A DNA stretch of 64,000 bases from a virus. The notes beneath the pieces are model-generated. The model was given only the letters and a program-made list of their open reading frames with translations, ran no database searches and had not been told where the DNA came from. The DNA is taken from IMG/VR virus record IMGVR_UViG_3300032299_001203, positions 40,087 through 104,086 of that record; one strand, written 5' to 3'. Below are positions 1 through 64,000 of the stretch, piece after piece; position 1 is the first letter of the stretch; every line of letters begins with the position of its first letter. The position numbers and the translations under genes are program-made.

Positions 1-2
1 AA

Positions 3-179
3 ACTGGTGTGGTCACATTAACTGATTTTAATCCATCACAAATTGATAATCCTTTAGGTATATTAACTTTACAAGCAATACCAAATTCAACAATCGTTTC
101 TTCTGATAAAGATAAAATTATCACATTAGATAATACGGATCAGTCAGCAATTGAAATAAACATTACAGCAAGTAGTTAA
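3..179 (+). CDS. Baseplate wedge protein gp6, C-terminal fragment (5' end outside window)
   Basis: Open frame TGVVTLTDFNPSQIDNPLGILTLQAIPNSTIVSSDKDKIITLD...ITASS* ending in TAA 177-179, directly upstream of gp7-like gene; resembles T4-like gp6 C-terminus; synteny. Confidence 0.65.
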   Translation, partial: TGVVTLTDFNPSQIDNPLGILTLQAIPNSTIVSSDKDKIITLDNTDQSAIEINITASS

Positions 180-182
180 TAA

Positions 183-3092
183 ATGATTTTAGATAATCAC
201 AAAACATCATTACAGGTTGCTAAACAACTTCCTGAATTTATTCAGGATGATTCAGCTTATCAAAATTTTGTTTCTTTTATTGAAGCATACTATCAATGGA
301 TGGAAACAACTCATAGTGCAAATGCATCAAATACCATTGTTACTTCAAGTGACCAAGGTATAACACACGCATCAAAGAATTTATTAAATTATTCTGATGT
401 TGACAATACATTAGATGAATTTATTGATTATTTTATTAATGATTTTCTTCCTTACATACCAAAAGATGCTTTAACGGACAAAAGAAAATTATTAAAAATA
501 TCAAAAGAATTATACAACAACAAAGGAACAGAAAGTTCTTATAAATTCCTGTTTAGAGCTTTATATAACTCAAGTGCCGAAATATTTAACACATCTGATA
601 CAGTTTTAAAAGCTTCAGATGGCAAATGGGTAATTACAAAATCTTTAAGAATAGATTCTTTAAATCCAAATTGGCTTTTAATTAATAATTTAAGAATTTT
701 TGGAGAAACAACCAAATCATATGCAACAATTGAATATTCAAGTGTAACTGGTTCTAAAACTGAAGTTTTTATTTCAAACATACAGAGATTATTTAATTCT
801 GGAGAATTTGTTCGTGTAGTTGACAACAATAATTTAGATGTTTATTTCCTTAATGGTAAAGTTTATATTCAAAACCAAGGAGTAAACATACCAGAAAACG
901 CTGTGATACTAAGAGGTAAAATTATTGGTGTTATTTCATCGATTAGAATAAACTCCAAAGAACGTGGCCAATTTTATGAACCAGGTGATCCTGTTATTAT
1001 TTCTGGCGGATTAAATCCGGATGTTGTTGATCCAGTTGGTGCAGAAGCTTTTGTTGGTCAAACAACAAGAGGTAGTATTTCATCTATAGTTGTTACTGAT
1101 GGATCAAATGGCTTTCAATTGCCTCCTAATTCAGCTATTAATTTTTTAGGAACGGCAGACGCACCAGCAAGAGCTGAAATTAATTTATTGGATAGTGAAA
1201 AATTAACAAATGTTTCTTTTATTATCAGCAATTCTTTAGGTACGGCTTCAAATATAGCAATTGGCAATACAACTTTAGCACAAACATATAATATATTTCA
1301 AAATCCAGGTGTAACTAATACAAATTCTAGATTAGTGGATGCATTTACATTTACATCTTTTGTTGTTGGGCCAATCGGTTCTATTAAAATTACAAATCAA
1401 GGTGCAGGATATAATAAAACACCAAACGTTACTGTTACTTCTTTGTATTCTACTGACGCAGGACAAAGTGATTTAAAAAATCTTGGCATATTACAACCTA
1501 TTTCAATTCGAAATGCTGGTACTGGTTATGGAAACAATGACACAATTAGTATTGTTGGTGGTTTGGGATCAGGAGCGTTTGCGAACATAGTAGTTAACGC
1601 AACAGGATCAATTGTTAGGGCACCATACATATTTTCTGGCAACAATATAAACACAACTTACTCATTAGGTGGTTTTGGATACACACTTTCTGATCTACCA
1701 ACTATAATAATTAATAGTGAATATGGATCAAATGCAAGTCTTGTTATTCCAGGAATTATGGGAGATGGTGCAATTTTATCTCCAACAACGGATCGTATTG
1801 GCCAAATTTCAACCATCAATATTACCAATCCAGGCGAAGATTATGTTTCTGCACCAAAGGTATATTTAAATGTGCAAGATATTGCTCTGAGTAATGTGTC
1901 TGGAACAAATTCAATTGTTACCGGAGATATCATCTATCAAGGTAATACATACCTGTCTGCAACATATTCTGCAAATGTTTATTCTTTTATTAGAACTTCA
2001 TTTGACACCACAGGAAATACACAAAATGACATCTACAGATTAAGGGTGTATGATTATTCAGGAAATTATGCCGAAGGATTAACTTTAAATATTGATAGAG
2101 AAGTTGGCAACACAACAGTACAATTAAATTTCAGTCCACAACCAGTATTGATTAACAAAGCTGGTTTACCTGGCAGTATGATTAAATATGGTGATGGTAA
2201 TGCTAAAGCTAACGCAGCATTTTTAAATGGATTAATTGTTGGCCAAGGTGTATATTTAAATGAAGATGGACAACCTTCTTCATTAGGATTAGTTCTGGAG
2301 AGTTTAGATTATAATAAGTATACATATGTTTTATCGGTAGAAAAAGCTTTAAAATCATATAAAGATTTAATTTTAAACCTTTTACATCCCGCTGGTTCAA
2401 AACTTATTGGTAGAAATTTACTAAGAAGTTCCAATTCCTTTAACCTTGGAACAGAAACGGGGCACCAAAAAGGTTACACTTTGGAATATGTGGCTGGCGG
2501 AGCAGCTTACTTGACTTTAGAAGTTAACACCGCCACGGATATAATTAGCACCAATATTATCAAAGTCAACAATGTTATATCTGGTAATATTGGTAACACT
2601 ATATTTGCTAATGATTATATAAAATTTGAATCTAGCAATAATGTAAAAGTATACTCCTTAATTACTGACGTTGACTATGTAAATAACAAATTAACAATTG
2701 ATGACAACGTATTTTTAACTTTTGCAAATGTGGGCTTTGGATATGCAAATGCCTCCTCAAACGTCATAAATATAACATCAGTTACGGGACAATATGATGG
2801 TAATTTTGACAGTAAGACACCAGCCAATAACATTATATACGTTGGAGATAGTGTTTCGTTAAACGGTGGACCATATTATGCAGTCACCAGAGTATTCGCC
2901 AACGGTAACATATCGGTGGCCAACAGTTCATTTGGACCATCAGGTAATTCTAGAATAACAGTAAACAAGAATGCTAATACACAAACCGCATTCATATACG
3001 GTCAAGTATTTGTATATGATTATCCATTATTAGCAACAGAATCCGGCAATGAGATTATCACAGAACAAGGAACTTATCTAATCATAGGGTAA
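183..3092 (+). CDS. gp7: Baseplate wedge subunit gp7-like (969 aa)
   Basis: N-terminal QLPEFI..FVSFIEAYYQWME, LYNNKGTESSYKFLFRALY, VLKASDGKW and C-terminal LLHPAG motifs typical of T4-like gp7; repeated I..GxGY beta motifs; position between gp6 and gp8. Confidence 0.8.
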   Translation: MILDNHKTSLQVAKQLPEFIQDDSAYQNFVSFIEAYYQWMETTHSANASNTIVTSSDQGITHASKNLLNYSDVDNTLDEFIDYFINDFLPYIPKDALTDKRKLLKISKELYNNKGTESSYKFLFRALYNSSAEIFNTSDTVLKASDGKWVITKSLRIDSLNPNWLLINNLRIFGETTKSYATIEYSSVTGSKTEVFISNIQRLFNSGEFVRVVDNNNLDVYFLNGKVYIQNQGVNIPENAVILRGKIIGVISSIRINSKERGQFYEPGDPVIISGGLNPDVVDPVGAEAFVGQTTRGSISSIVVTDGSNGFQLPPNSAINFLGTADAPARAEINLLDSEKLTNVSFIISNSLGTASNIAIGNTTLAQTYNIFQNPGVTNTNSRLVDAFTFTSFVVGPIGSIKITNQGAGYNKTPNVTVTSLYSTDAGQSDLKNLGILQPISIRNAGTGYGNNDTISIVGGLGSGAFANIVVNATGSIVRAPYIFSGNNINTTYSLGGFGYTLSDLPTIIINSEYGSNASLVIPGIMGDGAILSPTTDRIGQISTINITNPGEDYVSAPKVYLNVQDIALSNVSGTNSIVTGDIIYQGNTYLSATYSANVYSFIRTSFDTTGNTQNDIYRLRVYDYSGNYAEGLTLNIDREVGNTTVQLNFSPQPVLINKAGLPGSMIKYGDGNAKANAAFLNGLIVGQGVYLNEDGQPSSLGLVLESLDYNKYTYVLSVEKALKSYKDLILNLLHPAGSKLIGRNLLRSSNSFNLGTETGHQKGYTLEYVAGGAAYLTLEVNTATDIISTNIIKVNNVISGNIGNTIFANDYIKFESSNNVKVYSLITDVDYVNNKLTIDDNVFLTFANVGFGYANASSNVINITSVTGQYDGNFDSKTPANNIIYVGDSVSLNGGPYYAVTRVFANGNISVANSSFGPSGNSRITVNKNANTQTAFIYGQVFVYDYPLLATESGNEIITEQGTYLIIG

Positions 3093-3096
3093 AAAA

Positions 3097-4755
3097 ATGG
3101 CAACAGTAAAAATATCACAACTACCAGTTTTATCACAGTTATCGGCTAACAACGCCAACACAGTATTTGTGGTGGTAGATAAAACCACCAATACAACTTC
3201 ACAGTTTTCTACCACGGTTTTAGCTCAAGGCTTATACGCCAACAATATTTTGAATGTTGGTACTGCAAACACAGGTCTTTTACTTCCTAATTCTGTAGCA
3301 CAATTTATTAGTAATACTGCAATCTTTTCACAAGTTAATTTTCAAAACATTAATTCAAAAGGTTCTGCTGATATTGTTATAACATCAGATGATGGTGATA
3401 ACTCAAATAATTATTTGGATTTGGGTGTTCAAGGTTCAAATATGGATGCTGATCCAACATTTGACTTACCCAATAATGATGGTTATTTGTATATGCATGG
3501 CAAGGACAATCAAAAGTATGGTAATTTATGGATTGGTACAGCGATTGCAAATACTGATTTAGTTTTCTTTACTGGTGATCATAAACAAGCCAATGAGGTT
3601 GCAAGAATTGAAGATGGTGTTGGTCTATCTTTAAAAATGCCTATCAAGTTTGCTGATGGCACCATACAGAACACGGCACCGGTCACAGCAGCACACTCAC
3701 AAGTTATTTTCAATCAAGCCAATTCAGCGTATAATTTTGCTATTAATGTAAACACTTATACTGCGGCAGTGTACGCTCTTTCTAATACACAAAGTAATAG
3801 TATAACAGTAATGCAAGGTGTTAATACAACACAGAATACCAACATCACAACTGCCAACAACCAAGCTTGGGCAGCTTTTGATGCTGCAAATACAAACTCT
3901 GGCAATATTGCCATACTACAGGCAGTTAACACAACACAGAACACCAACATCACTACAGCAAACAATCATGCTTGGGCTGCATTTACCAAAGCAAACAATG
4001 CTTTAGCCAATACAACAGGTATATTTGGTGGTACACTGACCATTACTGGTGATTTGGTGTTTGATGGCAGCCAAACTATTTCAGCAACTGATGATCTTTA
4101 TATTGGTTCAAACGCTGGTATACAAATACAAACTGATCTTGGCGGAACTCAGAAACAATTTCAATTTGGAACGGATGGAAATTTAACTGTTCCAAATTAT
4201 ATTGTATTCCCGGACAATACTGAAATTGGATATAATCCTTCTGCAAGTCCAACTTCTTTCATGGTTTCGACAGCAAACACATTGACATTGGAAGCAAATA
4301 CATACACTTGGGGTTTTGGCGCAGATGGTACTACGATATTTCCAAACGGATTGATTAAGACTCGGACCAATCAGTCCATTGGTATTTTAGCCATAGATGG
4401 CGGATCACTTTCAGAATATCCAGCACAGTTAATGGCACAGCAAGTGGCACAAGCTCAACCAGATACTATTATTTCTTCATATGATAATAGAGCTACTATC
4501 CAAACAAATGTTAATAGTACCATCAAGACTTGGACATTTGGCAGGAATGGTAGTTTAACATTCCCAGATTTATCTGTTCAAAACACCGCATTTACTGGTA
4601 CTGCAATTGACCAAAATGCAACCAATTTGGCTCAAAGTGCTTACGACAAAGCCAATACAACAGCCAATACAACAATTACCATATCACAATTAAAATCTAT
4701 ATCAGCAAATGCTGGAAATTTTGGCGATTTTCAAATTGCAATTGCTGCTTTATAA
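3097..4755 (+). CDS. Fibre-like virion protein (552 aa)
   Basis: N-terminal KISQLP motif, 35-aa coiled-coil repeats, repeated W/F-x-FG-x-DG-x-L/T-x-FP beta repeats, C-terminal amphipathic helix. Confidence 0.65.
   Translation: MATVKISQLPVLSQLSANNANTVFVVVDKTTNTTSQFSTTVLAQGLYANNILNVGTANTGLLLPNSVAQFISNTAIFSQVNFQNINSKGSADIVITSDDGDNSNNYLDLGVQGSNMDADPTFDLPNNDGYLYMHGKDNQKYGNLWIGTAIANTDLVFFTGDHKQANEVARIEDGVGLSLKMPIKFADGTIQNTAPVTAAHSQVIFNQANSAYNFAINVNTYTAAVYALSNTQSNSITVMQGVNTTQNTNITTANNQAWAAFDAANTNSGNIAILQAVNTTQNTNITTANNHAWAAFTKANNALANTTGIFGGTLTITGDLVFDGSQTISATDDLYIGSNAGIQIQTDLGGTQKQFQFGTDGNLTVPNYIVFPDNTEIGYNPSASPTSFMVSTANTLTLEANTYTWGFGADGTTIFPNGLIKTRTNQSIGILAIDGGSLSEYPAQLMAQQVAQAQPDTIISSYDNRATIQTNVNSTIKTWTFGRNGSLTFPDLSVQNTAFTGTAIDQNATNLAQSAYDKANTTANTTITISQLKSISANAGNFGDFQIAIAAL
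3814..4000 (+). repeat. 105-bp (35-aa, 5 heptad) imperfect tandem repeat QxVNTTQNTNITTANNxAWAAF
   Basis: Two copies starting 3814 and 3919, near-identical at protein and DNA level. Confidence 0.85.
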
Positions 4756-4775
4756 AAACACTTAATAAATAAATC

Positions 4776-6188
4776 ATGGCAAATTTTACAGCAAACTCAT
4801 CTCAACTCATATACGGTAGTAAAATATATGAGGTACTACAATATTATTATGCTCCTGCAACCACTTCTAATGCCACAAACACATTACAGAATTCTTTGTA
4901 TGCGTTTATTGGCCAAGTGGATCCATGGCCAGATGAAGAAGAACCACCCACACCAACACAAGATCAATATTCTTTAAAACAAGTATTCAAAAATATTATT
5001 GCTGCCAAAAAGGTAACATCATCTGATATTTCTCCGGTAATACCAAGGCGAGATTGGAAAACTGGTGTAATATATAATCAGTATTCTGATACAGAAGATA
5101 TGTTTACGGTTGATGCCAATGGTATACTAACAAAAAATTTCTATGTACGAAATCGTTTCGATCAGGTGTTCAAATGTTTAGGAAATGCTAATGGATCACA
5201 ATCAACTATTGAACCTGAGTTTTTACCTGGTACATTTGATAAGTCATTCTTGGTAAAAACAGCAGATGGTTATAAGTGGAAATTTTTATATACAATCAAC
5301 ATTGGCCAAAAACAAAAATTCTTAGATACAAATTGGATGCCTGTGGTTGGTATTGGCCAAAACATTCCAAATCCGGTTGAAACTTTTGCTGCGCAAGGTG
5401 ATATTCAGGTTATTAATGTTACAAACACCGGCCGTGGTTACTTTTCTGGTGGTGTAAAAATTACCATTAATGGTGATGGTCAATTTGCAAATGCTACGGC
5501 TAGTGTTAACGCATCCGGCTTTATTACAGACATTGTTATGGCAAATACCGGCCAAGGATATACTTATGCCGAAACAATAATAACAACGGAGGCAGGTTAT
5601 CCGACCCCCAATGTAGTAGCTACTGCGAGTAGTCCTGTATCGCCTGTAGGAGGTCACGGATTCGATCCTATATCAGAATTAGGATGTAGTCACGCTATGA
5701 TGGCTTTAGAATTTACTGGCAGTGAAGGTGGATTAATACCAACCGATATCACTTACAGGCAATTAGGTCTGGTGTTGGATCCATATTCAAAAAGCAACTT
5801 AGGTAAACTCATACCATATGCAACCGAAACTGTATATGATGTAACGACAAGTATTTTGGTTTCTTCCGGATTAGGTTCGTATGTTAGTGGCCAAGTGGTT
5901 TATCAAGGACCATCTTTGGCAAGAGCAACTTTTAAAGCAAAAATTGTTAGTTTTGATCCAACAACCAATATATTAAAGGTCATAAATATAACAGGAACAC
6001 CAACTGCAAATGAAGTTCTTGTACAAGACAGTTTATTATCAGGTCAGGCTATTATTAGAACGTTATTACAGGTGACCGATCCTGATTTTATCATCTATTC
6101 TGGATATATCACTTATATAGAAAATAGAACAGGAGTTGAACGTAGCGGAGATGCTACTGAACAATTTCGTGTTGTGTTAAGATTTTAA
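4776..6188 (+). CDS. gp8: Baseplate wedge subunit gp8
   Basis: YAFIGQVDPWPDEEEPP, VIPRRDWKTG, VFKCLGN, DGYKWKFLYTI, GGHGFDP, YRQLGL, YIENR...EQFRVVLRF motifs of T4-like gp8. Confidence 0.9.
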   Translation: MANFTANSSQLIYGSKIYEVLQYYYAPATTSNATNTLQNSLYAFIGQVDPWPDEEEPPTPTQDQYSLKQVFKNIIAAKKVTSSDISPVIPRRDWKTGVIYNQYSDTEDMFTVDANGILTKNFYVRNRFDQVFKCLGNANGSQSTIEPEFLPGTFDKSFLVKTADGYKWKFLYTINIGQKQKFLDTNWMPVVGIGQNIPNPVETFAAQGDIQVINVTNTGRGYFSGGVKITINGDGQFANATASVNASGFITDIVMANTGQGYTYAETIITTEAGYPTPNVVATASSPVSPVGGHGFDPISELGCSHAMMALEFTGSEGGLIPTDITYRQLGLVLDPYSKSNLGKLIPYATETVYDVTTSILVSSGLGSYVSGQVVYQGPSLARATFKAKIVSFDPTTNILKVINITGTPTANEVLVQDSLLSGQAIIRTLLQVTDPDFIIYSGYITYIENRTGVERSGDATEQFRVVLRF

Positions 6189-6200
6189 TGGAAAGAAAAA

Positions 6201-9200
6201 ATGGCACTTAATTTTAATGTAGAACCGTACTATGATGATTTCGATGTAACTAAAAACTACCATCGAATTCTTTTTAAGCCAGGGTATTCTGTTCAGGCTC
6301 GTGAATTAACACAATCTCAAACCATCTTACAAAATCAAATCACAAGTTTTGCTGATGCAATTTTTGCTCAGAACACTCCCGTTTCTGGTGGTAAAGTAAC
6401 AGTCAATCAAAATGTTCATTTTCTAAAGTTAAATGCAATCACACCATCTGGATTAACCACAATTGCGGCATCGTTTGAAAACGGAACAATTTATAGCCAA
6501 GATGGTTCGATTGTTGCAAAGGTAGTTGCTTTCGCAGAAGCCACATCAACTTCTATTGGAGTTGACGGTGATCCACCAACATTAATGGTAACATACATTA
6601 CTGGCAATAAATTTAATAGTGGTGACACCATCTATTTAAATGGATCAAACTATATTGCAACTGTTATTACTTCATCTGTTGGTAATGAAGCTACAGGAAA
6701 AGGATCCATTGCTTCTATATCGAGAGGTATTTTTTATGTTAAAGGTAATTTTGTAACTGCTTCTGAAGATACGGTTATTCTTTCCAAATACAACGAAAAT
6801 CCTTCTTTAAGAGTAGGTTTAAATGCAACAGAAACAATTATAGATTCCAATGATGACACCACTTTGTTGGATCCAGCATTAGGTGCTACAAACTACCAAG
6901 CTCCTGGAGCCGACCGATATTTAATTAGTTTATCGTTAGAAACTCGGCCATTAACATTAGGTGACGATGACAATTTTATTGAATTGGTTCGTCTTGCTGA
7001 AGGTAGCATACAAAAACAAGTTGATGGAACCGTATACTCTGTTATTGACGATTATTTTGCCAAAAGAACAAATGATACTAACGGTGATTTTATTGTTAAT
7101 GATTATACTTTAACCCCTAAAGCAAACACCATTAATTCCAGTAAATATGATATTGGAATTTCAAAAGGTGTTTCTTATGTTCGTGGTTATAGGTTAGAGA
7201 ATCAAAGTCCTGTATCATTAATAAACGACCGAGCAAGAACTCAAGATAGTGTATTGAATAATCCAACATTTATTGATTATGGAAATTACTTCTTTGTCAA
7301 TTCATCTAATGGTGTGTTTGATGTAACTACTTTACCTCCTGTTGATTTTCACACAGTAGATAAAACAAGTATCTCTTTGACAAATGAAAATTCATACAAC
7401 TCGACTAGAGCGGCCACAGGATATATTAGGAATATGATTTATTCCAGTACATCTAATACGGCAAATGGATCGGCTTACATTTACAAAGCGTATGTTTTTG
7501 GAATTCAAAACCAAACCTTAACAGCTAATGTGGCCGCCGGTTCAGCAAATAATTCTTACATAACATTACCAAGCACAAATCAATTTTCAAATGTGGCAAA
7601 TGCTTACTACAATGTAACTGTGAGTATTGACAAAGGTACTTCTGCTGGAGATTTTCGTGTAATTACTAGCTATGATGCCGCTAGCAAAATTGCTTACGTT
7701 GATAGACCTTTTACGGTTGCACCAACCACTTCTTCTCAATTTACATTAAGGTTTGATGTAACTGATATAGAAACTATCATTAAAGCAACACCTGGAATAT
7801 CATACAACATTACAGCAAATGCAACAATCGACACATCAAGCAAACAAACAAATGATGTTCTTGCTGATACTGTTCTTCAAAATCCAAATGCGCCTGAGTT
7901 ATTGTTTAACTTAGGTAATCAATATGTAAGTTATGCAAACAACACTTCATACTTAACAACACAGGTGTTTAGAAACGTTGCGTTTGGTATTTCTGGTGGA
8001 AACATTGTTGCAACATTAACTTTTGGTTCTGCACCTGTTTCCACTCTTTCTTTCTTGGGATCAGGAACATTATCTGCCGATGCTGTTTCACAAAACTTTC
8101 AAATCATTGTAACAAATCCTGGTTCAAATGCAGGTTTAAGAGCTGGTCAAACACTTCCTTGGAACATTTTATCTAGAACGTGTTCGATTACTGGTGCAGG
8201 TTCTACGGCCACATTTACAACACCATCTAGTGATTTAACATCATTTACAGCAACAATTATTGCAAAATCTTTTGTAAAAGCAGGTAATGATACGAGTTAT
8301 ATTATCAAAGCTAAAAATTTAGTAACAGGTAATACAACCGGTGTTAATCTTTCTGGAACAAATGTCAACAGTTACAGTTATGTTGACACAAATCAAGGTC
8401 AAGTGTATATTACTTGGCAAGGTTTGGTTAATCCAGGATCTCCACAAAAATTGTATATTACGGATGTAAAACGAATCGTAAAAATTATTGATACAAAATC
8501 TCAAGCAACATTCCCAACAGATGCAATGTTGTCCGATCCTTCTTATGATATTACCAATAGATTTACGTTTGATAATGGTCAAAGAGATTCTCATTATGAT
8601 TTTGCCACAATTACTTTAGGTGTAGGTCAGCCTGCAATTAAAGGTAACTTACTTGTGGTTCTAGATTACTATGCAACAACTGGTGGTGATGGTTATTATA
8701 GTGTGATGTCATACTTGGCACCAATTTCTTCTTCGCCTGAAGATTATGCTGAAATTCCATCTTACACAAGTTCAACTGGTAACCCATACCAACTAAAAGA
8801 TTGTTTGGATTTTAGGCCATCTCTGATTAATGCTCAACCTGATTTTACGATTAGAGCAAGTGCATCTGGATCAGGTGCCTTAGGTGCTTACATACCTGTT
8901 GACCTTTCAATATTTGAATCCAATTATGGTTATTACTTGAGTAGAAAAGATAAACTTGTTTTAACTAAAGATAGGTCTTTTGAAATTATTCAAGGCACTC
9001 CTTCATCCAATCCAATTGCGCCTGGTGAACCAGATGGTGCACTCGTTATTGCAAATTTAACTCATGATCCATACACAGCTTATATTCCAGGTGAAGTAAC
9101 AGGAGAATTACCAAATCTTTCAATTGAAAGAGTAAAACATAAACGCTGGCAAATGAGAGATATCTCCGATTTGGAAAGCAGAGTTAATAATATTGAATAC

Positions 9201-12200
9201 TATACGGCTCTAAACACTTTGGAAAAAGGTGCTGCTTCATTACAAATTGCTGATGGTAATGGTTTAAACCGATTTAAAAATGGTATATTAGTAGATGATT
9301 TTTCTAGTTATGCTGCATCTGATATTTCTAATAATGATTATTTGGTTTCTATTAACCGCAGAACAAAACAAATGACAGCAGCGCAAGTGGTTAAAAATTT
9401 CCCATTACAATCACTATCATTAGTATACAATATGGGTCAATTGGATTCCACTAGTGCAAATAATTTAGGTTATAAAATTACGACTGCTGGAAAATCTAAT
9501 TTCTTTATGCTGGCCTATACAACAGCCAATGTTATTACTCAACAGATTGCTTCTCGTACAGTTAATTTAAATCCATTTGCTGTATCATTGAATTCAGGTA
9601 TAATGGATTTAACTCCTCCAATGGACAATTGGGTTGATACCGAAAAAGCTCCTGATTTATTAATTGTTGATCCGAATCTACAAGTATATCGTGCAAGTGA
9701 TCAGGTTAATGTTTTACAAGTAGGTGATTGGAAAACAACAGTAGCCACCACCACAGATAATGTAATTGCTGCCGGAAGAAACTGGAGAGTAAATCAGGTT
9801 ACAACCTACACAGAGCAACAACAAAAAACTGTATTAGGTAACTATGATAAGTTGAGTTCCAGTTACCTCGAAACATCAGGATACATTACCGATGTCAGTA
9901 TTTTACCATATATTCGCCAACAATTTTTACAATTTAATACTTATGGCATGTTGGTTAACACCGATGTAAGTGTATATTTTGATGGTGTTTTAGTTGACAA
10001 ATATATTCGTAAACCAAATATTATAGAATTAACAAACGTTAGTGGATCATTTGTTGATGGAGATGTTATTGGTTTATTTGCTGGTGGTAACTTTACACCT
10101 TATGCCAAAATTGTTTCTTATTATGTTAATCCACAAAACTCAAATGTTCGTTTGTATGTTGTAACTTTAGAAGGAATTACATTTAATTCTGGCGTAACAC
10201 TTCAGAATGCCAAATTTAATACATCTGGACAATATCAATCATCTACTGCTAGTGGTAGAATTGCTTCATATACTGGTGTATCTGGAAGATTAAGAAGTGC
10301 AAACTCAACAACATCGATTCAGTTGTCTGTTGCGTCATCAAACACCGACATTTATACCGGTCAAACATTGTATGTTATTAGTGGTTCTGGTGCAGGACAA
10401 TCTTCTGTAATTAGTGCATACAACACGACCACAAAAACAGCAACTTTAACAACGGGAGTTGGTGCAGCTGCAAATGACATCTACTCTATTGGAAAACTAA
10501 CAACCAATGAAGTTGGTATGTTATCTGGTATTTTTGCTTTGCCTGGTGCTACTTTCAAAACAGGCCAAAGAACTTTCAGAGTAGATAATCGAATTGCTGG
10601 TAATATAGGTTCAGAAACAACATTCTCTGAAGCTACATTTCATGCTTCTGGTTTACAAACAACAAAACAAGGTGTAAATTATGCTTCTTCAATTGATTCA
10701 GCAAAAAATACATTTACACAAACACAAACCAAAACAAATGTAAGCAGTTACAATTACACAACTGTGTGGGATCCAGTAGCTCAAACATTTATTATCGATA
10801 AAGATAATTATCCAAACGGTTGTTTTTTAGATTCAATTAAAGTTTTCTTTGCCACCAAGCCTTCTACTGGATATGCACCTGTAACAATATCAATTGTAGG
10901 TACAGTCAATGGATATCCTGGTGGAGAAACTTTGGATCATTCACAAGTAACTTTAACAGCCGAACACATAAAAACATCCAATGATCCACACTATTTAAAT
11001 CCTAATACATATACAGTATTTAAATTCCCAACACCAGTTTATTTGGAACCAAATAAATTGTATGCATTTATATTAAAATGTCCTACATCTAACGAGTATA
11101 CAATTTATACGGCACAAAACGGTGATACAGCAATTTCTTCATCAGTTAAAAATTTGCCAACTGATCCTACACCAGCTACAACAACAAAAATTAACTCTGC
11201 GCCGTATGTTGGTTCATTATTTGTATCACAAAATTCTCAAACATGGACAGCAGATCAAAATGAATCTATGATGTTTGTTGTTGAAAGATGTGTGTTTGAT
11301 GTTGGTTCACAACCACAAATACAATTTGTTGTACCTAATAAATTACCTAATAGAAAAATTGTTGGTCAAGAAATAGAATATTATTTAAATGCAAATTCTA
11401 TTTCAAATACAATAACGTCTTTTGAAAACACAGATGTTTCTGTTGATGCCTTTAATATTTCAACAACAGATTTTATACCAGGTACAACTTCTTTGGGTTA
11501 TCAATATGCATCAACAGTAAAATCATCATATGCAGGTGCACCTACTGTAAGTGTAACTCCTGGTAAATTTGGTACACCAACTTATGATGACATTTATTTA
11601 AATGATGGTTTGGGACAACGTGTATTGAATGCAAATTCAAATACATCATTCTCTCTATTTGCAACAATGACTTCTGTAAACGATGCCGTTTCTCCTGTAA
11701 TTTCTGATGATGGATTAAGTGTATATTCTATAACATGGAATATTAATAATCTTGGATTATCAAACAACATTATAACAATCGTTTCTGGTGGAACAGGATA
11801 TAATGCACAAACAGTTTCCGTAACTGTAAACTCTACTGATGGATATGGTTCTGGTGCAACGGCTGTGGCTAATGTTGTTGGTGGTATTATTGATAGTGTA
11901 CGCATTACTAATCCTGGTTCGGGTTACATAACCACTCCTACAATGACAATAACAGATGATAGCACTCGTTCTGGTAATGCAAATGCTTCCGTTATTCTTG
12001 CTGGTGAAACTTCTAAATCTGGTGGTAATGCGTTGGCCAGATACTTTACCAAGAAAGTTGTATTGAATCAAGGTTTTGATTCTGGTGATCTAAGAGTTTA
12101 CTTTACTGCTTATCGTCCAGTCAATACAAATATATACGTATATTATAAAATACTTTCCAGAAACGATACACAAAAATTTGAAGAAGGTACATGGCAATTG

Positions 12201-12446
12201 ATGACGTTAATTAACAATAGTGATTCATTATATTCTCAAACACGAGATGACACATATGAATTTGTTGCTGCACCAGGAACATTGGGTAAATCACAAAATT
12301 ATGTTTCATATACTAGTGACGTAACAAATCAAACTTACAACAACTTTAGCCAATTTGCTATTAAGGTTGTTCTATCAACATCAGATAACACTTTTGTTCC
12401 TTACCTTTCGGACATTCGTGCTATCGCTCTACCATCGGCGGTTTAA
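6201..12446 (+). CDS. Large baseplate/virion structural protein, VrlC/DUF4815-like (2081 aa)
   Basis: NFNVEPYYDDFD..YHRILFKPG.SVQARELTQSQTILQNQI, APGADR, RFKNGILVDDFS, WDPVAQTF, C-terminal FAIKVVL..P..DIRAIAL; follows gp8 as in T4-like cyano/pelagiphages. Confidence 0.85.
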   Translation: MALNFNVEPYYDDFDVTKNYHRILFKPGYSVQARELTQSQTILQNQITSFADAIFAQNTPVSGGKVTVNQNVHFLKLNAITPSGLTTIAASFENGTIYSQDGSIVAKVVAFAEATSTSIGVDGDPPTLMVTYITGNKFNSGDTIYLNGSNYIATVITSSVGNEATGKGSIASISRGIFYVKGNFVTASEDTVILSKYNENPSLRVGLNATETIIDSNDDTTLLDPALGATNYQAPGADRYLISLSLETRPLTLGDDDNFIELVRLAEGSIQKQVDGTVYSVIDDYFAKRTNDTNGDFIVNDYTLTPKANTINSSKYDIGISKGVSYVRGYRLENQSPVSLINDRARTQDSVLNNPTFIDYGNYFFVNSSNGVFDVTTLPPVDFHTVDKTSISLTNENSYNSTRAATGYIRNMIYSSTSNTANGSAYIYKAYVFGIQNQTLTANVAAGSANNSYITLPSTNQFSNVANAYYNVTVSIDKGTSAGDFRVITSYDAASKIAYVDRPFTVAPTTSSQFTLRFDVTDIETIIKATPGISYNITANATIDTSSKQTNDVLADTVLQNPNAPELLFNLGNQYVSYANNTSYLTTQVFRNVAFGISGGNIVATLTFGSAPVSTLSFLGSGTLSADAVSQNFQIIVTNPGSNAGLRAGQTLPWNILSRTCSITGAGSTATFTTPSSDLTSFTATIIAKSFVKAGNDTSYIIKAKNLVTGNTTGVNLSGTNVNSYSYVDTNQGQVYITWQGLVNPGSPQKLYITDVKRIVKIIDTKSQATFPTDAMLSDPSYDITNRFTFDNGQRDSHYDFATITLGVGQPAIKGNLLVVLDYYATTGGDGYYSVMSYLAPISSSPEDYAEIPSYTSSTGNPYQLKDCLDFRPSLINAQPDFTIRASASGSGALGAYIPVDLSIFESNYGYYLSRKDKLVLTKDRSFEIIQGTPSSNPIAPGEPDGALVIANLTHDPYTAYIPGEVTGELPNLSIERVKHKRWQMRDISDLESRVNNIEYYTALNTLEKGAASLQIADGNGLNRFKNGILVDDFSSYAASDISNNDYLVSINRRTKQMTAAQVVKNFPLQSLSLVYNMGQLDSTSANNLGYKITTAGKSNFFMLAYTTANVITQQIASRTVNLNPFAVSLNSGIMDLTPPMDNWVDTEKAPDLLIVDPNLQVYRASDQVNVLQVGDWKTTVATTTDNVIAAGRNWRVNQVTTYTEQQQKTVLGNYDKLSSSYLETSGYITDVSILPYIRQQFLQFNTYGMLVNTDVSVYFDGVLVDKYIRKPNIIELTNVSGSFVDGDVIGLFAGGNFTPYAKIVSYYVNPQNSNVRLYVVTLEGITFNSGVTLQNAKFNTSGQYQSSTASGRIASYTGVSGRLRSANSTTSIQLSVASSNTDIYTGQTLYVISGSGAGQSSVISAYNTTTKTATLTTGVGAAANDIYSIGKLTTNEVGMLSGIFALPGATFKTGQRTFRVDNRIAGNIGSETTFSEATFHASGLQTTKQGVNYASSIDSAKNTFTQTQTKTNVSSYNYTTVWDPVAQTFIIDKDNYPNGCFLDSIKVFFATKPSTGYAPVTISIVGTVNGYPGGETLDHSQVTLTAEHIKTSNDPHYLNPNTYTVFKFPTPVYLEPNKLYAFILKCPTSNEYTIYTAQNGDTAISSSVKNLPTDPTPATTTKINSAPYVGSLFVSQNSQTWTADQNESMMFVVERCVFDVGSQPQIQFVVPNKLPNRKIVGQEIEYYLNANSISNTITSFENTDVSVDAFNISTTDFIPGTTSLGYQYASTVKSSYAGAPTVSVTPGKFGTPTYDDIYLNDGLGQRVLNANSNTSFSLFATMTSVNDAVSPVISDDGLSVYSITWNINNLGLSNNIITIVSGGTGYNAQTVSVTVNSTDGYGSGATAVANVVGGIIDSVRITNPGSGYITTPTMTITDDSTRSGNANASVILAGETSKSGGNALARYFTKKVVLNQGFDSGDLRVYFTAYRPVNTNIYVYYKILSRNDTQKFEEGTWQLMTLINNSDSLYSQTRDDTYEFVAAPGTLGKSQNYVSYTSDVTNQTYNNFSQFAIKVVLSTSDNTFVPYLSDIRAIALPSAV

Positions 12447-12447
12447 T

Positions 12448-12666
12448 ATGTTAGTTAAAGTAACTGGTACAACATTCGTAAGAGATACTAAAACAATGGC
12501 TCTAATCAATCAAGATACAGCTGGTTTGGATGATTACAACTTTAAAAAACAATTAATGGGAAGCCAAAAAGAAGAAATAAATAAAATTAAAAATGAAATC
12601 AACGAAGTAAGAGATGATATTAAAGTCATCAAAAATATGTTGATTCAGTTATCTTCCAGGAAATAA
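12448..12666 (+). CDS. Conserved small coiled-coil virion protein (72 aa; true start 12448)
   Basis: MLVKVTGTTFVRDTKTMALIN...EEINKIKNEINEVRDDIKVIKNMLIQL; ATG 1 nt after VrlC stop; such a gene commonly follows vrlC. Confidence 0.75.
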   Translation: MLVKVTGTTFVRDTKTMALINQDTAGLDDYNFKKQLMGSQKEEINKIKNEINEVRDDIKVIKNMLIQLSSRK

Positions 12667-12668
12667 TA

Positions 12669-14870
12669 ATGGCTAATACCGTATCAGTTTTAAACTTTAC
12701 AAATACCTTTGGTGACCTTCTGGCTCAACAAAATATTATTGCAAAAGAATTAAACAATCTTGGTGCCAATAATTATACAAAAGATAGTGGAACATTATTT
12801 GTTAGTGGTATTGGTACAGGACTATCTGTAACAAACACAGCGGCTCTTGGTGCCGCAGTTGTTTCCACAACTTTATCCGTTGGTGGTGATTCAACTTTAC
12901 TTGCAAACGTTTATTTGGATGCTCCTGGTTTTACATTACAAGTTGCAAACAATGCAATTATACACAAACAAATAATTACTGATAATATTACAGCTAACAC
13001 ACTAGTAAGGTCATCAACTCTTAATATTTCAGATGTTGCACGAGTTAACAATTTGACAAGCAACAACGTAGTTTTAACTCCAACATTAAACACCACAGGT
13101 TCTGCTTGGGTTAATAATTTAAGAGCCAATTCTGGTGTATCGGCACCATTCATGATTGCTACAACAAGAGGTATTTTTGAGGACATTACTGCAAATAATC
13201 AAATTACCACAACATTTTTAAATGTAACCACTAATGTCACATCGGACTTAAATGTAACCACCGATGTTCGTGGTAGAGATTTTTTTGGTAGAGTCGGAAC
13301 ATTTGATAGTTTTGTTGCTGGATCAATGACCGTAGCTGGAAATTTTGTAGTTAGTTCACCAACCATTTATTCTTCTAACACCTTTGTGTTAAATGCTAGT
13401 GCTGGTGCAGGTCAAACAAGCACATTAGGTGTTGATCGAGGTATTAGTGGTGCAAATGCTTCTTTTAGATGGAATGAATCATTAAGATATTGGGAAACAC
13501 TTGACGTTCAAAATGGTGAACACTTTAGAGTATTGACCAATATGCATTTAAGTAATTCAACGATGTTGAATAATTCTTTAAATGTGGCAACATCAGCAGC
13601 TGTGTTTGATTTACAAGCACAAGTACGAGCAAATACAAATACATTTACATCAAATGTAAATTTTTTAACAACCACTCTGGCGGCCGCAAATCTTTATTCT
13701 CATACATCATTTGGTCGAGCCAATACATCAGCAAACGTATTTACGGGCACGGACGGTTTTTCTGCCAATGCCACCGACGGAAGAATGTCATTTGATAGTA
13801 ATAATGGTGTTGTAATTTCAGCAACAGGAAATACATTATTTGTAAATACTCCACAAGATTTAACCACCTTATCCAATCCAACATTTAACAGTATTTACAG
13901 TTTAGGTAATCCACTTTCAGTAGAAAATGGTGGTATAGGTGCATCTGAAAAAGTTCAAGGTTTAATTAACTTATTACCATCTACTATTGATGTAGCAAAC
14001 GGATCTATATTGGCCGCTAACGCCAACACAATATATTGGACAACTCGTGGACCATTTTTTGCCAATAACTTAACATTTACACCATTTGGTAGTATTACTC
14101 AGAATACTATTCAATTGGCAGTACAAGACCTCGAAACAAGAAAAGCAACTATTGCTAGTCCGACATTGACAGGAACTCCTGCTGCACCAACTGCAACCAC
14201 CAATACAAATACAACACAAATTGCCACTACTGCTTTTGTTAATACATCAATTGATTCAGTATTAAATTCTACAACCACCAAAAATATTAGTATCAGCGGT
14301 AATGCCGGCACAGTTACAAATGGTGTATATACCAATCAATCGTATTCCGATCCATCATTTATTGCATCTTTGGCTTCAACGAAAGTAACAGGTTCAATAC
14401 CTGGTTCTCAAATTAGTGGTGCCATATCAGGAACAGCCGCAGGCGTAACTGGATTTACAATTAATCAAAGTGTTGGTACCGGTGATAATACAAGATTTAA
14501 TTCTCTTGGTGTTGGCACAGCCGCTTCTGGTACTGCAGGTGAAATTCGAGCAACTAATAACATCACTGCTTATTATTCAGACGACAGATTAAAAACACGT
14601 TTGGGTACCATTGAAAATGCTTTAGATAAATTGATGACTTTAAGTGGTTTTTATCACGAAGCCAATGAAACCGCTCAAAAATTAGGGTATACACCAATAA
14701 GAGAGGTTGGTCTTTCAGCTCAAGAAGTTCAAAGAATTATGCCCGAAGTAGTTGCACCAGCACCAATTGATGACAAATATTTAACTATTCGTTATGAAAG
14801 ATTGATTCCTTTGTTGGTTGAAGCAATAAAAGAATTAAAAGCCGAAGTGGATTTGTTAAAATCCAAATAA
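12669..14870 (+). CDS. Tail fibre/spike with C-terminal intramolecular chaperone (peptidase S74 domain)
   Basis: N-terminal TNTFGD anchor; SPTLTGTPAAPTA..NTTQIATTAFV fibre motif; C-terminal YYSDDRLK...VGLSAQEVQ..PEVV..YERLIPLLVEAIKEL. Confidence 0.85.
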   Translation: MANTVSVLNFTNTFGDLLAQQNIIAKELNNLGANNYTKDSGTLFVSGIGTGLSVTNTAALGAAVVSTTLSVGGDSTLLANVYLDAPGFTLQVANNAIIHKQIITDNITANTLVRSSTLNISDVARVNNLTSNNVVLTPTLNTTGSAWVNNLRANSGVSAPFMIATTRGIFEDITANNQITTTFLNVTTNVTSDLNVTTDVRGRDFFGRVGTFDSFVAGSMTVAGNFVVSSPTIYSSNTFVLNASAGAGQTSTLGVDRGISGANASFRWNESLRYWETLDVQNGEHFRVLTNMHLSNSTMLNNSLNVATSAAVFDLQAQVRANTNTFTSNVNFLTTTLAAANLYSHTSFGRANTSANVFTGTDGFSANATDGRMSFDSNNGVVISATGNTLFVNTPQDLTTLSNPTFNSIYSLGNPLSVENGGIGASEKVQGLINLLPSTIDVANGSILAANANTIYWTTRGPFFANNLTFTPFGSITQNTIQLAVQDLETRKATIASPTLTGTPAAPTATTNTNTTQIATTAFVNTSIDSVLNSTTTKNISISGNAGTVTNGVYTNQSYSDPSFIASLASTKVTGSIPGSQISGAISGTAAGVTGFTINQSVGTGDNTRFNSLGVGTAASGTAGEIRATNNITAYYSDDRLKTRLGTIENALDKLMTLSGFYHEANETAQKLGYTPIREVGLSAQEVQRIMPEVVAPAPIDDKYLTIRYERLIPLLVEAIKELKAEVDLLKSK

Positions 14871-14900
14871 AATTAAAACTAAATACCAATAGGATAAAGA

Positions 14901-15242
14901 ATGCCGGCCGGTTACCAAGATTTATTTTTAGAACAAGGCACAACCTTTTCAACAACCATTACCTTAGATGATGTTGATGGTGTGGCTTATGATTTGACTG
15001 GCATGCAGGCCAAAGGACAAATAAGAAGGTCTTATTATTCTGCTAATGCCACAGCCACTTTTATTGTGTCGATTCCTAGCCCAACAGAAGGTGGTATTAT
15101 TTTGAATCTGGCTGCAAATACGACAGCAAATATTGCAGCAGGTAGATATGTATATGATGTGGCAATTAAAGATTCATCTAACATAATCACTAGAGTTTTA
15201 GAAGGTACTGTTAGTGTTCTTCCACAAGTAACTAGGTTTTAA
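14901..15242 (+). CDS. Small beta-sandwich fibre adaptor/structural protein (113 aa)
   Basis: LxLEQGTTF...DLTG..AKGQIRRSY...GRYVYDV...RVLEGTVSV.PQVTR pattern common in T4-like fibre regions. Confidence 0.7.
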   Translation: MPAGYQDLFLEQGTTFSTTITLDDVDGVAYDLTGMQAKGQIRRSYYSANATATFIVSIPSPTEGGIILNLAANTTANIAAGRYVYDVAIKDSSNIITRVLEGTVSVLPQVTRF

Positions 15243-15244
15243 AA

Positions 15245-15469
15245 ATGCCAGGACAAGTAATAGGCACAGTCAATGTGCAAGTTAATACTCAGAAAGCCAG
15301 TGCGGTCAGGTCGATTACCTATGGTGCCAGAACATTAAAAAGTGCCACAGATTTATCAATGACTGGTGCAGAAGATGGAGAAGTTGTGGTTTATGATGGA
15401 GCTACAAATTCGTTTAAAGTGGCTCCTGTATCTGCCACAGCAACTAGTTTGGATGCCGGAGAGTTCTGA
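15245..15469 (+). CDS. Small fibre-associated protein ending LDAGEF
   Basis: 74 aa; LKSATDL..GAEDGEVVVYDG motif; TGATG overlap with next gene. Confidence 0.65.
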   Translation: MPGQVIGTVNVQVNTQKASAVRSITYGARTLKSATDLSMTGAEDGEVVVYDGATNSFKVAPVSATATSLDAGEF

Positions 15470-15705
15470 TGGCCAATACGACCATACAGATACTTCGTTC
15501 ATATGCAAACACAAGGCCGTCAAATCTAGATGATGGTGAATTGGCGTACTCTTTTGTATCCAATACATTTTTTATTGGTGATAGAAATGGTAAAATAATT
15601 ACGGTTGGTGGTTTAACCACTACGGAAAATGCAGCAAATACAGTAGTTCTTAGGGATGCAAATGGTAATATTAATGTTGCAACCATAGACGGTGGAAATT
15701 TCTAA
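15469..15705 (+). CDS. Small Mtd_N-like fibre adaptor ending IDGGNF
   Basis: IQILRS..RPSNLDDGELAYS..FFIG; ANTVVLRDANG motif; paralogous to N-terminus of next gene. Confidence 0.7.
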   Translation: MANTTIQILRSYANTRPSNLDDGELAYSFVSNTFFIGDRNGKIITVGGLTTTENAANTVVLRDANGNINVATIDGGNF

Positions 15706-15746
15706 ATAGTAGTAGTGGACAACTAGCCTAATAATAAGGAAAAAAA

Positions 15747-17720
15747 ATGGCAAATACAAATATTTTAATCAAACGTTCATCGAGCACAGGACGCCCAAGT
15801 TCGCTCGCTGCTGGTGAATTAGCGTACTCGTATCAATCAAACACATTATTCTTAGGTACTGCCGCAGGTAATGGTGCTATCAACGTTGGTGGTATATACT
15901 ACACCCAAGCCATTGATAATGCCACTGCTGCTGCAACTCCAGATACCATTGTTAAACGAGATGCCACAGGCAACGCTTCGTTTAATTTCATTACTGCCAA
16001 CATTATTGGTACTATTCAAGGTACTGCAAATGCTGCTGTACAATTACAAAACTCTAGAGATTTCGCTATTTCTGGTGGTGACATTACTGCTAGTGCTGTA
16101 GGTTTTAATGGTACAGGTAACGTAACACTAAATGCTTCACTTAATGCTATTCCCGGTTTATCTGCTGGATCATACGGTTCTTCGACTGCAATTCCAGTTG
16201 TTACTGTTGCCGCTAATGGTCGTATTACTTCAATTAGCACATCTTCAATTTCTACTGAGTTTACTTTAAATGGTGATTCTGGTACTACAACCATTTCTGG
16301 TGGTGATACACTTACTCTTACTGGTGGTGCTGGTATTACAAGTAATGTTTCCGGTGATACAGTCACTTTTGATGTAGATAATACAGTTGTTCGTTCAAAT
16401 ACAGCAATCACAAGTCAGACTATTGATGGCAACATTACAATTTCTGGTAACTTAACAGTTCAAGGCTCACACACAACAGTTAACACATCCACATTGAATG
16501 TTGTTGATCCATTAATTATCTTAGCTTCAAATAACACATCTGATGCAGTTGATATTGGTTTTGCTGCTCATTACAATGATGGTTCTACAAACAGACATAC
16601 CGGTTTCTTCCGTGATGCTGGTACAAAAGAATACCACGTATTTGATAACTACACTCCTGAATTGGTTGGTAATAGCATTGATGTTGCTAATGCATCTTTT
16701 AGACATGCAAACGTTAATGCATCAGTAGTTAAAGGTAATTTGATTGCCACAACAGCCGTATCTGATGGTTTTTATGGTAATACAGGCGCTGTATTGAATT
16801 TGTATCCAAATCAAGCATATGCCGCATCAGGTAACCAATATATTGTTGTTGATCCAACTGCACCAAATCATATTCATCTTCGTGCTGGTGGTACAATTGA
16901 TGCTTCTACTGCTGAATTGTATTTGGGTGGTGAACAAACTAATGTTAATGTAAGTGACACTACAAAAGAAGTATACATTCGTGCAAACAATGCTCATGTA
17001 ACAACATTTGCTAACAATGGTACATTAATTGTTTCTAATAAAGTTATTGCTAATGGTCTCAATCTAAACGACCACTCACAAGCTGCATTTGATAAGGCCA
17101 ATTCTTCTGTAACATCTACAACATCATTAACATTAGGTCAGTTAGTTATTGGCACTGGTAGTAATACTGTTGCAACATTGGCAAATTCAACATATGTGTT
17201 AACCGGTTCTTTATCTGCTTCTAAAACAATCACATCACTCACAGTTGATGCTTATGGTCGTGTAACTGCTGCCACTGGTGCTGATATTGCAATCGATACT
17301 TCTGCAATTACTTCTGGCACATTGAGTGTTGAAAGAGGCGGTACAGGTCAATCTTCATTTACAACAGGTGCAATTCTTGTTGGTAATGGTTCAGGTGGTT
17401 TACAGACTCTTGCTAATTCAACATTCACAGCAACGGGTTCTGGTGCTTCGAACAACACAATATCTTCAGTAACCGTTGATTCGTATGGCCGTTTAACAGC
17501 TACAACGTTCTCGGCAATTTCTGGTTTAACTGTTGGTCAAGGTGGTACAGGTCGTTCAACATTTACCACAAACGGTATTATATATGGTAATTCCACAGAC
17601 GGTCAATTGGTAACTGCTGCCGCAGGTACCGCTGATCAGACATGGAGTAATCAAATTCTTACTGTTACGAATGCTGGTGTTCCAGTTTGGACTAGGTCTT
17701 TAGATGGCGGCACATTCTAA
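15747..17720 (+). CDS. Long tail-fibre-like protein (657 aa), Mtd_N-like N-terminus, ends LDGGTF
   Basis: ILIKRSS..RPSSLAAGELAYSY; repeated TVDxYGRxT and GGTGxSxFT fibre motifs; SD AAGGA upstream. Confidence 0.75.
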   Translation: MANTNILIKRSSSTGRPSSLAAGELAYSYQSNTLFLGTAAGNGAINVGGIYYTQAIDNATAAATPDTIVKRDATGNASFNFITANIIGTIQGTANAAVQLQNSRDFAISGGDITASAVGFNGTGNVTLNASLNAIPGLSAGSYGSSTAIPVVTVAANGRITSISTSSISTEFTLNGDSGTTTISGGDTLTLTGGAGITSNVSGDTVTFDVDNTVVRSNTAITSQTIDGNITISGNLTVQGSHTTVNTSTLNVVDPLIILASNNTSDAVDIGFAAHYNDGSTNRHTGFFRDAGTKEYHVFDNYTPELVGNSIDVANASFRHANVNASVVKGNLIATTAVSDGFYGNTGAVLNLYPNQAYAASGNQYIVVDPTAPNHIHLRAGGTIDASTAELYLGGEQTNVNVSDTTKEVYIRANNAHVTTFANNGTLIVSNKVIANGLNLNDHSQAAFDKANSSVTSTTSLTLGQLVIGTGSNTVATLANSTYVLTGSLSASKTITSLTVDAYGRVTAATGADIAIDTSAITSGTLSVERGGTGQSSFTTGAILVGNGSGGLQTLANSTFTATGSGASNNTISSVTVDSYGRLTATTFSAISGLTVGQGGTGRSTFTTNGIIYGNSTDGQLVTAAAGTADQTWSNQILTVTNAGVPVWTRSLDGGTF

Positions 17721-17752
17721 AGTAGTTTTATAATCTATATTATTTTTTATGT

Positions 17753-17770
17753 GGCCACTTTCGGGTGGCC
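17753..17770 (+). promoter_or_regulatory. GC-rich hairpin with UUCG tetraloop upstream of coiled-coil gene
   Basis: GGCCAC-T-TTCG-G-GTGGCC; no U-tract on either strand; TATAAT at 17729-17734 upstream, AGGAG SD downstream. Confidence 0.6.
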
Positions 17771-17790
17771 CAACAATTTAGGAGTTTGAA

Positions 17791-18474
17791 ATGGGAAATG
17801 AAAAGTTTGTTAATTATTATATTGAAAATTTAATTGCCACGATGAATGATTGTTTGATAAGAAACATATCATTACAAGTAAACGAAAGAATTAGTAAAGA
17901 AGCAATTGAAGATCAATCTAAAGCAATTGAAGATTTACAAAATACTATTGAATCTTTAAAAAAAGAAAATCATTTTTTACAAGATAATAGACAGGTTTCT
18001 GACCAAGAAAAATATCAAAATTTAGAAAATAGTATTAAAGAGCATTTAAATACCATTAGAGGTTTAAATGAACGAATTGCTGAAGCCGACAAACTTAAAA
18101 ATGAATATGAAAATGTAAAACATCAGGTTCAACATGTTGATACATTTAGAAATGAATTGATTAAAACTCAAAAAGAATTGGAAGAAGTTAAATCACAAAA
18201 TGTTAGTCAACAAAGTTTGAATGACCAAGTTAATAGACTACAAGCTGAACTCACCAATTCACAAAATATTATCATTCAAAAAAATGGTATTATTGAGAAA
18301 ATTAATATTGATAGAGATAAAACAATTGCTGAACTATCAGAAAAAATTGAATATTTACAATTAACTCCTGCCAAGCGAAAAAAAATTGATGAAGAAAGAG
18401 CCAAAGAAATAGAAGCTCCTGCTTCAGATTTATTTGTTTCCGATACATTAGATAGGGACGGCGGAAGTTTTTAA
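17791..18474 (+). CDS. Charged coiled-coil protein ending DGGSF (227 aa)
   Basis: E/K/Q/N-rich heptad pattern, unlike the T/N/G-rich neighbours; strong SD. Confidence 0.7.
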   Translation: MGNEKFVNYYIENLIATMNDCLIRNISLQVNERISKEAIEDQSKAIEDLQNTIESLKKENHFLQDNRQVSDQEKYQNLENSIKEHLNTIRGLNERIAEADKLKNEYENVKHQVQHVDTFRNELIKTQKELEEVKSQNVSQQSLNDQVNRLQAELTNSQNIIIQKNGIIEKINIDRDKTIAELSEKIEYLQLTPAKRKKIDEERAKEIEAPASDLFVSDTLDRDGGSF

Positions 18475-18478
18475 GTAA

Positions 18479-19141
18479 ATGGCAATTGCAAACACGACTG
18501 TAAAGTTAAAAAATTCAGGTGTAGCAAATAATGTACCATCATCACTATTATTTGGTGAGTTGGCGATCAATTACGCCGATGGAAAATTATTTTATAAAAA
18601 CGCCAACAATTCAATTGTAGCATTTACTTCTGGTGCAAATGCTTCCAATACATCATCATTTGCAACTGTTAATGCAAATTCATCTTTAGTTCTTGCTACA
18701 TCCTCTACAGACACATTAAATTTAGCGGCCGCAAATGGTATTAGTATTACAACTAATACAATCACCAAAACAATTACATTTGGTGATGCAGCCACTCAAC
18801 AATTAGCTCAAGCAGCTTTTGATGCCGCAAATAATGCTTCTAGTGGAGGTGGCGGAGTATTAACTTCTACGGTCAATACTTTTTTAGGTAATGGTTCAAA
18901 TAGATTTTTTAATTTAACGGTAACACCTACAGATATTAATTATACAACTTTAGTAATTGGTGGTGTTTCACAACCTAGAAGTTATTATACGGTTGCTGGT
19001 TCTTTATTAACAACCAGTTCAGCACCAGCAAACAACATTATTGTTGAAGTAACCACGGTAGGCACATCCAATACAACACTATATACCATTAATTACACAA
19101 CAAATAATATTCTTAGTCCATTTTTATTAATGGGCGCTTAA
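18479..19141 (+). CDS. Fibre adaptor, Mtd_N-like N-terminus, ends SPFLLMGA
   Basis: VKLKNSG...PSSLLFGELAINYADGKLFYK; FLGNGSNRFFNL...IGGVSQP..Y small beta domain. Confidence 0.7.
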   Translation: MAIANTTVKLKNSGVANNVPSSLLFGELAINYADGKLFYKNANNSIVAFTSGANASNTSSFATVNANSSLVLATSSTDTLNLAAANGISITTNTITKTITFGDAATQQLAQAAFDAANNASSGGGGVLTSTVNTFLGNGSNRFFNLTVTPTDINYTTLVIGGVSQPRSYYTVAGSLLTTSSAPANNIIVEVTTVGTSNTTLYTINYTTNNILSPFLLMGA

Positions 19142-19151
19142 AGGAAAAAAT

Positions 19152-19481
19152 ATGGGGATAGTTTATAAAGTACTAGGACAATCCAATCCAACGGCAAATA
19201 CTGCTGGAACATTGTATACTGTGCCTGGAGGAACTAGTGCAGTAATTAGTACTGTTACTGTATGTAATCAATCAGCTACACCTGCATGGTTTAATCTTGC
19301 GGTTCAACCAGCTGGTGCACCATTGGCAGCCAAACATTATGTGAATTTCAATACTCCAGTTCCTGGAAATGATACAGTTTCTTTAACACTTGGTATTACT
19401 TTGGGTAATACTGACATCTTATCTTGTAATGCCAATACTAGCACCGTAAGCTTTAATGTATTTGGCAGCGAGATAAGTTAA
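19152..19481 (+). CDS. ~110-aa beta-sandwich adaptor protein
   Basis: YKVLGQSNP...LYTVP..TSAVISTVTVCN...LGITL..TDIL...SFNVFGSEIS. Confidence 0.7.
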   Translation: MGIVYKVLGQSNPTANTAGTLYTVPGGTSAVISTVTVCNQSATPAWFNLAVQPAGAPLAAKHYVNFNTPVPGNDTVSLTLGITLGNTDILSCNANTSTVSFNVFGSEIS

Positions 19482-20761
19482 TGGCAATCACAACAGCAAG
19501 TCAAGCTCAACTAGGACAAGCTACTGCCAAGAATAGTCAAGTAGTTACTACTGCGGTAAAACTGATTAATTCTGGTGGTGGAGCAGCTGCTGGTCCTAAT
19601 ATTACATCTATTATCGTAACAGATAGTGGATATAATAATTTGGATGATACGGCTGCTGCAACAAGTAATTCGTATATTAAAATTCTTGGCACAGGTTTTC
19701 AATCAACTGCCAATGTGTTTCTTAATGGTACGATGGTACTAAAAGCCAATGTTACATTTGTAAGTTCTACTGAATTGCGGGCTGTATTGCCTGTTTCTAA
19801 TACAGGCAACTATGCGGTATCAGTTTATAATTCTAATTCAGCGGGTGCATTGTATTCAAGTTCATTTGTTATTTCTACAATGCCACAATGGCTGACATCA
19901 GCAACTTTAGCTAATGTAACCAGTAATACAGTATTTTCTGAAACATTATCTGCTACTTCCGATTCATCTGTTACATATGCCAACACCACTATATTACCAA
20001 CCGGATTTAATTTATTAGCCAATGGATATTATTTTGGTAATATATCAGTTGGTGCAACCACAACATACTCATTTGATGTTAAAGCTACTGACGCTCAAAA
20101 TCAAGATTCGACCAGAACATTTAGTTTAACAACAATCACAGTAAATCCTTATGGTGATTTTGGATTTTCTTTAGAAGGTGGAACTTTAACAAATATAGGA
20201 TCAGGTTCAAATGCGATGAATAATAATGGAGCATCCGTTTCAACCGCTCAAGCTGCTCAAGGATCCTACTCATTATATTTTAATGGATCCGCTTCAGTTG
20301 ATATAAATTCAACCAATTCTAGTACTTGGTCATTTTTAAGTTCTTCACCATTAGGAACAAATACTTTAGGTACAATTGAATTTTATATTTACCCACAAAC
20401 GGCACCCCCCAGAGGAGTAATGGTAGGGAGTTATCGTTCCTCACAAGAAAAAGGATGGACGATTGACTATGATCAGTTTGGTAATTTATTTTTTGCAAGA
20501 GATTCCAGTGGCCCAGGCACATATGCGGTTGGTTTGTCATTTAATACTTGGACAAAACTAGGATTTGTTTTTAGAACTGATGGTAATCACCAAATAGAAA
20601 TTTATAAAAATGGAACATATCACGGCACGTATAATTATGGTTCTGCCGCCACCTTTAGTGAAGCAAATATGAGAATTGGCCGAAGAGGTGACAACTCTTT
20701 AGGAACAGTTGGTTATATTGACGACTTTAAAATATGGCTAGGTACCAGAGGCCCCTACTAA
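19481..20761 (+). CDS. Putative receptor-binding protein: IPT/TIG + Ig-like + LamG/concanavalin-like domain
   Basis: ILGTGF..VFLNG..VTFVSSTELRAVLP (IPT); PQWLT..LSATSD..YSFDVKATD (Ig-like); SLYFNG..TIEFYIYP..IYKNG..GYIDDFKI (LamG). Confidence 0.75.
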   Translation: MAITTASQAQLGQATAKNSQVVTTAVKLINSGGGAAAGPNITSIIVTDSGYNNLDDTAAATSNSYIKILGTGFQSTANVFLNGTMVLKANVTFVSSTELRAVLPVSNTGNYAVSVYNSNSAGALYSSSFVISTMPQWLTSATLANVTSNTVFSETLSATSDSSVTYANTTILPTGFNLLANGYYFGNISVGATTTYSFDVKATDAQNQDSTRTFSLTTITVNPYGDFGFSLEGGTLTNIGSGSNAMNNNGASVSTAQAAQGSYSLYFNGSASVDINSTNSSTWSFLSSSPLGTNTLGTIEFYIYPQTAPPRGVMVGSYRSSQEKGWTIDYDQFGNLFFARDSSGPGTYAVGLSFNTWTKLGFVFRTDGNHQIEIYKNGTYHGTYNYGSAATFSEANMRIGRRGDNSLGTVGYIDDFKIWLGTRGPY

Positions 20762-20798
20762 TATTAATAAATAATAGAATAAGAATAAAAGTTTATAA

Positions 20799-21968
20799 AT
20801 GACTACCTTAAAAATACAACCGTTAGCCGTAGACCAAACAGGTGACTTCTATTTTAATACAGTCACGGCTAATAATTTACTTGTAAATACGGTCAATGTA
20901 TATGATTCTATTGTTGGTGCCAATGCCAATATTGCTTTACTATTTTCAGTAAACAATTATCAAAATACCATAATAACCAATGTAAACACCTATGCAACCT
21001 CTGCATATGGTCAAGCAAACATTGCTACAACATTGGCTCAAGCGGCTTTCAATTACGCTAATACTATTGTTAGCGATACACAAATTGACCCATTTGCCAG
21101 AGCAAATGCAAATGCGGCTTTGGCCACAGCCAATACAGCATCAGCAAACACCATTTATTTACAAGGTGTTAATACCACACAAAATACCAATATTACAACT
21201 GCTGATGTAAAAGCTCAAGCGGCTTTTGATAAAGCAAATACTGGTGTAACTACTTCATTTGACCAGTATGCCAGAGATACTGCCAATTCAGCACAAGCCA
21301 ATACCATCTACAATCAAGGTGTAGATACAACTCAGAATACTAATATCTCCTTATTACAAGGAGCAATGACTTCAGCCAATGCCAATATAGTACAAATATT
21401 TGGTATTACGTTGGGCCAAAATGCTTTTTCACAAGCAGCTTTTAATACAGCCAATACAGCCTCAGCAAACACAATCTATTTACAAGGCGTTGTTTCAGGC
21501 CAAAATACATTTATTCAAGCGGCTTTTGATAGGGCAAATACCGGTATATCAGATTCCATAGATGCTATTGCTAGAGCCAATGCAAATGCAGCTTATGGTC
21601 AAGCAAATATTGCTACATCGTTGGCTCAATCCGCTTTTGATTATGCCAACACCATTCAAGGTGGAGGCGGTAGTGGTACCTTTACCGGTGGTTTAGTCAC
21701 AGGACCTACAATTTTTGCCAGCACCTTACAAGCCAACGGTGCTGTAAGAATTGCCAACACCAGCGGTAATGTAGTATATACTTTACCAAATTATGATGGT
21801 GTTACTGGTCAGTCCTTAATAACTGATGGTTACGGAAGATTACAATGGACTACTTTGACTGCTATAAATGGTACTGGTGGTGGTACTAGTACCGGTTTTC
21901 CATATGTTGATTTAGGTTTTGTTTGGGAAAATCCGAGTGTACTTCTTGATATGGGTACGTTGACCTAA
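20799..21968 (+). CDS. Coiled-coil fibre shaft protein with AQAAFxxANT repeats
   Basis: Multiple QAAF(D/N)xANT and QGVxTTQNTNI repeats; YTLPNYDG..GQSLITDG.G.L.W motif; ends VDLG..LDMGTLT. Confidence 0.7.
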   Translation: MTTLKIQPLAVDQTGDFYFNTVTANNLLVNTVNVYDSIVGANANIALLFSVNNYQNTIITNVNTYATSAYGQANIATTLAQAAFNYANTIVSDTQIDPFARANANAALATANTASANTIYLQGVNTTQNTNITTADVKAQAAFDKANTGVTTSFDQYARDTANSAQANTIYNQGVDTTQNTNISLLQGAMTSANANIVQIFGITLGQNAFSQAAFNTANTASANTIYLQGVVSGQNTFIQAAFDRANTGISDSIDAIARANANAAYGQANIATSLAQSAFDYANTIQGGGGSGTFTGGLVTGPTIFASTLQANGAVRIANTSGNVVYTLPNYDGVTGQSLITDGYGRLQWTTLTAINGTGGGTSTGFPYVDLGFVWENPSVLLDMGTLT

Positions 21969-21981
21969 TCGGAAATAATAA

Positions 21982-21989
21982 TATAAATA
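21982..21989 (+). promoter_or_regulatory. T4-type late (gp55) promoter TATAAATA
   Basis: Exact consensus in intergenic region 25 nt upstream of 22015 ATG. Confidence 0.75.
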
Positions 21990-22014
21990 TAAGATAACTT
22001 AATAGAGATATTCC

Positions 22015-23793
22015 ATGCCAGCTACACAATTACAATTCAGAAAAGGTAACACCGCCCAGCACTCCACCTTCACCGGTGCGTTTGCCGAGGTTACAGTAGA
22101 CACCGACAAGAAAGTTATTGTTGTTCACGATGCCGTCACTCCTGGTGGTACTCCAATGGCAACCGCAGCGTTTGCTCAAGCTGCTTTCAACAAAGCGAAT
22201 ACAACTGCCACCAATAATAGAATTACAGTAAGTAATACCGCAGGTTATGTTCCGACGGCCAACACATTATTACCTGGTGAATTATTTGGTAATTTATTTG
22301 ATGGTAAATTGTATATGCAGCTTACAACAGGTCGCATTATTGACCTTTCAACAAGAGCTGTAGGTAAAACATTCTATGTTTCGACAACCGGTTCAGATAC
22401 TTTTGATGGAGTAACGCCATCTGGTGCGAAAGCAACTATTCGTGCTGCATTAGCCTTGGCTCAACCAACTGATATTGTTCAAGTATTTGCTGGTACTTAC
22501 ACAGAAATTAATCCTTTAATTCTTCCACAAAACGTACAGTTAGTAGGTGCTGGTGAAAGAGCTTGCATCATTCAGCCTTCCGATCCAACTAAAGATATTA
22601 TTTGGGTAAATAACAATTCTTATGTGACCGGTTTTAAATTTATAAATTATTCTAAATCTGCGATTGCTTTTCCAGATTTAGTCATTGATGCCAATACTAC
22701 GGTAGCTGCAACACAAAATACGTTTACTCTACGATCAGGTGTACCTTACGATAATTTTTATAATAGTATGAGAATTACTATTACTGGTGGTATTGGTGCT
22801 GGACAATTTTCAAACGTGGCATCTTATAATGCCGCAACTAGAGTTTGCACAATGGATGTAAATTGGAATCCTTTTCCAACCAATACATCCACCTATTCAA
22901 TTGGCATTCCTTTGAGAACAACACCTGCAGCCAACACAACAAGATATACAACCAATATTACAGGTAGTCCTTACATTTATAATTGTTCTTCTATTACTTC
23001 AAATGGTACCGGCATTAAAGTTGATGGAGCTTTATCAACAGGAAATAAGAGTATTATTTCTGCACAATTTACACAAGTAAATTCTAATGGCCGAGGCATT
23101 CATATTACCAATGACGGATATTCTCAATTAGTTTCTATTTACGGTATTTTCTGTGACACTGCTTTTTTAGCTGATAATGGTGGTACTGCTTCACTAGGTA
23201 ACTGTAACGTTAACTTTGGTAACAAAGGTCTAGTGGCTAATGGTAAAGGTGCTTTAGCAATGACAGCTCGTTTTGCTAATACATCGGCAGAGGCCTGTAC
23301 CTCTATTTTTCTAAATACAATTAGTTCAAATACCGATTTAGGTATCACCGCCAATGTACCGTATTCTGGTTTAGTAATGAAAATTACTGGAGATGGTGTA
23401 GACAATTATTATTCAGTCGCTGAGGCAACTCCATTGTCTGCAGGAAATACACAAGTAACATTTCAAACTGGATTACCTGTTAGTTGGCCAAGTGAAACAA
23501 CAGTTTCATTTTTTCAACAAAGTCAATTAAGAGCTTCTGGCCAAACATTTGAATTTGTTGGTGCTGGCACCAGTATAAATTCTTTGCCAAAATCAGGCGG
23601 AGTACCAAATGTGGAATCTCAAATTATTACAATTGGTGAAGGCGCAGTGTTTGCTACATCTACCGATCAAGACGGAAACTTTAAGGTATCGGAGTTAGTA
23701 ATTAATCAATCAACATCAACCATTACAGGTAGAACTTTCTCAAAAAGTCTTTTTGCAGAAATGACGCCATATATTCTTGCTCTGGAGACTTAA
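22015..23793 (+). CDS. Tailspike-like protein: Mtd_N-like domain + pectin-lyase-like beta-helix
   Basis: QLQFRKGNTAQHSTFTGAFAEVTVDTDK..VVHD..TPGG (Mtd_N); FYVSTTGSD..G...ATIRAAL..DIVQVFAGTYTE; SPYIYNCSS, FTQVN, GYSQLVS. Confidence 0.75.
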   Translation: MPATQLQFRKGNTAQHSTFTGAFAEVTVDTDKKVIVVHDAVTPGGTPMATAAFAQAAFNKANTTATNNRITVSNTAGYVPTANTLLPGELFGNLFDGKLYMQLTTGRIIDLSTRAVGKTFYVSTTGSDTFDGVTPSGAKATIRAALALAQPTDIVQVFAGTYTEINPLILPQNVQLVGAGERACIIQPSDPTKDIIWVNNNSYVTGFKFINYSKSAIAFPDLVIDANTTVAATQNTFTLRSGVPYDNFYNSMRITITGGIGAGQFSNVASYNAATRVCTMDVNWNPFPTNTSTYSIGIPLRTTPAANTTRYTTNITGSPYIYNCSSITSNGTGIKVDGALSTGNKSIISAQFTQVNSNGRGIHITNDGYSQLVSIYGIFCDTAFLADNGGTASLGNCNVNFGNKGLVANGKGALAMTARFANTSAEACTSIFLNTISSNTDLGITANVPYSGLVMKITGDGVDNYYSVAEATPLSAGNTQVTFQTGLPVSWPSETTVSFFQQSQLRASGQTFEFVGAGTSINSLPKSGGVPNVESQIITIGEGAVFATSTDQDGNFKVSELVINQSTSTITGRTFSKSLFAEMTPYILALET

Positions 23794-23796
23794 AAA

Positions 23797-24135
23797 ATGG
23801 CTACAATAGCATTAAATACATTTAAAACAACTACAGCGAATGTAACAACAGTCCAACAGACAATATATACCGCACCTGCTGGAGTAACCACAGTTATTCT
23901 TTTGGCTCAAGTTTCAAATATAGATACAACCAATTCTGTAACAGTTTCTGCGAATCACGTTAGAGGTTCAAATGTTACTTCAATCATTAGAAACACCACT
24001 ATTCCTATTAGAGATGCCGCCACTTTATTAACAGGTAAATTAATTTTGCAAACAGGAGATTCATTTACTGCAATTGCTGATGCCAATAATAGAGGACAAT
24101 TGTTGTTGTCTTACTTAGAAACAGCTAATCAATAA
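23797..24135 (+). CDS. ~110-aa beta-sandwich adaptor protein (paralog of 19152..19481)
   Basis: ALNTFKT...IYTAPAGVTTVILLAQVSN...GKLILQTGD...LSYLETAN. Confidence 0.7.
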   Translation: MATIALNTFKTTTANVTTVQQTIYTAPAGVTTVILLAQVSNIDTTNSVTVSANHVRGSNVTSIIRNTTIPIRDAATLLTGKLILQTGDSFTAIADANNRGQLLLSYLETANQ

Positions 24136-24143
24136 AATAACAA

Positions 24144-25502
24144 ATGCCTAATAAAGATTCAAGATTAATTAGCGGTCGAGTTCCGGTAAGTAATTCGTCC
24201 AGTGTAACATCAGATAGATATGAATATCTGGATTTAAGTTCTGCGGAACCAAATTTAGGTGTTGGTAATACTGGTGATGTTTTAATTTATAGTTCAAACA
24301 CACCTGGTAATAGGCAATGGGTTTTACCTAGTCAGATAAATGCGTATGATGCTATCGCCAGAGCTCAAGCAAATGCGGCATTTTTGGCAGCCAATACAGC
24401 TGCAGCAAATACTGTTGTATTGCAAAATGTTAATGATTCACAAAACTCCGCAATTACAGTTCTTCAAGGTGTCGATAGTGGTCAAAATGCTTTTATTAAT
24501 TCTGTAAGTTCTTTTGCTCAAAGTGCTTTTCAACAAGCCAATACCGCTTCAGCAAATACTGTATATTTACAAGGTGCATTAAATACTGCCAATTCGAATA
24601 CTGTTATATTACAAGGCCAACAAGATTCACAAAATGCTTCAATAACAGCCGTTAATCAATATGCTCAATCGGCATTTAGTTCATCAAATACAAATGCAGT
24701 ACAAATTAGCCAAGTAAGCACATATTCTCAATTTGCTTTTTCTTTGGCCAACACAGTACAAGCAGGTTTAACAACCACACAAATTTATGTACAAGGTATT
24801 AATGATTCTCAAAATGCTTCTGTAGCAAATTCTTTTTCTTATACCAATAGTGCTTTTTTAAGAGCTAATAATTCACTTGTTTTAGCTCAAGCTGCTTTCG
24901 ATAAAGCAAATACTTTTGGTGGTGGTGCAGGTGGTGGTGGCGGAGGAAGTGACTTTGACGGAGGTTCAATCACTCAACAGTTAATTCTTCTGAATACAGA
25001 AGATGCTGTGTCAAACACCACAGGTTCTTTGCAAGTTAGAGGTGGTGCCGGTATCAAAGGTAACCTCTATGTAAGTCAAATTTATATTACAGGTAACAAT
25101 GGACTTAACTTTCCTGATGGTTCAACCTTCAATGTGGCCACAACCTTTGTTACCTACGTACTGGATGATATTTCACAAAAATTTGATGGTAAAACAACCA
25201 ATTTTGATCTAACACACTCTGGTGGTCAAGTAGTTATACCTACTAATCCAGTTCAACTAAATATATCGATAGGTAATATAAAAATAAACCCGGCAACCAG
25301 AATTGATGATTTGGTTCATTTGACAGAAATTTCTCTATTCGATAGAGGTTATATTTTTTCAAACAATCAAATTTTATTTGCTTCGGCACCATCACCGAGT
25401 TTAGGATTTTTTGGTACTTTTACATCAAACCAAGTAGTACCAAAAGACTATAGTTATATAACAACACCATTTACACCACTAAATATAATGCTAGGACCTT
25501 AA
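24144..25502 (+). CDS. Coiled-coil fibre protein (452 aa)
   Basis: LISGRV..DRYEYLDLSSAEPNLG N-terminus; QGxxDSQN / AQSAF repeats; LDDISQKFDGKTTNF domain; ends PFTPLNIMLGP. Confidence 0.7.
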   Translation: MPNKDSRLISGRVPVSNSSSVTSDRYEYLDLSSAEPNLGVGNTGDVLIYSSNTPGNRQWVLPSQINAYDAIARAQANAAFLAANTAAANTVVLQNVNDSQNSAITVLQGVDSGQNAFINSVSSFAQSAFQQANTASANTVYLQGALNTANSNTVILQGQQDSQNASITAVNQYAQSAFSSSNTNAVQISQVSTYSQFAFSLANTVQAGLTTTQIYVQGINDSQNASVANSFSYTNSAFLRANNSLVLAQAAFDKANTFGGGAGGGGGGSDFDGGSITQQLILLNTEDAVSNTTGSLQVRGGAGIKGNLYVSQIYITGNNGLNFPDGSTFNVATTFVTYVLDDISQKFDGKTTNFDLTHSGGQVVIPTNPVQLNISIGNIKINPATRIDDLVHLTEISLFDRGYIFSNNQILFASAPSPSLGFFGTFTSNQVVPKDYSYITTPFTPLNIMLGP

Positions 25503-25514
25503 AGGAAAACTAAA

Positions 25515-28500
25515 ATGGCAAGACGAATAATCTTAGAAACCCACTATACATTCACACCATCAACAAGAACGATTGTGCTACCAAGAGTTCTGCCAAAAGA
25601 ACGTTTATTGTTGATTACGAATGTCACTACAAATAAAGTACTCTATAACTTTAGTGATCCTACACTCACCACCACTAATTATATTATTACTCAAGGTACA
25701 GATATTTCTACTCCACCATCTACTAGCATTGTATTGAGTTATAATACTACCAGTATGTCCTCAACAGACAAAATACAAATTGTTGTTGATGAAATTGCTG
25801 AGGCATTTGAGCCTGTAGATTCACTCTATGATCCGGTTGGTAAATTAAGAGTTTCGGAACCAGAAGCTTTGATTGATACTGACTTTGAATTTGGTTTACA
25901 ACCAACAAAATGGGAAAATTTAACTTTATTAAATAATCGTCCTTCATTCTTTACAAATACACAAGTACCAATTAATTTGTTGAATTTATCAGCAACGAAT
26001 GGTTCTGTTACTGTTGTAGCAAATACTTCTCCAAGTGCACCACCAGCAATTGGTACTCCAGTTTTGATTAATGATAGTTATTTTCCTGGAGGAAATGGAC
26101 CATTTTTAGTTGAAGCAAACAACACATCACTAAACACTTTTTCTTATTCTGCAAGAAACACTTTTACAGCTCCAACCGGTTCAATTTTTAATTCTGCACA
26201 AACCGTTGCTTATGCTGGAACTTTTTATAGTAATACAAATATTGCTTTTACTTCCGTAACATCATCGGGTCAAGTAGTTACAGCAACAACAACTCAACCT
26301 CACGGTTTACAAGTTGGTGACGGAGTTTATTTTATTAATATGACAGCTGTATCAAATGCGCCAAACGGATCATGGACTGTGGCGGCCGCATTGTCAAGCA
26401 CAGTTTTTCAAGTTATTGTTAATGCTGCACCAGGATCATTAAACTCTACTGCTGGCACAATTTATCCAAGGCCAGATGGATTTTTTGCGCATCGAGCTTT
26501 TGATGGCGGTGTTCAATTTTCATCAGGTGGTCCTTCAGGAAATGGTAGCGCAATTCGTCAAACTCGTAAATATTTCCGTTACCAATCAGGTAAAGGTTTA
26601 CAAATGAGTTCTGGTACAATTCTTAAACCAAGTTTAAATGTTGATGAAATTTCTTCATCAGGTACAACTTGTAGAGTAACAACAAAAATTCCTCATCAGA
26701 TGGCTCCAGGAGTTAGTGTACGAATTTCAGGTTGCAACGAGAGTGCTTATAATGGTATATTCATTGTTGATTCTGTTATAAATCCTTTTACATTTACATA
26801 TACAGCTATTAGTGCACCATCAGCAACTCCAGCTTCTGGTGCAGCAAACGTATCGGTCAATAATTGGTATAATGCAGCTGCTCGATTAGGAATGTTTGAT
26901 TCTAATAACGGGCTTTACTTTGAGTTTGATGGCCAACAATTGTATGCAGTTAGAAGAAATACTACTCAACAAATTTCTGGTTATGTAAATTTAACAAATA
27001 ATTCTGCAACAGTTACAGGAGTAGAGGTTAATGGTGTAACAACCAAATTTAGTAAACAATTGTTGCCTGGTGACAATGTATTAATTCGTGGTACTTCATA
27101 TAGAATTGTTGATATTCTTAGCGATACATCAATGACAATTGTTCCTCCATATAGAGGACCATCTTATTCTGGCAGTAATGGTGTAACTATTTCTAAAACC
27201 AATGAACTTAGAACTCCACAATCACAATTTAATATTGATAAGTTAGATGGAACCGGCCCAAGTGGCATGATTTTAGATTTATCTAAAATGCACATGTTTT
27301 TAATCGATTATTCTTGGTATGGTGCGGGTACAGTTCGTTTTGGATTCAGAGATACACAAGGTAAAATTGTGTATGTTCACAGAATGGTTAATAGTAATCA
27401 AAACACCGAAGCTTATATGCGTTCTGGTAACTTACCTGCTCGGTATGAAATTGATTGTAAACCGCTTAGAGCTGTTTTAGCTGCAACTTGTTTAAGTTCA
27501 GATACCACATTAACAGTATCCAATACTGCTGGATTCCCAAGTGTAGGAACATTATTAATTGCAAACCCAGGTGCATATGAATATGTTAATTACACAGGTA
27601 TTTCATCCAACACAGTATTTACTGGTGTAACAAGAGGTACTGGTACAACCACTATTGCAAGCATTGCAACTACTGCAAATTCAATTAATGTCACTACAAC
27701 AAGTTCTGTAACCGGAATACATAAAGGAATGTATGTATACGGTCCTAATATTCCAAACAATTCATTTATTTATAATATTATTCCAGGTGCTACAAGTGTT
27801 ATTCAATTATCACAAGCTGCTACTGGAACTGCTGCGGGACAAACATTAAACTTTAATCAAATGGGTGTATCAGCAACAACTCATTCATATAGTGCTTCAG
27901 GTCCTATTGCAGTATATTTACATAGTCCATACTTTGGTCCAACAGTAAGCCATTGGGGAACTTCTGTAATAATGGACGGTAGATTTGATGATGATAAAAA
28001 TTTACAATTTACTTATGGTGAACTTGTTCAGACTACTGTTGCTGCTGGTGCTACAGCTGCATTGTTAAGTATTCGATTGGCTCCATCTGTTGATAATGGT
28101 ATTACAGGTTTTCTTGGCCAAAAAGAAATTATTAACCGTATGCAATTGCAATTAAAATCACTTGGTGTTCTAGTTAATGGCTCATTTTTAATTAACTTAG
28201 TACTAAATGGTACTGTAGTAACATCAACTGGTAATTTAGGAACTTTTGGTCGTTTAGCAGTAGGAACATCAAGTTTGGCTCAGATTGCCGATCACACAGG
28301 TAATGTGACGATATCCGGCGGCGAAAATATTTACGGTTTCTATGCAGTTAATTCTGCTGGTGCTGGTAATTTTTCTGTACAATCATCCGATTTAAGTTTC
28401 CTTCGTGAAATGGGTAACTCTATTCTTGGTGGAGCTATATCTAATACACCAGGTCAAGGAATTTATCCTGATGGTCCTGATGTTGTTACAATTTTGGCAA

Positions 28501-28565
28501 CCAATATTGGTACCGCTTCAGCAAACTGTCAAGCTCGTTTAAACTGGACAGAAGCTCAGGCATAA
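25515..28565 (+). CDS. Large virion structural protein (1016 aa), cyanophage-like fibre/baseplate component
   Basis: YTFTP..LLLITNVT..LYNFSD; DPVGKLRVS.P.ALIDTDFEFGLQPTKWE; HGLxxGD repeats; RQTRKYFRYQSGKG; DYSWYGAG; YMRSGNLPARYE; HWGTSVIMDGRFDDD. Confidence 0.75.
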   Translation: MARRIILETHYTFTPSTRTIVLPRVLPKERLLLITNVTTNKVLYNFSDPTLTTTNYIITQGTDISTPPSTSIVLSYNTTSMSSTDKIQIVVDEIAEAFEPVDSLYDPVGKLRVSEPEALIDTDFEFGLQPTKWENLTLLNNRPSFFTNTQVPINLLNLSATNGSVTVVANTSPSAPPAIGTPVLINDSYFPGGNGPFLVEANNTSLNTFSYSARNTFTAPTGSIFNSAQTVAYAGTFYSNTNIAFTSVTSSGQVVTATTTQPHGLQVGDGVYFINMTAVSNAPNGSWTVAAALSSTVFQVIVNAAPGSLNSTAGTIYPRPDGFFAHRAFDGGVQFSSGGPSGNGSAIRQTRKYFRYQSGKGLQMSSGTILKPSLNVDEISSSGTTCRVTTKIPHQMAPGVSVRISGCNESAYNGIFIVDSVINPFTFTYTAISAPSATPASGAANVSVNNWYNAAARLGMFDSNNGLYFEFDGQQLYAVRRNTTQQISGYVNLTNNSATVTGVEVNGVTTKFSKQLLPGDNVLIRGTSYRIVDILSDTSMTIVPPYRGPSYSGSNGVTISKTNELRTPQSQFNIDKLDGTGPSGMILDLSKMHMFLIDYSWYGAGTVRFGFRDTQGKIVYVHRMVNSNQNTEAYMRSGNLPARYEIDCKPLRAVLAATCLSSDTTLTVSNTAGFPSVGTLLIANPGAYEYVNYTGISSNTVFTGVTRGTGTTTIASIATTANSINVTTTSSVTGIHKGMYVYGPNIPNNSFIYNIIPGATSVIQLSQAATGTAAGQTLNFNQMGVSATTHSYSASGPIAVYLHSPYFGPTVSHWGTSVIMDGRFDDDKNLQFTYGELVQTTVAAGATAALLSIRLAPSVDNGITGFLGQKEIINRMQLQLKSLGVLVNGSFLINLVLNGTVVTSTGNLGTFGRLAVGTSSLAQIADHTGNVTISGGENIYGFYAVNSAGAGNFSVQSSDLSFLREMGNSILGGAISNTPGQGIYPDGPDVVTILATNIGTASANCQARLNWTEAQA

Positions 28566-28577
28566 TAAAAAAATAAT

Positions 28578-29144
28578 ATGTCTATTAATAAAATAGTATT
28601 AGAAACTGATGGGTTGATTGTAGGTGATAATCAACTTGTGGCATCCGGTGGTGGTGTTTCTATTGGCAAAAATTTAGTTGTCGAAGGAAACACCTACACA
28701 GGAAATATTATATCGTCTAATGTGGTAACACAAACATTATTTGCTACATCAATATTTTTTCCTGCTAATAATGCTACAGGATCTCCACAACAAACAATTA
28801 CTGGTGCCACAGTATTAGAAAAACAATATACAAAATTGGGAGGTTTAACTCCTTTTGTGGATAATTTAAATAGATTTTATCCATCTGCTCCTGTTTTAGT
28901 AACATCTCTTTTAGCAAGAGTAGGAACAGCACCAATTGGAGCAAATGCAACATTTTCAGTATGTAAAAATGGCATTCCAAGTGCCAATTTAACAATTTTA
29001 TCAGGTCAAACCGCTTCAGCTGAAGTAGTAACTTCTATTACAGCAACTACGGGAGATTTCTTTAATATAAATATAAATACTATTGGAGCAACAGTTGCAG
29101 GTGCCGACTTGTATGTTATACTTAAATACTTTAGAACCACTTAA
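28578..29144 (+). CDS. Fibre-associated protein with C-terminal beta-sandwich
   Basis: RFYP...ARVGTAP.G...KNG...GADLYV pattern; virion gene context. Confidence 0.6.
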   Translation: MSINKIVLETDGLIVGDNQLVASGGGVSIGKNLVVEGNTYTGNIISSNVVTQTLFATSIFFPANNATGSPQQTITGATVLEKQYTKLGGLTPFVDNLNRFYPSAPVLVTSLLARVGTAPIGANATFSVCKNGIPSANLTILSGQTASAEVVTSITATTGDFFNININTIGATVAGADLYVILKYFRTT

Positions 29145-29167
29145 AAAAATATAATTGGAGAAATAAG

Positions 29168-29380
29168 ATGGCAATAACCCATACTTTCATAAACAACAGT
29201 CTTGAAGTGTTTAAAGACGGCGTAGTTCAAATTAATCAACCATTTAGACCAACTTCAACAGGTGATCAACCTGCATGGGAAACTGAGCAAGAAGCTCTTG
29301 AATGGTTTTATGAAAACGGTTCTCATAGATTTGCAAAAGAAGAAATTGAAGAATACAAAATAAGTTTGGGAGCAGAATAA
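29168..29380 (+). CDS. Small acidic hypothetical protein (possible fibre assembly chaperone)
   Basis: 70 aa with GGAG SD; QPF.P..W.TEQEALEW; abuts next gene. Confidence 0.55.
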   Translation: MAITHTFINNSLEVFKDGVVQINQPFRPTSTGDQPAWETEQEALEWFYENGSHRFAKEEIEEYKISLGAE

Positions 29381-31348
29381 ATGCCAAAAATTAAATCAGT
29401 TCAAGTATCAAATACAAGATATCAATTAATTGAAGATCCAAATCCTAGCTTCAACAGGTTATTTCAAGACGGACAAGCTCTCGATTTAAATACATTGGTT
29501 CCTGCATGGCAAAAACAATTTATGTACAATATTGGTGGCACTCAACAATATGCTGGCCAAAATCATTTTGATGGAACTTTTCAGGATATTCAACCAGCTT
29601 TAACTCGAACCAATTTAGCTACTGGTTTTACAGATAATTTTCCTGTTTTAGATTATGGATTTTTTAGAATTGGATATATGGCTTTACAAAAAGGCACCGT
29701 TTCAACTTACGCTGTAGCTGATGGTTCTGCAGAGAGTGGTGCTACTGCAGGCGGCTCAGGCTCAACGTATTCAAGGTCAACTTTACAAGGCCAATATGAT
29801 ACTTATTGGTGGTCTTTAGATTTTGCAAATTATCCTGTTGTAAAAAGTTGGAAAAGTCCTGTAACAGGATATTGCCACATGATTTATTATCCAAAAGAAA
29901 TTTTAAATAATGACACAACTACGATTGGTTGGGGAACTTGGTTGTCCGATTTAACTCAAGGTATAAACAATACATCAAATAACTCAGCATTATTCATCAA
30001 CACACATAATCTTCAAATGAATATGTTTTGTTGGGAAGATACCAATTTTGGTGTTATGTATGGTATGAGAAAAATTGGTGGCCAATCGCAAAGAGCAGTA
30101 GCTGTTCAAGGATTTAATTTTGGAAATACTTACAGTTTTACAACCAGTATTGTAGCACCAGGAGATCAATCATGCATATTTTTTATGGGTGTTGATAGCT
30201 TTGGATTTACTTGGTGGTATCAACATCAAGATCAACGTGACGATAGTAGAGGATTTATTTACAAAATTGATCCTAGAAATTTAGCTTCAACAACAATGAT
30301 TTCTGCTTTAACATCACAATCTGTTCAAACTACTAGAACTAGTGGAGGATATAAGAGAAATTGGCCAAGTAATATTCGCCGTGATGCCAATAATCGTTAT
30401 GTACTTTATACTTCACATTTTGATAACAATGATTCACAATTAGCTCCAATGAGAATTGTGTGGGATGCAGCAAACGGAACAGTCAATACCGCTAACTGTA
30501 ATATGGTTTTCCCGGTAGGTCAAAATTATCGTAGTTTTGCATCACCAATGGCGATTCCGGTGGTTGATGCCACCGGTTTTAATAACCATACATGGATGAT
30601 GAAGCCACACCAGTTTACTTCGAATGGTAACACATATATTACATACTGGTTGGTTGATCAATTCGCATGGCCATCGGCTTCTTTATCTGGTACATATCAA
30701 ACTTATTATTCGTCTAACGGAAATATTCGTTGGGCAAATACAGCACAAAGAACAATGGTAACTTATCAGATTGCTGCTAACTCTGGTTTTGGAAATCCTC
30801 TTGCAAATAGCGATGCAACATTAATTTACCATAGTAATTACACATTTAGCACAGTTCTTGATATTCCTAAAAACTTTATGCCAATCAATGCCAACAACAC
30901 ATTGATGGCTGTTGTTTCTGGAAGTAAAACAAACTTCTTTGCTTGGAACAATCAAACTGGTTGGGCTTCAGGTGGCGTATACAATACCGAATTCCGTATG
31001 CTTGGTATGGATACAACCAACAGAATTTGGGGTTATGCAATGGATGAAAACAATGGTAGTCTACATGTTCTCACACCAAGTTTATCAGTAAACGTTGTAA
31101 TTCAAATGGCTTCTGTAAGTTATACCTACACAGGAACAACAATTAGTACATCAGCAACAATTAATGCTTATGACTTTACCGGTTCCAGAGTAGCAGCTAA
31201 CGTTACATTGACCATTGATGGTACAACAATGACGTTTGCACAAAATGGATTAAGAACATTAAATATTCAGACAAGTTCTACTATTGATACTACAGTTAAT
31301 TTAAGTATTTTTGGTGGTGGTGTTAATAATATTTACGCCTACGCTTAA
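29381..31348 (+). CDS. Putative receptor-binding protein, paralog A (655 aa)
   Basis: Aromatic-rich beta protein; shares N- and C-terminal domains with 31388..33616. Confidence 0.6.
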   Translation: MPKIKSVQVSNTRYQLIEDPNPSFNRLFQDGQALDLNTLVPAWQKQFMYNIGGTQQYAGQNHFDGTFQDIQPALTRTNLATGFTDNFPVLDYGFFRIGYMALQKGTVSTYAVADGSAESGATAGGSGSTYSRSTLQGQYDTYWWSLDFANYPVVKSWKSPVTGYCHMIYYPKEILNNDTTTIGWGTWLSDLTQGINNTSNNSALFINTHNLQMNMFCWEDTNFGVMYGMRKIGGQSQRAVAVQGFNFGNTYSFTTSIVAPGDQSCIFFMGVDSFGFTWWYQHQDQRDDSRGFIYKIDPRNLASTTMISALTSQSVQTTRTSGGYKRNWPSNIRRDANNRYVLYTSHFDNNDSQLAPMRIVWDAANGTVNTANCNMVFPVGQNYRSFASPMAIPVVDATGFNNHTWMMKPHQFTSNGNTYITYWLVDQFAWPSASLSGTYQTYYSSNGNIRWANTAQRTMVTYQIAANSGFGNPLANSDATLIYHSNYTFSTVLDIPKNFMPINANNTLMAVVSGSKTNFFAWNNQTGWASGGVYNTEFRMLGMDTTNRIWGYAMDENNGSLHVLTPSLSVNVVIQMASVSYTYTGTTISTSATINAYDFTGSRVAANVTLTIDGTTMTFAQNGLRTLNIQTSSTIDTTVNLSIFGGGVNNIYAYA

Positions 31349-31387
31349 TCTAAATAACATTATACTTTAATTTTAGGGAAGTTAAAA

Positions 31388-33616
31388 ATGCCAGAAATCA
31401 GAACAGTTCAATATACAGATAGAAAAATTGCAGTTATTGAGGACCCAAATCCAACATTTAGCCGGATTTTTATTGATACGGTTCAACACGATTTAACAAC
31501 TTTGACTCCATCATGGACTAAAAGCTGGCATTATAACTATCAAGGTATTCAATGGCACGCCACAGGCAATTCATATGCTCAACTTGTTGGTTCTTTTGGT
31601 CCAGGACAAGGAATACAAAGAGTTATTAAATCCAGCACTGGCGTTTCAATGGCCACAATGGAAGCAAACATTTATTTTCCGGTAAGTGATGATGGATTTT
31701 TTAGAGCTGGAATTATGTGTTTGTCTAAAGGAACAATTTCAACTTATGCAGTAGGTGATCAGTCAAACAATTTTGCAGCAAATACCAATGCATCCAATAC
31801 TATTCAAGGTGGTTCAAGAGCTTTCAATAATTTTCAACACGACACTTATCACCAAACAATGGATTTTGCAAATTATCCTATGTTAAAATTAGCAAGAGTT
31901 GCTAATAATACTTTAGTTATCGCAATTCTACCTGGTGACCGAGGCCTCGGTGGCCAAATATCTTCCGGCGGCTCAACAAATCAGTTTGGCCAGAATCTCG
32001 TTTTTAATATAAATGCAAATGATGGTTGGTTTCTTTATGGTTCAGATATAACTGCTGGTATTGGTGCTACATATGGTGTTCCTGGATTGCAATCGTTTAC
32101 TAGTGGCGGCACAAACAACCCTCCACTAGTAACATTAGCACTAAGCCAAGCTGAAGCAATAGCAAATCCAACAACTCGAAATGTGATTGGTGGCCAAAGT
32201 TGGGGATTTGGTAAACTGGGAAGTTCCATTGCATGGGAAGATTCTGGTAATGGTTTCATTTATATGATGAACAACGCAAATCCATCTAAACCTTATGTTA
32301 GTAGAATTACTGGTTATACAACAGTAAATCCTGTTATTAATCCGGTGATTGGTGGTGTTGGAAGTCCATCCAGTTGGGACTCTACCGGTTCAGCCAACAA
32401 CCAACAACGTATTTTCTTTGCTGGTGTAGATAACTTAGGCAATACATTGTGGGTGATAGCTAATGACAGTCCATCCAGAGCTCACTCTGTTGATACTGGT
32501 ATTATAGTTCAACGTTTAAGTTCACAAAATAATTTCTTCTCAAACGTTTCCTTTATTCATACTTCAGCAAATCAAAATACTCATTTTACCAGTTATTCCG
32601 GTGAAAGATTACGCAGATTATCTCCAAGTAACATGCGCAGAGATGCGGCTGACGCCAATCGTTGGGTATTTTATACTCCTCATTATGATTCAGGTACTGC
32701 AACCAATCCAAATAACTTCCCTGGAGGTTCTGCTTTTGGTAACGCAAACTTGATTCCTTTAAGATGGACAATCAATGTCAATACAGGTAATGTACAACCA
32801 TCTTATTGTAACATAGCTTACCTTGGATCAAATTCTCACTGGAATATTGCTGCTCCAATGGTGTTGAATATGAACCAATGGACTCCAGATACAGCAAACA
32901 ATACTTGCCCATGGGGAATGAAGCCTCATCAGTTTGTATCGAATGGTAATACATACATTACTTTCTGGATTACAGACCAGATGGCATTATCTTCAACTGG
33001 TCAAGGTGCTCGGCGTTGGCCTACTCCAAATACCAGAACCATGATTACGTATCGGGCAGGTACAGGTACTAGTGACAACCAATTGACATATCATAGCGCA
33101 TATACATTCTTCACATTGCAAGATATTCCTAAGAATTTTATGCCTTTAAATGCTAATTCGACTCAGATGATAGTTCCACAAACATACAAGACTTCATTCT
33201 TTGTTTGGGAAGATGCTACTGGTTGGAGAGTTGGTTCAGTATACAATTCTGAATTCCGCACATTAGGTATGGATGCAACAAATCGTATTTGGGGTTATGC
33301 AATGGATAAACATAATGGTAGTATTCACATTATTACTCCTACATTACCTGTAAACGTTGCTGTTATTATGTCTGGTACAAACTTTACATATACAGGAACA
33401 ACTATTTCAGCAACTGCTACAGTAAATGCTTATGATTATACTGGAAATAGATTAGCAGCCAATGTACAACTATCAATTGATGGTTCTACAATGTTGTTTG
33501 CTACAAATAGTTCTAGAAACTTAACAGTATCTACAAGCAATACAGCTGATACTGTGGTTCCCGTGAATATTACTGGTGGTGGAATTAATAATATCTATGC
33601 TGCTATAAGCGTATAA
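31388..33616 (+). CDS. Putative receptor-binding protein, paralog B (742 aa)
   Basis: IEDPNP, KGTxSTYAV, DFANYP, MKPHQF.SNGNTYIT.W, DIPKNFMP, EFR.LGMD.TNRIWGYAMD shared with preceding gene. Confidence 0.6.
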   Translation: MPEIRTVQYTDRKIAVIEDPNPTFSRIFIDTVQHDLTTLTPSWTKSWHYNYQGIQWHATGNSYAQLVGSFGPGQGIQRVIKSSTGVSMATMEANIYFPVSDDGFFRAGIMCLSKGTISTYAVGDQSNNFAANTNASNTIQGGSRAFNNFQHDTYHQTMDFANYPMLKLARVANNTLVIAILPGDRGLGGQISSGGSTNQFGQNLVFNINANDGWFLYGSDITAGIGATYGVPGLQSFTSGGTNNPPLVTLALSQAEAIANPTTRNVIGGQSWGFGKLGSSIAWEDSGNGFIYMMNNANPSKPYVSRITGYTTVNPVINPVIGGVGSPSSWDSTGSANNQQRIFFAGVDNLGNTLWVIANDSPSRAHSVDTGIIVQRLSSQNNFFSNVSFIHTSANQNTHFTSYSGERLRRLSPSNMRRDAADANRWVFYTPHYDSGTATNPNNFPGGSAFGNANLIPLRWTINVNTGNVQPSYCNIAYLGSNSHWNIAAPMVLNMNQWTPDTANNTCPWGMKPHQFVSNGNTYITFWITDQMALSSTGQGARRWPTPNTRTMITYRAGTGTSDNQLTYHSAYTFFTLQDIPKNFMPLNANSTQMIVPQTYKTSFFVWEDATGWRVGSVYNSEFRTLGMDATNRIWGYAMDKHNGSIHIITPTLPVNVAVIMSGTNFTYTGTTISATATVNAYDYTGNRLAANVQLSIDGSTMLFATNSSRNLTVSTSNTADTVVPVNITGGGINNIYAAISV

Positions 33617-33629
33617 GACAGGTAACCCG

Positions 33630-35090
33630 ATGACACTCGCTACCGGGTTACCGGTTTCTACCGGCACAGCAGTAGTATCAGCATCTGTTGCAACAGTAGT
33701 ACCCAATACAAATAAGGGTGACCAAACAGATTTTTTGGGTTTGAGAACTATTGAGGTAATGATACAATATCGTATTGGGAATCAAGGAAATTTTATTTCC
33801 AATACGATAGTTTCAGTACAAAAAGTAACGGTACCAACAATAACCAATGTTAATTATGGATTATTAACTGGCGGATTGACCAATGGTTTAAGTTATGTTT
33901 CTGCTGTTGTAATTGCCGACTTGCGGACACCTGTTGTAGTTCAAGCCAATAATTGGGCTTCTTTATCTTCAACTGGAATTGCTTCAAATCCTGTATACAC
34001 ATACGGTTCTAGAAATGATAGCAGCCAACAAGCAACAACTGTAATAACAAATGTTCGTACACCTGCAGCATTTGGATCAAATTTATCTATAACGGCCGTT
34101 GGTTCTCAATCGGCAGTATTACCTTTTACTACAACTGTATCTATAGGTTCACCAAATCCTGTTGTAGGTTTTGGATCAAATTATACATTTAGTTCAAATG
34201 TTGGTTTTAATTATCCTATGGTTCAAGTTATAACAGAGTATTATACAGGAACCAATACTGTAATAAATTTAATTGATGTTCAATCCAGAAATTTTGTAAA
34301 CACATTTACTAGTACAGGAAATACAGAACACAGGCAAATAATGAGTCCTTGTGTTGTGGCTATCAAATCAAACAATGATATTAATTTGTTTATTAATAGA
34401 TATATTACAAATGAAAGACCTGTTACTGTAAGTACAATTACTCGATCAGAAAGCTTTAATCCTTTTAATGCTTATGCAGAGTTAAATCGTAGAACTGTTG
34501 TAACAAATTATTATGGTGGACCAAGTAGTTTAATTCCAAATATTTTACCCTCAATAGATCCAGAAGCCGTAACTAAAACCATAGTTGATATGCCAAACGA
34601 TTTAGGAACAAACAACTATCCTTATCGGCCCTATAATATTAGAAGTCAACTTTCAGCACCTGTAACCATAAATAGTTTTATTCCGGCTGGCAATTTAATA
34701 CCAAGAATAGCAGCTTCTATTCTTCCTATTGCGTCTGTTACTATCAATGATATGGTAGCAGGAGGAACAGCAAAACCATATAATATTCAAAATTCAACGC
34801 AAATTATAACTGCAAACACAAATGCAAGTTTACAAGCCGGACTATTGCAAAGAATTACAAGTGTTAATCCAATTGCTTTACCATTTGAAAATTATTTAAT
34901 TGGTGGTCCAATAAGACCGTTATATACTACCGGCATGCCGTTGAGGCCAGTGCGAATAGACACCACAGCTTTTAGTCCAGTAACCTTTAGATTTAATACA
35001 GGTTTTGCTCAGGTTGTTACTAATTTGTTTACTACTGGTGGTACCGGTGGTATTGGTGGTATTGGTGGAGCTACTGCGTACTGGAGTTAA
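33630..35090 (+). CDS. Hypothetical T/N/V/P-rich virion protein (486 aa)
   Basis: Long ORF, last gene of fibre island, ends GGATAYWS. Confidence 0.55.
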   Translation: MTLATGLPVSTGTAVVSASVATVVPNTNKGDQTDFLGLRTIEVMIQYRIGNQGNFISNTIVSVQKVTVPTITNVNYGLLTGGLTNGLSYVSAVVIADLRTPVVVQANNWASLSSTGIASNPVYTYGSRNDSSQQATTVITNVRTPAAFGSNLSITAVGSQSAVLPFTTTVSIGSPNPVVGFGSNYTFSSNVGFNYPMVQVITEYYTGTNTVINLIDVQSRNFVNTFTSTGNTEHRQIMSPCVVAIKSNNDINLFINRYITNERPVTVSTITRSESFNPFNAYAELNRRTVVTNYYGGPSSLIPNILPSIDPEAVTKTIVDMPNDLGTNNYPYRPYNIRSQLSAPVTINSFIPAGNLIPRIAASILPIASVTINDMVAGGTAKPYNIQNSTQIITANTNASLQAGLLQRITSVNPIALPFENYLIGGPIRPLYTTGMPLRPVRIDTTAFSPVTFRFNTGFAQVVTNLFTTGGTGGIGGIGGATAYWS

Positions 35091-35130
35091 TACCGCTGGT
35101 GAACTAAATACCCTAATATAGGAGATTATT

Positions 35131-35898
35131 ATGCCGGCCGTAACAGATAGAACAACCTTCAAAGACTATTGCCTTAGACGATTGGGCTTCCCCGTTATTG
35201 ATATTAACGTGGATGAGGATCAAATCGAAGATCGCATTGACGATGCGCTTCAATATTGGCAAGATTACCATTTTGATGGACTTCAAAAATTTTATTATGT
35301 AAAAAGAATTGATCAAACCGATATTAACCAAAAATACATTGATTTAAGTAATGTTCAAGATTCTTCTAATAACAAATTAGATATTGTTGGTATTTCTCGT
35401 ATATTCCCTATTCAAGATTCTCAAGCATCAATTAGTATGTTTGATTTAAGGTATCAACTTCGCCTAAATGAACTCTATGACTTTACTTCTGCATCATATG
35501 TTAACTATACATTAACACTGCAACATCTACGTTCACTAGAACTTATGTTTTCTGGTGAAGTACCAATTCGTTTTCAACGTCATATGCAAAAACTCTATAT
35601 TGATTGGGCATGGGGTTCATCACAGGCACCAAAAATTGTTGTTGCTGAGTGTTATGCTAATATTGACCCTACTGTTTATAACAGAGTATGGAATGACCGT
35701 TGGATGAAAGAATATACCACAGCATTAATTAAACGAACATGGGGAAATAATTTAAAAAAGTTTAATAATCTACAGTTGCCTGGTGGTGTAACATTAAATG
35801 GTGATAAAATTTATGAAGAAGCCGTTGGTGAAATTGAAAAGTTAGAAACCGAAATGCAAAATGAATATGGTGCACCATTAGAATGGTTTATGAATTAA
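35131..35898 (+). CDS. gp13: Neck protein gp13
   Basis: FKDYCLRRLGFPVIDINVDEDQIEDRIDDALQY; WGNNLKKF..QLPGGVTLNG. Confidence 0.93.
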   Translation: MPAVTDRTTFKDYCLRRLGFPVIDINVDEDQIEDRIDDALQYWQDYHFDGLQKFYYVKRIDQTDINQKYIDLSNVQDSSNNKLDIVGISRIFPIQDSQASISMFDLRYQLRLNELYDFTSASYVNYTLTLQHLRSLELMFSGEVPIRFQRHMQKLYIDWAWGSSQAPKIVVAECYANIDPTVYNRVWNDRWMKEYTTALIKRTWGNNLKKFNNLQLPGGVTLNGDKIYEEAVGEIEKLETEMQNEYGAPLEWFMN

Positions 35899-35899
35899 C

Positions 35900-36781
35900 A
35901 TGGCAACTTCAGTTTATTTTAACAACTATAACTCTGTAGCCGAACAACGAGTTTTAGAAGATTTGATTGTTGAGTCCATAAAAATTATGGGCTTTGATGG
36001 TTACTATCTACCAAACGATAATGATATTGCCAGAGATTTATTGTTTGGTGAAGATCCTGTTAAAAAATTTCAATCAGCATTTCCATTAGAACTCTATCTT
36101 TCCAATTCATTAGACTATGATGGCGAAAAAGAATTCTTCTCTAAGTTTGGTTTAGAAATTAAAAATAATGTTAATGTAATTGTTTCTAAAAGATCATTTC
36201 AACAAAGAGTTCCACAAAATGTATTTCAAAGACCTCGTGAAGGTGATTTGATTTATGTTCCTTTTTTAAATGGTACGGGTGAATTGTATGAAATTAAATT
36301 TGCAGACCAAGATAAAGATTTTCATACATTAGGTAGACGTGTGCCTTATTTCTATGAATTACAATTAGAGAAATTCAAATTCTCACATGAACTCATCAGC
36401 ACAGGTGTTCAAGAGATTGATGATTCTGCAACATTTTCTTCTTACACCATTCAACTCAATGTTGGAGCTGGTACAGGTATATACCAAAATAAAGAAATTG
36501 TTTATCAAGCACTTGACAGTACAGAAGCAAATGCAACTGTGGTTGCTGTGGTACAAGAATGGAACAAAAAAGCGAATACACTAAACGTTACCAATATTGC
36601 TGGTGAGTTTGTACCTAACAGAAATATTATTGGTGCATCAAGCAATGCTAGTTATGTTTTGGCCAATTTTGATCCATTAAAAGATAATGTTAGAGATGAA
36701 TCAAGTGATAATTATATTATTGAGAATCAAGCCAATTCGATTATTGATTTTTCTGAAACCAATCCGTTTGGAAGTATATAA
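35900..36781 (+). CDS. gp14: Neck protein gp14
   Basis: EQRVLEDLIVESIKIMG.D.YYLP; FSKFGLEI; RPREGDLIY.P; DFSETNPFG. Confidence 0.93.
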   Translation: MATSVYFNNYNSVAEQRVLEDLIVESIKIMGFDGYYLPNDNDIARDLLFGEDPVKKFQSAFPLELYLSNSLDYDGEKEFFSKFGLEIKNNVNVIVSKRSFQQRVPQNVFQRPREGDLIYVPFLNGTGELYEIKFADQDKDFHTLGRRVPYFYELQLEKFKFSHELISTGVQEIDDSATFSSYTIQLNVGAGTGIYQNKEIVYQALDSTEANATVVAVVQEWNKKANTLNVTNIAGEFVPNRNIIGASSNASYVLANFDPLKDNVRDESSDNYIIENQANSIIDFSETNPFGSI

Positions 36782-37872
36782 TGGCTAATATTTTTTATAA
36801 CCGAATCATACGAAAACTTGTTATTGGTTTTGGTAATATTTTTAATGAAATTACTTTGGTTCGATATAATCCAGATTTGACTGAAGCGGAAAGGCTTATT
36901 GTTCCTATTATCTATGGACCAAAAGAGTTATATGTTTTTCGTAATGAAGAAGATCCACTATTAAACAAAAAAGTTCAAGTAACGTTACCAAGAATGTCAT
37001 TTGAGATGACAGGATTTACATACGATGTTTCTAGAAAATTAAATACCAATTTTAAAAATTTTGCACAAACAAATACAGGTTTGGTCTCACAATATAATCC
37101 TGTACCATATAATTTTGATTTCAATCTTTACATTTATGTAAGAAATATTGAAGATGGTACACAAATTATTGAACATATTCTTCCTTATTTTACGCCAGAT
37201 TATACAATCAAATTAAATTTAATACCTGAAATGGGTATTGTTAAAGAAGTTCCTATTATTTTGAATTCAACTTCACAAGATATAGATTATGAAGGTGATT
37301 ATTCTAGAAGTACCAGAAACATTATTTGGACATTGAACTTTACGGTCAAAGGATTTATATTTGGTAAGATTAATGATTCATCTAGTGGTTTAATTACACA
37401 TTCAATTACATCTGTTTTAAACAAAATTGGACCAGAAGATGTTGTACTCTTTAATATGAATGCAAATTCTGGTGTCGGTAATTATCAAGTAGGAGAAATT
37501 GTATATCAAGGTTATTCTGCAGGTACAGCAACTGCCACCGGAAGAGTTATTCTTTGGAATAATAATACATTACACTTAACAAACATTAATGGAAACTTTG
37601 TTTCTAGTGTGCCTATTCGATCAACCAGTTCTAGCACAAACTATACATTTACTTCTTATAGTCCAACACCAGAAATACTTGCAAGAATCAATACTACACC
37701 ATCACCAACCGATGCAAATGTCAATACGCCACACATTATCACTTCAAATATATCCGAGTTTCCAAATATTGTAAGTGGTGAGTTACCAGATAATTTTGCT
37801 GGTGATGCTCTACTTCAAGTTGGTCAAGATGACCTACATATACAACAACAGAAAACAACAGATTTACAGTAA
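36781..37872 (+). CDS. gp15: Tail sheath stabiliser/terminator gp15 with C-terminal extension
   Basis: IRKLVIGFGNIFN; VPIIYGPKE; LPRMSFE; PVPYN; QIIEHILPYFTP; WTLNFTVKG. Confidence 0.92.
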   Translation: MANIFYNRIIRKLVIGFGNIFNEITLVRYNPDLTEAERLIVPIIYGPKELYVFRNEEDPLLNKKVQVTLPRMSFEMTGFTYDVSRKLNTNFKNFAQTNTGLVSQYNPVPYNFDFNLYIYVRNIEDGTQIIEHILPYFTPDYTIKLNLIPEMGIVKEVPIILNSTSQDIDYEGDYSRSTRNIIWTLNFTVKGFIFGKINDSSSGLITHSITSVLNKIGPEDVVLFNMNANSGVGNYQVGEIVYQGYSAGTATATGRVILWNNNTLHLTNINGNFVSSVPIRSTSSSTNYTFTSYSPTPEILARINTTPSPTDANVNTPHIITSNISEFPNIVSGELPDNFAGDALLQVGQDDLHIQQQKTTDLQ

Positions 37873-37883
37873 AGGTAATCAAA

Positions 37884-38165
37884 ATGCCACGCACACTACA
37901 ATTTAAACGATACGGTTCAGCGACATTAGCCAATACAACTGGTGCTAATGGTGAGTTAATTATTAATAGCACCAATAAAACTTTGACTGTTCATGACGGT
38001 ATAACTCCTGGTGGATTTGCATTACTTAACACTGCAACAGATAGTAATATTGATTCATTTGCCAGAACAAAAGCTAATGGCGATATTGCAATTGTTCAAT
38101 TAAAAGCTTTGGTGGCCAACTGTGCAACTTATACCGATTTTAAAACCGCAATAGCATCATTATAA
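37884..38165 (+). CDS. Mini Mtd_N-like protein between gp15 and gp16 (93 aa)
   Basis: LQFKRYG..TGANGELIIN..KTLTVHDGITPGG; C-terminal helix similar to end of 3097..4755. Confidence 0.7.
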   Translation: MPRTLQFKRYGSATLANTTGANGELIINSTNKTLTVHDGITPGGFALLNTATDSNIDSFARTKANGDIAIVQLKALVANCATYTDFKTAIASL

Positions 38166-38184
38166 CTAAACACTATACAATTTT

Positions 38185-38604
38185 ATGAACGATTTGAATA
38201 AAAATTTATCTGATGTTTTTGATATTACTCCTATACCAGAAGAAAAAAAAGAAAAACTTCCGGTACTACAAGCACACTATAACGAGCCTGATTTAAAACA
38301 AGACCTTACCGATGCATATCAACAATCAAGAGAAAACCTACAAGGTCTTATTGACCAAGGTCAAGAAGCAATGCATGAGATACTTAACATCGCTAAAGCA
38401 GGACAGCATCCCCGTGCTTTTGAAGTATATGGCACATTACTCAAAAATGTGGTAGACGCCAATAAAGAATTGTTGGCTATACAAAAACAAATGCGTGAGA
38501 TGGATGAAAACGCTAAAAAAGATAAAGGTGGTACCAATATTGATAAAGCCATCTTTATTGGTTCTACCGCTGAGTTGAATAAACTCATTAAAGGCAAAGA
38601 GTAA
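38185..38604 (+). CDS. gp16: Terminase small subunit gp16
   Basis: DAYQQSRENL..LI..G..A....A....HPRAFEV; IFIGSTAEL. Confidence 0.92.
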   Translation: MNDLNKNLSDVFDITPIPEEKKEKLPVLQAHYNEPDLKQDLTDAYQQSRENLQGLIDQGQEAMHEILNIAKAGQHPRAFEVYGTLLKNVVDANKELLAIQKQMREMDENAKKDKGGTNIDKAIFIGSTAELNKLIKGKE

Positions 38605-40286
38605 TGGCCACTCAAAATAAAGATTCTTATCGTGACAATCCGTTATTAAAAAAAGTAGGCGTTGAACACAAATATACAGAAGAACAGGTTCAAGAATATA
38701 TAAAATGTTCTAAAGATCCTGTATATTTCTGTATAAATTATATTAAAATTGTAAACGTAGATGAAGGCCTCATCAATTTTAATATGTGGGGCTTTCAGAA
38801 AGAAATGATTAATCTGTTTAAAGATAATCGTTTTGTTATCACTAAATGTCCTCGTCAGGTTGGCAAAACAACCACTACGGTTGGATATCTTCTTTGGGCA
38901 ACCATTTTTACCGATTCACAAAACGTAGCCGTTCTGGCAAATAAAGGCTCATTGGCTCGTGATATTCTATCCAAGTATCAACTGGCATATGAAAACTTAC
39001 CACAATGGCTCCAACAAGGTGTGGTGACATGGAACAAGGGTAATGTAGAACTAGAGAACGGGTCTAAGGTTATTGCGGCCAGTACGTCATCCTCAGCAAT
39101 CCGAGGTGGTTCTTTTAACATTGTGTTCTTGGACGAATTCGCTTTCGTACCAAACAATATTGCCAACGAGTTTTTTAACTCTGTTTATCCTGTAATTTCT
39201 TCTGGTAAATCTTCCAAAATTATTATTGTTTCCACGCCAAATGGTATGAATCTATTCTATAAGTTATGGATGGATTCACTAGAAGGTCGAAACAACTACA
39301 AAAATTTTCAAATTCATTGGTCAATGGTACCAGGTCGAGATGATGCTTGGAAAGAAGAAACAATTCGTAATACCTCTGAGAGGCAGTTTGCACAAGAGTT
39401 TGAAACCGAGTTTTTAGGATCATCAAACACTCTTATTTCTGGTTACAAACTACAGCAATTAAGATATATTAATCCAATTGCCGAGCATGATAAGATGAAA
39501 ATATATGAACATCCAATCAAAGAAGGTACAGAAAACAAATCAGACCACTTATACTGTATTTGTGTGGATGTATCAGAAGGTAAAAATTTAGATTCTTCCG
39601 CCTTTTCGGTAATAGATATATCTTCAACACCATATAAACAGGTGGCCACATATAATAGTTCTTCAATATCGCCAATACTATTCCCCACCGTAATCTACAA
39701 TGCGGCCAAATTGTATAACGATGCTTACGTTTTGGTAGAAATAAACAATAATCCTCAAGTGGCCGACATACTACACCAAGACCTTGAGTATGAAAATCTA
39801 TTAAAGGTGTTTACTGGCAATAAAAAACCACAACAATTGTCAGCTGGTTTTGCCAGAGGTGTACAAATGGGTCTTAAAATGTCGCCACAGGTGAAGCAAA
39901 TTGGTTGTTCAAACCTTAAAACATTAATAGAAGGTGATAAATTATTAATTAATGATTTTGATACTTATTCAGAATTGACCACTTTTGAACAATATAAAAC
40001 TTCTTTTTCTGCGGCCGATGGAGCTAATGATGATAATGTAATGACTTTAGTTATTTTTGCTTGGGCTGCCACTCAAAAATACTTTAGAGAAATAGTAAAC
40101 CATGATCTTAGAAAACAGATTCAATTGGAAAATATGAATCAAATTGATGAAGAGGTTCTACCTGAACCCATTATTGATGACGGTACAAAACCAGATTTTA
40201 TGATTGAGGGTGGAGATTTATGGGAAGTTGCTAATGGTGGTGACACTTATGCAAATTATAGTGCCAAATGGTTCAAGGATCTATAA
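38604..40286 (+). CDS. gp17: Terminase large subunit gp17
   Basis: YRDNPLLKK; Walker A PRQVGKTT; Walker B IVFLDEFAFV; STPNG.N.FY; nuclease CVDVSEG and DDNVM. Confidence 0.97.
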   Translation: MATQNKDSYRDNPLLKKVGVEHKYTEEQVQEYIKCSKDPVYFCINYIKIVNVDEGLINFNMWGFQKEMINLFKDNRFVITKCPRQVGKTTTTVGYLLWATIFTDSQNVAVLANKGSLARDILSKYQLAYENLPQWLQQGVVTWNKGNVELENGSKVIAASTSSSAIRGGSFNIVFLDEFAFVPNNIANEFFNSVYPVISSGKSSKIIIVSTPNGMNLFYKLWMDSLEGRNNYKNFQIHWSMVPGRDDAWKEETIRNTSERQFAQEFETEFLGSSNTLISGYKLQQLRYINPIAEHDKMKIYEHPIKEGTENKSDHLYCICVDVSEGKNLDSSAFSVIDISSTPYKQVATYNSSSISPILFPTVIYNAAKLYNDAYVLVEINNNPQVADILHQDLEYENLLKVFTGNKKPQQLSAGFARGVQMGLKMSPQVKQIGCSNLKTLIEGDKLLINDFDTYSELTTFEQYKTSFSAADGANDDNVMTLVIFAWAATQKYFREIVNHDLRKQIQLENMNQIDEEVLPEPIIDDGTKPDFMIEGGDLWEVANGGDTYANYSAKWFKDL

Positions 40287-40356
40287 ATCCTATGATTGAT
40301 AAATATTGCTATGGTATCATAACTGCCAGAATAACATCATATTTAAGGAGAATAAA

Positions 40357-42060
40357 ATGGCGTTTCAAATCTCTCCAGGCGTAAATGTTTCCGAGGTTGA
40401 CTTAACTACAGTCGTTCCTTCGATTCTAACTACGGCCGGTGCTTTTGTTGGAAATTTTGCGTGGGGACCAGCAAAAAAAATAATTCTTGTAGACAGCGAA
40501 GCAACTTTAAAACAAACATTTACAGGTCCAACTGAAAATACAGCTGCATCCTTTTTTACTGCAGCAAGTTTTTTATCATATGGAAATAATTTAAGCGTTG
40601 TTCGAGCTGTTGAAGCTAACGTATCTAATGCAACAGCAAATTCAGTATTACAAATTGCAAACGAAGATGTATTCCAATATCTTTATTTAAATAACGATAA
40701 TAGAAATTTATATGGTGCTTTTACTGCTCGATATCCTGGTTCTTTAGGCAATTCTTTAGATGTTCACGTTTGTGCAAATACATCACTATTCAGCTCTTGG
40801 TCATATAAATCGTATTTTACCAGTGCACCAGGAACTTCTGGATATGCGGAATCAGTTGGAGGTTCTAATGATGAACTCCACGTTGTTGTAGTAGATTCTG
40901 GCGGTAAATTTACCGGATCACGAGGAACTGTATTAGAAACTTATGCGTTTTTGTCGAGAGCATCTGATGCTTCAATCAATGGTTCTTCAAATTATTATAA
41001 AAATGTAATTTTTGATAAATCAAAATACGTTTATGCTATGGATCCTCCAAGTTATGGTGCTACTTATTTGTCTTGGGGAACTTCAGCTGCAAATACTAAT
41101 TTTACAAATTTAACAACAAATTTAAGTATTCCTTTAGCTGATGCTTCTTTGGTTGAATTTGTTGATGATGCTGTTCCTGCATTAAATCAATATCAACAAG
41201 GTTATGATTTGTTCGCCAATAAAGAAGAAACTAATATTTCTTTAGTTTTAACTGGTGGCGCTACTGTAGAATTACAACAATATGTTATTGATAACATTGT
41301 AAATTTACGAAAAGATTGTGTAGCATTTATTTCACCTCCATTTACTTCAATTGATGGCATTGGAGAAACTCCTACAGCAGGTATTACAACATGGTTAGCA
41401 TCGTTAGCTCGATCAAGTTCATATGTTGTAGCTGATAGTGGATTTAAATATATGTACGACAAATATAACAACAAGTATCGTTGGATACCACTTAACGGTG
41501 ACGTTGCTGGTCTATGTGTAAACACAGATACAGTTCGTGATCCATGGTTCTCGCCTGCTGGATTGAATCGTGGTCAACTTAAAAATGCAATTAAATTGGC
41601 CTGGAATCCAAATAAAACTCAAAGAGATGTATTATATTCGGCTGGTGTTAATCCTGTTATATCTTTGGCTGGCCAAGGAATTGTTTTGTTTGGCGATAAA
41701 ACATTACAATCAAAACCGTCCGCATTTGACCGAATCAATGTCCGTAGATTGTTTATTGTTCTTGAAAAAGCAATTGCTGAAGCTGCAAAATATTCATTGT
41801 TTGAATATAACGATGAATTTACACGAGCTCAGTTTGTTGCACTAGTAACTCCTTTCTTACGAGATGTTCAAGGTCGCCGTGGTATAACAGACTTTAAGGT
41901 TGTATGTGATACAACAAATAATACTCCACAAGTTATTGATTCTAATCAATTTGTTGGTGATATTTTCATCAAACCTGCTCGTTCAGTCAATTTCATCCAA
42001 TTGAACTTTGTTGCTGTTGGAACTGGTGTTGACTTCACAACAGTTGTTGGTGCTGTCTAA
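40357..42060 (+). CDS. gp18: Tail sheath protein gp18 (true start 40357, MAFQISPGV)
   Basis: SPGVNVSEVDLT; F.WGP; ARYPG.LGN; PWFSPAG.NRG; GDKT; FDRINVRRLF; KPARSVNFIQLNF; SD AAGGAG before 40357. Confidence 0.96.
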   Translation: MAFQISPGVNVSEVDLTTVVPSILTTAGAFVGNFAWGPAKKIILVDSEATLKQTFTGPTENTAASFFTAASFLSYGNNLSVVRAVEANVSNATANSVLQIANEDVFQYLYLNNDNRNLYGAFTARYPGSLGNSLDVHVCANTSLFSSWSYKSYFTSAPGTSGYAESVGGSNDELHVVVVDSGGKFTGSRGTVLETYAFLSRASDASINGSSNYYKNVIFDKSKYVYAMDPPSYGATYLSWGTSAANTNFTNLTTNLSIPLADASLVEFVDDAVPALNQYQQGYDLFANKEETNISLVLTGGATVELQQYVIDNIVNLRKDCVAFISPPFTSIDGIGETPTAGITTWLASLARSSSYVVADSGFKYMYDKYNNKYRWIPLNGDVAGLCVNTDTVRDPWFSPAGLNRGQLKNAIKLAWNPNKTQRDVLYSAGVNPVISLAGQGIVLFGDKTLQSKPSAFDRINVRRLFIVLEKAIAEAAKYSLFEYNDEFTRAQFVALVTPFLRDVQGRRGITDFKVVCDTTNNTPQVIDSNQFVGDIFIKPARSVNFIQLNFVAVGTGVDFTTVVGAV

Positions 42061-42089
42061 TAAATACTAAGAATAATAGGAGAAATTAA

Positions 42090-42632
42090 ATGGCATTCAA
42101 TGTAGCAGAATTTAGAGCAAATATGATTGGTGACGGAGCTCGTCCTAATCTATTCAAGGTCTCTTTAACATTTCCAACAGTAGCAGCAAACGGTGTTGCA
42201 GCTGGCCAAAAAACAACTTTTATGGCCAAAACAGCACAATTACCTGGTTCAACAATTAATAGCTTTCCATTGTATTACTTTGGACGTGAATTAAAGTTTG
42301 CTGGTAATAGAACATTTACAGATTGGACATTACAAATTATTAATGACGAAGATTTTTTAATTCGCAATGCATTAGAATCGTGGATGAATTCAATCAACAG
42401 TCATGTATCTAACGTAAGAAATCCTAATGCTGTAAATCCTTCAAACTATTCAGTTGATGCCGAAGTTACTCAATATGGTAAAGCCGGACAAGAATTGAAG
42501 AAATATAAATTTGTTGGTGTGTTTCCTGTAGACGTGGCTCCAATTGATTTAGATTGGGGTTCAAATGATTCTATTGAAGAATATGCAGCAACATTTGCAT
42601 TTCAATATTGGGAAACAGATACTACTTCTTAA
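42090..42632 (+). CDS. gp19: Tail tube protein gp19
   Basis: GARPNLF; AQLPGS; GRELKFAGNRTFTDWT..INDEDF.IR; IDLDW..ND.IEEY. Confidence 0.96.
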   Translation: MAFNVAEFRANMIGDGARPNLFKVSLTFPTVAANGVAAGQKTTFMAKTAQLPGSTINSFPLYYFGRELKFAGNRTFTDWTLQIINDEDFLIRNALESWMNSINSHVSNVRNPNAVNPSNYSVDAEVTQYGKAGQELKKYKFVGVFPVDVAPIDLDWGSNDSIEEYAATFAFQYWETDTTS

Positions 42633-42644
42633 TATGTTTTTTAT

Positions 42645-42671
42645 ATGGGGTATTTTACCCCATTTATGTTT
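42645..42671 (+). terminator. Probable intrinsic terminator after gp19
   Basis: ATGGGGTA-ttt-TACCCCAT stem followed by TTATGTTT. Confidence 0.55.
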
Positions 42672-42695
42672 AATTGAATTGGAAAAGTAAATAAT

Positions 42696-44390
42696 ATGGC
42701 AGCTAATAAATTCTCTCTTTTTGGTTTCACAATCGCACGGGATAAAGCCGAGAGTGATCAGTCGGCGCAACAATCTTTTACATCACCGGCTAATGAGGAT
42801 GGTGCATTAACAATACAATCGGCCGCTTATTATGGAACTTATGTTGATCTGGATGGTACAGCAAAAAATGAAGTAGAGTTGATTTCTCGTTATAGAGAAA
42901 TGGCTATGCAACCAGAAATAGAATCGGCTATTGATGATATTGTAAACGAAGCTATTGTAAAAGATGATGATGGTCAAGTTACCAATATTGTTTTGGATAA
43001 TTTGAACCAACCAGATAAAATTAAAAAGGCGATTAAAGAAGAATTTCAAAATATTTTAAGAATATTAAATTATAATAATATGGCTCAAGATATTTTTCGC
43101 CGGTATTATATTGATGGTAGATTGTTTTATAATATTATTATCGATAAAGAGAATCCAGTTGCAGGTATTAAAGAACTACGGTACATTGATCCACGTAAAT
43201 TGAGAAAAGTACGTGAATTAAAAAAACAAAAAGATGATAAAACTGGTGCAGAAGTTGTGAATGTGGCCAATGAGTATTACATTTTTAACGACAAAGTGGT
43301 TACCGGCAGTTCTACTAATTATGGTCCTATTGGTGTACGAATTACAACTGATTCTATTATATCTGTTGTTTCTGGTTTAATGGATTCTCGCCGTGCTGTG
43401 GTATTATCTTACTTACACAAGGCGATTAAGCCACTTAATCAGTTAAGAATGATAGAAGATGCGACAGTTATCTATCGTATCTCACGTGCACCAGAGCGCC
43501 GTATATTTTATATTGACGTAGGTAATTTGCCTAAATTAAAAGCAGAACAGTATCTTCGTGATATTATGGTCAAATATAAAAACAAACTTGTGTATGATGC
43601 CAACACAGGTGAAGTTCGTGATGACCGTAAATTCTTATCTATGATGGAAGATTTTTGGTTGCCACGCCGTGAAGGTGGTAAAGGCACAGAGATTACAACA
43701 TTACCTGGTGGACAAAACTTGGGTGAGTTGGAAGATGTAAAATATTTTCAAAAGAAATTGTATCAATCGTTAAGTGTTCCTATTTCTCGATTAGAACCTA
43801 ATCAAGGTTTTTCAATTGGTCGAGTTGCAGAAGTTACACGAGATGAATTAAAGTTTGCTAAATTTGTTGATAGAGTTCGTAATAAGTTTTCAGATATTTT
43901 TGATCAAGCTTTACGTGTGCAATGCGTATTAAAAGGCATTTGTACCAATGAAGAATGGTCTTTATTTAAAGAAAACATTCATTATGATTTTATTAAAGAT
44001 AACAACTTTAGTGAATTAAAAGAAGCTGAGTTAATGACCAACAGATTACAGTTGTTGAGTTCTGTTGATCCCTATACAGGTCGGTATTTTTCTCAGGCAT
44101 GGATACAACGAAATGTATTGCGTTTAAATGATGATGAAATTAAACGTATGCAAGAAGAAATTGATGAAGAAAAAGAAGCTGGTCTTGGATTGCCTGTTGG
44201 TGTTATGAATGACGTAGCACAACAAACTATGATGTCACAGGTGCCTGCTCAACCACAAAATCCAGATGACCAAGAACATCAAATGGATATGCAACAACAA
44301 GCAGCTGATCAAGCAATGCAACAAGCAAAAGCGGCTTCTAAAGTTAAAGAGTCTACCGGAACATTTGGTAAATTAAAACAAATGCTATAA
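42696..44390 (+). CDS. gp20: Portal vertex protein gp20
   Basis: YREMA.QPE..SAIDDIVNEA; YLHKAIKPLNQLRMIEDA.VIYRISRAPERRIFYIDVGNLP; EDFWLPRREGGKGTEI. Confidence 0.97.
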   Translation: MAANKFSLFGFTIARDKAESDQSAQQSFTSPANEDGALTIQSAAYYGTYVDLDGTAKNEVELISRYREMAMQPEIESAIDDIVNEAIVKDDDGQVTNIVLDNLNQPDKIKKAIKEEFQNILRILNYNNMAQDIFRRYYIDGRLFYNIIIDKENPVAGIKELRYIDPRKLRKVRELKKQKDDKTGAEVVNVANEYYIFNDKVVTGSSTNYGPIGVRITTDSIISVVSGLMDSRRAVVLSYLHKAIKPLNQLRMIEDATVIYRISRAPERRIFYIDVGNLPKLKAEQYLRDIMVKYKNKLVYDANTGEVRDDRKFLSMMEDFWLPRREGGKGTEITTLPGGQNLGELEDVKYFQKKLYQSLSVPISRLEPNQGFSIGRVAEVTRDELKFAKFVDRVRNKFSDIFDQALRVQCVLKGICTNEEWSLFKENIHYDFIKDNNFSELKEAELMTNRLQLLSSVDPYTGRYFSQAWIQRNVLRLNDDEIKRMQEEIDEEKEAGLGLPVGVMNDVAQQTMMSQVPAQPQNPDDQEHQMDMQQQAADQAMQQAKAASKVKESTGTFGKLKQML

Positions 44391-44393
44391 ATA
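44386..44393 (+). promoter_or_regulatory. Late promoter TATAAATA
   Basis: Exact consensus overlapping gp20 stop, upstream of prohead core genes. Confidence 0.7.
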
Positions 44394-44411
44394 TTTTGAA
44401 TGGAGATAATA

Positions 44412-44651
44412 ATGGAAAATACAAGAGCAATTATTGATTACGCTTTTGACGACAATGCAAAAGATATGCGTGATGCACTTTATAGTGACATACAAGATAG
44501 AGTAATGGCACATTTGGATGCTCAAAAGCAACAAATTGCACAAAACATATTAAGTCCGGCTGAAGATCCGTTGGCCACGGCACAAGATGTGGCGGTAGAA
44601 CCGGCAGAAGAACAAGACCAAGAACAGGAACAAGAGAGTGAAAACACTTAA
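44412..44651 (+). CDS. Prohead core protein, gp67-like (acidic)
   Basis: Small acidic protein directly after portal; GGAG SD favours start 44412. Confidence 0.6.
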   Translation: MENTRAIIDYAFDDNAKDMRDALYSDIQDRVMAHLDAQKQQIAQNILSPAEDPLATAQDVAVEPAEEQDQEQEQESENT

Positions 44652-44859
44652 AGAGTTTTGCAACCTCTACGAAAAAAAGAATAAGGCTGAGCAAGATCCG
44701 CCAAATATTCTAATAATGAAACGACAATCCATTAGGTTGTTTCCTAATGGCCAAAAAGTAGCATTGTATTATGTGGATAAAATTAATAAATATGTGACCA
44801 TACCATACGAATCTATGACATGGTCCTCTTCCATACCAGAAGAATTTAAACAGGAATAA
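44638..44859 (+). CDS. Hypothetical head-module protein (73 aa)
   Basis: DPPNILIMKRQSIRLFPNGQKVALYY..INKYVTIPY; overlaps preceding gene. Confidence 0.6.
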   Translation: MKTLKEFCNLYEKKNKAEQDPPNILIMKRQSIRLFPNGQKVALYYVDKINKYVTIPYESMTWSSSIPEEFKQE

Positions 44860-44862
44860 AAA

Positions 44863-45387
44863 ATGCCAAACTCATTTACATATCAGGTTATTAAAGATAC
44901 TACAGAAACGGCCGTAATTAAAATTACTGGTAATTTTGATGGTTCAGGACAAGAAGATAATTCTGCACGGATTACAGCAAACTCATTGTATGGAGCTTTA
45001 GATGCAAATAATGTTCCGTTAGGTTCAAGTTTAAGTCAAAGTAATACGGCAAAACCATTTTATGGACTATCCGTGAATCGTTTGTGGTATACTATTCCTT
45101 CAGGAACATTGGTTCAGTTGTATTGGACTGCATCGACCAATGCACCTATATGTAATCTTGTTGCTAGTGGTGAGTTTGATGGAACATCACAATGGGCTAC
45201 CATTCAAAACAACGCACAAGGAACTGCAGGTTGCAACGGAAATATTGGCATCTCAACAAAAGGAATGGGAGCCAACAGTGCTTATACAATTATGTTAGAT
45301 GTGCGTAAACATAACGAATATTACCAGCGTGGTCAGTTTAATGATCCTGCTGCATTCAATTATGGCGATTACTCAATAGATCCGTAA
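44863..45387 (+). CDS. Hypothetical head-module protein (174 aa)
   Basis: Beta-rich ORF with SD; translationally coupled to next gene. Confidence 0.6.
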   Translation: MPNSFTYQVIKDTTETAVIKITGNFDGSGQEDNSARITANSLYGALDANNVPLGSSLSQSNTAKPFYGLSVNRLWYTIPSGTLVQLYWTASTNAPICNLVASGEFDGTSQWATIQNNAQGTAGCNGNIGISTKGMGANSAYTIMLDVRKHNEYYQRGQFNDPAAFNYGDYSIDP

Positions 45388-45779
45388 TGAAAGATTTTGT
45401 TACCAAATTATTGTCTGGTAATTTAATAGAGGCAAAAGAATTATTAGATAAACGTATTGAAGAATTGATTAATGAAAAATTTAACCAAATTCAGGAACGT
45501 TTGGCTAATGAAATAGCTGAAGGTAATATACAAAAAATAGGAAGAACAAGCCTTGTTCGTATACGATTCCGTAAAGGAAAAATTCAACGAAGGGTTAAGA
45601 AGTCGGCGGTATCGGGTTTCACGATTCGTGGTGGTCGTTTAGTAAGAATGTCACCACAAGAACGTAGGCGGAGATCAATGGCTGCCAGACGTTCTAAGTT
45701 TAAACGAAAAAGTAAATTAAGACAGTCGTTAAGAAAACGGCAAATATCTTTAAGAAAACGAAAGGCAATGGGACTATAA
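45387..45779 (+). CDS. Prohead core protein, gp68-like (Arg/Lys-rich)
   Basis: Very basic C-terminus RMSPQERRRR..KRQISLRKRKAMGL; immediately upstream of gp21. Confidence 0.7.
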   Translation: MKDFVTKLLSGNLIEAKELLDKRIEELINEKFNQIQERLANEIAEGNIQKIGRTSLVRIRFRKGKIQRRVKKSAVSGFTIRGGRLVRMSPQERRRRSMAARRSKFKRKSKLRQSLRKRQISLRKRKAMGL

Positions 45780-46423
45780 TGAAGTTAATTACAGAAGTCA
45801 CCGAAACATTACAATATCTTGCTGAAGATAAAGACGGCAAAAAAACTTTGTTTATCGAAGGTCCATTTCTTCAAGCAGAAGTGGTAAACCGTAATGGTCG
45901 TAAATATCTGAAAGAGACCATGGCCAAAGAAGTACAAAGATATACAGAAAATTACATTAATAAAAATCGTGCCTTTGGTGAGCTGGGTCATCCAGACACA
46001 CCATCTATCAATCTCGACAGAGTTTCACACATGGTTGTGGGTCTCCGTCAAGAAGGTAATGATTGGATTGGCAAAGCAAAGATTCTTGACACCCCTATGG
46101 GTAACATTGTTAAGAGCCTAATCGAAGGTGGCGCACAAATTGGTGTGTCGTCCCGTGGTATGGGTTCTCTTAAAAATGTTAATGGTGTTAACATAGTTCA
46201 AGATGATTTTCATCTAGCCACAGCGGCGGATATTGTAGCAGACCCTTCTGCTCCAAATGCTTTCGTTCAAGGTATTATGGAAGGCAAAGAGTGGGTATTA
46301 GTCAACGGTGTATGGACCGAACAGCAATTCTCTGAAGCCAAACAGGCAATTAAAAAGGCCTCGCAAAGGGAAATTGAGGAAGTGAGTCTACGCATTTGGG
46401 AATCACTCGTAAAAAAACTTTAA
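45779..46423 (+). CDS. gp21: Prohead core scaffold protease gp21
   Basis: MKLITE; IEGPFLQAEVVNRNGRKY; GELGHP; LDTPMG; GVSSRGMGSL; ADIVADPSAPNAFV. Confidence 0.97.
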   Translation: MKLITEVTETLQYLAEDKDGKKTLFIEGPFLQAEVVNRNGRKYLKETMAKEVQRYTENYINKNRAFGELGHPDTPSINLDRVSHMVVGLRQEGNDWIGKAKILDTPMGNIVKSLIEGGAQIGVSSRGMGSLKNVNGVNIVQDDFHLATAADIVADPSAPNAFVQGIMEGKEWVLVNGVWTEQQFSEAKQAIKKASQREIEEVSLRIWESLVKKL

Positions 46424-46424
46424 A

Positions 46425-46432
46425 TATAAATA
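46425..46432 (+). promoter_or_regulatory. Late promoter TATAAATA
   Basis: Exact consensus upstream of gp22. Confidence 0.75.
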
Positions 46433-46460
46433 TCCAATATAAATCAAGGAGATTTTCAAA

Positions 46461-47648
46461 ATGGGAAAATTTAATCTGTCCGAAGCCGCTAAAGAGATTC
46501 TTGCTGGTACTGTATCAAGCAAAAAATCTGGCCAAGATAAATCACAAAAATTAACTGGCGATGTAGCCTATGGTACCAAAGAAGTTGGTGACATTGGTAC
46601 AGAAATTACCAAAACAACCGATTCTGGTCCTGATGCATACAAAGGAGCACCTACAGCAACCGCACCTGGTGCAACACCTCCTGTAGGTTCTGAGCCAGCC
46701 AAGAAACTCAAAGGTCAGCCTGCTGAGCAAGGTTCTGTTGAGCATCCAGAAGGCAAAACTGGCAAAAACCAAATGCCTTTAAATAAAGGTTCTGTTGGTG
46801 TTCAGCAATACGAAGAAACTGAAGATGATGACGAAGTTATCGTTGAAGCAGAAAAAGAAGGCCACGAAGATGAGAAAGAAGATAAAGCCATGATTAAAAA
46901 AATGCTCAAAAAAGAAAAAATGAAGGAAGATATTGACGCCTTAATTTCTGGCGAAAATCTTTCCGAAGAATTTATCACTAAGGCAACAACAATTTTTGAA
47001 GCAGCAGTTATTGCTCGTGCTGAAGAAGTTATTGCTGAAGCCGAAGAAGCTTTAACAGAACAATTCGAAGCCGCCATCGAAGAAATTAAAGAAGAAATGG
47101 CCACCAAAGTTGATGATTACCTCAACTACATGGTTGAAGAATGGGTTAAAGATAATGAAATCGCCATCGAAAAAGGTCTCCGTGCCGAAATCGTTGAAGA
47201 TTTTATTTCCGGTTTAAAAGATTTATTTGAAGATCATTACATTGACATTCCGGAAGAAAAAGTGGATGTTGTTGAAGAGCTTACCGCTAAAGTTGAAGAA
47301 CTTGAAGAAGCTTACAATGAGCAAATCAAATCTGCTATTGAGTTGAAAAAAGAACTCAATGAGCACAAAAAGTTTGAGGCTATTTACGCAGCGTGTGAAG
47401 GCCTAACGCAGACCCAAGTAGAAAAAATGAAATCACTCGCAGAGAGTATTGAGTTTACTACTGAGGAAGAATTTACAGAAAAAATGGAAACATTGAAAGA
47501 ATCATATTTCAAAAATCCAGTAGTTTCTGCTGATAGTTCTGCTTTGGATGATGAAGTCCAAATTGAAGAAGAAAAGAAGGTTGTAAAATCTTCCGATCCT
47601 TTAATGGAAGTTTACTCGAAAGCAATTTCACAAACTGTAAACAAATAA
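46461..47648 (+). CDS. gp22: Prohead core scaffolding protein gp22
   Basis: LSEEF..KA.TIFEAAV; KVDDYLNY..EEW..DN..AIE.GLR.EI.E.FI.GLK.LF..HYI; KESYF. Confidence 0.93.
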   Translation: MGKFNLSEAAKEILAGTVSSKKSGQDKSQKLTGDVAYGTKEVGDIGTEITKTTDSGPDAYKGAPTATAPGATPPVGSEPAKKLKGQPAEQGSVEHPEGKTGKNQMPLNKGSVGVQQYEETEDDDEVIVEAEKEGHEDEKEDKAMIKKMLKKEKMKEDIDALISGENLSEEFITKATTIFEAAVIARAEEVIAEAEEALTEQFEAAIEEIKEEMATKVDDYLNYMVEEWVKDNEIAIEKGLRAEIVEDFISGLKDLFEDHYIDIPEEKVDVVEELTAKVEELEEAYNEQIKSAIELKKELNEHKKFEAIYAACEGLTQTQVEKMKSLAESIEFTTEEEFTEKMETLKESYFKNPVVSADSSALDDEVQIEEEKKVVKSSDPLMEVYSKAISQTVNK

Positions 47649-47679
47649 TAACAAATATACAAAAAAAGGAAAACAAAAA

Positions 47680-49029
47680 ATGTATATGACCGAAGAACTA
47701 CAAAAGAAATGGAATCCTGTTTTGGAGCACCCAGAACTTGAAGCCATTAAAGACCCATACAAGCGTGCTGTTACAGCTCTTGTTTTGGAAAACCAACAAC
47801 AAGCTATGTCACAAGATGCTCAAGTATTGAATGAAACAGCATACGGTACAGGTGGTCCTACCAACGTTACCGGTTCTGGTATCAGCAATTTTGATCCTAT
47901 CTTGATCAGCTTAGTTCGCCGTTCATTGCCAAATCTTATCGCTTATGACGTTGCTGGCGTTCAGCCAATGACAGGTCCTACAGGTTTGATTTTTGCAATG
48001 CGTGCACGTTACACCAACCAATCTCAGACTGAGGCATTCTTCAACGAAGCCAATACAGTATTCTCTGGTGCTTCTTCTGGTGCTAACCCATACGGTTTCC
48101 GTGGCACAACAACACCTGACAATGACATCGCAACAAATCCTGTAGCAAGCTTTACAGCTAACGCCTTTACAACTGGTATTGGCATGCCAACATCGACAGC
48201 TGAAAATCTTGGCGCTGACTCTGACAGCGTATTTGGCCAAATGGCATTTAGCATTGAGAAAGTTACTGTAACTGCTCAAAGCCGTGCTTTGAAAGCCGAG
48301 TACTCTTTAGAACTCGCACAAGACTTGAAAGCAATCCATGGTCTTGATGCTGAAACAGAATTGTCTAACATTCTGTCTACAGAAATTCTTGCTGAAATCA
48401 ACCGTGAAGTTATCCGTACCATTTATTTGTCCGCTGTAACAGGTGCACAATACGGTACAACAACTGCTGGTACATTTGACTTAGACACAGACTCCAACGG
48501 TCGTTGGTCTGTTGAACGTTTCAAAGGCTTGATTTTCCAAATCGAGCGTGATGCAAACGTTATTGCTAAGCAAACTCGCCGTGGTAAAGGTAATGTGTTG
48601 ATCGTTTCTTCTGACGTTGCTTCCGCTATGGCAATGGCTGGTGTATTGCAATATACTCCTGCTCTGTCTGCTGATTTGCAAGTAGATGACACAGGCAATA
48701 CATTTGCTGGTTTGTTACATGGCCGTATCAAGGTATACATTGACCCATATTTTGGTGGCTACACAAGCAACCAAGAGTTGGTTACAATTGGTTACAAAGG
48801 TACATCGCCTTATGACGCAGGTCTGTTCTATTGCCCATACGTTCCTCTCCAAATGGTTCGTGCTGTTGACCAGTTTACATTCCAACCTAAGATTGGTTTC
48901 AAAACTCGTTACGGCATGGTAGCTAACCCATTTGCTAAAGGTGCTTTGGCAAGCGGTGCTGGTACAAACCAGATTACACCAAGAACAAACGTATACTATC
49001 GTATATTCAAAGTTGCAAACTTGATGTAA
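47680..49029 (+). CDS. gp23: Major capsid protein gp23
   Basis: FDPILISLVRR..PNLIAYD..GVQPMTGPTGLIFAMR; SRALKAEYSLELAQDLKAIHGLDAE.EL; YDAGLFYCPYVPL; QPKIGFKTRYG. Confidence 0.98.
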   Translation: MYMTEELQKKWNPVLEHPELEAIKDPYKRAVTALVLENQQQAMSQDAQVLNETAYGTGGPTNVTGSGISNFDPILISLVRRSLPNLIAYDVAGVQPMTGPTGLIFAMRARYTNQSQTEAFFNEANTVFSGASSGANPYGFRGTTTPDNDIATNPVASFTANAFTTGIGMPTSTAENLGADSDSVFGQMAFSIEKVTVTAQSRALKAEYSLELAQDLKAIHGLDAETELSNILSTEILAEINREVIRTIYLSAVTGAQYGTTTAGTFDLDTDSNGRWSVERFKGLIFQIERDANVIAKQTRRGKGNVLIVSSDVASAMAMAGVLQYTPALSADLQVDDTGNTFAGLLHGRIKVYIDPYFGGYTSNQELVTIGYKGTSPYDAGLFYCPYVPLQMVRAVDQFTFQPKIGFKTRYGMVANPFAKGALASGAGTNQITPRTNVYYRIFKVANLM

Positions 49030-49059
49030 TATAAAGTCACCAACAAGAGTGACCTTTAG

Positions 49060-49090
49060 AGAGACCTCCTACCCGGAGGTCTCTTTTTTT
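49060..49090 (+). terminator. Rho-independent terminator after gp23
   Basis: AGAGACCTCC-taccc-GGAGGTCTCT 10-bp stem plus T-tract; small GTCAC/GTGAC hairpin just upstream (49036-49053). Confidence 0.9.
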
Positions 49091-49107
49091 ATGACCTAAA
49101 TAAACAC

Positions 49108-49644
49108 ATGAACGTACTAACTAGAACTCCCGAAAATACCAACCTATTACAACCGTCAAAGTATATAATGACCTTTGATCGGATAGGTTCAACACAATAC
49201 TTCTGCCAATCTGTAAACTTACCAGGGGTAAGTGTAGGACAAGCTCTAATCAACTTTCCATCGTTAGATGTATATGCACCTGGTAATAAGATTGCTTACA
49301 ACAATTTCAACATTGAATTTATTGTTGATGAAGAACTAAAGACATGGCAACACATGTATAACTGGTTTCTTTCTTTTGCTTCTCCTGAAGGCACGGATGA
49401 CCGAAATTTAAAAACCGAGTTACAGAATAATTTTAAACGACAGCAAAAGAAAGAATATTCTGATGCTACATTGACCATACTTTCCGCTTTAAATAACCCT
49501 ATTTTGCGGATAGAGTTTACCAATATGTTTCCTGTATCACTATCGGATGTTATATTCGATACCAAATTATCTGCGGATGATATAGTATCTGCTGACGTAT
49601 CCTTTGTGTATGAAAGTTTTAAATTTGTACCAATTACGGCTTGA
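49108..49644 (+). CDS. gp3: Tail tube terminator/completion protein gp3-like
   Basis: NLLQPSKY..YFCQSVNLPG; FIVDEEL..W...YNW; SDATLTIL; F.NMFPVSLS. Confidence 0.85.
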   Translation: MNVLTRTPENTNLLQPSKYIMTFDRIGSTQYFCQSVNLPGVSVGQALINFPSLDVYAPGNKIAYNNFNIEFIVDEELKTWQHMYNWFLSFASPEGTDDRNLKTELQNNFKRQQKKEYSDATLTILSALNNPILRIEFTNMFPVSLSDVIFDTKLSADDIVSADVSFVYESFKFVPITA

Positions 49645-49670
49645 CACGATAACATAGTTTGTGTTATGGT
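49641..49670 (+). promoter_or_regulatory. sigma70-type promoter for uvsY operon
   Basis: TTGACA-18 nt-TATGGT with extended -10 TG. Confidence 0.6.
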
Positions 49671-49701
49671 GTAGAATTATCGTTATATCATTGAATATAT
49701 T

Positions 49702-50136
49702 ATGGAAAATCTAGAACAAATATTAAAGTTGTGGGAAAAAGATACAGAAATTGACCAGACTGAACCTGGTAAAGAACTGTTGAAGATACCAAAATTACAC
49801 AATCAATATCTCTCCATACTCACCAAACATAAGATTGCCTCTAAGAAGGCACATTTTGATTATCTCCGTATGCGTAAAATAAAGATCGATTACTATTCTG
49901 GTCGTATGGACCAAGAAGAATTGGATGCGCATGGATGGTCACCCTTTGCGTTTGTTTTGAAATCTGATATCAACGCCTACTTAGAAGGTGATACGGATTT
50001 AATTAAAATGTTAGAGAAGAAAGTATACCATGAAGAATGTGTGTCGGTCATCGAATCTATTATGAATGAACTCAAACAAAGAACTTGGCAACTGAGAGAT
50101 TTCATCTCTTGGGAAAAATTTATTGGAGGTCAATAA
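49702..50136 (+). CDS. uvsY: Recombination mediator UvsY
   Basis: W.KD..ID..E...E..KIPKLH..YL; YYSG; LKSDI..YL..D; RTWQLR..I.W.KF..G. Confidence 0.9.
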   Translation: MENLEQILKLWEKDTEIDQTEPGKELLKIPKLHNQYLSILTKHKIASKKAHFDYLRMRKIKIDYYSGRMDQEELDAHGWSPFAFVLKSDINAYLEGDTDLIKMLEKKVYHEECVSVIESIMNELKQRTWQLRDFISWEKFIGGQ

Positions 50137-50774
50137 TGTCATTTCTCGTTGCCAACATACCACCAGTTCAATGTTTTGTTCGTAAAGAGTTTCTTTATAA
50201 CCATGAAAAAGGTCATGGTGAATTAGAACCTTGTGTATGGATAACTGCCAAGGCTATCAAAGGTCAGGCATTTCGTATTGAGTGTATGTTGACCGATTAT
50301 GGTGCTTTGTTTGATAAACTACCTATCTCTGCATATGTTTGGAAACCTGTAGAAGAATATCTGCCGTTAGATAATCTACAGATATGGGATTGTTTATCAT
50401 ACGACATGGCGGTAATTGAGAAATCAAATCTACGAGGACTTAAAGTAAAATACTTTGGCAAAGACCGAGCATTTCATTTTGGAAAATACCTTTTTACAAT
50501 TGACTTTGCGTCACCAGATTTTAATCGTATCGACACGAGTTTTTCAGAAGGTGTGCAAGAACACAAGTCGTATAACTTTATTCAATTGGATAATGGCCAG
50601 TTTGCCTGTCAGCCAAACAATCGTTGCCTATGGTATGATGTATCACTGGTACCTCCTGCAGTTAAAACTCCCGATTTCAAAATACCAACAGAAGTATATT
50701 CAGTAGAAAACATATCCAAGTGGAGTGTTGGTAATCCCGATTCATGGTTCTATAAGTTTGATGAGAAAGAATGA
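50136..50774 (+). CDS. Conserved hypothetical protein (212 aa; true start 50136)
   Basis: TAATG coupling to uvsY; MSFLVANIPP..FVRKEFLY..GHGE; GALFDKLPISA; LQIWDC; YLFTID; EHKS.N.I.LDNGQFA.QPNNR. Confidence 0.7.
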   Translation: MSFLVANIPPVQCFVRKEFLYNHEKGHGELEPCVWITAKAIKGQAFRIECMLTDYGALFDKLPISAYVWKPVEEYLPLDNLQIWDCLSYDMAVIEKSNLRGLKVKYFGKDRAFHFGKYLFTIDFASPDFNRIDTSFSEGVQEHKSYNFIQLDNGQFACQPNNRCLWYDVSLVPPAVKTPDFKIPTEVYSVENISKWSVGNPDSWFYKFDEKE

Positions 50775-52261
50775 GTGATATAGTTATATCCAAAAGAGAT
50801 GAAGTGTATGCCAAAATAACTTGTGAAAAACATATTTCAAAAGAGTTATCGGAGTTTTTTACATTCTTTGTTCCTGGTTATCAATTTGTTCCTGCATATC
50901 GTAATCGAGTTTGGGATGGAAAAATTCGTTTGTACAATTTACAAACAAGCCAAGTTTATCTTGGTCTTTTGCCGTACATTGAAGAATTTTGTAATGAAAG
51001 AGAATATAAATTTGATTATGGTGATCCAAGGCCTGATATTGAAGATGAATATTCGGCATACCATGCCAAAAAGTTTACAGATTCTTTAAATATTCATTCT
51101 CGTGGCGAATCAATTGAAGTACGAGAACATCAGTTGAATGCTTATATTCACGCCATGCAAAAACGCCGAGCGTTGTTAGTTTCACCAACTGCTTCTGGCA
51201 AATCTCTCATCATATATCTAATCTTTCGTCAATTACACCAATATCAAAATCTTAAAGGACTTATAATTGTTCCCACCACATCATTGGTTGAACAATTGTA
51301 TTCTGATTTTGGTGATTATAATGATGGTGAAATGACCGATGTACATCGAATTTACCAAGGTAAAGAAAAAGAAACGGACAAATCACTTACCATTTCAACA
51401 TGGCAATCTCTATACAAGATGCCAAAAGAATACTTTCACCAGTTTGATTATGTTATTGGTGACGAAGCACACCTTTTTAAAGCTCAATCATTAACAACTA
51501 TATTAACATCTTGTATTAATGCCAAATACCGTATTGGTCTTACTGGCACTTTAGATGGAACAAAAACGCATAAACTGGTATTAGAAGGTTTATTTGGCAC
51601 GGTTAAAAAAGTTATTAGTACAAAAGAATTAATTGATAAACAACAGCTCTCAAATTTTGAAATTAAATGTTTAGTTTTAAAACATACCGATGAAGAATGT
51701 TTGAAGGCAAAAGATTATACTTACCCCGAAGAAATTCAATATCTGATATCACACGAAATTAGAAACAAATTTATTAAAAATCTTGCAGTTAGCTTAGGTA
51801 AAAATACACTTGTATTATATCAAATGGTTGACAAACATGGTAAAATACTGTATGATATGATAAGAGAAACAGAGAAGATTGGCAATAGAAAAGTATTTTT
51901 TGTTCATGGTGGTACAGATACAACTGACCGTGAAGATATTAGAAAAATTATGGAGATAGAACAAGATGCTATTGTAGTTGCTTCTTTTGGCACTTTTAGT
52001 ACCGGTATCAATATTAGAAATTTGCATAATATTATATTTGCAATGCCAACTAAATCGTCTATTAGGACGTTACAAAGTATTGGTAGGGGTCTTAGGCAAA
52101 ATGAAGGCAAAGAAATAGCCACATTGTATGATGTATCAGATGACTTACGATATAAAAAACATATGAATTATACACTAAAACATTTCGTGGAAAGAACAAA
52201 GATATATAATGAGGAGAAGTTCCCATTCAAAATATACAAAATAGGACTAAAAAATGAATAA
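50771..52261 (+). CDS. uvsW: SF2 DNA helicase UvsW
   Basis: FFVPGYQFVP.YR..WDGKIRL; SPTASGKS; IGDEAH; GLTGT; STGINI.NLHN; QSIGRGLR. Confidence 0.96.
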   Translation: MSDIVISKRDEVYAKITCEKHISKELSEFFTFFVPGYQFVPAYRNRVWDGKIRLYNLQTSQVYLGLLPYIEEFCNEREYKFDYGDPRPDIEDEYSAYHAKKFTDSLNIHSRGESIEVREHQLNAYIHAMQKRRALLVSPTASGKSLIIYLIFRQLHQYQNLKGLIIVPTTSLVEQLYSDFGDYNDGEMTDVHRIYQGKEKETDKSLTISTWQSLYKMPKEYFHQFDYVIGDEAHLFKAQSLTTILTSCINAKYRIGLTGTLDGTKTHKLVLEGLFGTVKKVISTKELIDKQQLSNFEIKCLVLKHTDEECLKAKDYTYPEEIQYLISHEIRNKFIKNLAVSLGKNTLVLYQMVDKHGKILYDMIRETEKIGNRKVFFVHGGTDTTDREDIRKIMEIEQDAIVVASFGTFSTGINIRNLHNIIFAMPTKSSIRTLQSIGRGLRQNEGKEIATLYDVSDDLRYKKHMNYTLKHFVERTKIYNEEKFPFKIYKIGLKNE

Positions 52262-52634
52262 CGTCAAAATAGTCAGGTTAAAGAATGGTGAAGATATTGT
52301 TGGACAATTAACAGCCAACGGTATAAATGCATATGATGTTACTGAGCCTATGACTGTTGGATTAGAGTTTCAAGGTAAAGAACTTGGTCTTGTAATGAGG
52401 CATTGGTTACCAATACAATTAATTAAAAAAAATGAAATCAGTTTGGAAAAACAAGACATACTTTGTTTAATTGAACCTGCAGATGATTTCTGTGAATATT
52501 ACGTCAACACAATAAAGAAAATACAAGACTTATTGAAAGCTAAAAAAATGGTACAGAACATGTCTGACGAAGAAATAAACGATGCACTACAACAATTTGA
52601 AGATTTAAATCATGATGGAAATATATTACATTAA
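52254..52634 (+). CDS. Conserved hypothetical protein (Sm-like N-terminus) between uvsW and gp55
   Basis: KIVRLKNGEDIVG..P..W.P motif; usual position in T4-like phages. Confidence 0.65.
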   Translation: MNNVKIVRLKNGEDIVGQLTANGINAYDVTEPMTVGLEFQGKELGLVMRHWLPIQLIKKNEISLEKQDILCLIEPADDFCEYYVNTIKKIQDLLKAKKMVQNMSDEEINDALQQFEDLNHDGNILH

Positions 52635-52658
52635 TACTTTCAACCAAGGACATACTCG

Positions 52659-52687
52659 ACTATACACACTTGTCAAGCGATTGTCAA
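52659..52687 (-). promoter_or_regulatory. Antisense sigma70-type promoter upstream of gp55
   Basis: Minus strand TTGACA (52687-52682), 17 nt spacer, TATAGT (52664-52659); second TTGACA at 52676-52671. Confidence 0.6.
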
Positions 52688-52705
52688 CAACAATATGTGG
52701 TAAAT

Positions 52706-53245
52706 ATGGTTACTAAACAAAAACATTATATAAACAACGCTGATTTTTTGAAAGCACTTGTCGATTACAAAGAGGCATGTAAGAAAGCTAAAAAAGAAAA
52801 ACAAATAAAACCTGCCATACCAAATTATATCGGTGAGTGTTTTATGAAAATAGCGGAAGGCCTATCACATAAACCTAATTTTATTAACTATACCTATCGT
52901 GACGAAATGATGTCGGATGGTATAGAAAATTGTTTACAGTATTTTGACAACTTTGATCCGGCCAAGTCAAAGAACCCATTTGCCTATTTTACACAAATCA
53001 TTTATTTTGCTTTTTTACGGAGAATAGGTAAAGAAAAGAAACAAACATATGTTAAGTATAAAGCCACAGAACAAATGGGCATTTTGGATGAAATGGAAAT
53101 GATGGAGTTTGATGACGGCACCACCAAACAATTTGAATTGTACGATAATATAGCCGAATTTATAGATACTTATGAAAAAACAAAGAAGGCCAAAAAAGAA
53201 GCGGTAAAGAAATCAAAAGGTATTGAAAAATTTTTAGGAGAGTAG
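52706..53245 (+). CDS. gp55: Late-transcription sigma factor gp55 (start 52706)
   Basis: HYINNADFL.AL; IPNYIGECF.KIA.GLS.KPNF.NY.YRDEM.SDGIENC..Y..NFDP.KS.NPFAYFTQI.Y.AFLRRI.KEK. Confidence 0.96.
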   Translation: MVTKQKHYINNADFLKALVDYKEACKKAKKEKQIKPAIPNYIGECFMKIAEGLSHKPNFINYTYRDEMMSDGIENCLQYFDNFDPAKSKNPFAYFTQIIYFAFLRRIGKEKKQTYVKYKATEQMGILDEMEMMEFDDGTTKQFELYDNIAEFIDTYEKTKKAKKEAVKKSKGIEKFLGE

Positions 53246-53251
53246 TATAAT
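53223..53251 (+). promoter_or_regulatory. sigma70-type promoter overlapping gp55 3' end
   Basis: TTGAAA (53223-53228)-17 nt-TATAAT (53246-53251). Confidence 0.55.
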
Positions 53252-53423
53252 GTACAAAGTTACATATTATCCAGCACTGGATAAAAAAGATGTTTTACTG
53301 TTTAAATGGTTTAAAACTCATAGAGAGTCATTGGATTTTGCCAAAAAAATAAACAAAGATTGTTTATTTGAAATTAAATTCTATGACGAGAATGATCCTA
53401 ATGCTCCAACGGTGAACATATAA
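53250..53423 (+). CDS. Small hypothetical protein (57 aa; not in ORF track)
   Basis: MYKVTYYPALDKKDVLLFKWFKTHRESLDFAKKINKDCLFEIKFYDENDPNAPTVNI; AGGAG SD upstream. Confidence 0.65.
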   Translation: MYKVTYYPALDKKDVLLFKWFKTHRESLDFAKKINKDCLFEIKFYDENDPNAPTVNI

Positions 53424-53448
53424 TTTTAAAAAAAAATGTGAGTTAATT

Positions 53449-53625
53449 ATGTATTATAAAATTTCTTATTATAAAAAAGATAAAGATGCTTCACCTTTTG
53501 TTCAATTTCAAAAAGTTGAAACTATGGAAGAATCTATAGAGTTTGTAAAAACAATTTCAAAAGACCATGCCGTATTAGAAATAAAATGTTACTCAGATGA
53601 AGTAGCAAAACCTGATAGAACTTAA
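53449..53625 (+). CDS. Small hypothetical protein (58 aa; paralog of preceding ORF; not in ORF track)
   Basis: MYYKISYYKKDKDASPFVQFQKVETMEESIEFVKTISKDHAVLEIKCYSDEVAKPDRT; stop 2 nt before gp47 ATG. Confidence 0.65.
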   Translation: MYYKISYYKKDKDASPFVQFQKVETMEESIEFVKTISKDHAVLEIKCYSDEVAKPDRT

Positions 53626-53627
53626 TT

Positions 53628-54710
53628 ATGAAAGTAGCAATTATTACTGACCAGCACTTTGGTGCTAGGAACGATTCAATCCATTTCTTAGATTATTATG
53701 AACGGTTTTATCGTGATACCTTTTTTCCAACCCTTGAAGAACATGGTATTAATACTGTTCTTATTTTAGGTGATACCTTTGATCGTAGAAAATATGTAAA
53801 TTTCTACACACTCAAACGATCAAGAGAAATGTTTTTCGATAAACTGTATGCAAAAGGTATACAGGTACACATGTTGGCTGGTAACCATGATACCTATTTT
53901 AAAAATACCAATGAGGTCAATTCAGTTGATTTATTATTACAAGAATATAGTAATATCAACGTCATTTCATCTCCACAAACCATTCATTTAAAATATAGTG
54001 ATACCGGTTATGATATCTGTATGGTACCATGGATTTGTCCAGAAAATTACAATAACAGTTTGGCAGAAATACAAAACACCTCGGCAAGCATTTGTATGGG
54101 ACATTTTGAGATTGCCGGTTTTGCCATGTATCGTGGCATGCCAAGCCAGGAAGGATTAAGTCGAGAATTATTCAGACGCTTCGATTTTACTTTTAGCGGT
54201 CACTATCATCATAGAAGTTCAGCTGATGATATACATTATCTTGGAAACCCGTATGAACTTACTTGGCAAGATTATAATGACCCTAGAGGGTTTCATCTTT
54301 TTGATCTTGCTACACGCAGTCTTACTTTGATAAAAAATCCAAATGTGATGTTTCATAGAATTGTTTATGATGATAAAGTGGAATCAATTACGGATATTAC
54401 CAATAAAGATTTGAGTAAGTATACCAATACCTATGTCAAAGTGGTGGTAATTAACAAAACAAACCCCTATCTGTTCGATAAGTTTATGAACAGCCTATAC
54501 AATGTCAATCCAGTTGATATTACCATTGCCGAGGACTTTACGGACTTGACAGAAGGTGTAGAAGATGATATGATTGATCAAGCAGAAGATACTATTACAA
54601 TTATTAATAAATTTGTGGATGGTATTCAAGAAGAACATATTAATAATGAAAAGCTAAAAACAGTAATGCGTGAATTATATGTAGAGGCATTGAACCAAGA
54701 ACAGGCATGA
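53628..54710 (+). CDS. gp47: Recombination endonuclease subunit gp47 (Mre11/SbcD-like)
   Basis: ITDQHFG; LGDTFDRRK; GNHD; GHFE; SGHYH; YLGNPY. Confidence 0.96.
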   Translation: MKVAIITDQHFGARNDSIHFLDYYERFYRDTFFPTLEEHGINTVLILGDTFDRRKYVNFYTLKRSREMFFDKLYAKGIQVHMLAGNHDTYFKNTNEVNSVDLLLQEYSNINVISSPQTIHLKYSDTGYDICMVPWICPENYNNSLAEIQNTSASICMGHFEIAGFAMYRGMPSQEGLSRELFRRFDFTFSGHYHHRSSADDIHYLGNPYELTWQDYNDPRGFHLFDLATRSLTLIKNPNVMFHRIVYDDKVESITDITNKDLSKYTNTYVKVVVINKTNPYLFDKFMNSLYNVNPVDITIAEDFTDLTEGVEDDMIDQAEDTITIINKFVDGIQEEHINNEKLKTVMRELYVEALNQEQA

Positions 54711-56422
54711 TTAAATTTGAAAAAGTCCGTTGGAAGAATTTTCTTTCGACCGGAGCAATATTTACGGAAATTAATTTAACCAAATCACCGAACACACTCA
54801 TCATTGGTAACAATGGTGCCGGCAAATCTACAATATTAGATGCCTTATGTTTTGGTCTCTTTGGTAAACCATTTCGTAAAATTAATAAACCACAGTTACC
54901 AAACTCCATCAACCAATCCGATTGTGTGGTTGAGATTGAGTTTTCGATTGGCAAAAAACAATACAAAGTAATTCGTGGTATTAAACCAAATATATTTGAG
55001 GTTTATTGCAATGGTGTAATGGTTGACCAAGATGCCAAGGCCAAAGATTACCAAGAACACTTAGAAAAGTTTATTCTTAAATTAAATTATAAATCGTTCA
55101 CTCAAGTAGTAATTCTTGGTTCAGCATCGTTTGTTCCTTTCATGCAGTTATCTCCGTCTGACCGGCGAGCCATTATTGAGGACTTACTGGACATTCAAAT
55201 CTTTTCGTCTATGAATGGTGTGGTCAAAGAAAAAATGGCCGTCATTAAAGACACCTTTACCAAAAATAAGTATGAAATGGATTTAACATCCGAGAAAATT
55301 AACTTTCAGAAACAAAGTATTGAAGATCATAAGAGTCGTTCTGATGAAGAAATCACCAAGAAGCGTAAAGAGATTGCCGATTCGGTTGATCAAATCTTTA
55401 CACTAGAAAGAGATGTTGAATTAATTCAAAAACATATTGCCGTGTTACAGAGTAAGATTGCCGATCAAATGGCCATGCAAAAAAAGAGTGGCAAACTGAT
55501 TCATCTGGAATCCAAATTAGAATCTCGTTTAAAGAAGATTGAAAAAGAAGTAGGATTCTACCACGATAATAGTGATTGTCCCACTTGTAAACAAGGTATT
55601 GACCAAGAATTTAGAGAAGAACAGATTACCACATTAAATGAAACTAAGATTGAAGTTAATGGTGCATTAACGGATATAGCAAAACAAATTGCAGAAACAA
55701 GTAATAGAATTGATACAATACAAAAGATACTACAACACATACAGGCACACAGTAATGAGGTTGTAAAACACAATTCTACCATTACAGCCGTGAATAGTTT
55801 TATCAATAAACTACAAAATGAAATTAATGAGTTATCCAATCACAAAGATAACCTAGAAGAAGAAAATGCCAAATTAAAAGAACTTAAAACAGAACTTGTT
55901 GCATTGGTTGCCAAACAAGAAGGCCTTGCAACCGAAAAACAATATTATGAATTTGCTGGTAATTTATTAAAAGATACCGGCATTAAAACAAAGATTATTC
56001 GCCAATACTTACCTATTATGAATAAACTAATTAATAAGTATTTGACGGCCATGGATTTCTTTGTAAATTTTAACATCAATGAATCGTTTGAAGAAACAAT
56101 TAAATCTAGGCATCGTGATGAGTTCAGTTATGCTAACTTCTCAGAAGGCGAGAAAATGCGAATTGATTTGGCTCTGTTATTTACATGGCGTCAAATTGCC
56201 AAGTTAAAGAATAGCACCAATACCAATCTGTTGATTCTTGATGAGGTGTTTGATTCTTCTTTAGATGGTGTTGGTACTGAGGAATTTTTAAAGTTGATTC
56301 ATGAGATGGGTAATGATACCAACATTTTTGTTATATCCCATAAAGGTGACCAGTTGTTTGATAAATTCAGGTCAATTATTAAATTTGAAAAGAAAAATAA
56401 TTTTAGTCAGGTGGCAAAATGA
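54707..56422 (+). CDS. gp46: Recombination ATPase gp46 (Rad50/SbcC-like)
   Basis: WKNFLSTG; GNNGAGKST; zinc hook CPTC; FSEGEKMRIDLAL; LILDEVFD; ISHK. Confidence 0.97.
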   Translation: MIKFEKVRWKNFLSTGAIFTEINLTKSPNTLIIGNNGAGKSTILDALCFGLFGKPFRKINKPQLPNSINQSDCVVEIEFSIGKKQYKVIRGIKPNIFEVYCNGVMVDQDAKAKDYQEHLEKFILKLNYKSFTQVVILGSASFVPFMQLSPSDRRAIIEDLLDIQIFSSMNGVVKEKMAVIKDTFTKNKYEMDLTSEKINFQKQSIEDHKSRSDEEITKKRKEIADSVDQIFTLERDVELIQKHIAVLQSKIADQMAMQKKSGKLIHLESKLESRLKKIEKEVGFYHDNSDCPTCKQGIDQEFREEQITTLNETKIEVNGALTDIAKQIAETSNRIDTIQKILQHIQAHSNEVVKHNSTITAVNSFINKLQNEINELSNHKDNLEEENAKLKELKTELVALVAKQEGLATEKQYYEFAGNLLKDTGIKTKIIRQYLPIMNKLINKYLTAMDFFVNFNINESFEETIKSRHRDEFSYANFSEGEKMRIDLALLFTWRQIAKLKNSTNTNLLILDEVFDSSLDGVGTEEFLKLIHEMGNDTNIFVISHKGDQLFDKFRSIIKFEKKNNFSQVAK

Positions 56423-56967
56423 GTGTGTTGAGAGAATATACTAATGCAAAACATCGAGAAGCGGAATCTAAACCTTTCGTTCAATATCTTCTTGGTGGAA
56501 CAATTACAAAACCACATTACGTGATGTATCTACAACAGATGTTTCCTGTTTATGCTATCTTGGAATATTATGCGGAATTGGCTGGTTTAATTCAAGATTT
56601 ACCGGACATAAAAAGGTCCAATTATATTCTACAAGATTTGTCTGAATTACATTCTGGTTATCCAACCAACAAATACGAAAGCACACAAAAGTACCGTAAA
56701 CACATAGAAGAATTGTTTTACACACCTGAAAAAAGACACCTTTTGTTGGCACACATCTATGTTAGACACATGGGTGATTTATATGGTGGAAAGATTATTG
56801 CAAAAAGAGTACCCGGTTCTGGCAAAGCATATCAGTTTGAAGATAGACCCGCATTAATCAAAGCATTGGATGCTAAATTATCCACAGAGTTAGTTGAAGA
56901 AGCTTTACTCGGATTCGAATTGTCTATGGGAATATTTGATGAATTACAGGAGAAAATAAATGAGTGA
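56419..56967 (+). CDS. Heme oxygenase (HO1-type), auxiliary metabolic gene
   Basis: LREYT..KHREAE (proximal His), AHIYVRHMGDLYGG (distal helix GDLxGG), Y.FE. Confidence 0.85.
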   Translation: MSVLREYTNAKHREAESKPFVQYLLGGTITKPHYVMYLQQMFPVYAILEYYAELAGLIQDLPDIKRSNYILQDLSELHSGYPTNKYESTQKYRKHIEELFYTPEKRHLLLAHIYVRHMGDLYGGKIIAKRVPGSGKAYQFEDRPALIKALDAKLSTELVEEALLGFELSMGIFDELQEKINE

Positions 56968-57532
56968 TATAATCACATTCAACACAGAAGATGCAGTAAA
57001 AGTTTCTGAACCTAAAAAACAAATTAATACTTTTAAATTGGTGGCAGAAACAGATCCTATTTTAAATGAGGTAATGCCAGAATTTAATTTTAATAATCCA
57101 CCAGTTAATCCTAGTTTATTTGCATCCACTCTTGTTGAAACATGCAAACACAATCGTGGTTATGGATTGTCAGCAAACCAATGTGGTTTTAAGTATCGAG
57201 TATTTGTTATGGGTGTCGATGATGATTTTGTGGCATTTTTTAATCCAGAAATAATTAATTCTTCAAAAGAAGAAAGTCATATGATAGAAGGATGCCTTTC
57301 TTTTCCTTTACTAGGCTTAAGAATTAGCAGACCAGCTGAAATAGGAGTCCGATATCAAGATTTTAATGGAGAATGGAAAGGTGCCACTTTTTCTGGCATA
57401 TCTGCTCGTTGTTTTCAACATGAGCTTGACCACATGAATGGAATAGTTTATACTAGTAAAACTAAACCAATGGCATTGCAATCTGGAATGCAAAAACGAA
57501 ATAAATTAATGAAGAAATTGAAACTTAAATAA
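56960..57532 (+). CDS. def: Peptide deformylase
   Basis: Three PDF motifs: GYGLSANQCG, EGCLS, QHELDH. Confidence 0.95.
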   Translation: MSDIITFNTEDAVKVSEPKKQINTFKLVAETDPILNEVMPEFNFNNPPVNPSLFASTLVETCKHNRGYGLSANQCGFKYRVFVMGVDDDFVAFFNPEIINSSKEESHMIEGCLSFPLLGLRISRPAEIGVRYQDFNGEWKGATFSGISARCFQHELDHMNGIVYTSKTKPMALQSGMQKRNKLMKKLKLK

Positions 57533-58857
57533 TGGCAAAAAAGATTGATACCATAAGTACATTATGGGGTGATGAAGAAGTTGTTGTTTCAACTAAAGAA
57601 ATTGGAACACCTGAAGAACAATGGGAAGTTTGGCAAAAACAAAATCCTATAGAATCTTTTGAACACATTGATGACCTTATTTTAAAAGAAACTTTAATCT
57701 CCGATTTAAGATATGCTTCGGATATGGATGTTCGTGAATATACATTATATCAAAAATGGTGTGAAATCAAAGAAAGATATCCCGTACATGAAGTATCAAC
57801 TATGTCAGATGGTATTGAAATACAAATAATTGATAAAAAACAAGAAGAACTAATTAGAGAAGTTAAAGAAAACTTTTGGGTACCAGAATCTCCTGATGAT
57901 TATGAAAAATTGGAACCTGTTATGATTCTTTCGAATGGTCCTGGAGTTGAAACTTGGAATGCCATTCGTACCTTTTCTTCTACAATGAAAAATAATAGTA
58001 ACATTGGTCGTAATCTGTATTATATTTTACAAGATAAAGTTACAAAAAAATATCTTGGTGTCATCTGTATCTCCTCAGACTTCTTGGACTTGACTCCAAG
58101 AGATAATGCAATCGGTTGGCCAAGAGATGTCAAAACAAAACAAAACATGATTAATCATACGGCAATCGGTTCTACAATTGTTCCGTTACAACCGCTTGGT
58201 TATAATTATATGGGCGGTAAATTATTAGCTTTGATGTGCCTATCTGATACCGTTCAAAAAGATTGGAAAGAAAGATATGGTGATACTTTGGTCGGAGTTA
58301 CCACAACTAGTCTTTATGGAAAAACTAAAGCTGGTGGATTATCGCAATATGACGGACTCGAACATTGGAAGGCAATGGGATTTTCTTCAGGCTCGGTTGC
58401 TTTTGAACCGACTAGAGAAACTAAAAAAATGGTATTTGACTGGATTAAAAAGAACCACACCAAAAAATATTTTGAATGGTGGGACGCCAAAAATCCTCAA
58501 GGACTTCCACTCAAACGAGACCATAAAAATCGTTCTTTGAATTTTGCTTATTCAAAACTCAATATTCCTAAAGAACTAATTCGTACAGAACACCAACGTG
58601 GTATCTATTTTAGTCCGCTGTATAATAATACAAACGAGTTTCTACGTAAAGAAATTACGGATGAATCACTGGTAAAGTCATTTGATACCAGTGAAGAAGC
58701 ATTGGCAAATATTTGGAAAACCAAATATGCCAAAGGTAGAATTAGGCAATTACAAAAGAAAAATAATGTTTCATATGAATCACTCTTTTATGATGACCTT
58801 ATCTACCTGTCTTGGGAACAAACCAAGGCAAAGTATTTGCCACAAGTTGGCAGATGA
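57532..58857 (+). CDS. DUF4338 / Druantia DruA-like protein (441 aa)
   Basis: GRNL.Y...D......LG.I...S....L.PRD..IGW; P..P...NY.GGKLLA....S; L..VTTTSLYG; SQY; W...G.S.G pattern of DUF4338. Confidence 0.75.
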   Translation: MAKKIDTISTLWGDEEVVVSTKEIGTPEEQWEVWQKQNPIESFEHIDDLILKETLISDLRYASDMDVREYTLYQKWCEIKERYPVHEVSTMSDGIEIQIIDKKQEELIREVKENFWVPESPDDYEKLEPVMILSNGPGVETWNAIRTFSSTMKNNSNIGRNLYYILQDKVTKKYLGVICISSDFLDLTPRDNAIGWPRDVKTKQNMINHTAIGSTIVPLQPLGYNYMGGKLLALMCLSDTVQKDWKERYGDTLVGVTTTSLYGKTKAGGLSQYDGLEHWKAMGFSSGSVAFEPTRETKKMVFDWIKKNHTKKYFEWWDAKNPQGLPLKRDHKNRSLNFAYSKLNIPKELIRTEHQRGIYFSPLYNNTNEFLRKEITDESLVKSFDTSEEALANIWKTKYAKGRIRQLQKKNNVSYESLFYDDLIYLSWEQTKAKYLPQVGR

Positions 58858-58878
58858 ACAAGTATACCACATATATAC

Positions 58879-58907
58879 TTGACACACACACTAAATAATG
58901 TTATGAT
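58879..58907 (+). promoter_or_regulatory. Strong sigma70-type early promoter
   Basis: TTGACA-17 nt-TATGAT with extended -10 TG; CTAAATA inside the spacer. Confidence 0.8.
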
Positions 58908-58959
58908 GTGTTCACTTGCTATTGCAAGATTTTATTATTAACTTACTATGGAGTATTAC

Positions 58960-59232
58960 ATGAAAAAGCAATTATCCGCTAAACAAAAAATCGTCAACTA
59001 TTTGAGCAAACAAGAAGGTTATAACACCTTAACCACAGCACAAGCTCGTGCTCGTTTTGGTATTCAAAATGTTTCCGCTCGTATCGATGAACTTCGCCAA
59101 GAAGGTCATTGTATCTACACCAACACCGTAAAACGTGGTGATGGTACCAAAGTTAAAGCATATCGCATGGGCAAGCCAACCAAAGCTATGGTTCGTGCTG
59201 CTCTTAACGCAGGTTACAGCTTTACTGCTTAA
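58960..59232 (+). CDS. Small winged-helix (HTH) DNA-binding protein (start 58960)
   Basis: KQKIVNYL...LT..QAR.RFGI.N.SARI.ELR.EGH.I.T...Y pattern; GGAG SD. Confidence 0.75.
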   Translation: MKKQLSAKQKIVNYLSKQEGYNTLTTAQARARFGIQNVSARIDELRQEGHCIYTNTVKRGDGTKVKAYRMGKPTKAMVRAALNAGYSFTA

Positions 59233-59243
59233 TCTGTTTTATC

Positions 59244-59278
59244 GGGAAAGTCGTTGTAAAACGATTTTCCCTTTTTTT
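59244..59278 (+). terminator. Rho-independent terminator after HTH gene
   Basis: GGGAAAGTCGTT-GTAA-AACGATTTTCCC (GNRA loop) plus T7. Confidence 0.85.
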
Positions 59279-59295
59279 ATAATCATGGAGTAAAA

Positions 59296-60093
59296 ATGGA
59301 AATTTCAATAAAAAAAGAAGATTTACAAAAGAAAAGCTTGTTTATTGCTACACCAATGTATGGCGGAGTTAACCACGGCCTATACATGAAAGCTTGTCTT
59401 GATTTACAAGGTTTATGTTTTCAATATGGTGTACAGGCGAAATTTTCATTCTTGTTTAATGAATCTTTGATTACTAGAGCACGTAATTATCTCGTTGATG
59501 AGTTTCTTAATCGTTCGGATTGTACTCATATGTTGTTTATCGATTCCGATATTCACTTTGAAGCTCGTGATGTTTTGGCTCTTTTAGCCTTAGACAAAGA
59601 TGTTGCCGGTGGTCCTTATCCTAAGAAAGCCATTAAATGGCGTTCTATTAAGCGAGCACTAGAAATGAATCCTCAAATGGATGCTGGCATTTTAGATAAA
59701 CTTACTGGTGACTATGTATTCAATCCAGTTAAAGGTACACAACAATTTTCTGTAACAGAACCTTTAGAAGTTATGGAAATTGGTACAGGATTTATGATGG
59801 TGAAACGTGAAGTTTTTCCTAAGTTTGCTGCAGCTTATCCACACCTCAAATATCGTCCTGACCACGTTGGCCAAGCACATTTTGATGGTACTCGTTATAT
59901 TCATGCTTACTTTGATACCGTAATCGATAAAGACTCTGAGCGTTACCTATCAGAAGATTATATGTTCTGTCAATGGTGGAGAAACATTGGTGGTAAAATT
60001 TGGTTGTGTCCTTGGATGAAAACTTCACACATCGGTACATATCATTTCCAAGGAGATATGCCTGCTGTTGCTAATTATGTTGGTGAAATGTAA
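59296..60093 (+). CDS. GT-A fold glycosyltransferase (GT2-like)
   Basis: FIATPMYGG; ESLITRARN; HMLFIDSDI (DxD); GGPYPKK; GTGFMMVKREVF; LSEDYMFC; H.G. Confidence 0.8.
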   Translation: MEISIKKEDLQKKSLFIATPMYGGVNHGLYMKACLDLQGLCFQYGVQAKFSFLFNESLITRARNYLVDEFLNRSDCTHMLFIDSDIHFEARDVLALLALDKDVAGGPYPKKAIKWRSIKRALEMNPQMDAGILDKLTGDYVFNPVKGTQQFSVTEPLEVMEIGTGFMMVKREVFPKFAAAYPHLKYRPDHVGQAHFDGTRYIHAYFDTVIDKDSERYLSEDYMFCQWWRNIGGKIWLCPWMKTSHIGTYHFQGDMPAVANYVGEM

Positions 60094-60479
60094 TGAGTGG
60101 TGTGAATGATTTTTCTAGTTACAAGATTACAGATGAAGTAAAATCTTCACAAAATGCAACCACAGGTGGCCGTAAGTTCGATGGCGGTAAATTACAATAT
60201 GGATTATTGCCGCCAGCAGCATTAAAAGCGACAGTTGAAATCCTTACGTTTGGTGCAGAGAAGTATGAACCTGACAATTGGAAGTATGTACCAGATTCTA
60301 AGCGTAGATATTTTGATGCATTACAAAGGCATTTGTGGGCTTGGAAAGAAGGAGAAATTAACGATTCTGAATCTGGTAAACATCACTTGGCACACGCAAT
60401 GTGCTGCTTGATGTTTTTGTATGAACATGATATAATATATTCTTTAAATAATGGAGATGTAAATGAAGCTATCAAATGA
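60093..60479 (+). CDS. DUF5664 dATP/dGTP diphosphohydrolase-like protein
   Basis: GRKFDGGK..Y.LLP; L.FGA.KY..DNW; YFDALQRHL.AW..GE..D.ESG.HHLAHA.CC..FL. Confidence 0.85.
   Translation: MSGVNDFSSYKITDEVKSSQNATTGGRKFDGGKLQYGLLPPAALKATVEILTFGAEKYEPDNWKYVPDSKRRYFDALQRHLWAWKEGEINDSESGKHHLAHAMCCLMFLYEHDIIYSLNNGDVNEAIK
60408..60436 (+). promoter_or_regulatory. sigma70-type promoter inside DUF5664 gene, upstream of gp45
   Basis: TTGATG-17 nt-TATAAT with extended -10 TG. Confidence 0.65.
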
Positions 60480-61134
60480 AACACTAACTGTATTAAAAAA
60501 CTTTTCTACAATCAATCAAGGCATCCAATTTAAAAAAGGTAATAAATTGGCTACAATGGCTGCCACTAAATCTGTGCTTGCCAAAGCTACATTGAAGGAT
60601 GAATTCCCTCAAGATTTTTGTATTTACGATTTAAATCAATTCTTATCCGTACATTCACTATATAAGGATACAGAACTTGATTTTAACGATATTGATGTGA
60701 TTTTTAAATCTGGTCGCAGTAAGGTTAAATATCGTAAAACTGAAAAAACTCAAATTGTTGTTCCACCTGAAAAAGAATTAAATCTTCCTAGTGTCGATGC
60801 ATCTTTTGTTTTAAGTGCAGAAGATTATGATTCTATTTTAAAAACAGCAAGTGTATTACAGACACCTCATGTTTCTATTGAATCCTCAGGTGACAAAATT
60901 AATCTAACAACATTTAATGCTGAAGATAATTCTGCTCACACCAATTCAATTGAACTTGGAGTAGGTAACGGAAAAAGTTTTAAAATGGTATTCTTGACTC
61001 AGAATTTGAAGATGATTGCCGGCTCTTATGATGTAGAAATTTCATTTAAGGGGCTCGCTTCATTTAAAAATACTAAACAAGAAATCCAGTATTGGGTAGC
61101 ATCAGAATCAAAACATTCTAAATTTGGAGAATAA
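60463..61134 (+). CDS. gp45: DNA polymerase sliding clamp gp45
   Basis: MKLSNETLTVLKNFSTIN.GI; FPQDF.IYDLNQFL; NLKM..G.Y.V; YWVA.E. Confidence 0.95.
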   Translation: MKLSNETLTVLKNFSTINQGIQFKKGNKLATMAATKSVLAKATLKDEFPQDFCIYDLNQFLSVHSLYKDTELDFNDIDVIFKSGRSKVKYRKTEKTQIVVPPEKELNLPSVDASFVLSAEDYDSILKTASVLQTPHVSIESSGDKINLTTFNAEDNSAHTNSIELGVGNGKSFKMVFLTQNLKMIAGSYDVEISFKGLASFKNTKQEIQYWVASESKHSKFGE

Positions 61135-61137
61135 AAA

Positions 61138-61329
61138 ATGTTATTAACTTTTACAGAAGCATCAAGCAAAGATCCTATCGCAGTCAACCCTACAGCAGTT
61201 AATGCCGTATTTACCGCACCACAAGGTGAGATGAAAGGCAAAACAGTCATAGCGATTGGTGCACAACCAGTTGTAGTTGAAGAAGCCTATTTGGATGTAG
61301 TTGGCCAACTCAACGGAGCATTGGCTTAA
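61138..61329 (+). CDS. Small hypothetical protein (63 aa)
   Basis: IAVNP..V..V; V.E.YLDVVG.LNG; GGAG SD. Confidence 0.6.
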   Translation: MLLTFTEASSKDPIAVNPTAVNAVFTAPQGEMKGKTVIAIGAQPVVVEEAYLDVVGQLNGALA

Positions 61330-61333
61330 TATG

Positions 61334-61359
61334 TTAAAGGTTCCAATCGGAACCTTTAA
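61334..61359 (+). other. Perfect 11-bp hairpin upstream of gp44
   Basis: TTAAAGGTTCC-aatc-GGAACCTTTAA; no clear U-tract. Confidence 0.6.
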
Positions 61360-61420
61360 ACAACTCAATATTCATTTGAAAGCAGTATAGAAGTAAAAAT
61401 ATATATTATGGGAGTTTTGA

Positions 61421-62353
61421 ATGGAACATTTACTGTGGGTCGAGAAGTATCGGCCAAAAACAATTGAAGATTGTATTCTTCCGGATGCGATCAAGGAAAC
61501 TTTTCAGGAGTACGTTAAGAGAAAAGAAATACCAAATCTTCTTTTATCTGGTACGGCAGGTGTTGGAAAAACAACAGTTGCTAAAGCATTGTGTAATGAG
61601 GTTGGTTGCGACTACATTATCATCAATGGGTCTGATGAGTCTGGCATTGATGTTCTACGTAACAAAATCAAAAACTATGCTTCTTCAATGTCGCTCATGG
61701 GTGGCAGAAAAGTTGTCATCATTGATGAGGCTGATTATCTCAATCCTAATTCAACTCAACCTGCTCTACGGGGAGCCATTGAAGAATTTGCATCAAACTG
61801 TTCATTCATCTTCACTTGTAATTTTAAAAATCGGATCATTGATCCGATTCATTCCCGTTGTTCTGTTATCGATTTTAAAATCAACGGTTCTAAACCAAAA
61901 CTGGCGTCATTATTTTTTAAGCGGGTTGAAAGCATCCTTTCACAAGAAGGAATTGAATACTCCAAAGATGTTGTTGCGGCCGTTATCACGAAACACTTTC
62001 CTGACAATCGAAGAATTCTTAATGAATTGCAACGTTACTCGGTTTCTGGTGCCATTGATGCTGGTATTCTTTCTAATGTTGCTGACATCCAACTCGAAGC
62101 CTTAATCAAAGCTCTCAAAGAAAAAGATTTTTCATCCGCTCGCAAATGGGTCACCAATAATTTGGATAATGATCCAATCAAAGTATATCGAAAATTATAT
62201 GATTCTTTGTATGAAGAATTAACACCAGATTCGGTACCCCAATTAGTTCTCATTCTCGCCAAGTATCAATACCAATCCGCATTTGTGGCAGACCACGAAA
62301 TCAATATGATAGCCTGTTTAACAGAAATCATGGTTGATTGTTCCTTTAAATAA
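61421..62353 (+). CDS. gp44: Clamp loader large subunit gp44 (AAA+)
   Basis: LWVEKYRP; GTAGVGKTT; INGSDE; IIDEAD; LRG.IE; SRC; FPD.RR..NELQ. Confidence 0.97.
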   Translation: MEHLLWVEKYRPKTIEDCILPDAIKETFQEYVKRKEIPNLLLSGTAGVGKTTVAKALCNEVGCDYIIINGSDESGIDVLRNKIKNYASSMSLMGGRKVVIIDEADYLNPNSTQPALRGAIEEFASNCSFIFTCNFKNRIIDPIHSRCSVIDFKINGSKPKLASLFFKRVESILSQEGIEYSKDVVAAVITKHFPDNRRILNELQRYSVSGAIDAGILSNVADIQLEALIKALKEKDFSSARKWVTNNLDNDPIKVYRKLYDSLYEELTPDSVPQLVLILAKYQYQSAFVADHEINMIACLTEIMVDCSFK

Positions 62354-62362
62354 GGAGAAATC

Positions 62363-62815
62363 ATGGATCGTTCACAGATGATGGACATTCTCGGCCGTAT
62401 GGGTGAGAAATATGTCAGCAACTACTTGGCCAAAAAAGGTGTTATTGTTGAGCAAGCACTCAATCATTTTGATAGTAAGAAAGATTTGACTGGTGACGGC
62501 AAAACTGTTGAAGTAAAAACTCAAGTACCTTTTATCAAAGAAAAAGCAATCACAATCAAACCAAATCAATTACGTAAGTGTCGTGGTGTAGATGAATTAT
62601 ATTTTGTCACCGTGCCTGCTGCTCGGCATAATTACAAGTATGCTGGATGGTTATTCAAAGTTGATCCAAAAACATTTAAAACAAGAAAATATTATACCAA
62701 AGATGGTCGTAATATGGTTTTGATTGACATTGAACAAGAGGCAGTTACACCTATTCAAAAAGTTGATGATAACACTCTGACAGAAATGATGAAATATACG
62801 GTATCGGAGTATTAA
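62363..62815 (+). CDS. Hypothetical protein with PD-(D/E)XK nuclease-like motif
   Basis: G..GE..V (helix E), KKDL (D), VEVKT (ExK); AAGGAG SD; sits between gp44 and gp62. Confidence 0.55.
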   Translation: MDRSQMMDILGRMGEKYVSNYLAKKGVIVEQALNHFDSKKDLTGDGKTVEVKTQVPFIKEKAITIKPNQLRKCRGVDELYFVTVPAARHNYKYAGWLFKVDPKTFKTRKYYTKDGRNMVLIDIEQEAVTPIQKVDDNTLTEMMKYTVSEY

Positions 62816-62816
62816 G

Positions 62817-63203
62817 ATGCCAGATTTATTCAAAGAAGTTCTTCCGTCTATCTTAGAAAAGAAAAAAAGTGTATTTCGTGATGAGTTGGATTATAAAGAT
62901 TATAACTCATATATTGTCAACCGAGCCTTATCCTATCACATGGACTGTGTTTTATATGTCAACGAACTAAACAAACATCCAAATCTGGAAAAAGACCTTC
63001 AATATCAATATCTTCTAAATACCATTAGACCAATGAAACGGAAATTTCAACCGTGGCAGAAATCAGAGGTCGATAAGAATATAGAATGTGTAAAGGTATA
63101 TTTTGGTTATTCTAATGAAAAAGCCAAAGAGGCTTTACGAATTCTTACTGACGAACAAATCGCTGAAATAAAAAGAAAAACAGATAAAGGCGGAGTTAAG
63201 TAA
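62817..63203 (+). CDS. gp62: Clamp loader small subunit gp62
   Basis: Y..YIVNRALS...D.V...NE.N; QY.YL..IR..KR...W.K; YFGYS.EKA..AL.IL; KGG. Confidence 0.93.
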   Translation: MPDLFKEVLPSILEKKKSVFRDELDYKDYNSYIVNRALSYHMDCVLYVNELNKHPNLEKDLQYQYLLNTIRPMKRKFQPWQKSEVDKNIECVKVYFGYSNEKAKEALRILTDEQIAEIKRKTDKGGVK

Positions 63204-63616
63204 TGATTAATATTACAGATTTGGTTGAAGTGACTTTGAATCAACAAGATGATTTCCTAAAAGTCAGAGAAACCCTCACACGCATTGGCGTGGCATCAAA
63301 AAAAGAAAAAATACTATATCAATCGTGCCATATTTTACATAAACAAGGCAAGTATTATATTGTTCATTTTAAAGAATTATTTGCTTTGGATGGAAAGCCA
63401 ACTGACATTAGTGATAATGACCTCTCCCGTAGAAACGCTATTGCTAATTTGTTAGAAGATTGGGGTTTGATAGGTTTAGTCAATAAAAAATCCACAGAAG
63501 TTCCACAACCAACTTTTTTATCACAAATTAAAATTCTTTCACATAAAGAAAAAAGTGATTGGCAATTAATACCGAAATATAATATTGGTAACAAAGTTAA
63601 AACAGGTAATTATTAA
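63203..63616 (+). CDS. regA: Translational repressor RegA
   Basis: DDFLKVRETLTRIGVAS; LYQSCHILHKQGKYYIVHFKELF.LDG; RRN.IA.LL.DWGL; W.L.PKYNIG. Confidence 0.97.
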   Translation: MINITDLVEVTLNQQDDFLKVRETLTRIGVASKKEKILYQSCHILHKQGKYYIVHFKELFALDGKPTDISDNDLSRRNAIANLLEDWGLIGLVNKKSTEVPQPTFLSQIKILSHKEKSDWQLIPKYNIGNKVKTGNY

Positions 63617-63629
63617 TACCAAAAAAGTA

Positions 63630-63660
63630 TTGACAAATAAAAGCAAATGTGTTATAAATA
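63630..63660 (+). promoter_or_regulatory. Dual promoter for hsp20: sigma70 TTGACA-17-TATAAA overlapping late TATAAATA
   Basis: TTGACA 63630-63635; TG-n-TATAAA 63653-63658; TATAAATA 63653-63660. Confidence 0.75.
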
Positions 63661-63666
63661 TGGATG

Positions 63667-63716
63667 TAGGCGCCTTAGGGGCCTATAATTTTGATTAACT
63701 CGCTTAAACTAAGGAG
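63667..63716 (+). promoter_or_regulatory. ROSE-like 5'UTR structure (candidate RNA thermometer)
   Basis: 5' hairpin TAGGC-g-CC-ttag-GG-GCCTA, then CTC-g-CTTA-aac-TAAG-GAG pairing UCGCU with the AAGGAG SD, bulged G. Confidence 0.55.
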
Positions 63717-63725
63717 CACATAAAC

Positions 63726-64000
63726 ATGACTACAAGTCTATTACCTTCCCTTTTTGACTTCCACAAGACCCTCGATCCGTATACGGTTGGCTTTGACAGT
63801 TTCTTTAAAGATATTGAAGAAGTTACCAAAACGATTCAGAAGGCTGTGCCGTCATATCCCCCATACAATATTAAACAAGTAAGCAAAAACAAGTATGTCA
63901 TCGAAATGGCAGTTGCTGGTTTTGCCAAGTCTGATATTGAAGTAACACTTGAAGGCAATAAATTGGTCATCAAAGGTTCCGCTCAAGAAAACGATATCAA
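63726..64000 (+). CDS. hsp20: Small heat-shock protein Hsp20/IbpA-like (3' end outside window)
   Basis: MTTSLLPSLFDF...VGFD.FF...SYPPYNIKQ....YVIEMAVAGF.KSDIEVTLEGNKLVIKG; usual position after regA. Confidence 0.92.
   Translation, partial: MTTSLLPSLFDFHKTLDPYTVGFDSFFKDIEEVTKTIQKAVPSYPPYNIKQVSKNKYVIEMAVAGFAKSDIEVTLEGNKLVIKGSAQENDI

Follow-up and report, generated by a model that had tools for sequence, protein, structure and literature searches.

The window analysed here, a stretch of 64,000 nucleotides of viral DNA, carries a cluster of fibre genes which raises the question of how separately encoded fibre proteins find and hold their neighbours. The initial annotation had noted that four consecutive genes end in a common peptide and that genes following them start with an Mtd_N-like domain, and had proposed that the peptide of one protein docks into the domain of the next. 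The phage is T4-like, and with a probability of about 0.7 we conclude that the cluster encodes one or more multi-segment fibres, whose segments, separately made and probably trimeric, follow one another approximately in gene order and are linked end to end by non-covalent joints of the gp36-gp37 type that are used repeatedly.

Tagged C-termini in the window and the genome

The reading frames and C-termini of the four genes were as described, the translations of 15245, 15469, 15747 and 17791 (genes are named by their first position, Table 1) ending in LDAGEF, IDGGNF, LDGGTF and RDGGSF, respectively. A six-frame scan of the whole 64-kb window (stop-to-stop frames of at least 40 aa, pattern D[GA]G.[FYW] at the frame end) returned these four consecutive genes and no other frame. 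The proteins had also been called otherwise unrelated, which has to be amended as the start of the 657-aa fibre has a short paralogue in the 78-aa protein. Among the 100 plus-strand genes of the 104-kb genome four carried the strict tag, as did three of the five genes lying directly 5' of a gene that the N-domain profile matched (hypergeometric p = 2.4e-4). Two types of tag were distinguished, D-[G/A]-G-x-F preceding gp37-N-like domains and D-phi-G-x-phi-x preceding true Mtd_N domains; the latter occurred in 13 distinct variants, none with a final F or Y, and the C-terminus of 20799 (389 aa), ..VDLGFVWENPSVLLDMGTLT, belongs to this class. The tag was found on at least 10 families with unrelated bodies, including small proteins, a coiled coil and beta-fibres, and a variant ..YNGGTA on a collagen-repeat protein.

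Table 1. Fibre-cluster genes and a possible further pair in the window
Feature	Position	Strand	Elements
LtfC-like protein, 113 aa	14901..15242	+	directly 5' of the first tagged gene
Root adaptor, 74 aa, without N-domain	15245..15469	+	tag ..LDAGEF at 15449-15466
Mini segment, 78 aa	15469..15705	+	N-domain 15469-15615; short linker; tag ..IDGGNF 15685-15702
Fibre shaft, 657 aa	15747..17720	+	N-domain 15747-15896; repeated beta-hairpin units; tag ..LDGGTF 17700-17717
Coiled-coil-like segment, 227 aa	17791..18474	+	conserved N-terminus MGNEKFVNYY..; tag ..RDGGSF 18454-18471
220-aa protein	18479..19141	+	GELAINYADGKLFYK-type N-domain 18485-18634; no C-terminal tag
Fibre segment, 389 aa, rich in AQAAF-x-x-AN repeats	20799..21968	+	..LLDMGTLT 21945-21965 (D-phi-G-x-phi-x class)
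Distal fibre, 592 aa	22015..23793	+	Pfam Mtd_N 22018-22143; internal N-domain copy 22192-22356; no tag
Candidate additional pair, beyond the reported range	36781..38165	+	36781-37872, then 37884-38165

As many of the pairs are 0-5 nt apart and GAY-GGA-GGN can hold a GGAGG suitably spaced from an overlapping start codon, the junction might be a DNA or RNA signal that is merely read as protein, either a Shine-Dalgarno-like GGAGG contained in the Asp-Gly-Gly codons or a linker at which cassettes are swapped by recombination. However, every codon of the tag varies synonymously (GAT/GAC, GGA/GGT/GGC, TTT/TTC), only 35 of the 114 tags having GGA at position -4, and because synonymous codons vary freely within the tag, selection acts on it at the protein level. 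The tag is also kept across phages that differ widely in G+C content and codon usage, and the start codons of 15747 and 17791 lie 41 and 70 nt past the preceding stop codon with purine-rich, SD-like stretches of their own directly upstream. A nucleic-acid signal, already disfavoured, is thus highly improbable.

N-terminal domains and their relatives

Profiles from related loci matched the N-terminal domains of 15469, 15747 and 18479 and both copies in 22015, recovering the second copy that had been noted there (aa 60-114, E 2e-13); the domain of 15469 was matched at E 4e-27 and that of 18479 at E 2e-23 and 8e-23. The Pfam family Mtd_N (PF18454, gathering threshold 26.3 bits) matched 22015 (41.4 bits, E 1.3e-10), 37884 (28.1 bits) and gene 34899 of the genome (49.9 bits) and gave no match to 15469, 15747 or 18479 at E <= 0.1, these domains being remote relatives of Mtd_N at the profile-profile level only (hhalign 91%, E 1e-6). 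Of the Mtd_N-like starts proposed for the four proteins, that of 22015 thus holds by Pfam and the other three by hhalign only.

When a profile was made solely from metagenomic relatives of the window's domains, it matched residues 5-51 of T4 gp37 (40.9 bits, E 3e-14) as well as 15469, 15747 and 18479 (E 4e-27 to 2e-23). In T4, the N-terminal region of gp37 is the binding site of trimeric gp36 (PMC3004832). Gene 36 lies 8 nt upstream of gene 37 and its product ends in DFGYY, as do 115 of the 120 gp36 homologues listed; another ends in DFGY, the most divergent in DFGSY, DYGIF or DYGEF, and 118 of the 120 in D[FY]G-x-[FY]. The gp36 family PF03903, which matched T4 gp36 at E 1e-52, gave no match to 15245, 15469, 15747 or 17791 at E <= 0.1. 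Because the pair of tag and N-terminal cap is the same as that of the gp36-gp37 joint, the fibre is probably built of separate pieces placed end to end. No PDB chain with gp36 or with the N-terminus of gp37 was found, and in a 2026 T4 preprint the resolution of the fibre around gp36/gp37-N is only about 7-8 Å.

In the AlphaFold2 monomer model of the mini protein (overall pLDDT 70, six short strands) the N-domain was predicted with moderate confidence (pLDDT 73-85) and the tag as disordered (below 50), so that the tag looks like a free peptide. Mtd_N forms an intertwined trimeric beta-prism; a Foldseek search with the model of the mini protein gave weak matches only, with E 0.4-2 for collagen XV/XVIII trimerisation domains, HylP (2c3f, 6x3m) and the A-1(L) tail fibre.

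Conserved adjacency and natural fusions

The expectation that tag-ending genes are followed by genes starting with the domain was borne out in the related loci as in the genome. Across 80 loci located through the 14901 LtfC-like protein, an anchor independent of the tag, an N-domain gene came next after 101 of 142 tagged and 12 of 702 untagged genes, and in a set of 79 loci anchored on the N-domain itself the counts were 72/99 and 19/447. A tagged ORF was present upstream of 16 of 21 N-domain genes in prokaryote genome contigs of several phyla. Altogether about 180 unique gene pairs follow the rule; they stem from myo-, sipho- and podoviruses as well as from prophage-like contigs in several bacterial phyla. 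The rule was also seen in Limnohabitans phage DC31, a Vibrio Zobellviridae podovirus and the cyanosiphoviruses S-CBS2 and S-CRES3. N-domain genes without a tagged neighbour were the gene of the giant protein of ACG-2014f, some genes that follow glycosyltransferase-like genes, and 5 of the 21 in the genome contigs.

Read otherwise, the tag could be a self-contained C-terminal element that, for instance, caps the trimer, nucleates folding or acts as a chaperone signal and makes no contact with the next protein, and the adjacency would then be conserved fibre-gene order. As tag and next start are 0-70 nt apart they are co-inherited, and their association could reflect linkage and conserved synteny; loci of a single lineage are all syntenic, and a phylogeny-aware test was underpowered, with only three supported independent contrasts, all in the same direction (p 0.25 or higher). 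The AlphaFold2 models, of the monomer and of a read-through fusion (pLDDT 43.5), gave no sign of docking but were uninformative on the binding of the pentapeptide itself. After the 657-aa shaft with its LDGGTF tag comes the coiled-coil gene and not an N-domain gene, because of which the simple rule needs an extra assumption.

Several observations nevertheless speak against a self-contained element. Its carriers (coiled-coil, collagen and tiny proteins) share no common fold, and the last-in-chain fibres 18479, 22015 and 12669, the latter with an S74 chaperone domain, have no tag. In the first locus set, N-domain proteins with a tag had a downstream partner gene in 69 cases and lacked it in 13, whereas for untagged ones the numbers were 3 and 36. 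The domain class of the next gene co-varies with the class of the tag: A-type sockets followed a tag ending in F or Y in 155 of 164 cases and M-type sockets in none of 17, and the socket of the mini protein followed a DGG tag in 0 of 25 cases while the mini protein's own tag was DGG in 14 of 15. Natural single-chain fusions, moreover, break exactly at the boundary of tag and domain. In the fused protein P0121 a 15747-type shaft continues into an 18479-type domain, with the junction between ..HLNG and NTTIIQLKR.. (residues 1-299 of the 657-aa shaft are 40% identical to it), and three more internal copies of the N-domain are preceded by IDG or TID. We consider a tag without a partner unlikely, and a joint between consecutive proteins the better account of the cluster. 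No support was obtained for the further idea of branching. Nor was that of a combinatorial host-range code borne out, since the x residue does not specify the partner universally: the partner types that follow DGGNF and DGGTF differ between lineages.

A proposed chain of fibre segments

Each joint would be formed by the C-terminal 5-7 residues of one protein and the N-terminal domain (about 45-50 aa, related to Mtd_N and the gp37 N-terminus) of the protein downstream of it. It would be of the same kind as the junction of gp36 and gp37 in the T4 long tail fibre and would recur several times. The support for such a serial joint is indirect and comes from the gp37-N homology, the gp36 DFGYY terminus, BPP-1, the adjacency and the fusions. 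A first chain would likely run from a putative LtfC-like anchor through the 74-aa adaptor, the 78-aa mini protein, the 657-aa shaft and the 227-aa spacer to the 220-aa end piece, and a second, likewise likely, from the 389-aa segment to the 592-aa Mtd_N fibre.

The individual genes fit into this order in different ways. The stop codon of the adaptor gene overlaps the ATG of 15469, and its orthologues, which end in DAG/DSG/NAG/DEG/DVG-x-F, always have the mini protein next; the mini gene itself is kept at 61-88 aa in 22 distinct sequences. The shaft C-terminus resembles Prochlorococcus phage fibres with IDGGTF ends. Database matches of 17791 were to coiled-coil parts of SMC/Rad50 only. In related loci, 17791-type genes always come after a shaft ending in LDGGxF and always before an 18479-type N-domain gene, and lineages without them have the shaft followed directly by the 18479-type gene; 17791 is probably an optional spacer, the N-terminus of which may accept the tag of the shaft. 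Among orthologues of 18479 a D-Y-G-type tag is present only where the next gene is a true Mtd_N gene, and 18479 is probably the end of its chain. The body of 22015 is of the beta-helix/tail-fibre kind (tail-fibre PHROG matches, E 7e-75). Ahead of 22015, positions 21982-21989 form an exact TATAAATA late-promoter-like box.

One further pair is tentatively assigned to the joint system. The product of 36781 is a gp15-like tail sheath stabiliser, matching phrog_227 (E 1e-67) over aa 2-212 only, with a C-terminal extension that ends in ..KTTDLQ, and the next gene encodes a 93-aa Mtd_N protein; the two resemble the pairs of related loci in which EDLNx is followed by MPKTLQLRRG.

At the head of the cluster, the 14901 protein matches phrog_1084 (E 6e-25) and phrog_3304 'L-shaped tail fiber protein assembly' (E 2.6e-20), its Pfam LtfC score of 15.4 bits being under the cut-off of 27, and it is the candidate virion-side anchor, or collar, of the chain. 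The position of this gene, the several near-identical DGGxF tags in one genome with an x that specifies no universal partner, and the binding of fibre peptides by DT57C LtfC through beta-augmentation would also suit a bouquet, in which all tags dock to one virion site, be it the LtfC-like collar or a baseplate protein. Such a common hub leaves the fusions unexplained, and likewise the adjacency of tag and N-domain in phages without an LtfC-like gene (the Vibrio podovirus, T4 and BPP-1). The homologous N-domain of T4, moreover, binds the upstream protein itself. We hold a bouquet to be doubtful, slightly more so than the partnerless tag, and favour the serial chain.

Comparison with known fibre systems

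The supposition that the apparatus is undescribed holds in part: the serial fibre of T4 and its gp36-gp37 joint are textbook knowledge, and the sequence rule of tag followed by domain is the part which was not found in the literature searched, in Pfam or in NCBIfam. As in the T4 long tail fibre, the N-domains of the window are homologous to the gp37 N-terminus (MATLKQIQFKRS..GELAINLKD..), the adjacent upstream gene ends in D-x-G-x-aromatic, assembly order is gene order, and both partners of a joint are trimers, which for the window segments is our expectation. Unlike in T4, the tag is DGGxF and not DFGYY, the joint would be used three to five times in series and not once, and there is no monomeric gp35-type knee. 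The carriers are not gp36 homologues and include the 78-aa segment, made of socket and tag only, and a coiled-coil segment, so that the elements of the joint are common to both systems and the carrier proteins are not.

Mtd of BPP-1 is located at the fibre ends (PMC2408619). The fibre gene bbp9, directly 5' of mtd, ends in ..ADLGGIA, the same class of tag as ..LDMGTLT in the window, and a genuine Mtd_N domain is shared with 22015 and 37884, whereas the domains of 15469, 15747 and 18479 are under the Pfam threshold and show profile-profile kinship only. The window differs from BPP-1 in having neither a diversity-generating retroelement nor a C-type-lectin tip.

The cluster is headed by an LtfC-like gene, a possible point in common with T5 and DT57C, and in the latter LtfC forms a dodecameric collar that holds the fibres by beta-strand augmentation (PMC10713586). 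Short peptide strands there extend the beta-sheets of the collar, which by analogy offers a plausible model for the docking of a terminal peptide; in DT57C, however, it is the fibre N-terminus that enters the collar, whereas the conserved peptide of the window is C-terminal and its proposed acceptor is the next fibre segment.

In the podophages A1002 and GP4, fibres with rope proteins form branched or chain-like receptor-binding complexes (PMC13730344). There too several separately encoded fibre proteins are assembled on one another via small docking elements, in A1002 by beta-sheet augmentation. The rope protein has repeated docks for fibre dimers; a rope protein of this kind was not seen in the cluster, and the joints proposed for the window would instead be co-axial, running from trimer to trimer.

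Tags and N-terminal domains in the fibre cluster

The window comes from a T4-like myovirus (35% G+C; the genome analysed is a single 104-kb contig) and is its module for tail, baseplate and fibres. It has baseplate wedge genes, a gp15-like sheath stabiliser and a 2081-aa gene placed where Prochlorococcus phages have VrlC, and the ORFs 3' of the gp15-like gene would encode terminase, sheath, tube and portal, an assignment made solely from their positions and N-terminal sequences. Most likely, the fibres of the cluster are built from segments connected by joints of the T4 gp36-gp37 type, used repeatedly, in which the C-terminal D-[G/A]-G-x-F-type peptide of one protein (tag) would pair with the N-terminal Mtd_N-like or gp37-N-like domain of the next (socket, or N-domain). 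The same short tag had been claimed for four consecutive proteins, and this was borne out by their C-termini (see table) and by scanning all six reading frames of the window for stop-to-stop frames of at least 40 aa, where D[GA]G.[FYW] endings occurred in just those four ORFs. Genome-wide, the strict tag was carried by 4 of 100 plus-strand genes; among the 5 genes whose immediate downstream neighbour matched an N-domain profile, 3 carried it (hypergeometric p = 2.4e-4). After the fourth tagged gene, shaft 15747, comes the coiled-coil gene 17791, which is itself tagged and precedes an N-domain gene; the acceptor of the shaft tag would be the conserved N-terminus of the 17791 product.

Features of the fibre cluster and of other candidate joints (window coordinates unless stated; single numbers are ORF starts)
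Position	Feature	Observation
G000 30677-36359 (L170:1878-7560), in the window's own genome, upstream of the window	Gene pair: collagen-repeat protein (at least 1406 aa) and 486-aa protein	First protein ends ..LIYNGGTA; second gene, starting one base later, combines Pfam Mtd_N and collagen repeats
12669-14870	733-aa fibre	C-terminal Peptidase_S74 intramolecular chaperone domain, aa 637-695; N-terminus (MANTVSVLNFTNTFGD..) of a different type, kept across related loci
15245	74-aa adaptor	Ends LDAGEF
15469	78-aa mini protein	Ends IDGGNF
15747	657-aa shaft	Ends LDGGTF
17721-17790	G+C-rich inverted repeat (GTGGCCAC..GGGTGGCC)	Amid A+T-rich DNA between shaft and coiled-coil genes
17791	227-aa coiled coil	Ends RDGGSF
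18479	220-aa end piece	
19152-19481	~110-aa gene, matches phrog_1276	Directly after the last-in-chain fibre gene 18479
19481-20761	426-aa protein, IPT/TIG and Laminin_G_3 (concanavalin-like) domains	Between the two fibre chains; absent from closest relative L003
20799	389-aa segment	Ends ..LLDMGTLT
21982-21989	Exact T4 late-promoter-like box TATAAATA	26 nt ahead of gene 22015
22015	592-aa distal fibre	
23797-24135	~110-aa gene, matches phrog_1276, weakly related to 19152-19481	Directly after the last-in-chain fibre gene 22015
36781-38165	Gene pair: gp15-like tail sheath stabiliser and 93-aa protein (37884)	Stabiliser has an extra ~150-aa C-terminal extension ending ..KTTDLQ
37884	93-aa protein	After the gp15-like gene; hardly more than an Mtd_N domain

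The Pfam threshold for Mtd_N was reached only by the distal fibre 22015, the 93-aa protein 37884 and the collagen-containing gene upstream of the window, and the starts of 15469, 15747 and 18479 gave zero Pfam matches at E <= 0.1. These three N-domains and hundreds of relatives make up a single family, with which a profile seeded with true Mtd_N domains fused on iteration, and hhalign linked the two alignments at 91% probability (E 1e-6). The initial annotation's term "Mtd_N-like" is therefore fair for the three as remote homology and not as Pfam membership, and the second domain copy that it had placed in 22015 is real (aa 60-114).

The N-domain is abundant: a profile run against 1.84 billion representative proteins found it in 19,166 clusters at E <= 0.001 (about 19,000, clustering at 50% identity), and in almost all of the best 150 of the 19,166 matches it begins at residue 1 to 5. 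No model covering it, the gp37 N-terminal part included, was found in Pfam and NCBIfam, and searching PDB sequences with a profile of the domain gave only spurious NHL and beta-propeller matches. AlphaFold2 modelled the N-domain of the 78-aa protein with moderate confidence and its tag as disordered, and Foldseek with this model gave weak matches to small trimerisation domains and phage fibre N-termini.

Generality of the tag-then-socket order

That tag-ending genes precede N-domain genes was seen in two sets of loci. The first comprised 80 IMG/VR loci (97-41% identity) fetched via the tag-independent LtfC-like gene 14901, in which an N-domain gene lay within 150 nt downstream of 101 of 142 tagged genes vs 12 of 702 untagged ones, the exceptions being nearly all shafts with a tagged coiled-coil gene next. 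The second comprised 79 further loci found with a narrower N-domain alignment; here the strict tag stood ahead of 72/99 unique N-domain genes vs 19/447 other adjacent pairs, and the remaining 27 were mostly preceded by variant tags, e.g. SGGTF, IDDF and FDYGTL. A tag and the next gene's start are neighbours on the same DNA, so that their association can be passed on as one unit; phylogeny-aware independent contrasts gave only three supported contrasts, all in the expected direction but not significant (p of 0.25 or higher).

The gene order of the window recurs in the Prochlorococcus phages P-HM1 and MED4-213, and the rule is obeyed by Limnohabitans phage DC31 and by the cyanosiphoviruses S-CBS2 and S-CRES3. 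A Vibrio podovirus of the Zobellviridae obeys it too, encoding two adaptors and a 240-aa segment that each end in DGG-x-F/Y, followed by a pectin-lyase tailspike. On contigs from prokaryote genomes (Alpha- and Gammaproteobacteria, Flavobacteriales, Verrucomicrobia and a cyanobacterium), a tagged ORF lay directly upstream of 16 of 21 N-domain genes. By their bodies, the tag carriers make up at least 10 unrelated families, a coiled coil among them, and a variant tag (..YNGGTA) is found on a collagen-repeat protein; plausibly, all of them are trimers.

Constraint on the tag and pairing classes

The Asp-Gly-Gly stretch could be read as a Shine-Dalgarno or other DNA signal for the next gene. This was ruled out by synonymous codon variation at every tag position and by the ribosome-binding sites of the next genes themselves, as 15747 and 17791 start 41 and 70 nt after the preceding stop, each shortly behind a purine-rich SD-like stretch of its own; what is constrained is thus the peptide, and neither DNA nor RNA.

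Tag class and socket class go together. Among 181 unique pairs, an F- or Y-ending tag stood upstream of 155 of 164 gp37-N-like sockets and of none of 17 true Mtd_N sockets, which were preceded by D-phi-G-x-phi-x or EDLNx instead. The tag upstream of the mini protein's socket was never DGG (0/25; DAG 19, DSG 3, NAG 1, DEG 1, DVG 1) and the mini protein's own tag was DGG in 14/15, making it unlikely that this protein is a self-polymerising extender. The 'x' of DGGxF as a universal code was rejected, as the same tag precedes different partners across lineages: DGGNF stands before the shaft here and before 'IRIKRR'-type fibres elsewhere, and DGGTF before the coiled coil here and before an 18479-type domain elsewhere.

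A broader proposal, which we hold only tentatively and think rather improbable, is that the pairs form a small set of mutually exclusive classes that set assembly order, with internal sockets such as that of 22015 as branch points, making up a portable code in thousands of phage lineages. The classes observed here are D-[ASEV]-G-x-F with the 'IQILRSYAN' socket, D-G-G-x-F with 'I-x-I-K-R-S' sockets, D-phi-G-x-phi-x with true Mtd_N, and EDLNx with the 'MPKTLQLRRG' type. Such exclusivity would keep the mini protein, which has both socket and plug, from self-polymerising.

Natural fusions

In four representative proteins an internal N-domain comes right after the first half of a tag (..HLNG/NTTIIQLKR, ..TIDGED/NTILLKRS, ..FTID/ANTSNKLLLKRSS and ..YIDGNE/PNKIYLKRSS). 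One fused fibre protein, P0121, joins a 15747-type shaft part (40% identity over 300 aa, E 5e-47) to an 18479-type domain (48% identity), which by the Rosetta-stone argument implies that the shaft C-terminus and the 18479-type domain are contiguous in the assembled fibre. Fused forms are rare, and a search for more gave one further relative of P0121 only. A natural in-frame read-through of mini protein, linker and shaft start at locus L004, with the stops read as Gly/Ser, was modelled by AlphaFold2 at a pLDDT of only 43.5.

Neighbouring genes and other candidate joints

The two phrog_1276 genes, whose placement recurs in related loci (e.g. L006, L025 and L028), could encode gp38-like assembly factors or tip adhesins. 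The 426-aa protein is probably a variable accessory lectin, given its absence from the closest relative, and the 733-aa fibre adds to the cluster a second class of fibre, independent of tags. The gp15-like extension and the 93-aa Mtd_N protein may form a neck-attached stub or whisker with the same kind of joint, and the ..LIYNGGTA gene with its 486-aa neighbour is a candidate joint between two collagen-like fibres. The inverted repeat could be a terminator-like or processing hairpin splitting the cluster into two transcripts. Late-promoter-like motifs were not above chance across the whole window (7 found vs about 10 expected).

Comparison with T4 and BPP-1

The initial annotation had not recognised the apparatus as a described one. 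The sequence rule of tag then domain appears undescribed in the papers and family libraries searched (Pfam, NCBIfam), where a motif text search of the literature gave no phage-related mention; the type of joint, however, is already known from T4 gp36-gp37. The rule offers a precise, testable sequence signature for the T4-type fibre joint. If it is true, fibre architecture and assembly order could be read from genome sequence and many 'hypothetical' small proteins would be fibre adaptors. For work with laboratory phage-host systems, the joints would offer natural break-points at which fibre modules can be swapped.

A 2026 T4 preprint has the gp36-gp37 part of the fibre at about 7-8 A only, and neither gp36 nor the gp37 N-terminus is in any PDB chain. 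According to a review (PMC3004832), it is the N-terminal region of T4 gp37 to which the gp36 trimer binds. A profile of the metagenomic relatives alone matched T4 gp37 at residues 5-51 (40.9 bits). Gene 37 is preceded, at a distance of 8 nt, by gene 36, whose product ends ..VQDFGYY; the DFGYY ending is found in 115 of the 120 gp36 homologues listed (56-95% identity), the most divergent of which end IIDFGSY, VLDYGIF and VLDYGEF and so approach the D-G-G-x-F form of the tags described here. In Bordetella phage BPP-1, Mtd is found at the tail fibre ends (PMC2408619). The gene before mtd is bbp9, a putative fibre gene whose product ends ..ADLGGIA, in the same tag class as the ..LDMGTLT of segment 20799 ahead of the distal fibre gene. 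Two experimentally studied systems, T4 gp36-gp37 and BPP-1 bbp9-mtd, thus fit the pattern.

Follow-up and report, generated by a model that had tools for sequence, protein, structure and literature searches.

A conserved DruA-family GNAT-fold protein in the replication gene block of marine T4-like phages is a candidate nucleic-acid acyltransferase

The DUF4338 gene in the viral DNA analysed here (the window: 64,000 nucleotides, positions 40,087 to 104,086 of IMG/VR record IMGVR_UViG_3300032299_001203) encodes a DruA-family enzyme of a T4-like marine phage of the type that infects SAR11. We tentatively read this protein as a Mom-like nucleic-acid acyltransferase, which we consider the best explanation while holding it with less than even confidence; nucleic-acid modification is more likely than action as a defence decoy. 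Phage genes of this type, or the GNAT fold of the family, are already on record in the GenBank entry of phage Mosig, in a Phold preprint and in an Aravind-lab paper.

The reading frame is open over 441 codons while the opposite strand is full of stops, and its 441-residue product matched the Pfam DruA/DUF4338 profile (PF14236) with 69.3 bits at a cut-off of 27 (E 4.1e-19), residues 155–372 aligning with profile positions 77–296 of 297. Matches to PADLOC DruA1 (E 2.5e-16) and phrog_19197 (E 4.8e-28) were also obtained; an NCBIfam search returned no match, neither for the window phage protein nor for true DruA. These results bear out the earlier note, which had recognised a DUF4338-type protein of a lytic phage from its motifs: the window carries T4-type gp23, UvsY, UvsW, gp46/47, gp45/44/62 and RegA, and the motifs correspond to the conserved family core, namely GR..L (G159), RD..IGW (R190), GGKLLA (G228, K230, L231), TTTSLYG (T258, G263), SQY (S271, Y273) and W..G (G283). 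Together with G176, P221 and R403, these residues make up 13 that are invariant in an alignment of 13 sequences comprising phage copies, fused forms and two DruA from Druantia I operons. Because these residues are invariant across all three groups, the enzyme is conserved, and under our preferred reading it is predicted, with the same tentativeness, to be a catalytically intact GNAT-fold acyl- or aminoacyl-transferase.

Table 1 The DUF4338 gene, its neighbours and the segments of its product. Nucleotide positions are those of the window; residue numbers are those of the 441-aa protein.
Feature	Position	Strand or site	Basis
gp47 (Metallophos), gp46 (SMC_N/AAA_23), heme oxygenase (HO)	53628..56967	+	Pfam; ORFs overlap end to start
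Peptide deformylase (PDF)	56960..57532	+	Pfam Pep_deformylase E 3.3e-34
DUF4338/DruA-family GNAT-fold protein, type-1 ('long') paralogue of pelagimyophages	57532..58857	+	Pfam/PADLOC/PHROG, AF2 model
Sigma70-type promoter-like site, TTGACA-17-TGnTATGAT	58879..58907	+	Consensus scan 11/12; consensus match only
Small winged-helix protein (wHTH; HTH_39)	58948..59232	+	Pfam HTH_39 E 2.9e-9; phrog_4973
Terminator-like hairpin, strong	59244–59271	3' of wHTH gene	Terminator scan
Glycosyltransferase-like protein (GT)	59296..60093	+	phrog_1574 E 1.2e-62 (family without known function)
dATP/dGTP diphosphohydrolase N-terminal-domain protein (DUF5664 type)	60093..60479	+	dGTP_diPhyd_N E 9.2e-34; phrog_801 E 2.5e-44
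Disordered stretch	residues 1–16		
Acidic helical N-terminal region	residues about 27–126		
GNAT core	residues 127–284		
Basic helical insertion, between last two core strands	residues 285–356		
Last strand and C-terminal helices	residues 357–441		

An AF2 model of the protein (pLDDT 92.5) contains a GNAT core, with segment pI values running 4.4, 9.0, 10.1 and 8.8 along the chain, the value of 10.1 belonging to the insertion. In an all-PDB VIA search with this model, the best 50 chains were all GNATs (Z 7.8–9.9, residues about 122–385); a second structural search of the PDB agreed on GNATs, and Foldseek gave weak matches that were consistently GNATs. Matches to the fold were also obtained among proteins of eukaryote-infecting giant viruses (E 2.8e-19 to 3.6e-9). 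DUF4338 has previously been called a GNAT and reported as fused to DndF (PMC10853773). A 60-sequence family profile run against PDB sequences returned chance coiled-coil matches only (E above 0.7), and an Atlas search from which the DruA clusters were left out gave a lead to PF22559 (GNAT-phage-like) at 0.83 only, below the trustworthy level.

Two elements of the core are candidate active-site features, both going by motif pattern rather than residue-level superposition: the stretch Q220-P221-x-G223 ... G228-G229-K230, preceding a helix at 228–235, resembles the GNAT Q/R-x-x-G-x-G/A loop but is longer, and the invariant Y273, within S-x-Y, resembles the GNAT motif-B tyrosine. The N-terminal region probably packs on the core in the model; folded alone, residues 20–129 reached a pLDDT of 90.9 and a pTM of 0.52. 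Assignment of this region as a winged helix was unsupported, its model finding nothing above Z 3.8 in the PDB.

The best solved match was Mom (8bv8_B, Z 9.9, rmsd 3.9, 170 residues aligned), followed by entries at Z 9.2–9.5 with about 145–149 residues aligned; acetyltransferases of small molecules or proteins, SpeG and AAC(6')-Ib included, stand less than 1 Z unit behind. Since the lead of Mom is this small, the substrate cannot be read from the fold by itself. At the sequence level the Mom family fails: Pfam Mom gave no match to the window protein at E up to 1, only DruA being reported, and hhalign of the 60-sequence family profile against a 33-sequence Mom profile gave a probability of 0.1%. 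A single-sequence hhalign run aligned 17 residues locally (QRGIYF vs QRGVYL, probability 1.4%), which we rejected as evidence. Of the three readings in the earlier note, that of a Mom/GNAT-like DNA-modifying enzyme, to be checked by structure prediction, is the one favoured here; it stands as to the GNAT fold, with Mom nominally first and near-tied with ordinary acetyltransferases, and does not extend to membership of the Mom family.

The same near-ties are what would favour RNA, aminoacyl-tRNA or a small molecule (a nucleotide or polyamine, for example) as the acyl acceptor. On this view the protein could resemble the GNAT toxins that act on charged tRNA by acetylation, or polyamine acetyltransferases; the Z values of SpeG and aminoglycoside acetyltransferases are level with that of Mom, the tRNA-dependent enzyme FemA appears at Z 8.2, and the conserved neighbours include a gene resembling purine dNTP diphosphohydrolases. 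This argument, however, shares the weakness of any fold-only inference, and neither a basic insertion of this size nor additional regions at both termini are typical of small-molecule GNATs, while the ParB_N, UDG, DndF and TAGT context described here favours DNA over small molecules. We regard such a target as quite unlikely.

The context of the family is what points to DNA. An N-terminal ParB_N domain is present on 7 of 20 long forms tested among close relatives, and others carry UDG (one) or DUF3102 (three); a search for longer fusions yielded five proteins of 885–1220 aa in which no second Pfam domain was detected. In a Marinimicrobia genome, one ParB_N fusion has an integrase and a resolvase as neighbours. 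A copy with 33% identity, carried by a 131-kb viral contig, overlaps a gene whose GHKL-like ATPase assignment is no more than an Atlas lead, and is followed by a gene of the TAGT/beta-glucosyl-HMC glucosyltransferase family, with a nuclease gene (phrog_452) just upstream. These fusions, the distant TAGT operon and the basic insertion together direct the interpretation towards DNA. No ParB-like gene was found near the phage copies by tblastn with eight ParB_N-bearing N-termini. In BLASTP the GT-like protein of the window did not resemble the TAGT gene product of the 131-kb contig, and a PF20691 search of the window's 104-kb record gave no match. No Tet_JBP or ThyA-type (hydroxymethylase) genes were detected in five phage records, the Tet_JBP search being one that had no positive control; as no hydroxymethylase or TET/JBP gene was found, the GT has no obvious DNA acceptor, an observation that counts against the DNA reading. 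To our knowledge, modified DNA has not been reported in pelagimyophages.

In the window, the TAA stop of the deformylase gene overlaps the ATG of the DUF4338 gene (TAATG), and this overlap makes translational coupling of the two genes probable. The deformylase gene is the one gene coupled to it in nearly every pelagimyophage contig, and as a protein-acting enzyme the deformylase counts against a DNA target. It supports a protein acyltransferase serving host takeover or phage protein maturation, for instance by acylating deformylase-exposed N-termini or by modifying a host enzyme, as Rac does. PDF lies directly upstream in nearly all of 80 related contigs, the N-terminal acetyltransferases RimI, NatA, Naa50 and Naa60 are among the tied structural matches (Z 8–9), and phage GNATs that acetylate host proteins are known, such as the phiKMV-type Rac acting on the RNA polymerase alpha subunit (cited in PMC7824862). 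The linkage to PDF is, however, limited to a single group of close phage relatives, in which it may reflect gene order passed down by descent; one of the 80 contigs lacks the upstream PDF, the second DUF4338 paralogue of these phages and its cyanophage orthologues have no PDF nearby, and the fusion partners of close relatives handle DNA, with none targeting protein. A protein target seems unlikely to us.

Downstream, the promoter-like site sits in the 90-nt gap 3' of the DUF4338 gene, and as a near-consensus match it suggests that a new transcription unit opens at the wHTH gene. Pfam matches of the GT-like protein are weak (Anp1 E 0.0036, Glyco_transf_8 E 0.14, both below the cut-off), and the diphosphohydrolase gene overlaps both the GT gene and gp45. 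The earlier note had proposed that the DUF4338 protein acts with the nearby GT and dNTPase. Synteny in the 80 contigs is the one observation in favour of this partnership, but the promoter-like site and then the terminator lie between the genes, and in some relatives about 4 kb is inserted between the DUF4338 gene and the GT and diphosphohydrolase genes.

Those 80 viral contigs share the order gp47-gp46-(HO)-PDF-DUF4338-wHTH-GT-diphosphohydrolase-gp45, and the dN/dS of the DUF4338 gene is 0.06–0.13, corresponding to strongly purifying selection. Given this preserved order and constraint, the gene behaves as a stable part of the core replication block and does not look like a sporadic capture. 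These phages carry two old DUF4338 paralogues, the window protein being of type 1 (long); paralogue 2 of HTVC008M and of another complete relative is 27–34% identical to it (BLASTP). Paralogue 2 and its cyanophage orthologues lie among clamp-loader or helicase genes, and the cyanophage orthologues have no glycosyltransferase neighbour, a point against the DNA reading. Across viruses the DUF4338 family is deep and diverse, with 886 clusters at 50% identity.

This history also bears on two proposals of a role in defence. In one, raised by the earlier note, the phage protein would counter defence as a decoy or inhibitor, titrating or poisoning host Druantia type I complexes through its likeness to DruA. 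Phages do copy defence components, and homology to DruA across the whole core, with other Dru genes absent, would fit; yet the catalytic-looking residues are all invariant, whereas a decoy would be free to lose them. Purifying selection, the two old paralogues and the depth of the viral family argue in the same direction, and the nearest relatives appear to be fused enzymes (E 1e-37 to 1e-76 in a library search) and not DruA proper (E 1e-16 in pairwise BLASTP), E-values whose scales differ. Giant viruses of eukaryotes, hosts in which Druantia is not known to exist, encode relatives of the fold, and the streamlined genomes of SAR11 contain few defence systems, which also counts against a decoy. 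We consider this proposal highly improbable. In the other, a phage-borne defence or exclusion module, a DruA-type protein, perhaps with the wHTH protein, would sense or mark competing phage DNA. DruA acts in bacterial defence, the small wHTH gene is a conserved neighbour and the nuclease gene precedes the copy in the 131-kb contig; no effector helicase or nuclease is linked in the window lineage, however, and the gene behaves as a core gene rather than a variable accessory. We consider this proposal, too, highly improbable. An inter-phage weapon, which the earlier note also raised, gained no support from these data but is conceivable.

Returning to the preferred reading of a Mom-like nucleic-acid acyltransferase, we propose that SAR11-type T4-like phages keep the enzyme within their recombination and replication gene block, where its product would probably be made together with gp47, gp46 and peptide deformylase and would act on nucleic acid. 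The most likely step would be transfer of an acyl or aminoacyl group onto bases of the newly replicated phage DNA, as by Mu Mom, with acyl-CoA or an aminoacyl-tRNA as putative donor and the basic insertion that separates the final two core strands as DNA holder; the modification would shield the phage genome from host nucleases. More broadly, DUF4338/DruA enzymes may form a second class of GNATs, independent of Mom, whose acyl or aminoacyl acceptors are DNA bases. Pelagimyophages would then have a novel DNA modification, possibly extended by the GT, and DruA would mark or probe DNA in Druantia I, a part comparable to that of the methylases and deazaguanine enzymes that occur with related helicases in DISARM and Dpd. 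This wider proposal is doubtful.

DruA is one of the defining components of Druantia type I. In this phage lineage a strongly conserved and apparently active version stands alone, so that the question of what DruA does could become directly testable by expression of a single gene. Pelagimyophages are among the most abundant viruses of the sea, and HTVC008M and Mosig are cultivable on Pelagibacter HTCC1062. If DNA modification is the true function, very abundant marine viruses would prove to carry a base modification that is new, and there would be a hint at the way in which Druantia I discriminates between self and non-self DNA; should a protein or small molecule be the target instead, a function would still be assigned to a family with hundreds of diverse clusters.

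DruA is the first gene of the bacterial defence system Druantia type I (DruABCDE). The literature searched contained no published DruA biochemistry, so the name explains nothing about function. DruA of Nitrosococcus watsonii pNWAT01, which precedes a 1849-aa DEAD/DEAH helicase in a Druantia I operon, aligned with the window protein at 23% identity (residues 98–391 vs 66–360, E 1e-16, BLASTP). The two share homology over the whole core, the 13 invariant residues, and a similar length and layout, but their N- and C-terminal regions differ, and the window protein is nearer to the ParB_N-, UDG- and DUF3102-fused forms, subject to the difference in E-value scale given above. Unlike DruA, the window gene has no DruB–E partners and sits in the replication block of a lytic T4-like phage. 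A search for DruE (MZB/DUF1998, PF09369) found no match in the 104-kb record, Mosig, HTVC008M, S-CAM9, S-SSM7 or a sixth phage record, while control genomes matched; by Pfam, the immediate neighbours are PDF, wHTH, GT-like, diphosphohydrolase and gp45, with no DruB, DruC or DruD among them. The earlier description of the gene as stand-alone is in line with both results, and the lack of DruE in these six records argues, together with the giant-virus fold matches, against a role tied to Druantia.

Phage Mu Mom (PF25680; 8bv8) is a GNAT that moves glycine from Gly-tRNAGly to adenine N6 in dsDNA (PMC13219725); its essential residues are R111, S124, D149 and R151. Like the window protein it is phage-encoded with a GNAT core, and it is the top solved match with the longest aligned span. 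Relatives of both are fused to nucleic-acid-handling domains, Mom-REase fusions having been described (PMC7824862). Both have a helical insertion after the second-to-last core strand, according to the paper for Mom and to the model for the window protein, and the basic insertion 285–356 seems to be placed like the essential HTH-like insertion of Mom (Mom residues 175–209), an equivalence drawn from strand order only. The insertion of the window protein is, however, about twice as long, and the protein is extended by an acidic N-terminal region of about 125 residues and by C-terminal helices. Mom also differs in that no Com-like regulator accompanies the window gene and no tRNA link was found: ARAGORN detected no tRNA in the 64-kb window, the 1.5 kb around each paralogue in relatives held none, an Rfam search for tRNA at E up to 1 gave nothing, and relaxed ARAGORN gave scattered low-score matches with no tRNA-Gly. 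The lack of a dedicated tRNA-Gly near the gene counts against the Mom-like reading. A complete relative has an ordinary seven-tRNA array about 8 kb downstream that includes tRNA-Gly(UCC) (68 bits).

Among phages, the closest counterpart is Pelagibacter phage Mosig QOI68986.1 ('DUF4338 domain-containing protein'), an orthologue with 57.5% identity and the same neighbours. The DruA-like Synechococcus myophage proteins of the Phold preprint (10.1101/2025.08.05.668817) belong to the same family but are orthologues of the second, shorter paralogue, with 45–50% identity to paralogue 2, and their genes lie between gp44 and gp62.

The open reading frame in which the earlier note had seen DUF4338-type motifs is an uninterrupted run of 441 codons, with the other strand closed, and the motifs it listed are the true conserved core of the family. 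The PF14236 (DruA/DUF4338) search that it had proposed gave a match above the Pfam cut-off (E 4.1e-19, 69.3 bits with the cut-off at 27, residues 155-372), alongside matches to PADLOC DruA1 (E 2.5e-16) and to the function-unknown family phrog_19197 (E 4.8e-28). Judged by its sequence, the window's protein belongs to the DruA/DUF4338 family.

True DruA genes precede very large DEAD/DEAH helicases on one Nitrosococcus plasmid and one Ralstonia plasmid, and the DruA of the Nitrosococcus plasmid can be aligned with residues 98-391 of the window's protein (E 1e-16, 23% identity). The MZB/DUF1998 domain, the mark of DruE, is absent from the whole 104-kb record, from the entire genomes of Mosig, HTVC008M, S-CAM9 and S-SSM7 and from a sixth phage record, with control genomes positive, and the genes flanking the DUF4338 gene all have other identities. 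The gene therefore belongs to no Druantia system, as the note's description of it as stand-alone had implied, and its product is a DruA family member outside any such system. Moreover, proteins of giant viruses of eukaryotes (Faunusvirus, Yasminevirus and Dasosvirus) match the phage model among viral structure predictions (Foldseek E 2.8e-19 to 3.6e-9), so the family is tied neither to Druantia nor to prokaryotic hosts. Two of these three matching domains are embedded in much larger proteins.

We aligned 13 sequences, namely the window's protein, those of Mosig and HTVC008M, three cyanophage copies, the divergent copy of the 131-kb viral contig L086, four fused forms and two DruA proteins proper. 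All of them share thirteen invariant residues (G159, G176, R190, P221, G228, K230, L231, T258, G263, S271, Y273, G283 and R403), which is comparative evidence for the conservation of an enzyme. The note's suggestion of a Druantia decoy, third among the rival readings, is unlikely, because a decoy need not keep such residues; a phage-borne exclusion module, placed fourth, is also unlikely.

The window, the final 64 kb of its record (completeness rating 62%), encodes gp23, a prohead scaffold protein, UvsY, UvsW, gp47 and gp46, followed in our inventory by heme oxygenase, peptide deformylase (PDF), DUF4338, wHTH, glycosyltransferase-like (GT-like) and dATP/dGTP diphosphohydrolase-like genes and by the replication genes gp45, gp44, gp62 and RegA. 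The nearest isolate protein is that of Pelagibacter phage Mosig (57.5% identity; labelled 'DUF4338 domain-containing protein' in GenBank), and that of Pelagibacter phage HTVC008M is 56% identical. PDF lies immediately 5' of the DUF4338 gene in both. From its gene content and these nearest isolates, the window's phage is of a T4-like, SAR11-infecting type. The PDF stop shares bases with the DUF4338 start (TAATG), and all successive genes from gp47 on overlap end to start, so the DUF4338 enzyme should be co-produced with the recombination nuclease genes. This coupling to PDF suggests the first-placed rival, a protein acyltransferase. The GT-like and diphosphohydrolase genes, though syntenic, probably belong to other transcription units, since a promoter-like site and a hairpin intervene.

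Coordinates and regions of the features discussed
Feature	Location	Remarks
DUF4338 gene	window:57532-58857 (+)	
Heme oxygenase gene	window:56419-56967	between gp46 and PDF
Sigma70-like promoter, near-consensus	window:58879-58907	downstream of DUF4338 gene; consensus match, putative
Terminator-like hairpin, strong	window:59244-59271	after wHTH gene; predicted
150-aa ORF	window:62363-62815	between gp44 and gp62
Second DUF4338 paralogue	G002:C1:95914-96888	
Second DUF4338 paralogue	W02 (HTVC008M):99739-100635	
Second DUF4338 paralogue	G003:C1:105569-106426	
ParB_N-DUF4338 fusion locus	L090:7885-11809	Marinimicrobia SAG AG-895-O20
Three overlapping genes	L086:4944-8523	131-kb viral contig
abiF RNA motif match	L102:2049-2085 (G002:C1:2049-2085)	Rfam
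Acidic helical N-terminal region	window's protein model	pI 4.4
GNAT core	window's protein model	pI 9.0
Basic helical insertion, 70 residues	window's protein model, between last two core strands	pI 10.1
C-terminal helices	window's protein model	
Giant-virus BFVD match to whole phage model	A0A3G4ZXG3	Faunusvirus
Giant-virus BFVD match to whole phage model	A0A5K0UAJ3	Yasminevirus, 1260 aa
Giant-virus BFVD match to whole phage model	A0A3G4ZRA1	Dasosvirus, 1157 aa

In the 80 loci that an IMG/VR scan yielded, the gene order is almost always gp47-gp46-(heme oxygenase)-PDF-DUF4338-wHTH-GT-diphosphohydrolase-gp45-gp44-gp62-regA; one subgroup has ~4 kb inserted 3' of the DUF4338 gene. Heme oxygenase is the variable element of this otherwise fixed block: among the 80 related contigs few have it (L010, L021 and L048), and in the others the position is empty or held by a different gene. 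Near relatives of the protein form at least 3,500 metagenomic clusters at 90% identity, the wider family forms 886 clusters at 50% identity (E up to 1e-3), and pairwise dN/dS of the window's gene against five orthologues is 0.06-0.13.

The complete relatives G002 (100%), G003 and HTVC008M carry a second, ~375-aa paralogue ~13-23 kb from the first, a position expected to fall past the contig end in the window's own record; Mosig and the phage record G004 have a single copy and lack the second. Cyanophage copies are orthologous to this second paralogue (45-50% identity), which is just 27-34% identical to the window's gene by BLASTP, and in cyanomyophages they are located between gp44 and gp62. 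In the window, that slot holds an ORF found in only some relatives and without Pfam or PHROG match.

An AF2 model of the window's protein, built on 60 diverse homologues (mean pLDDT 92.5, pTM 0.89), predicts a GNAT fold, in line with the placing of DUF4338 among GNAT domains by the Aravind lab (PMC10853773). In an all-against-PDB structural search, 50 of the 50 best chains were GNAT acyltransferases, headed by phage Mu Mom (8bv8_B; Z 9.9, rmsd 3.9, 170 aligned residues, model residues 122-374) with AAC(6')-Ib as runner-up (Z 9.2, 149 aligned); re-examination of Foldseek's top 1,000 chains left the order unchanged (SpeG, Z 9.5). Foldseek itself gave only weak PDB matches, yet consistently GNATs, with Mom 8th. 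Because rows at most 1 Z unit apart count as tied, the comparison proposed in the note supports a GNAT fold for which Mom is the nominal best match, with the largest number of residues covered, but tied with other GNATs. Within this fold, Q220-P-x-G223 ... G228-G229-K230, ahead of a helix, appears to resemble an extended GNAT CoA-phosphate loop, and Y273 (in S-x-Y) would sit at the motif B tyrosine position.

Among 20 longer family members scanned, seven have an N-terminal ParB_N domain, three a DUF3102 domain and one a UDG-superfamily domain, and the window's protein resembles these fused forms (E 1e-37 to 8e-76, identity up to 42%) more closely than it does DruA. ParB_N is often partnered with DNA methyltransferases in phages (Pfam architectures), and UDG is a base-flipping DNA enzyme. 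On a 643-kb Marinimicrobia contig, a 602-aa ParB_N-DUF4338 fusion lies directly 3' of a tyrosine integrase and a serine resolvase, which suggests that an integrated mobile element carries it. The UDG-containing member, P0146 (640 aa, on a 3.8-kb metagenome contig), joins its UDG-superfamily domain (E 1.5e-8) to a DUF4338 domain 42% identical to the window's protein.

In L086 (IMGVR_UViG_3300008952_002242), a DUF4338 homologue with 33% identity to the window's protein is immediately preceded by a phrog_452 endonuclease gene. The homologue's stop overlaps the start of the next gene, of 532 aa, whose language-model (Atlas) likeness to GHKL (HATPase_c_3) ATPases is a lead only. That gene likewise overlaps one that matches Pfam TAGT (TET-associated glycosyltransferase, 1e-18) and PHROG beta-glucosyl-HMC-alpha-glucosyltransferase (5e-27). 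From its gene content, the set looks like a candidate DNA-hypermodification cassette, and the same arrangement is expected in L084. The window's GT-like gene has only sub-threshold Pfam GT matches and does not resemble the TAGT gene of L086. A search of five of these phages turned up neither ThyA-type nor TET/JBP genes, so that no classical hydroxymethyl-pyrimidine acceptor is apparent.

No tRNA was detected in the window by ARAGORN, and in relatives neither paralogue has one within 1.5 kb; relaxed ARAGORN settings gave no credible tRNA, and an Rfam search at E up to 1 found nothing. The complete relative G002 has an ordinary seven-tRNA array between its two paralogues, including a normal tRNA-Gly(UCC). 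The idea of an aminoacyl-tRNA donor for the window's enzyme gains nothing from this lineage. G002 also contains an Rfam abiF motif match (44.3 bits, gathering score 37). The second-placed rival is an acyltransferase whose substrate would be RNA or a small molecule.

The existence of such phage genes was already known, since the Mosig annotation, a Phold preprint on DruA-like structures in six Synechococcus phages (TM 0.73; 10.1101/2025.08.05.668817) and the Aravind-lab GNAT assignment cover the basics. New here are the two-paralogue split, the DNA-pointing fusion and neighbourhood evidence, and the negatives against Mom membership and a nearby tRNA-Gly.

The best-supported mechanism, which we hold tentatively, is a putative Mom-like nucleic-acid acyl- or aminoacyl-transferase that would mark replicating phage DNA. 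The GNAT fold and the DNA-linked fusions and neighbours favour this part of the earlier note's DNA-modifying, Mom/GNAT-like reading; membership of the Mom family did not hold. The Pfam Mom model PF25680, which recognises Mu Mom at 2.4e-75, reported no match to the window's protein at E up to 1, and a profile-profile comparison between our alignment of 60 sequences and one of 33 Mom sequences gave a probability of 0.1%, placing the protein outside that family. Any kinship with Mom would be at the superfamily level. Mom carries an essential HTH-like insertion (residues 175-209), modelled by its authors in the DNA major groove (PMC13219725), and by strand order, rather than superposition, the basic insertion of the window's protein would be its equivalent.
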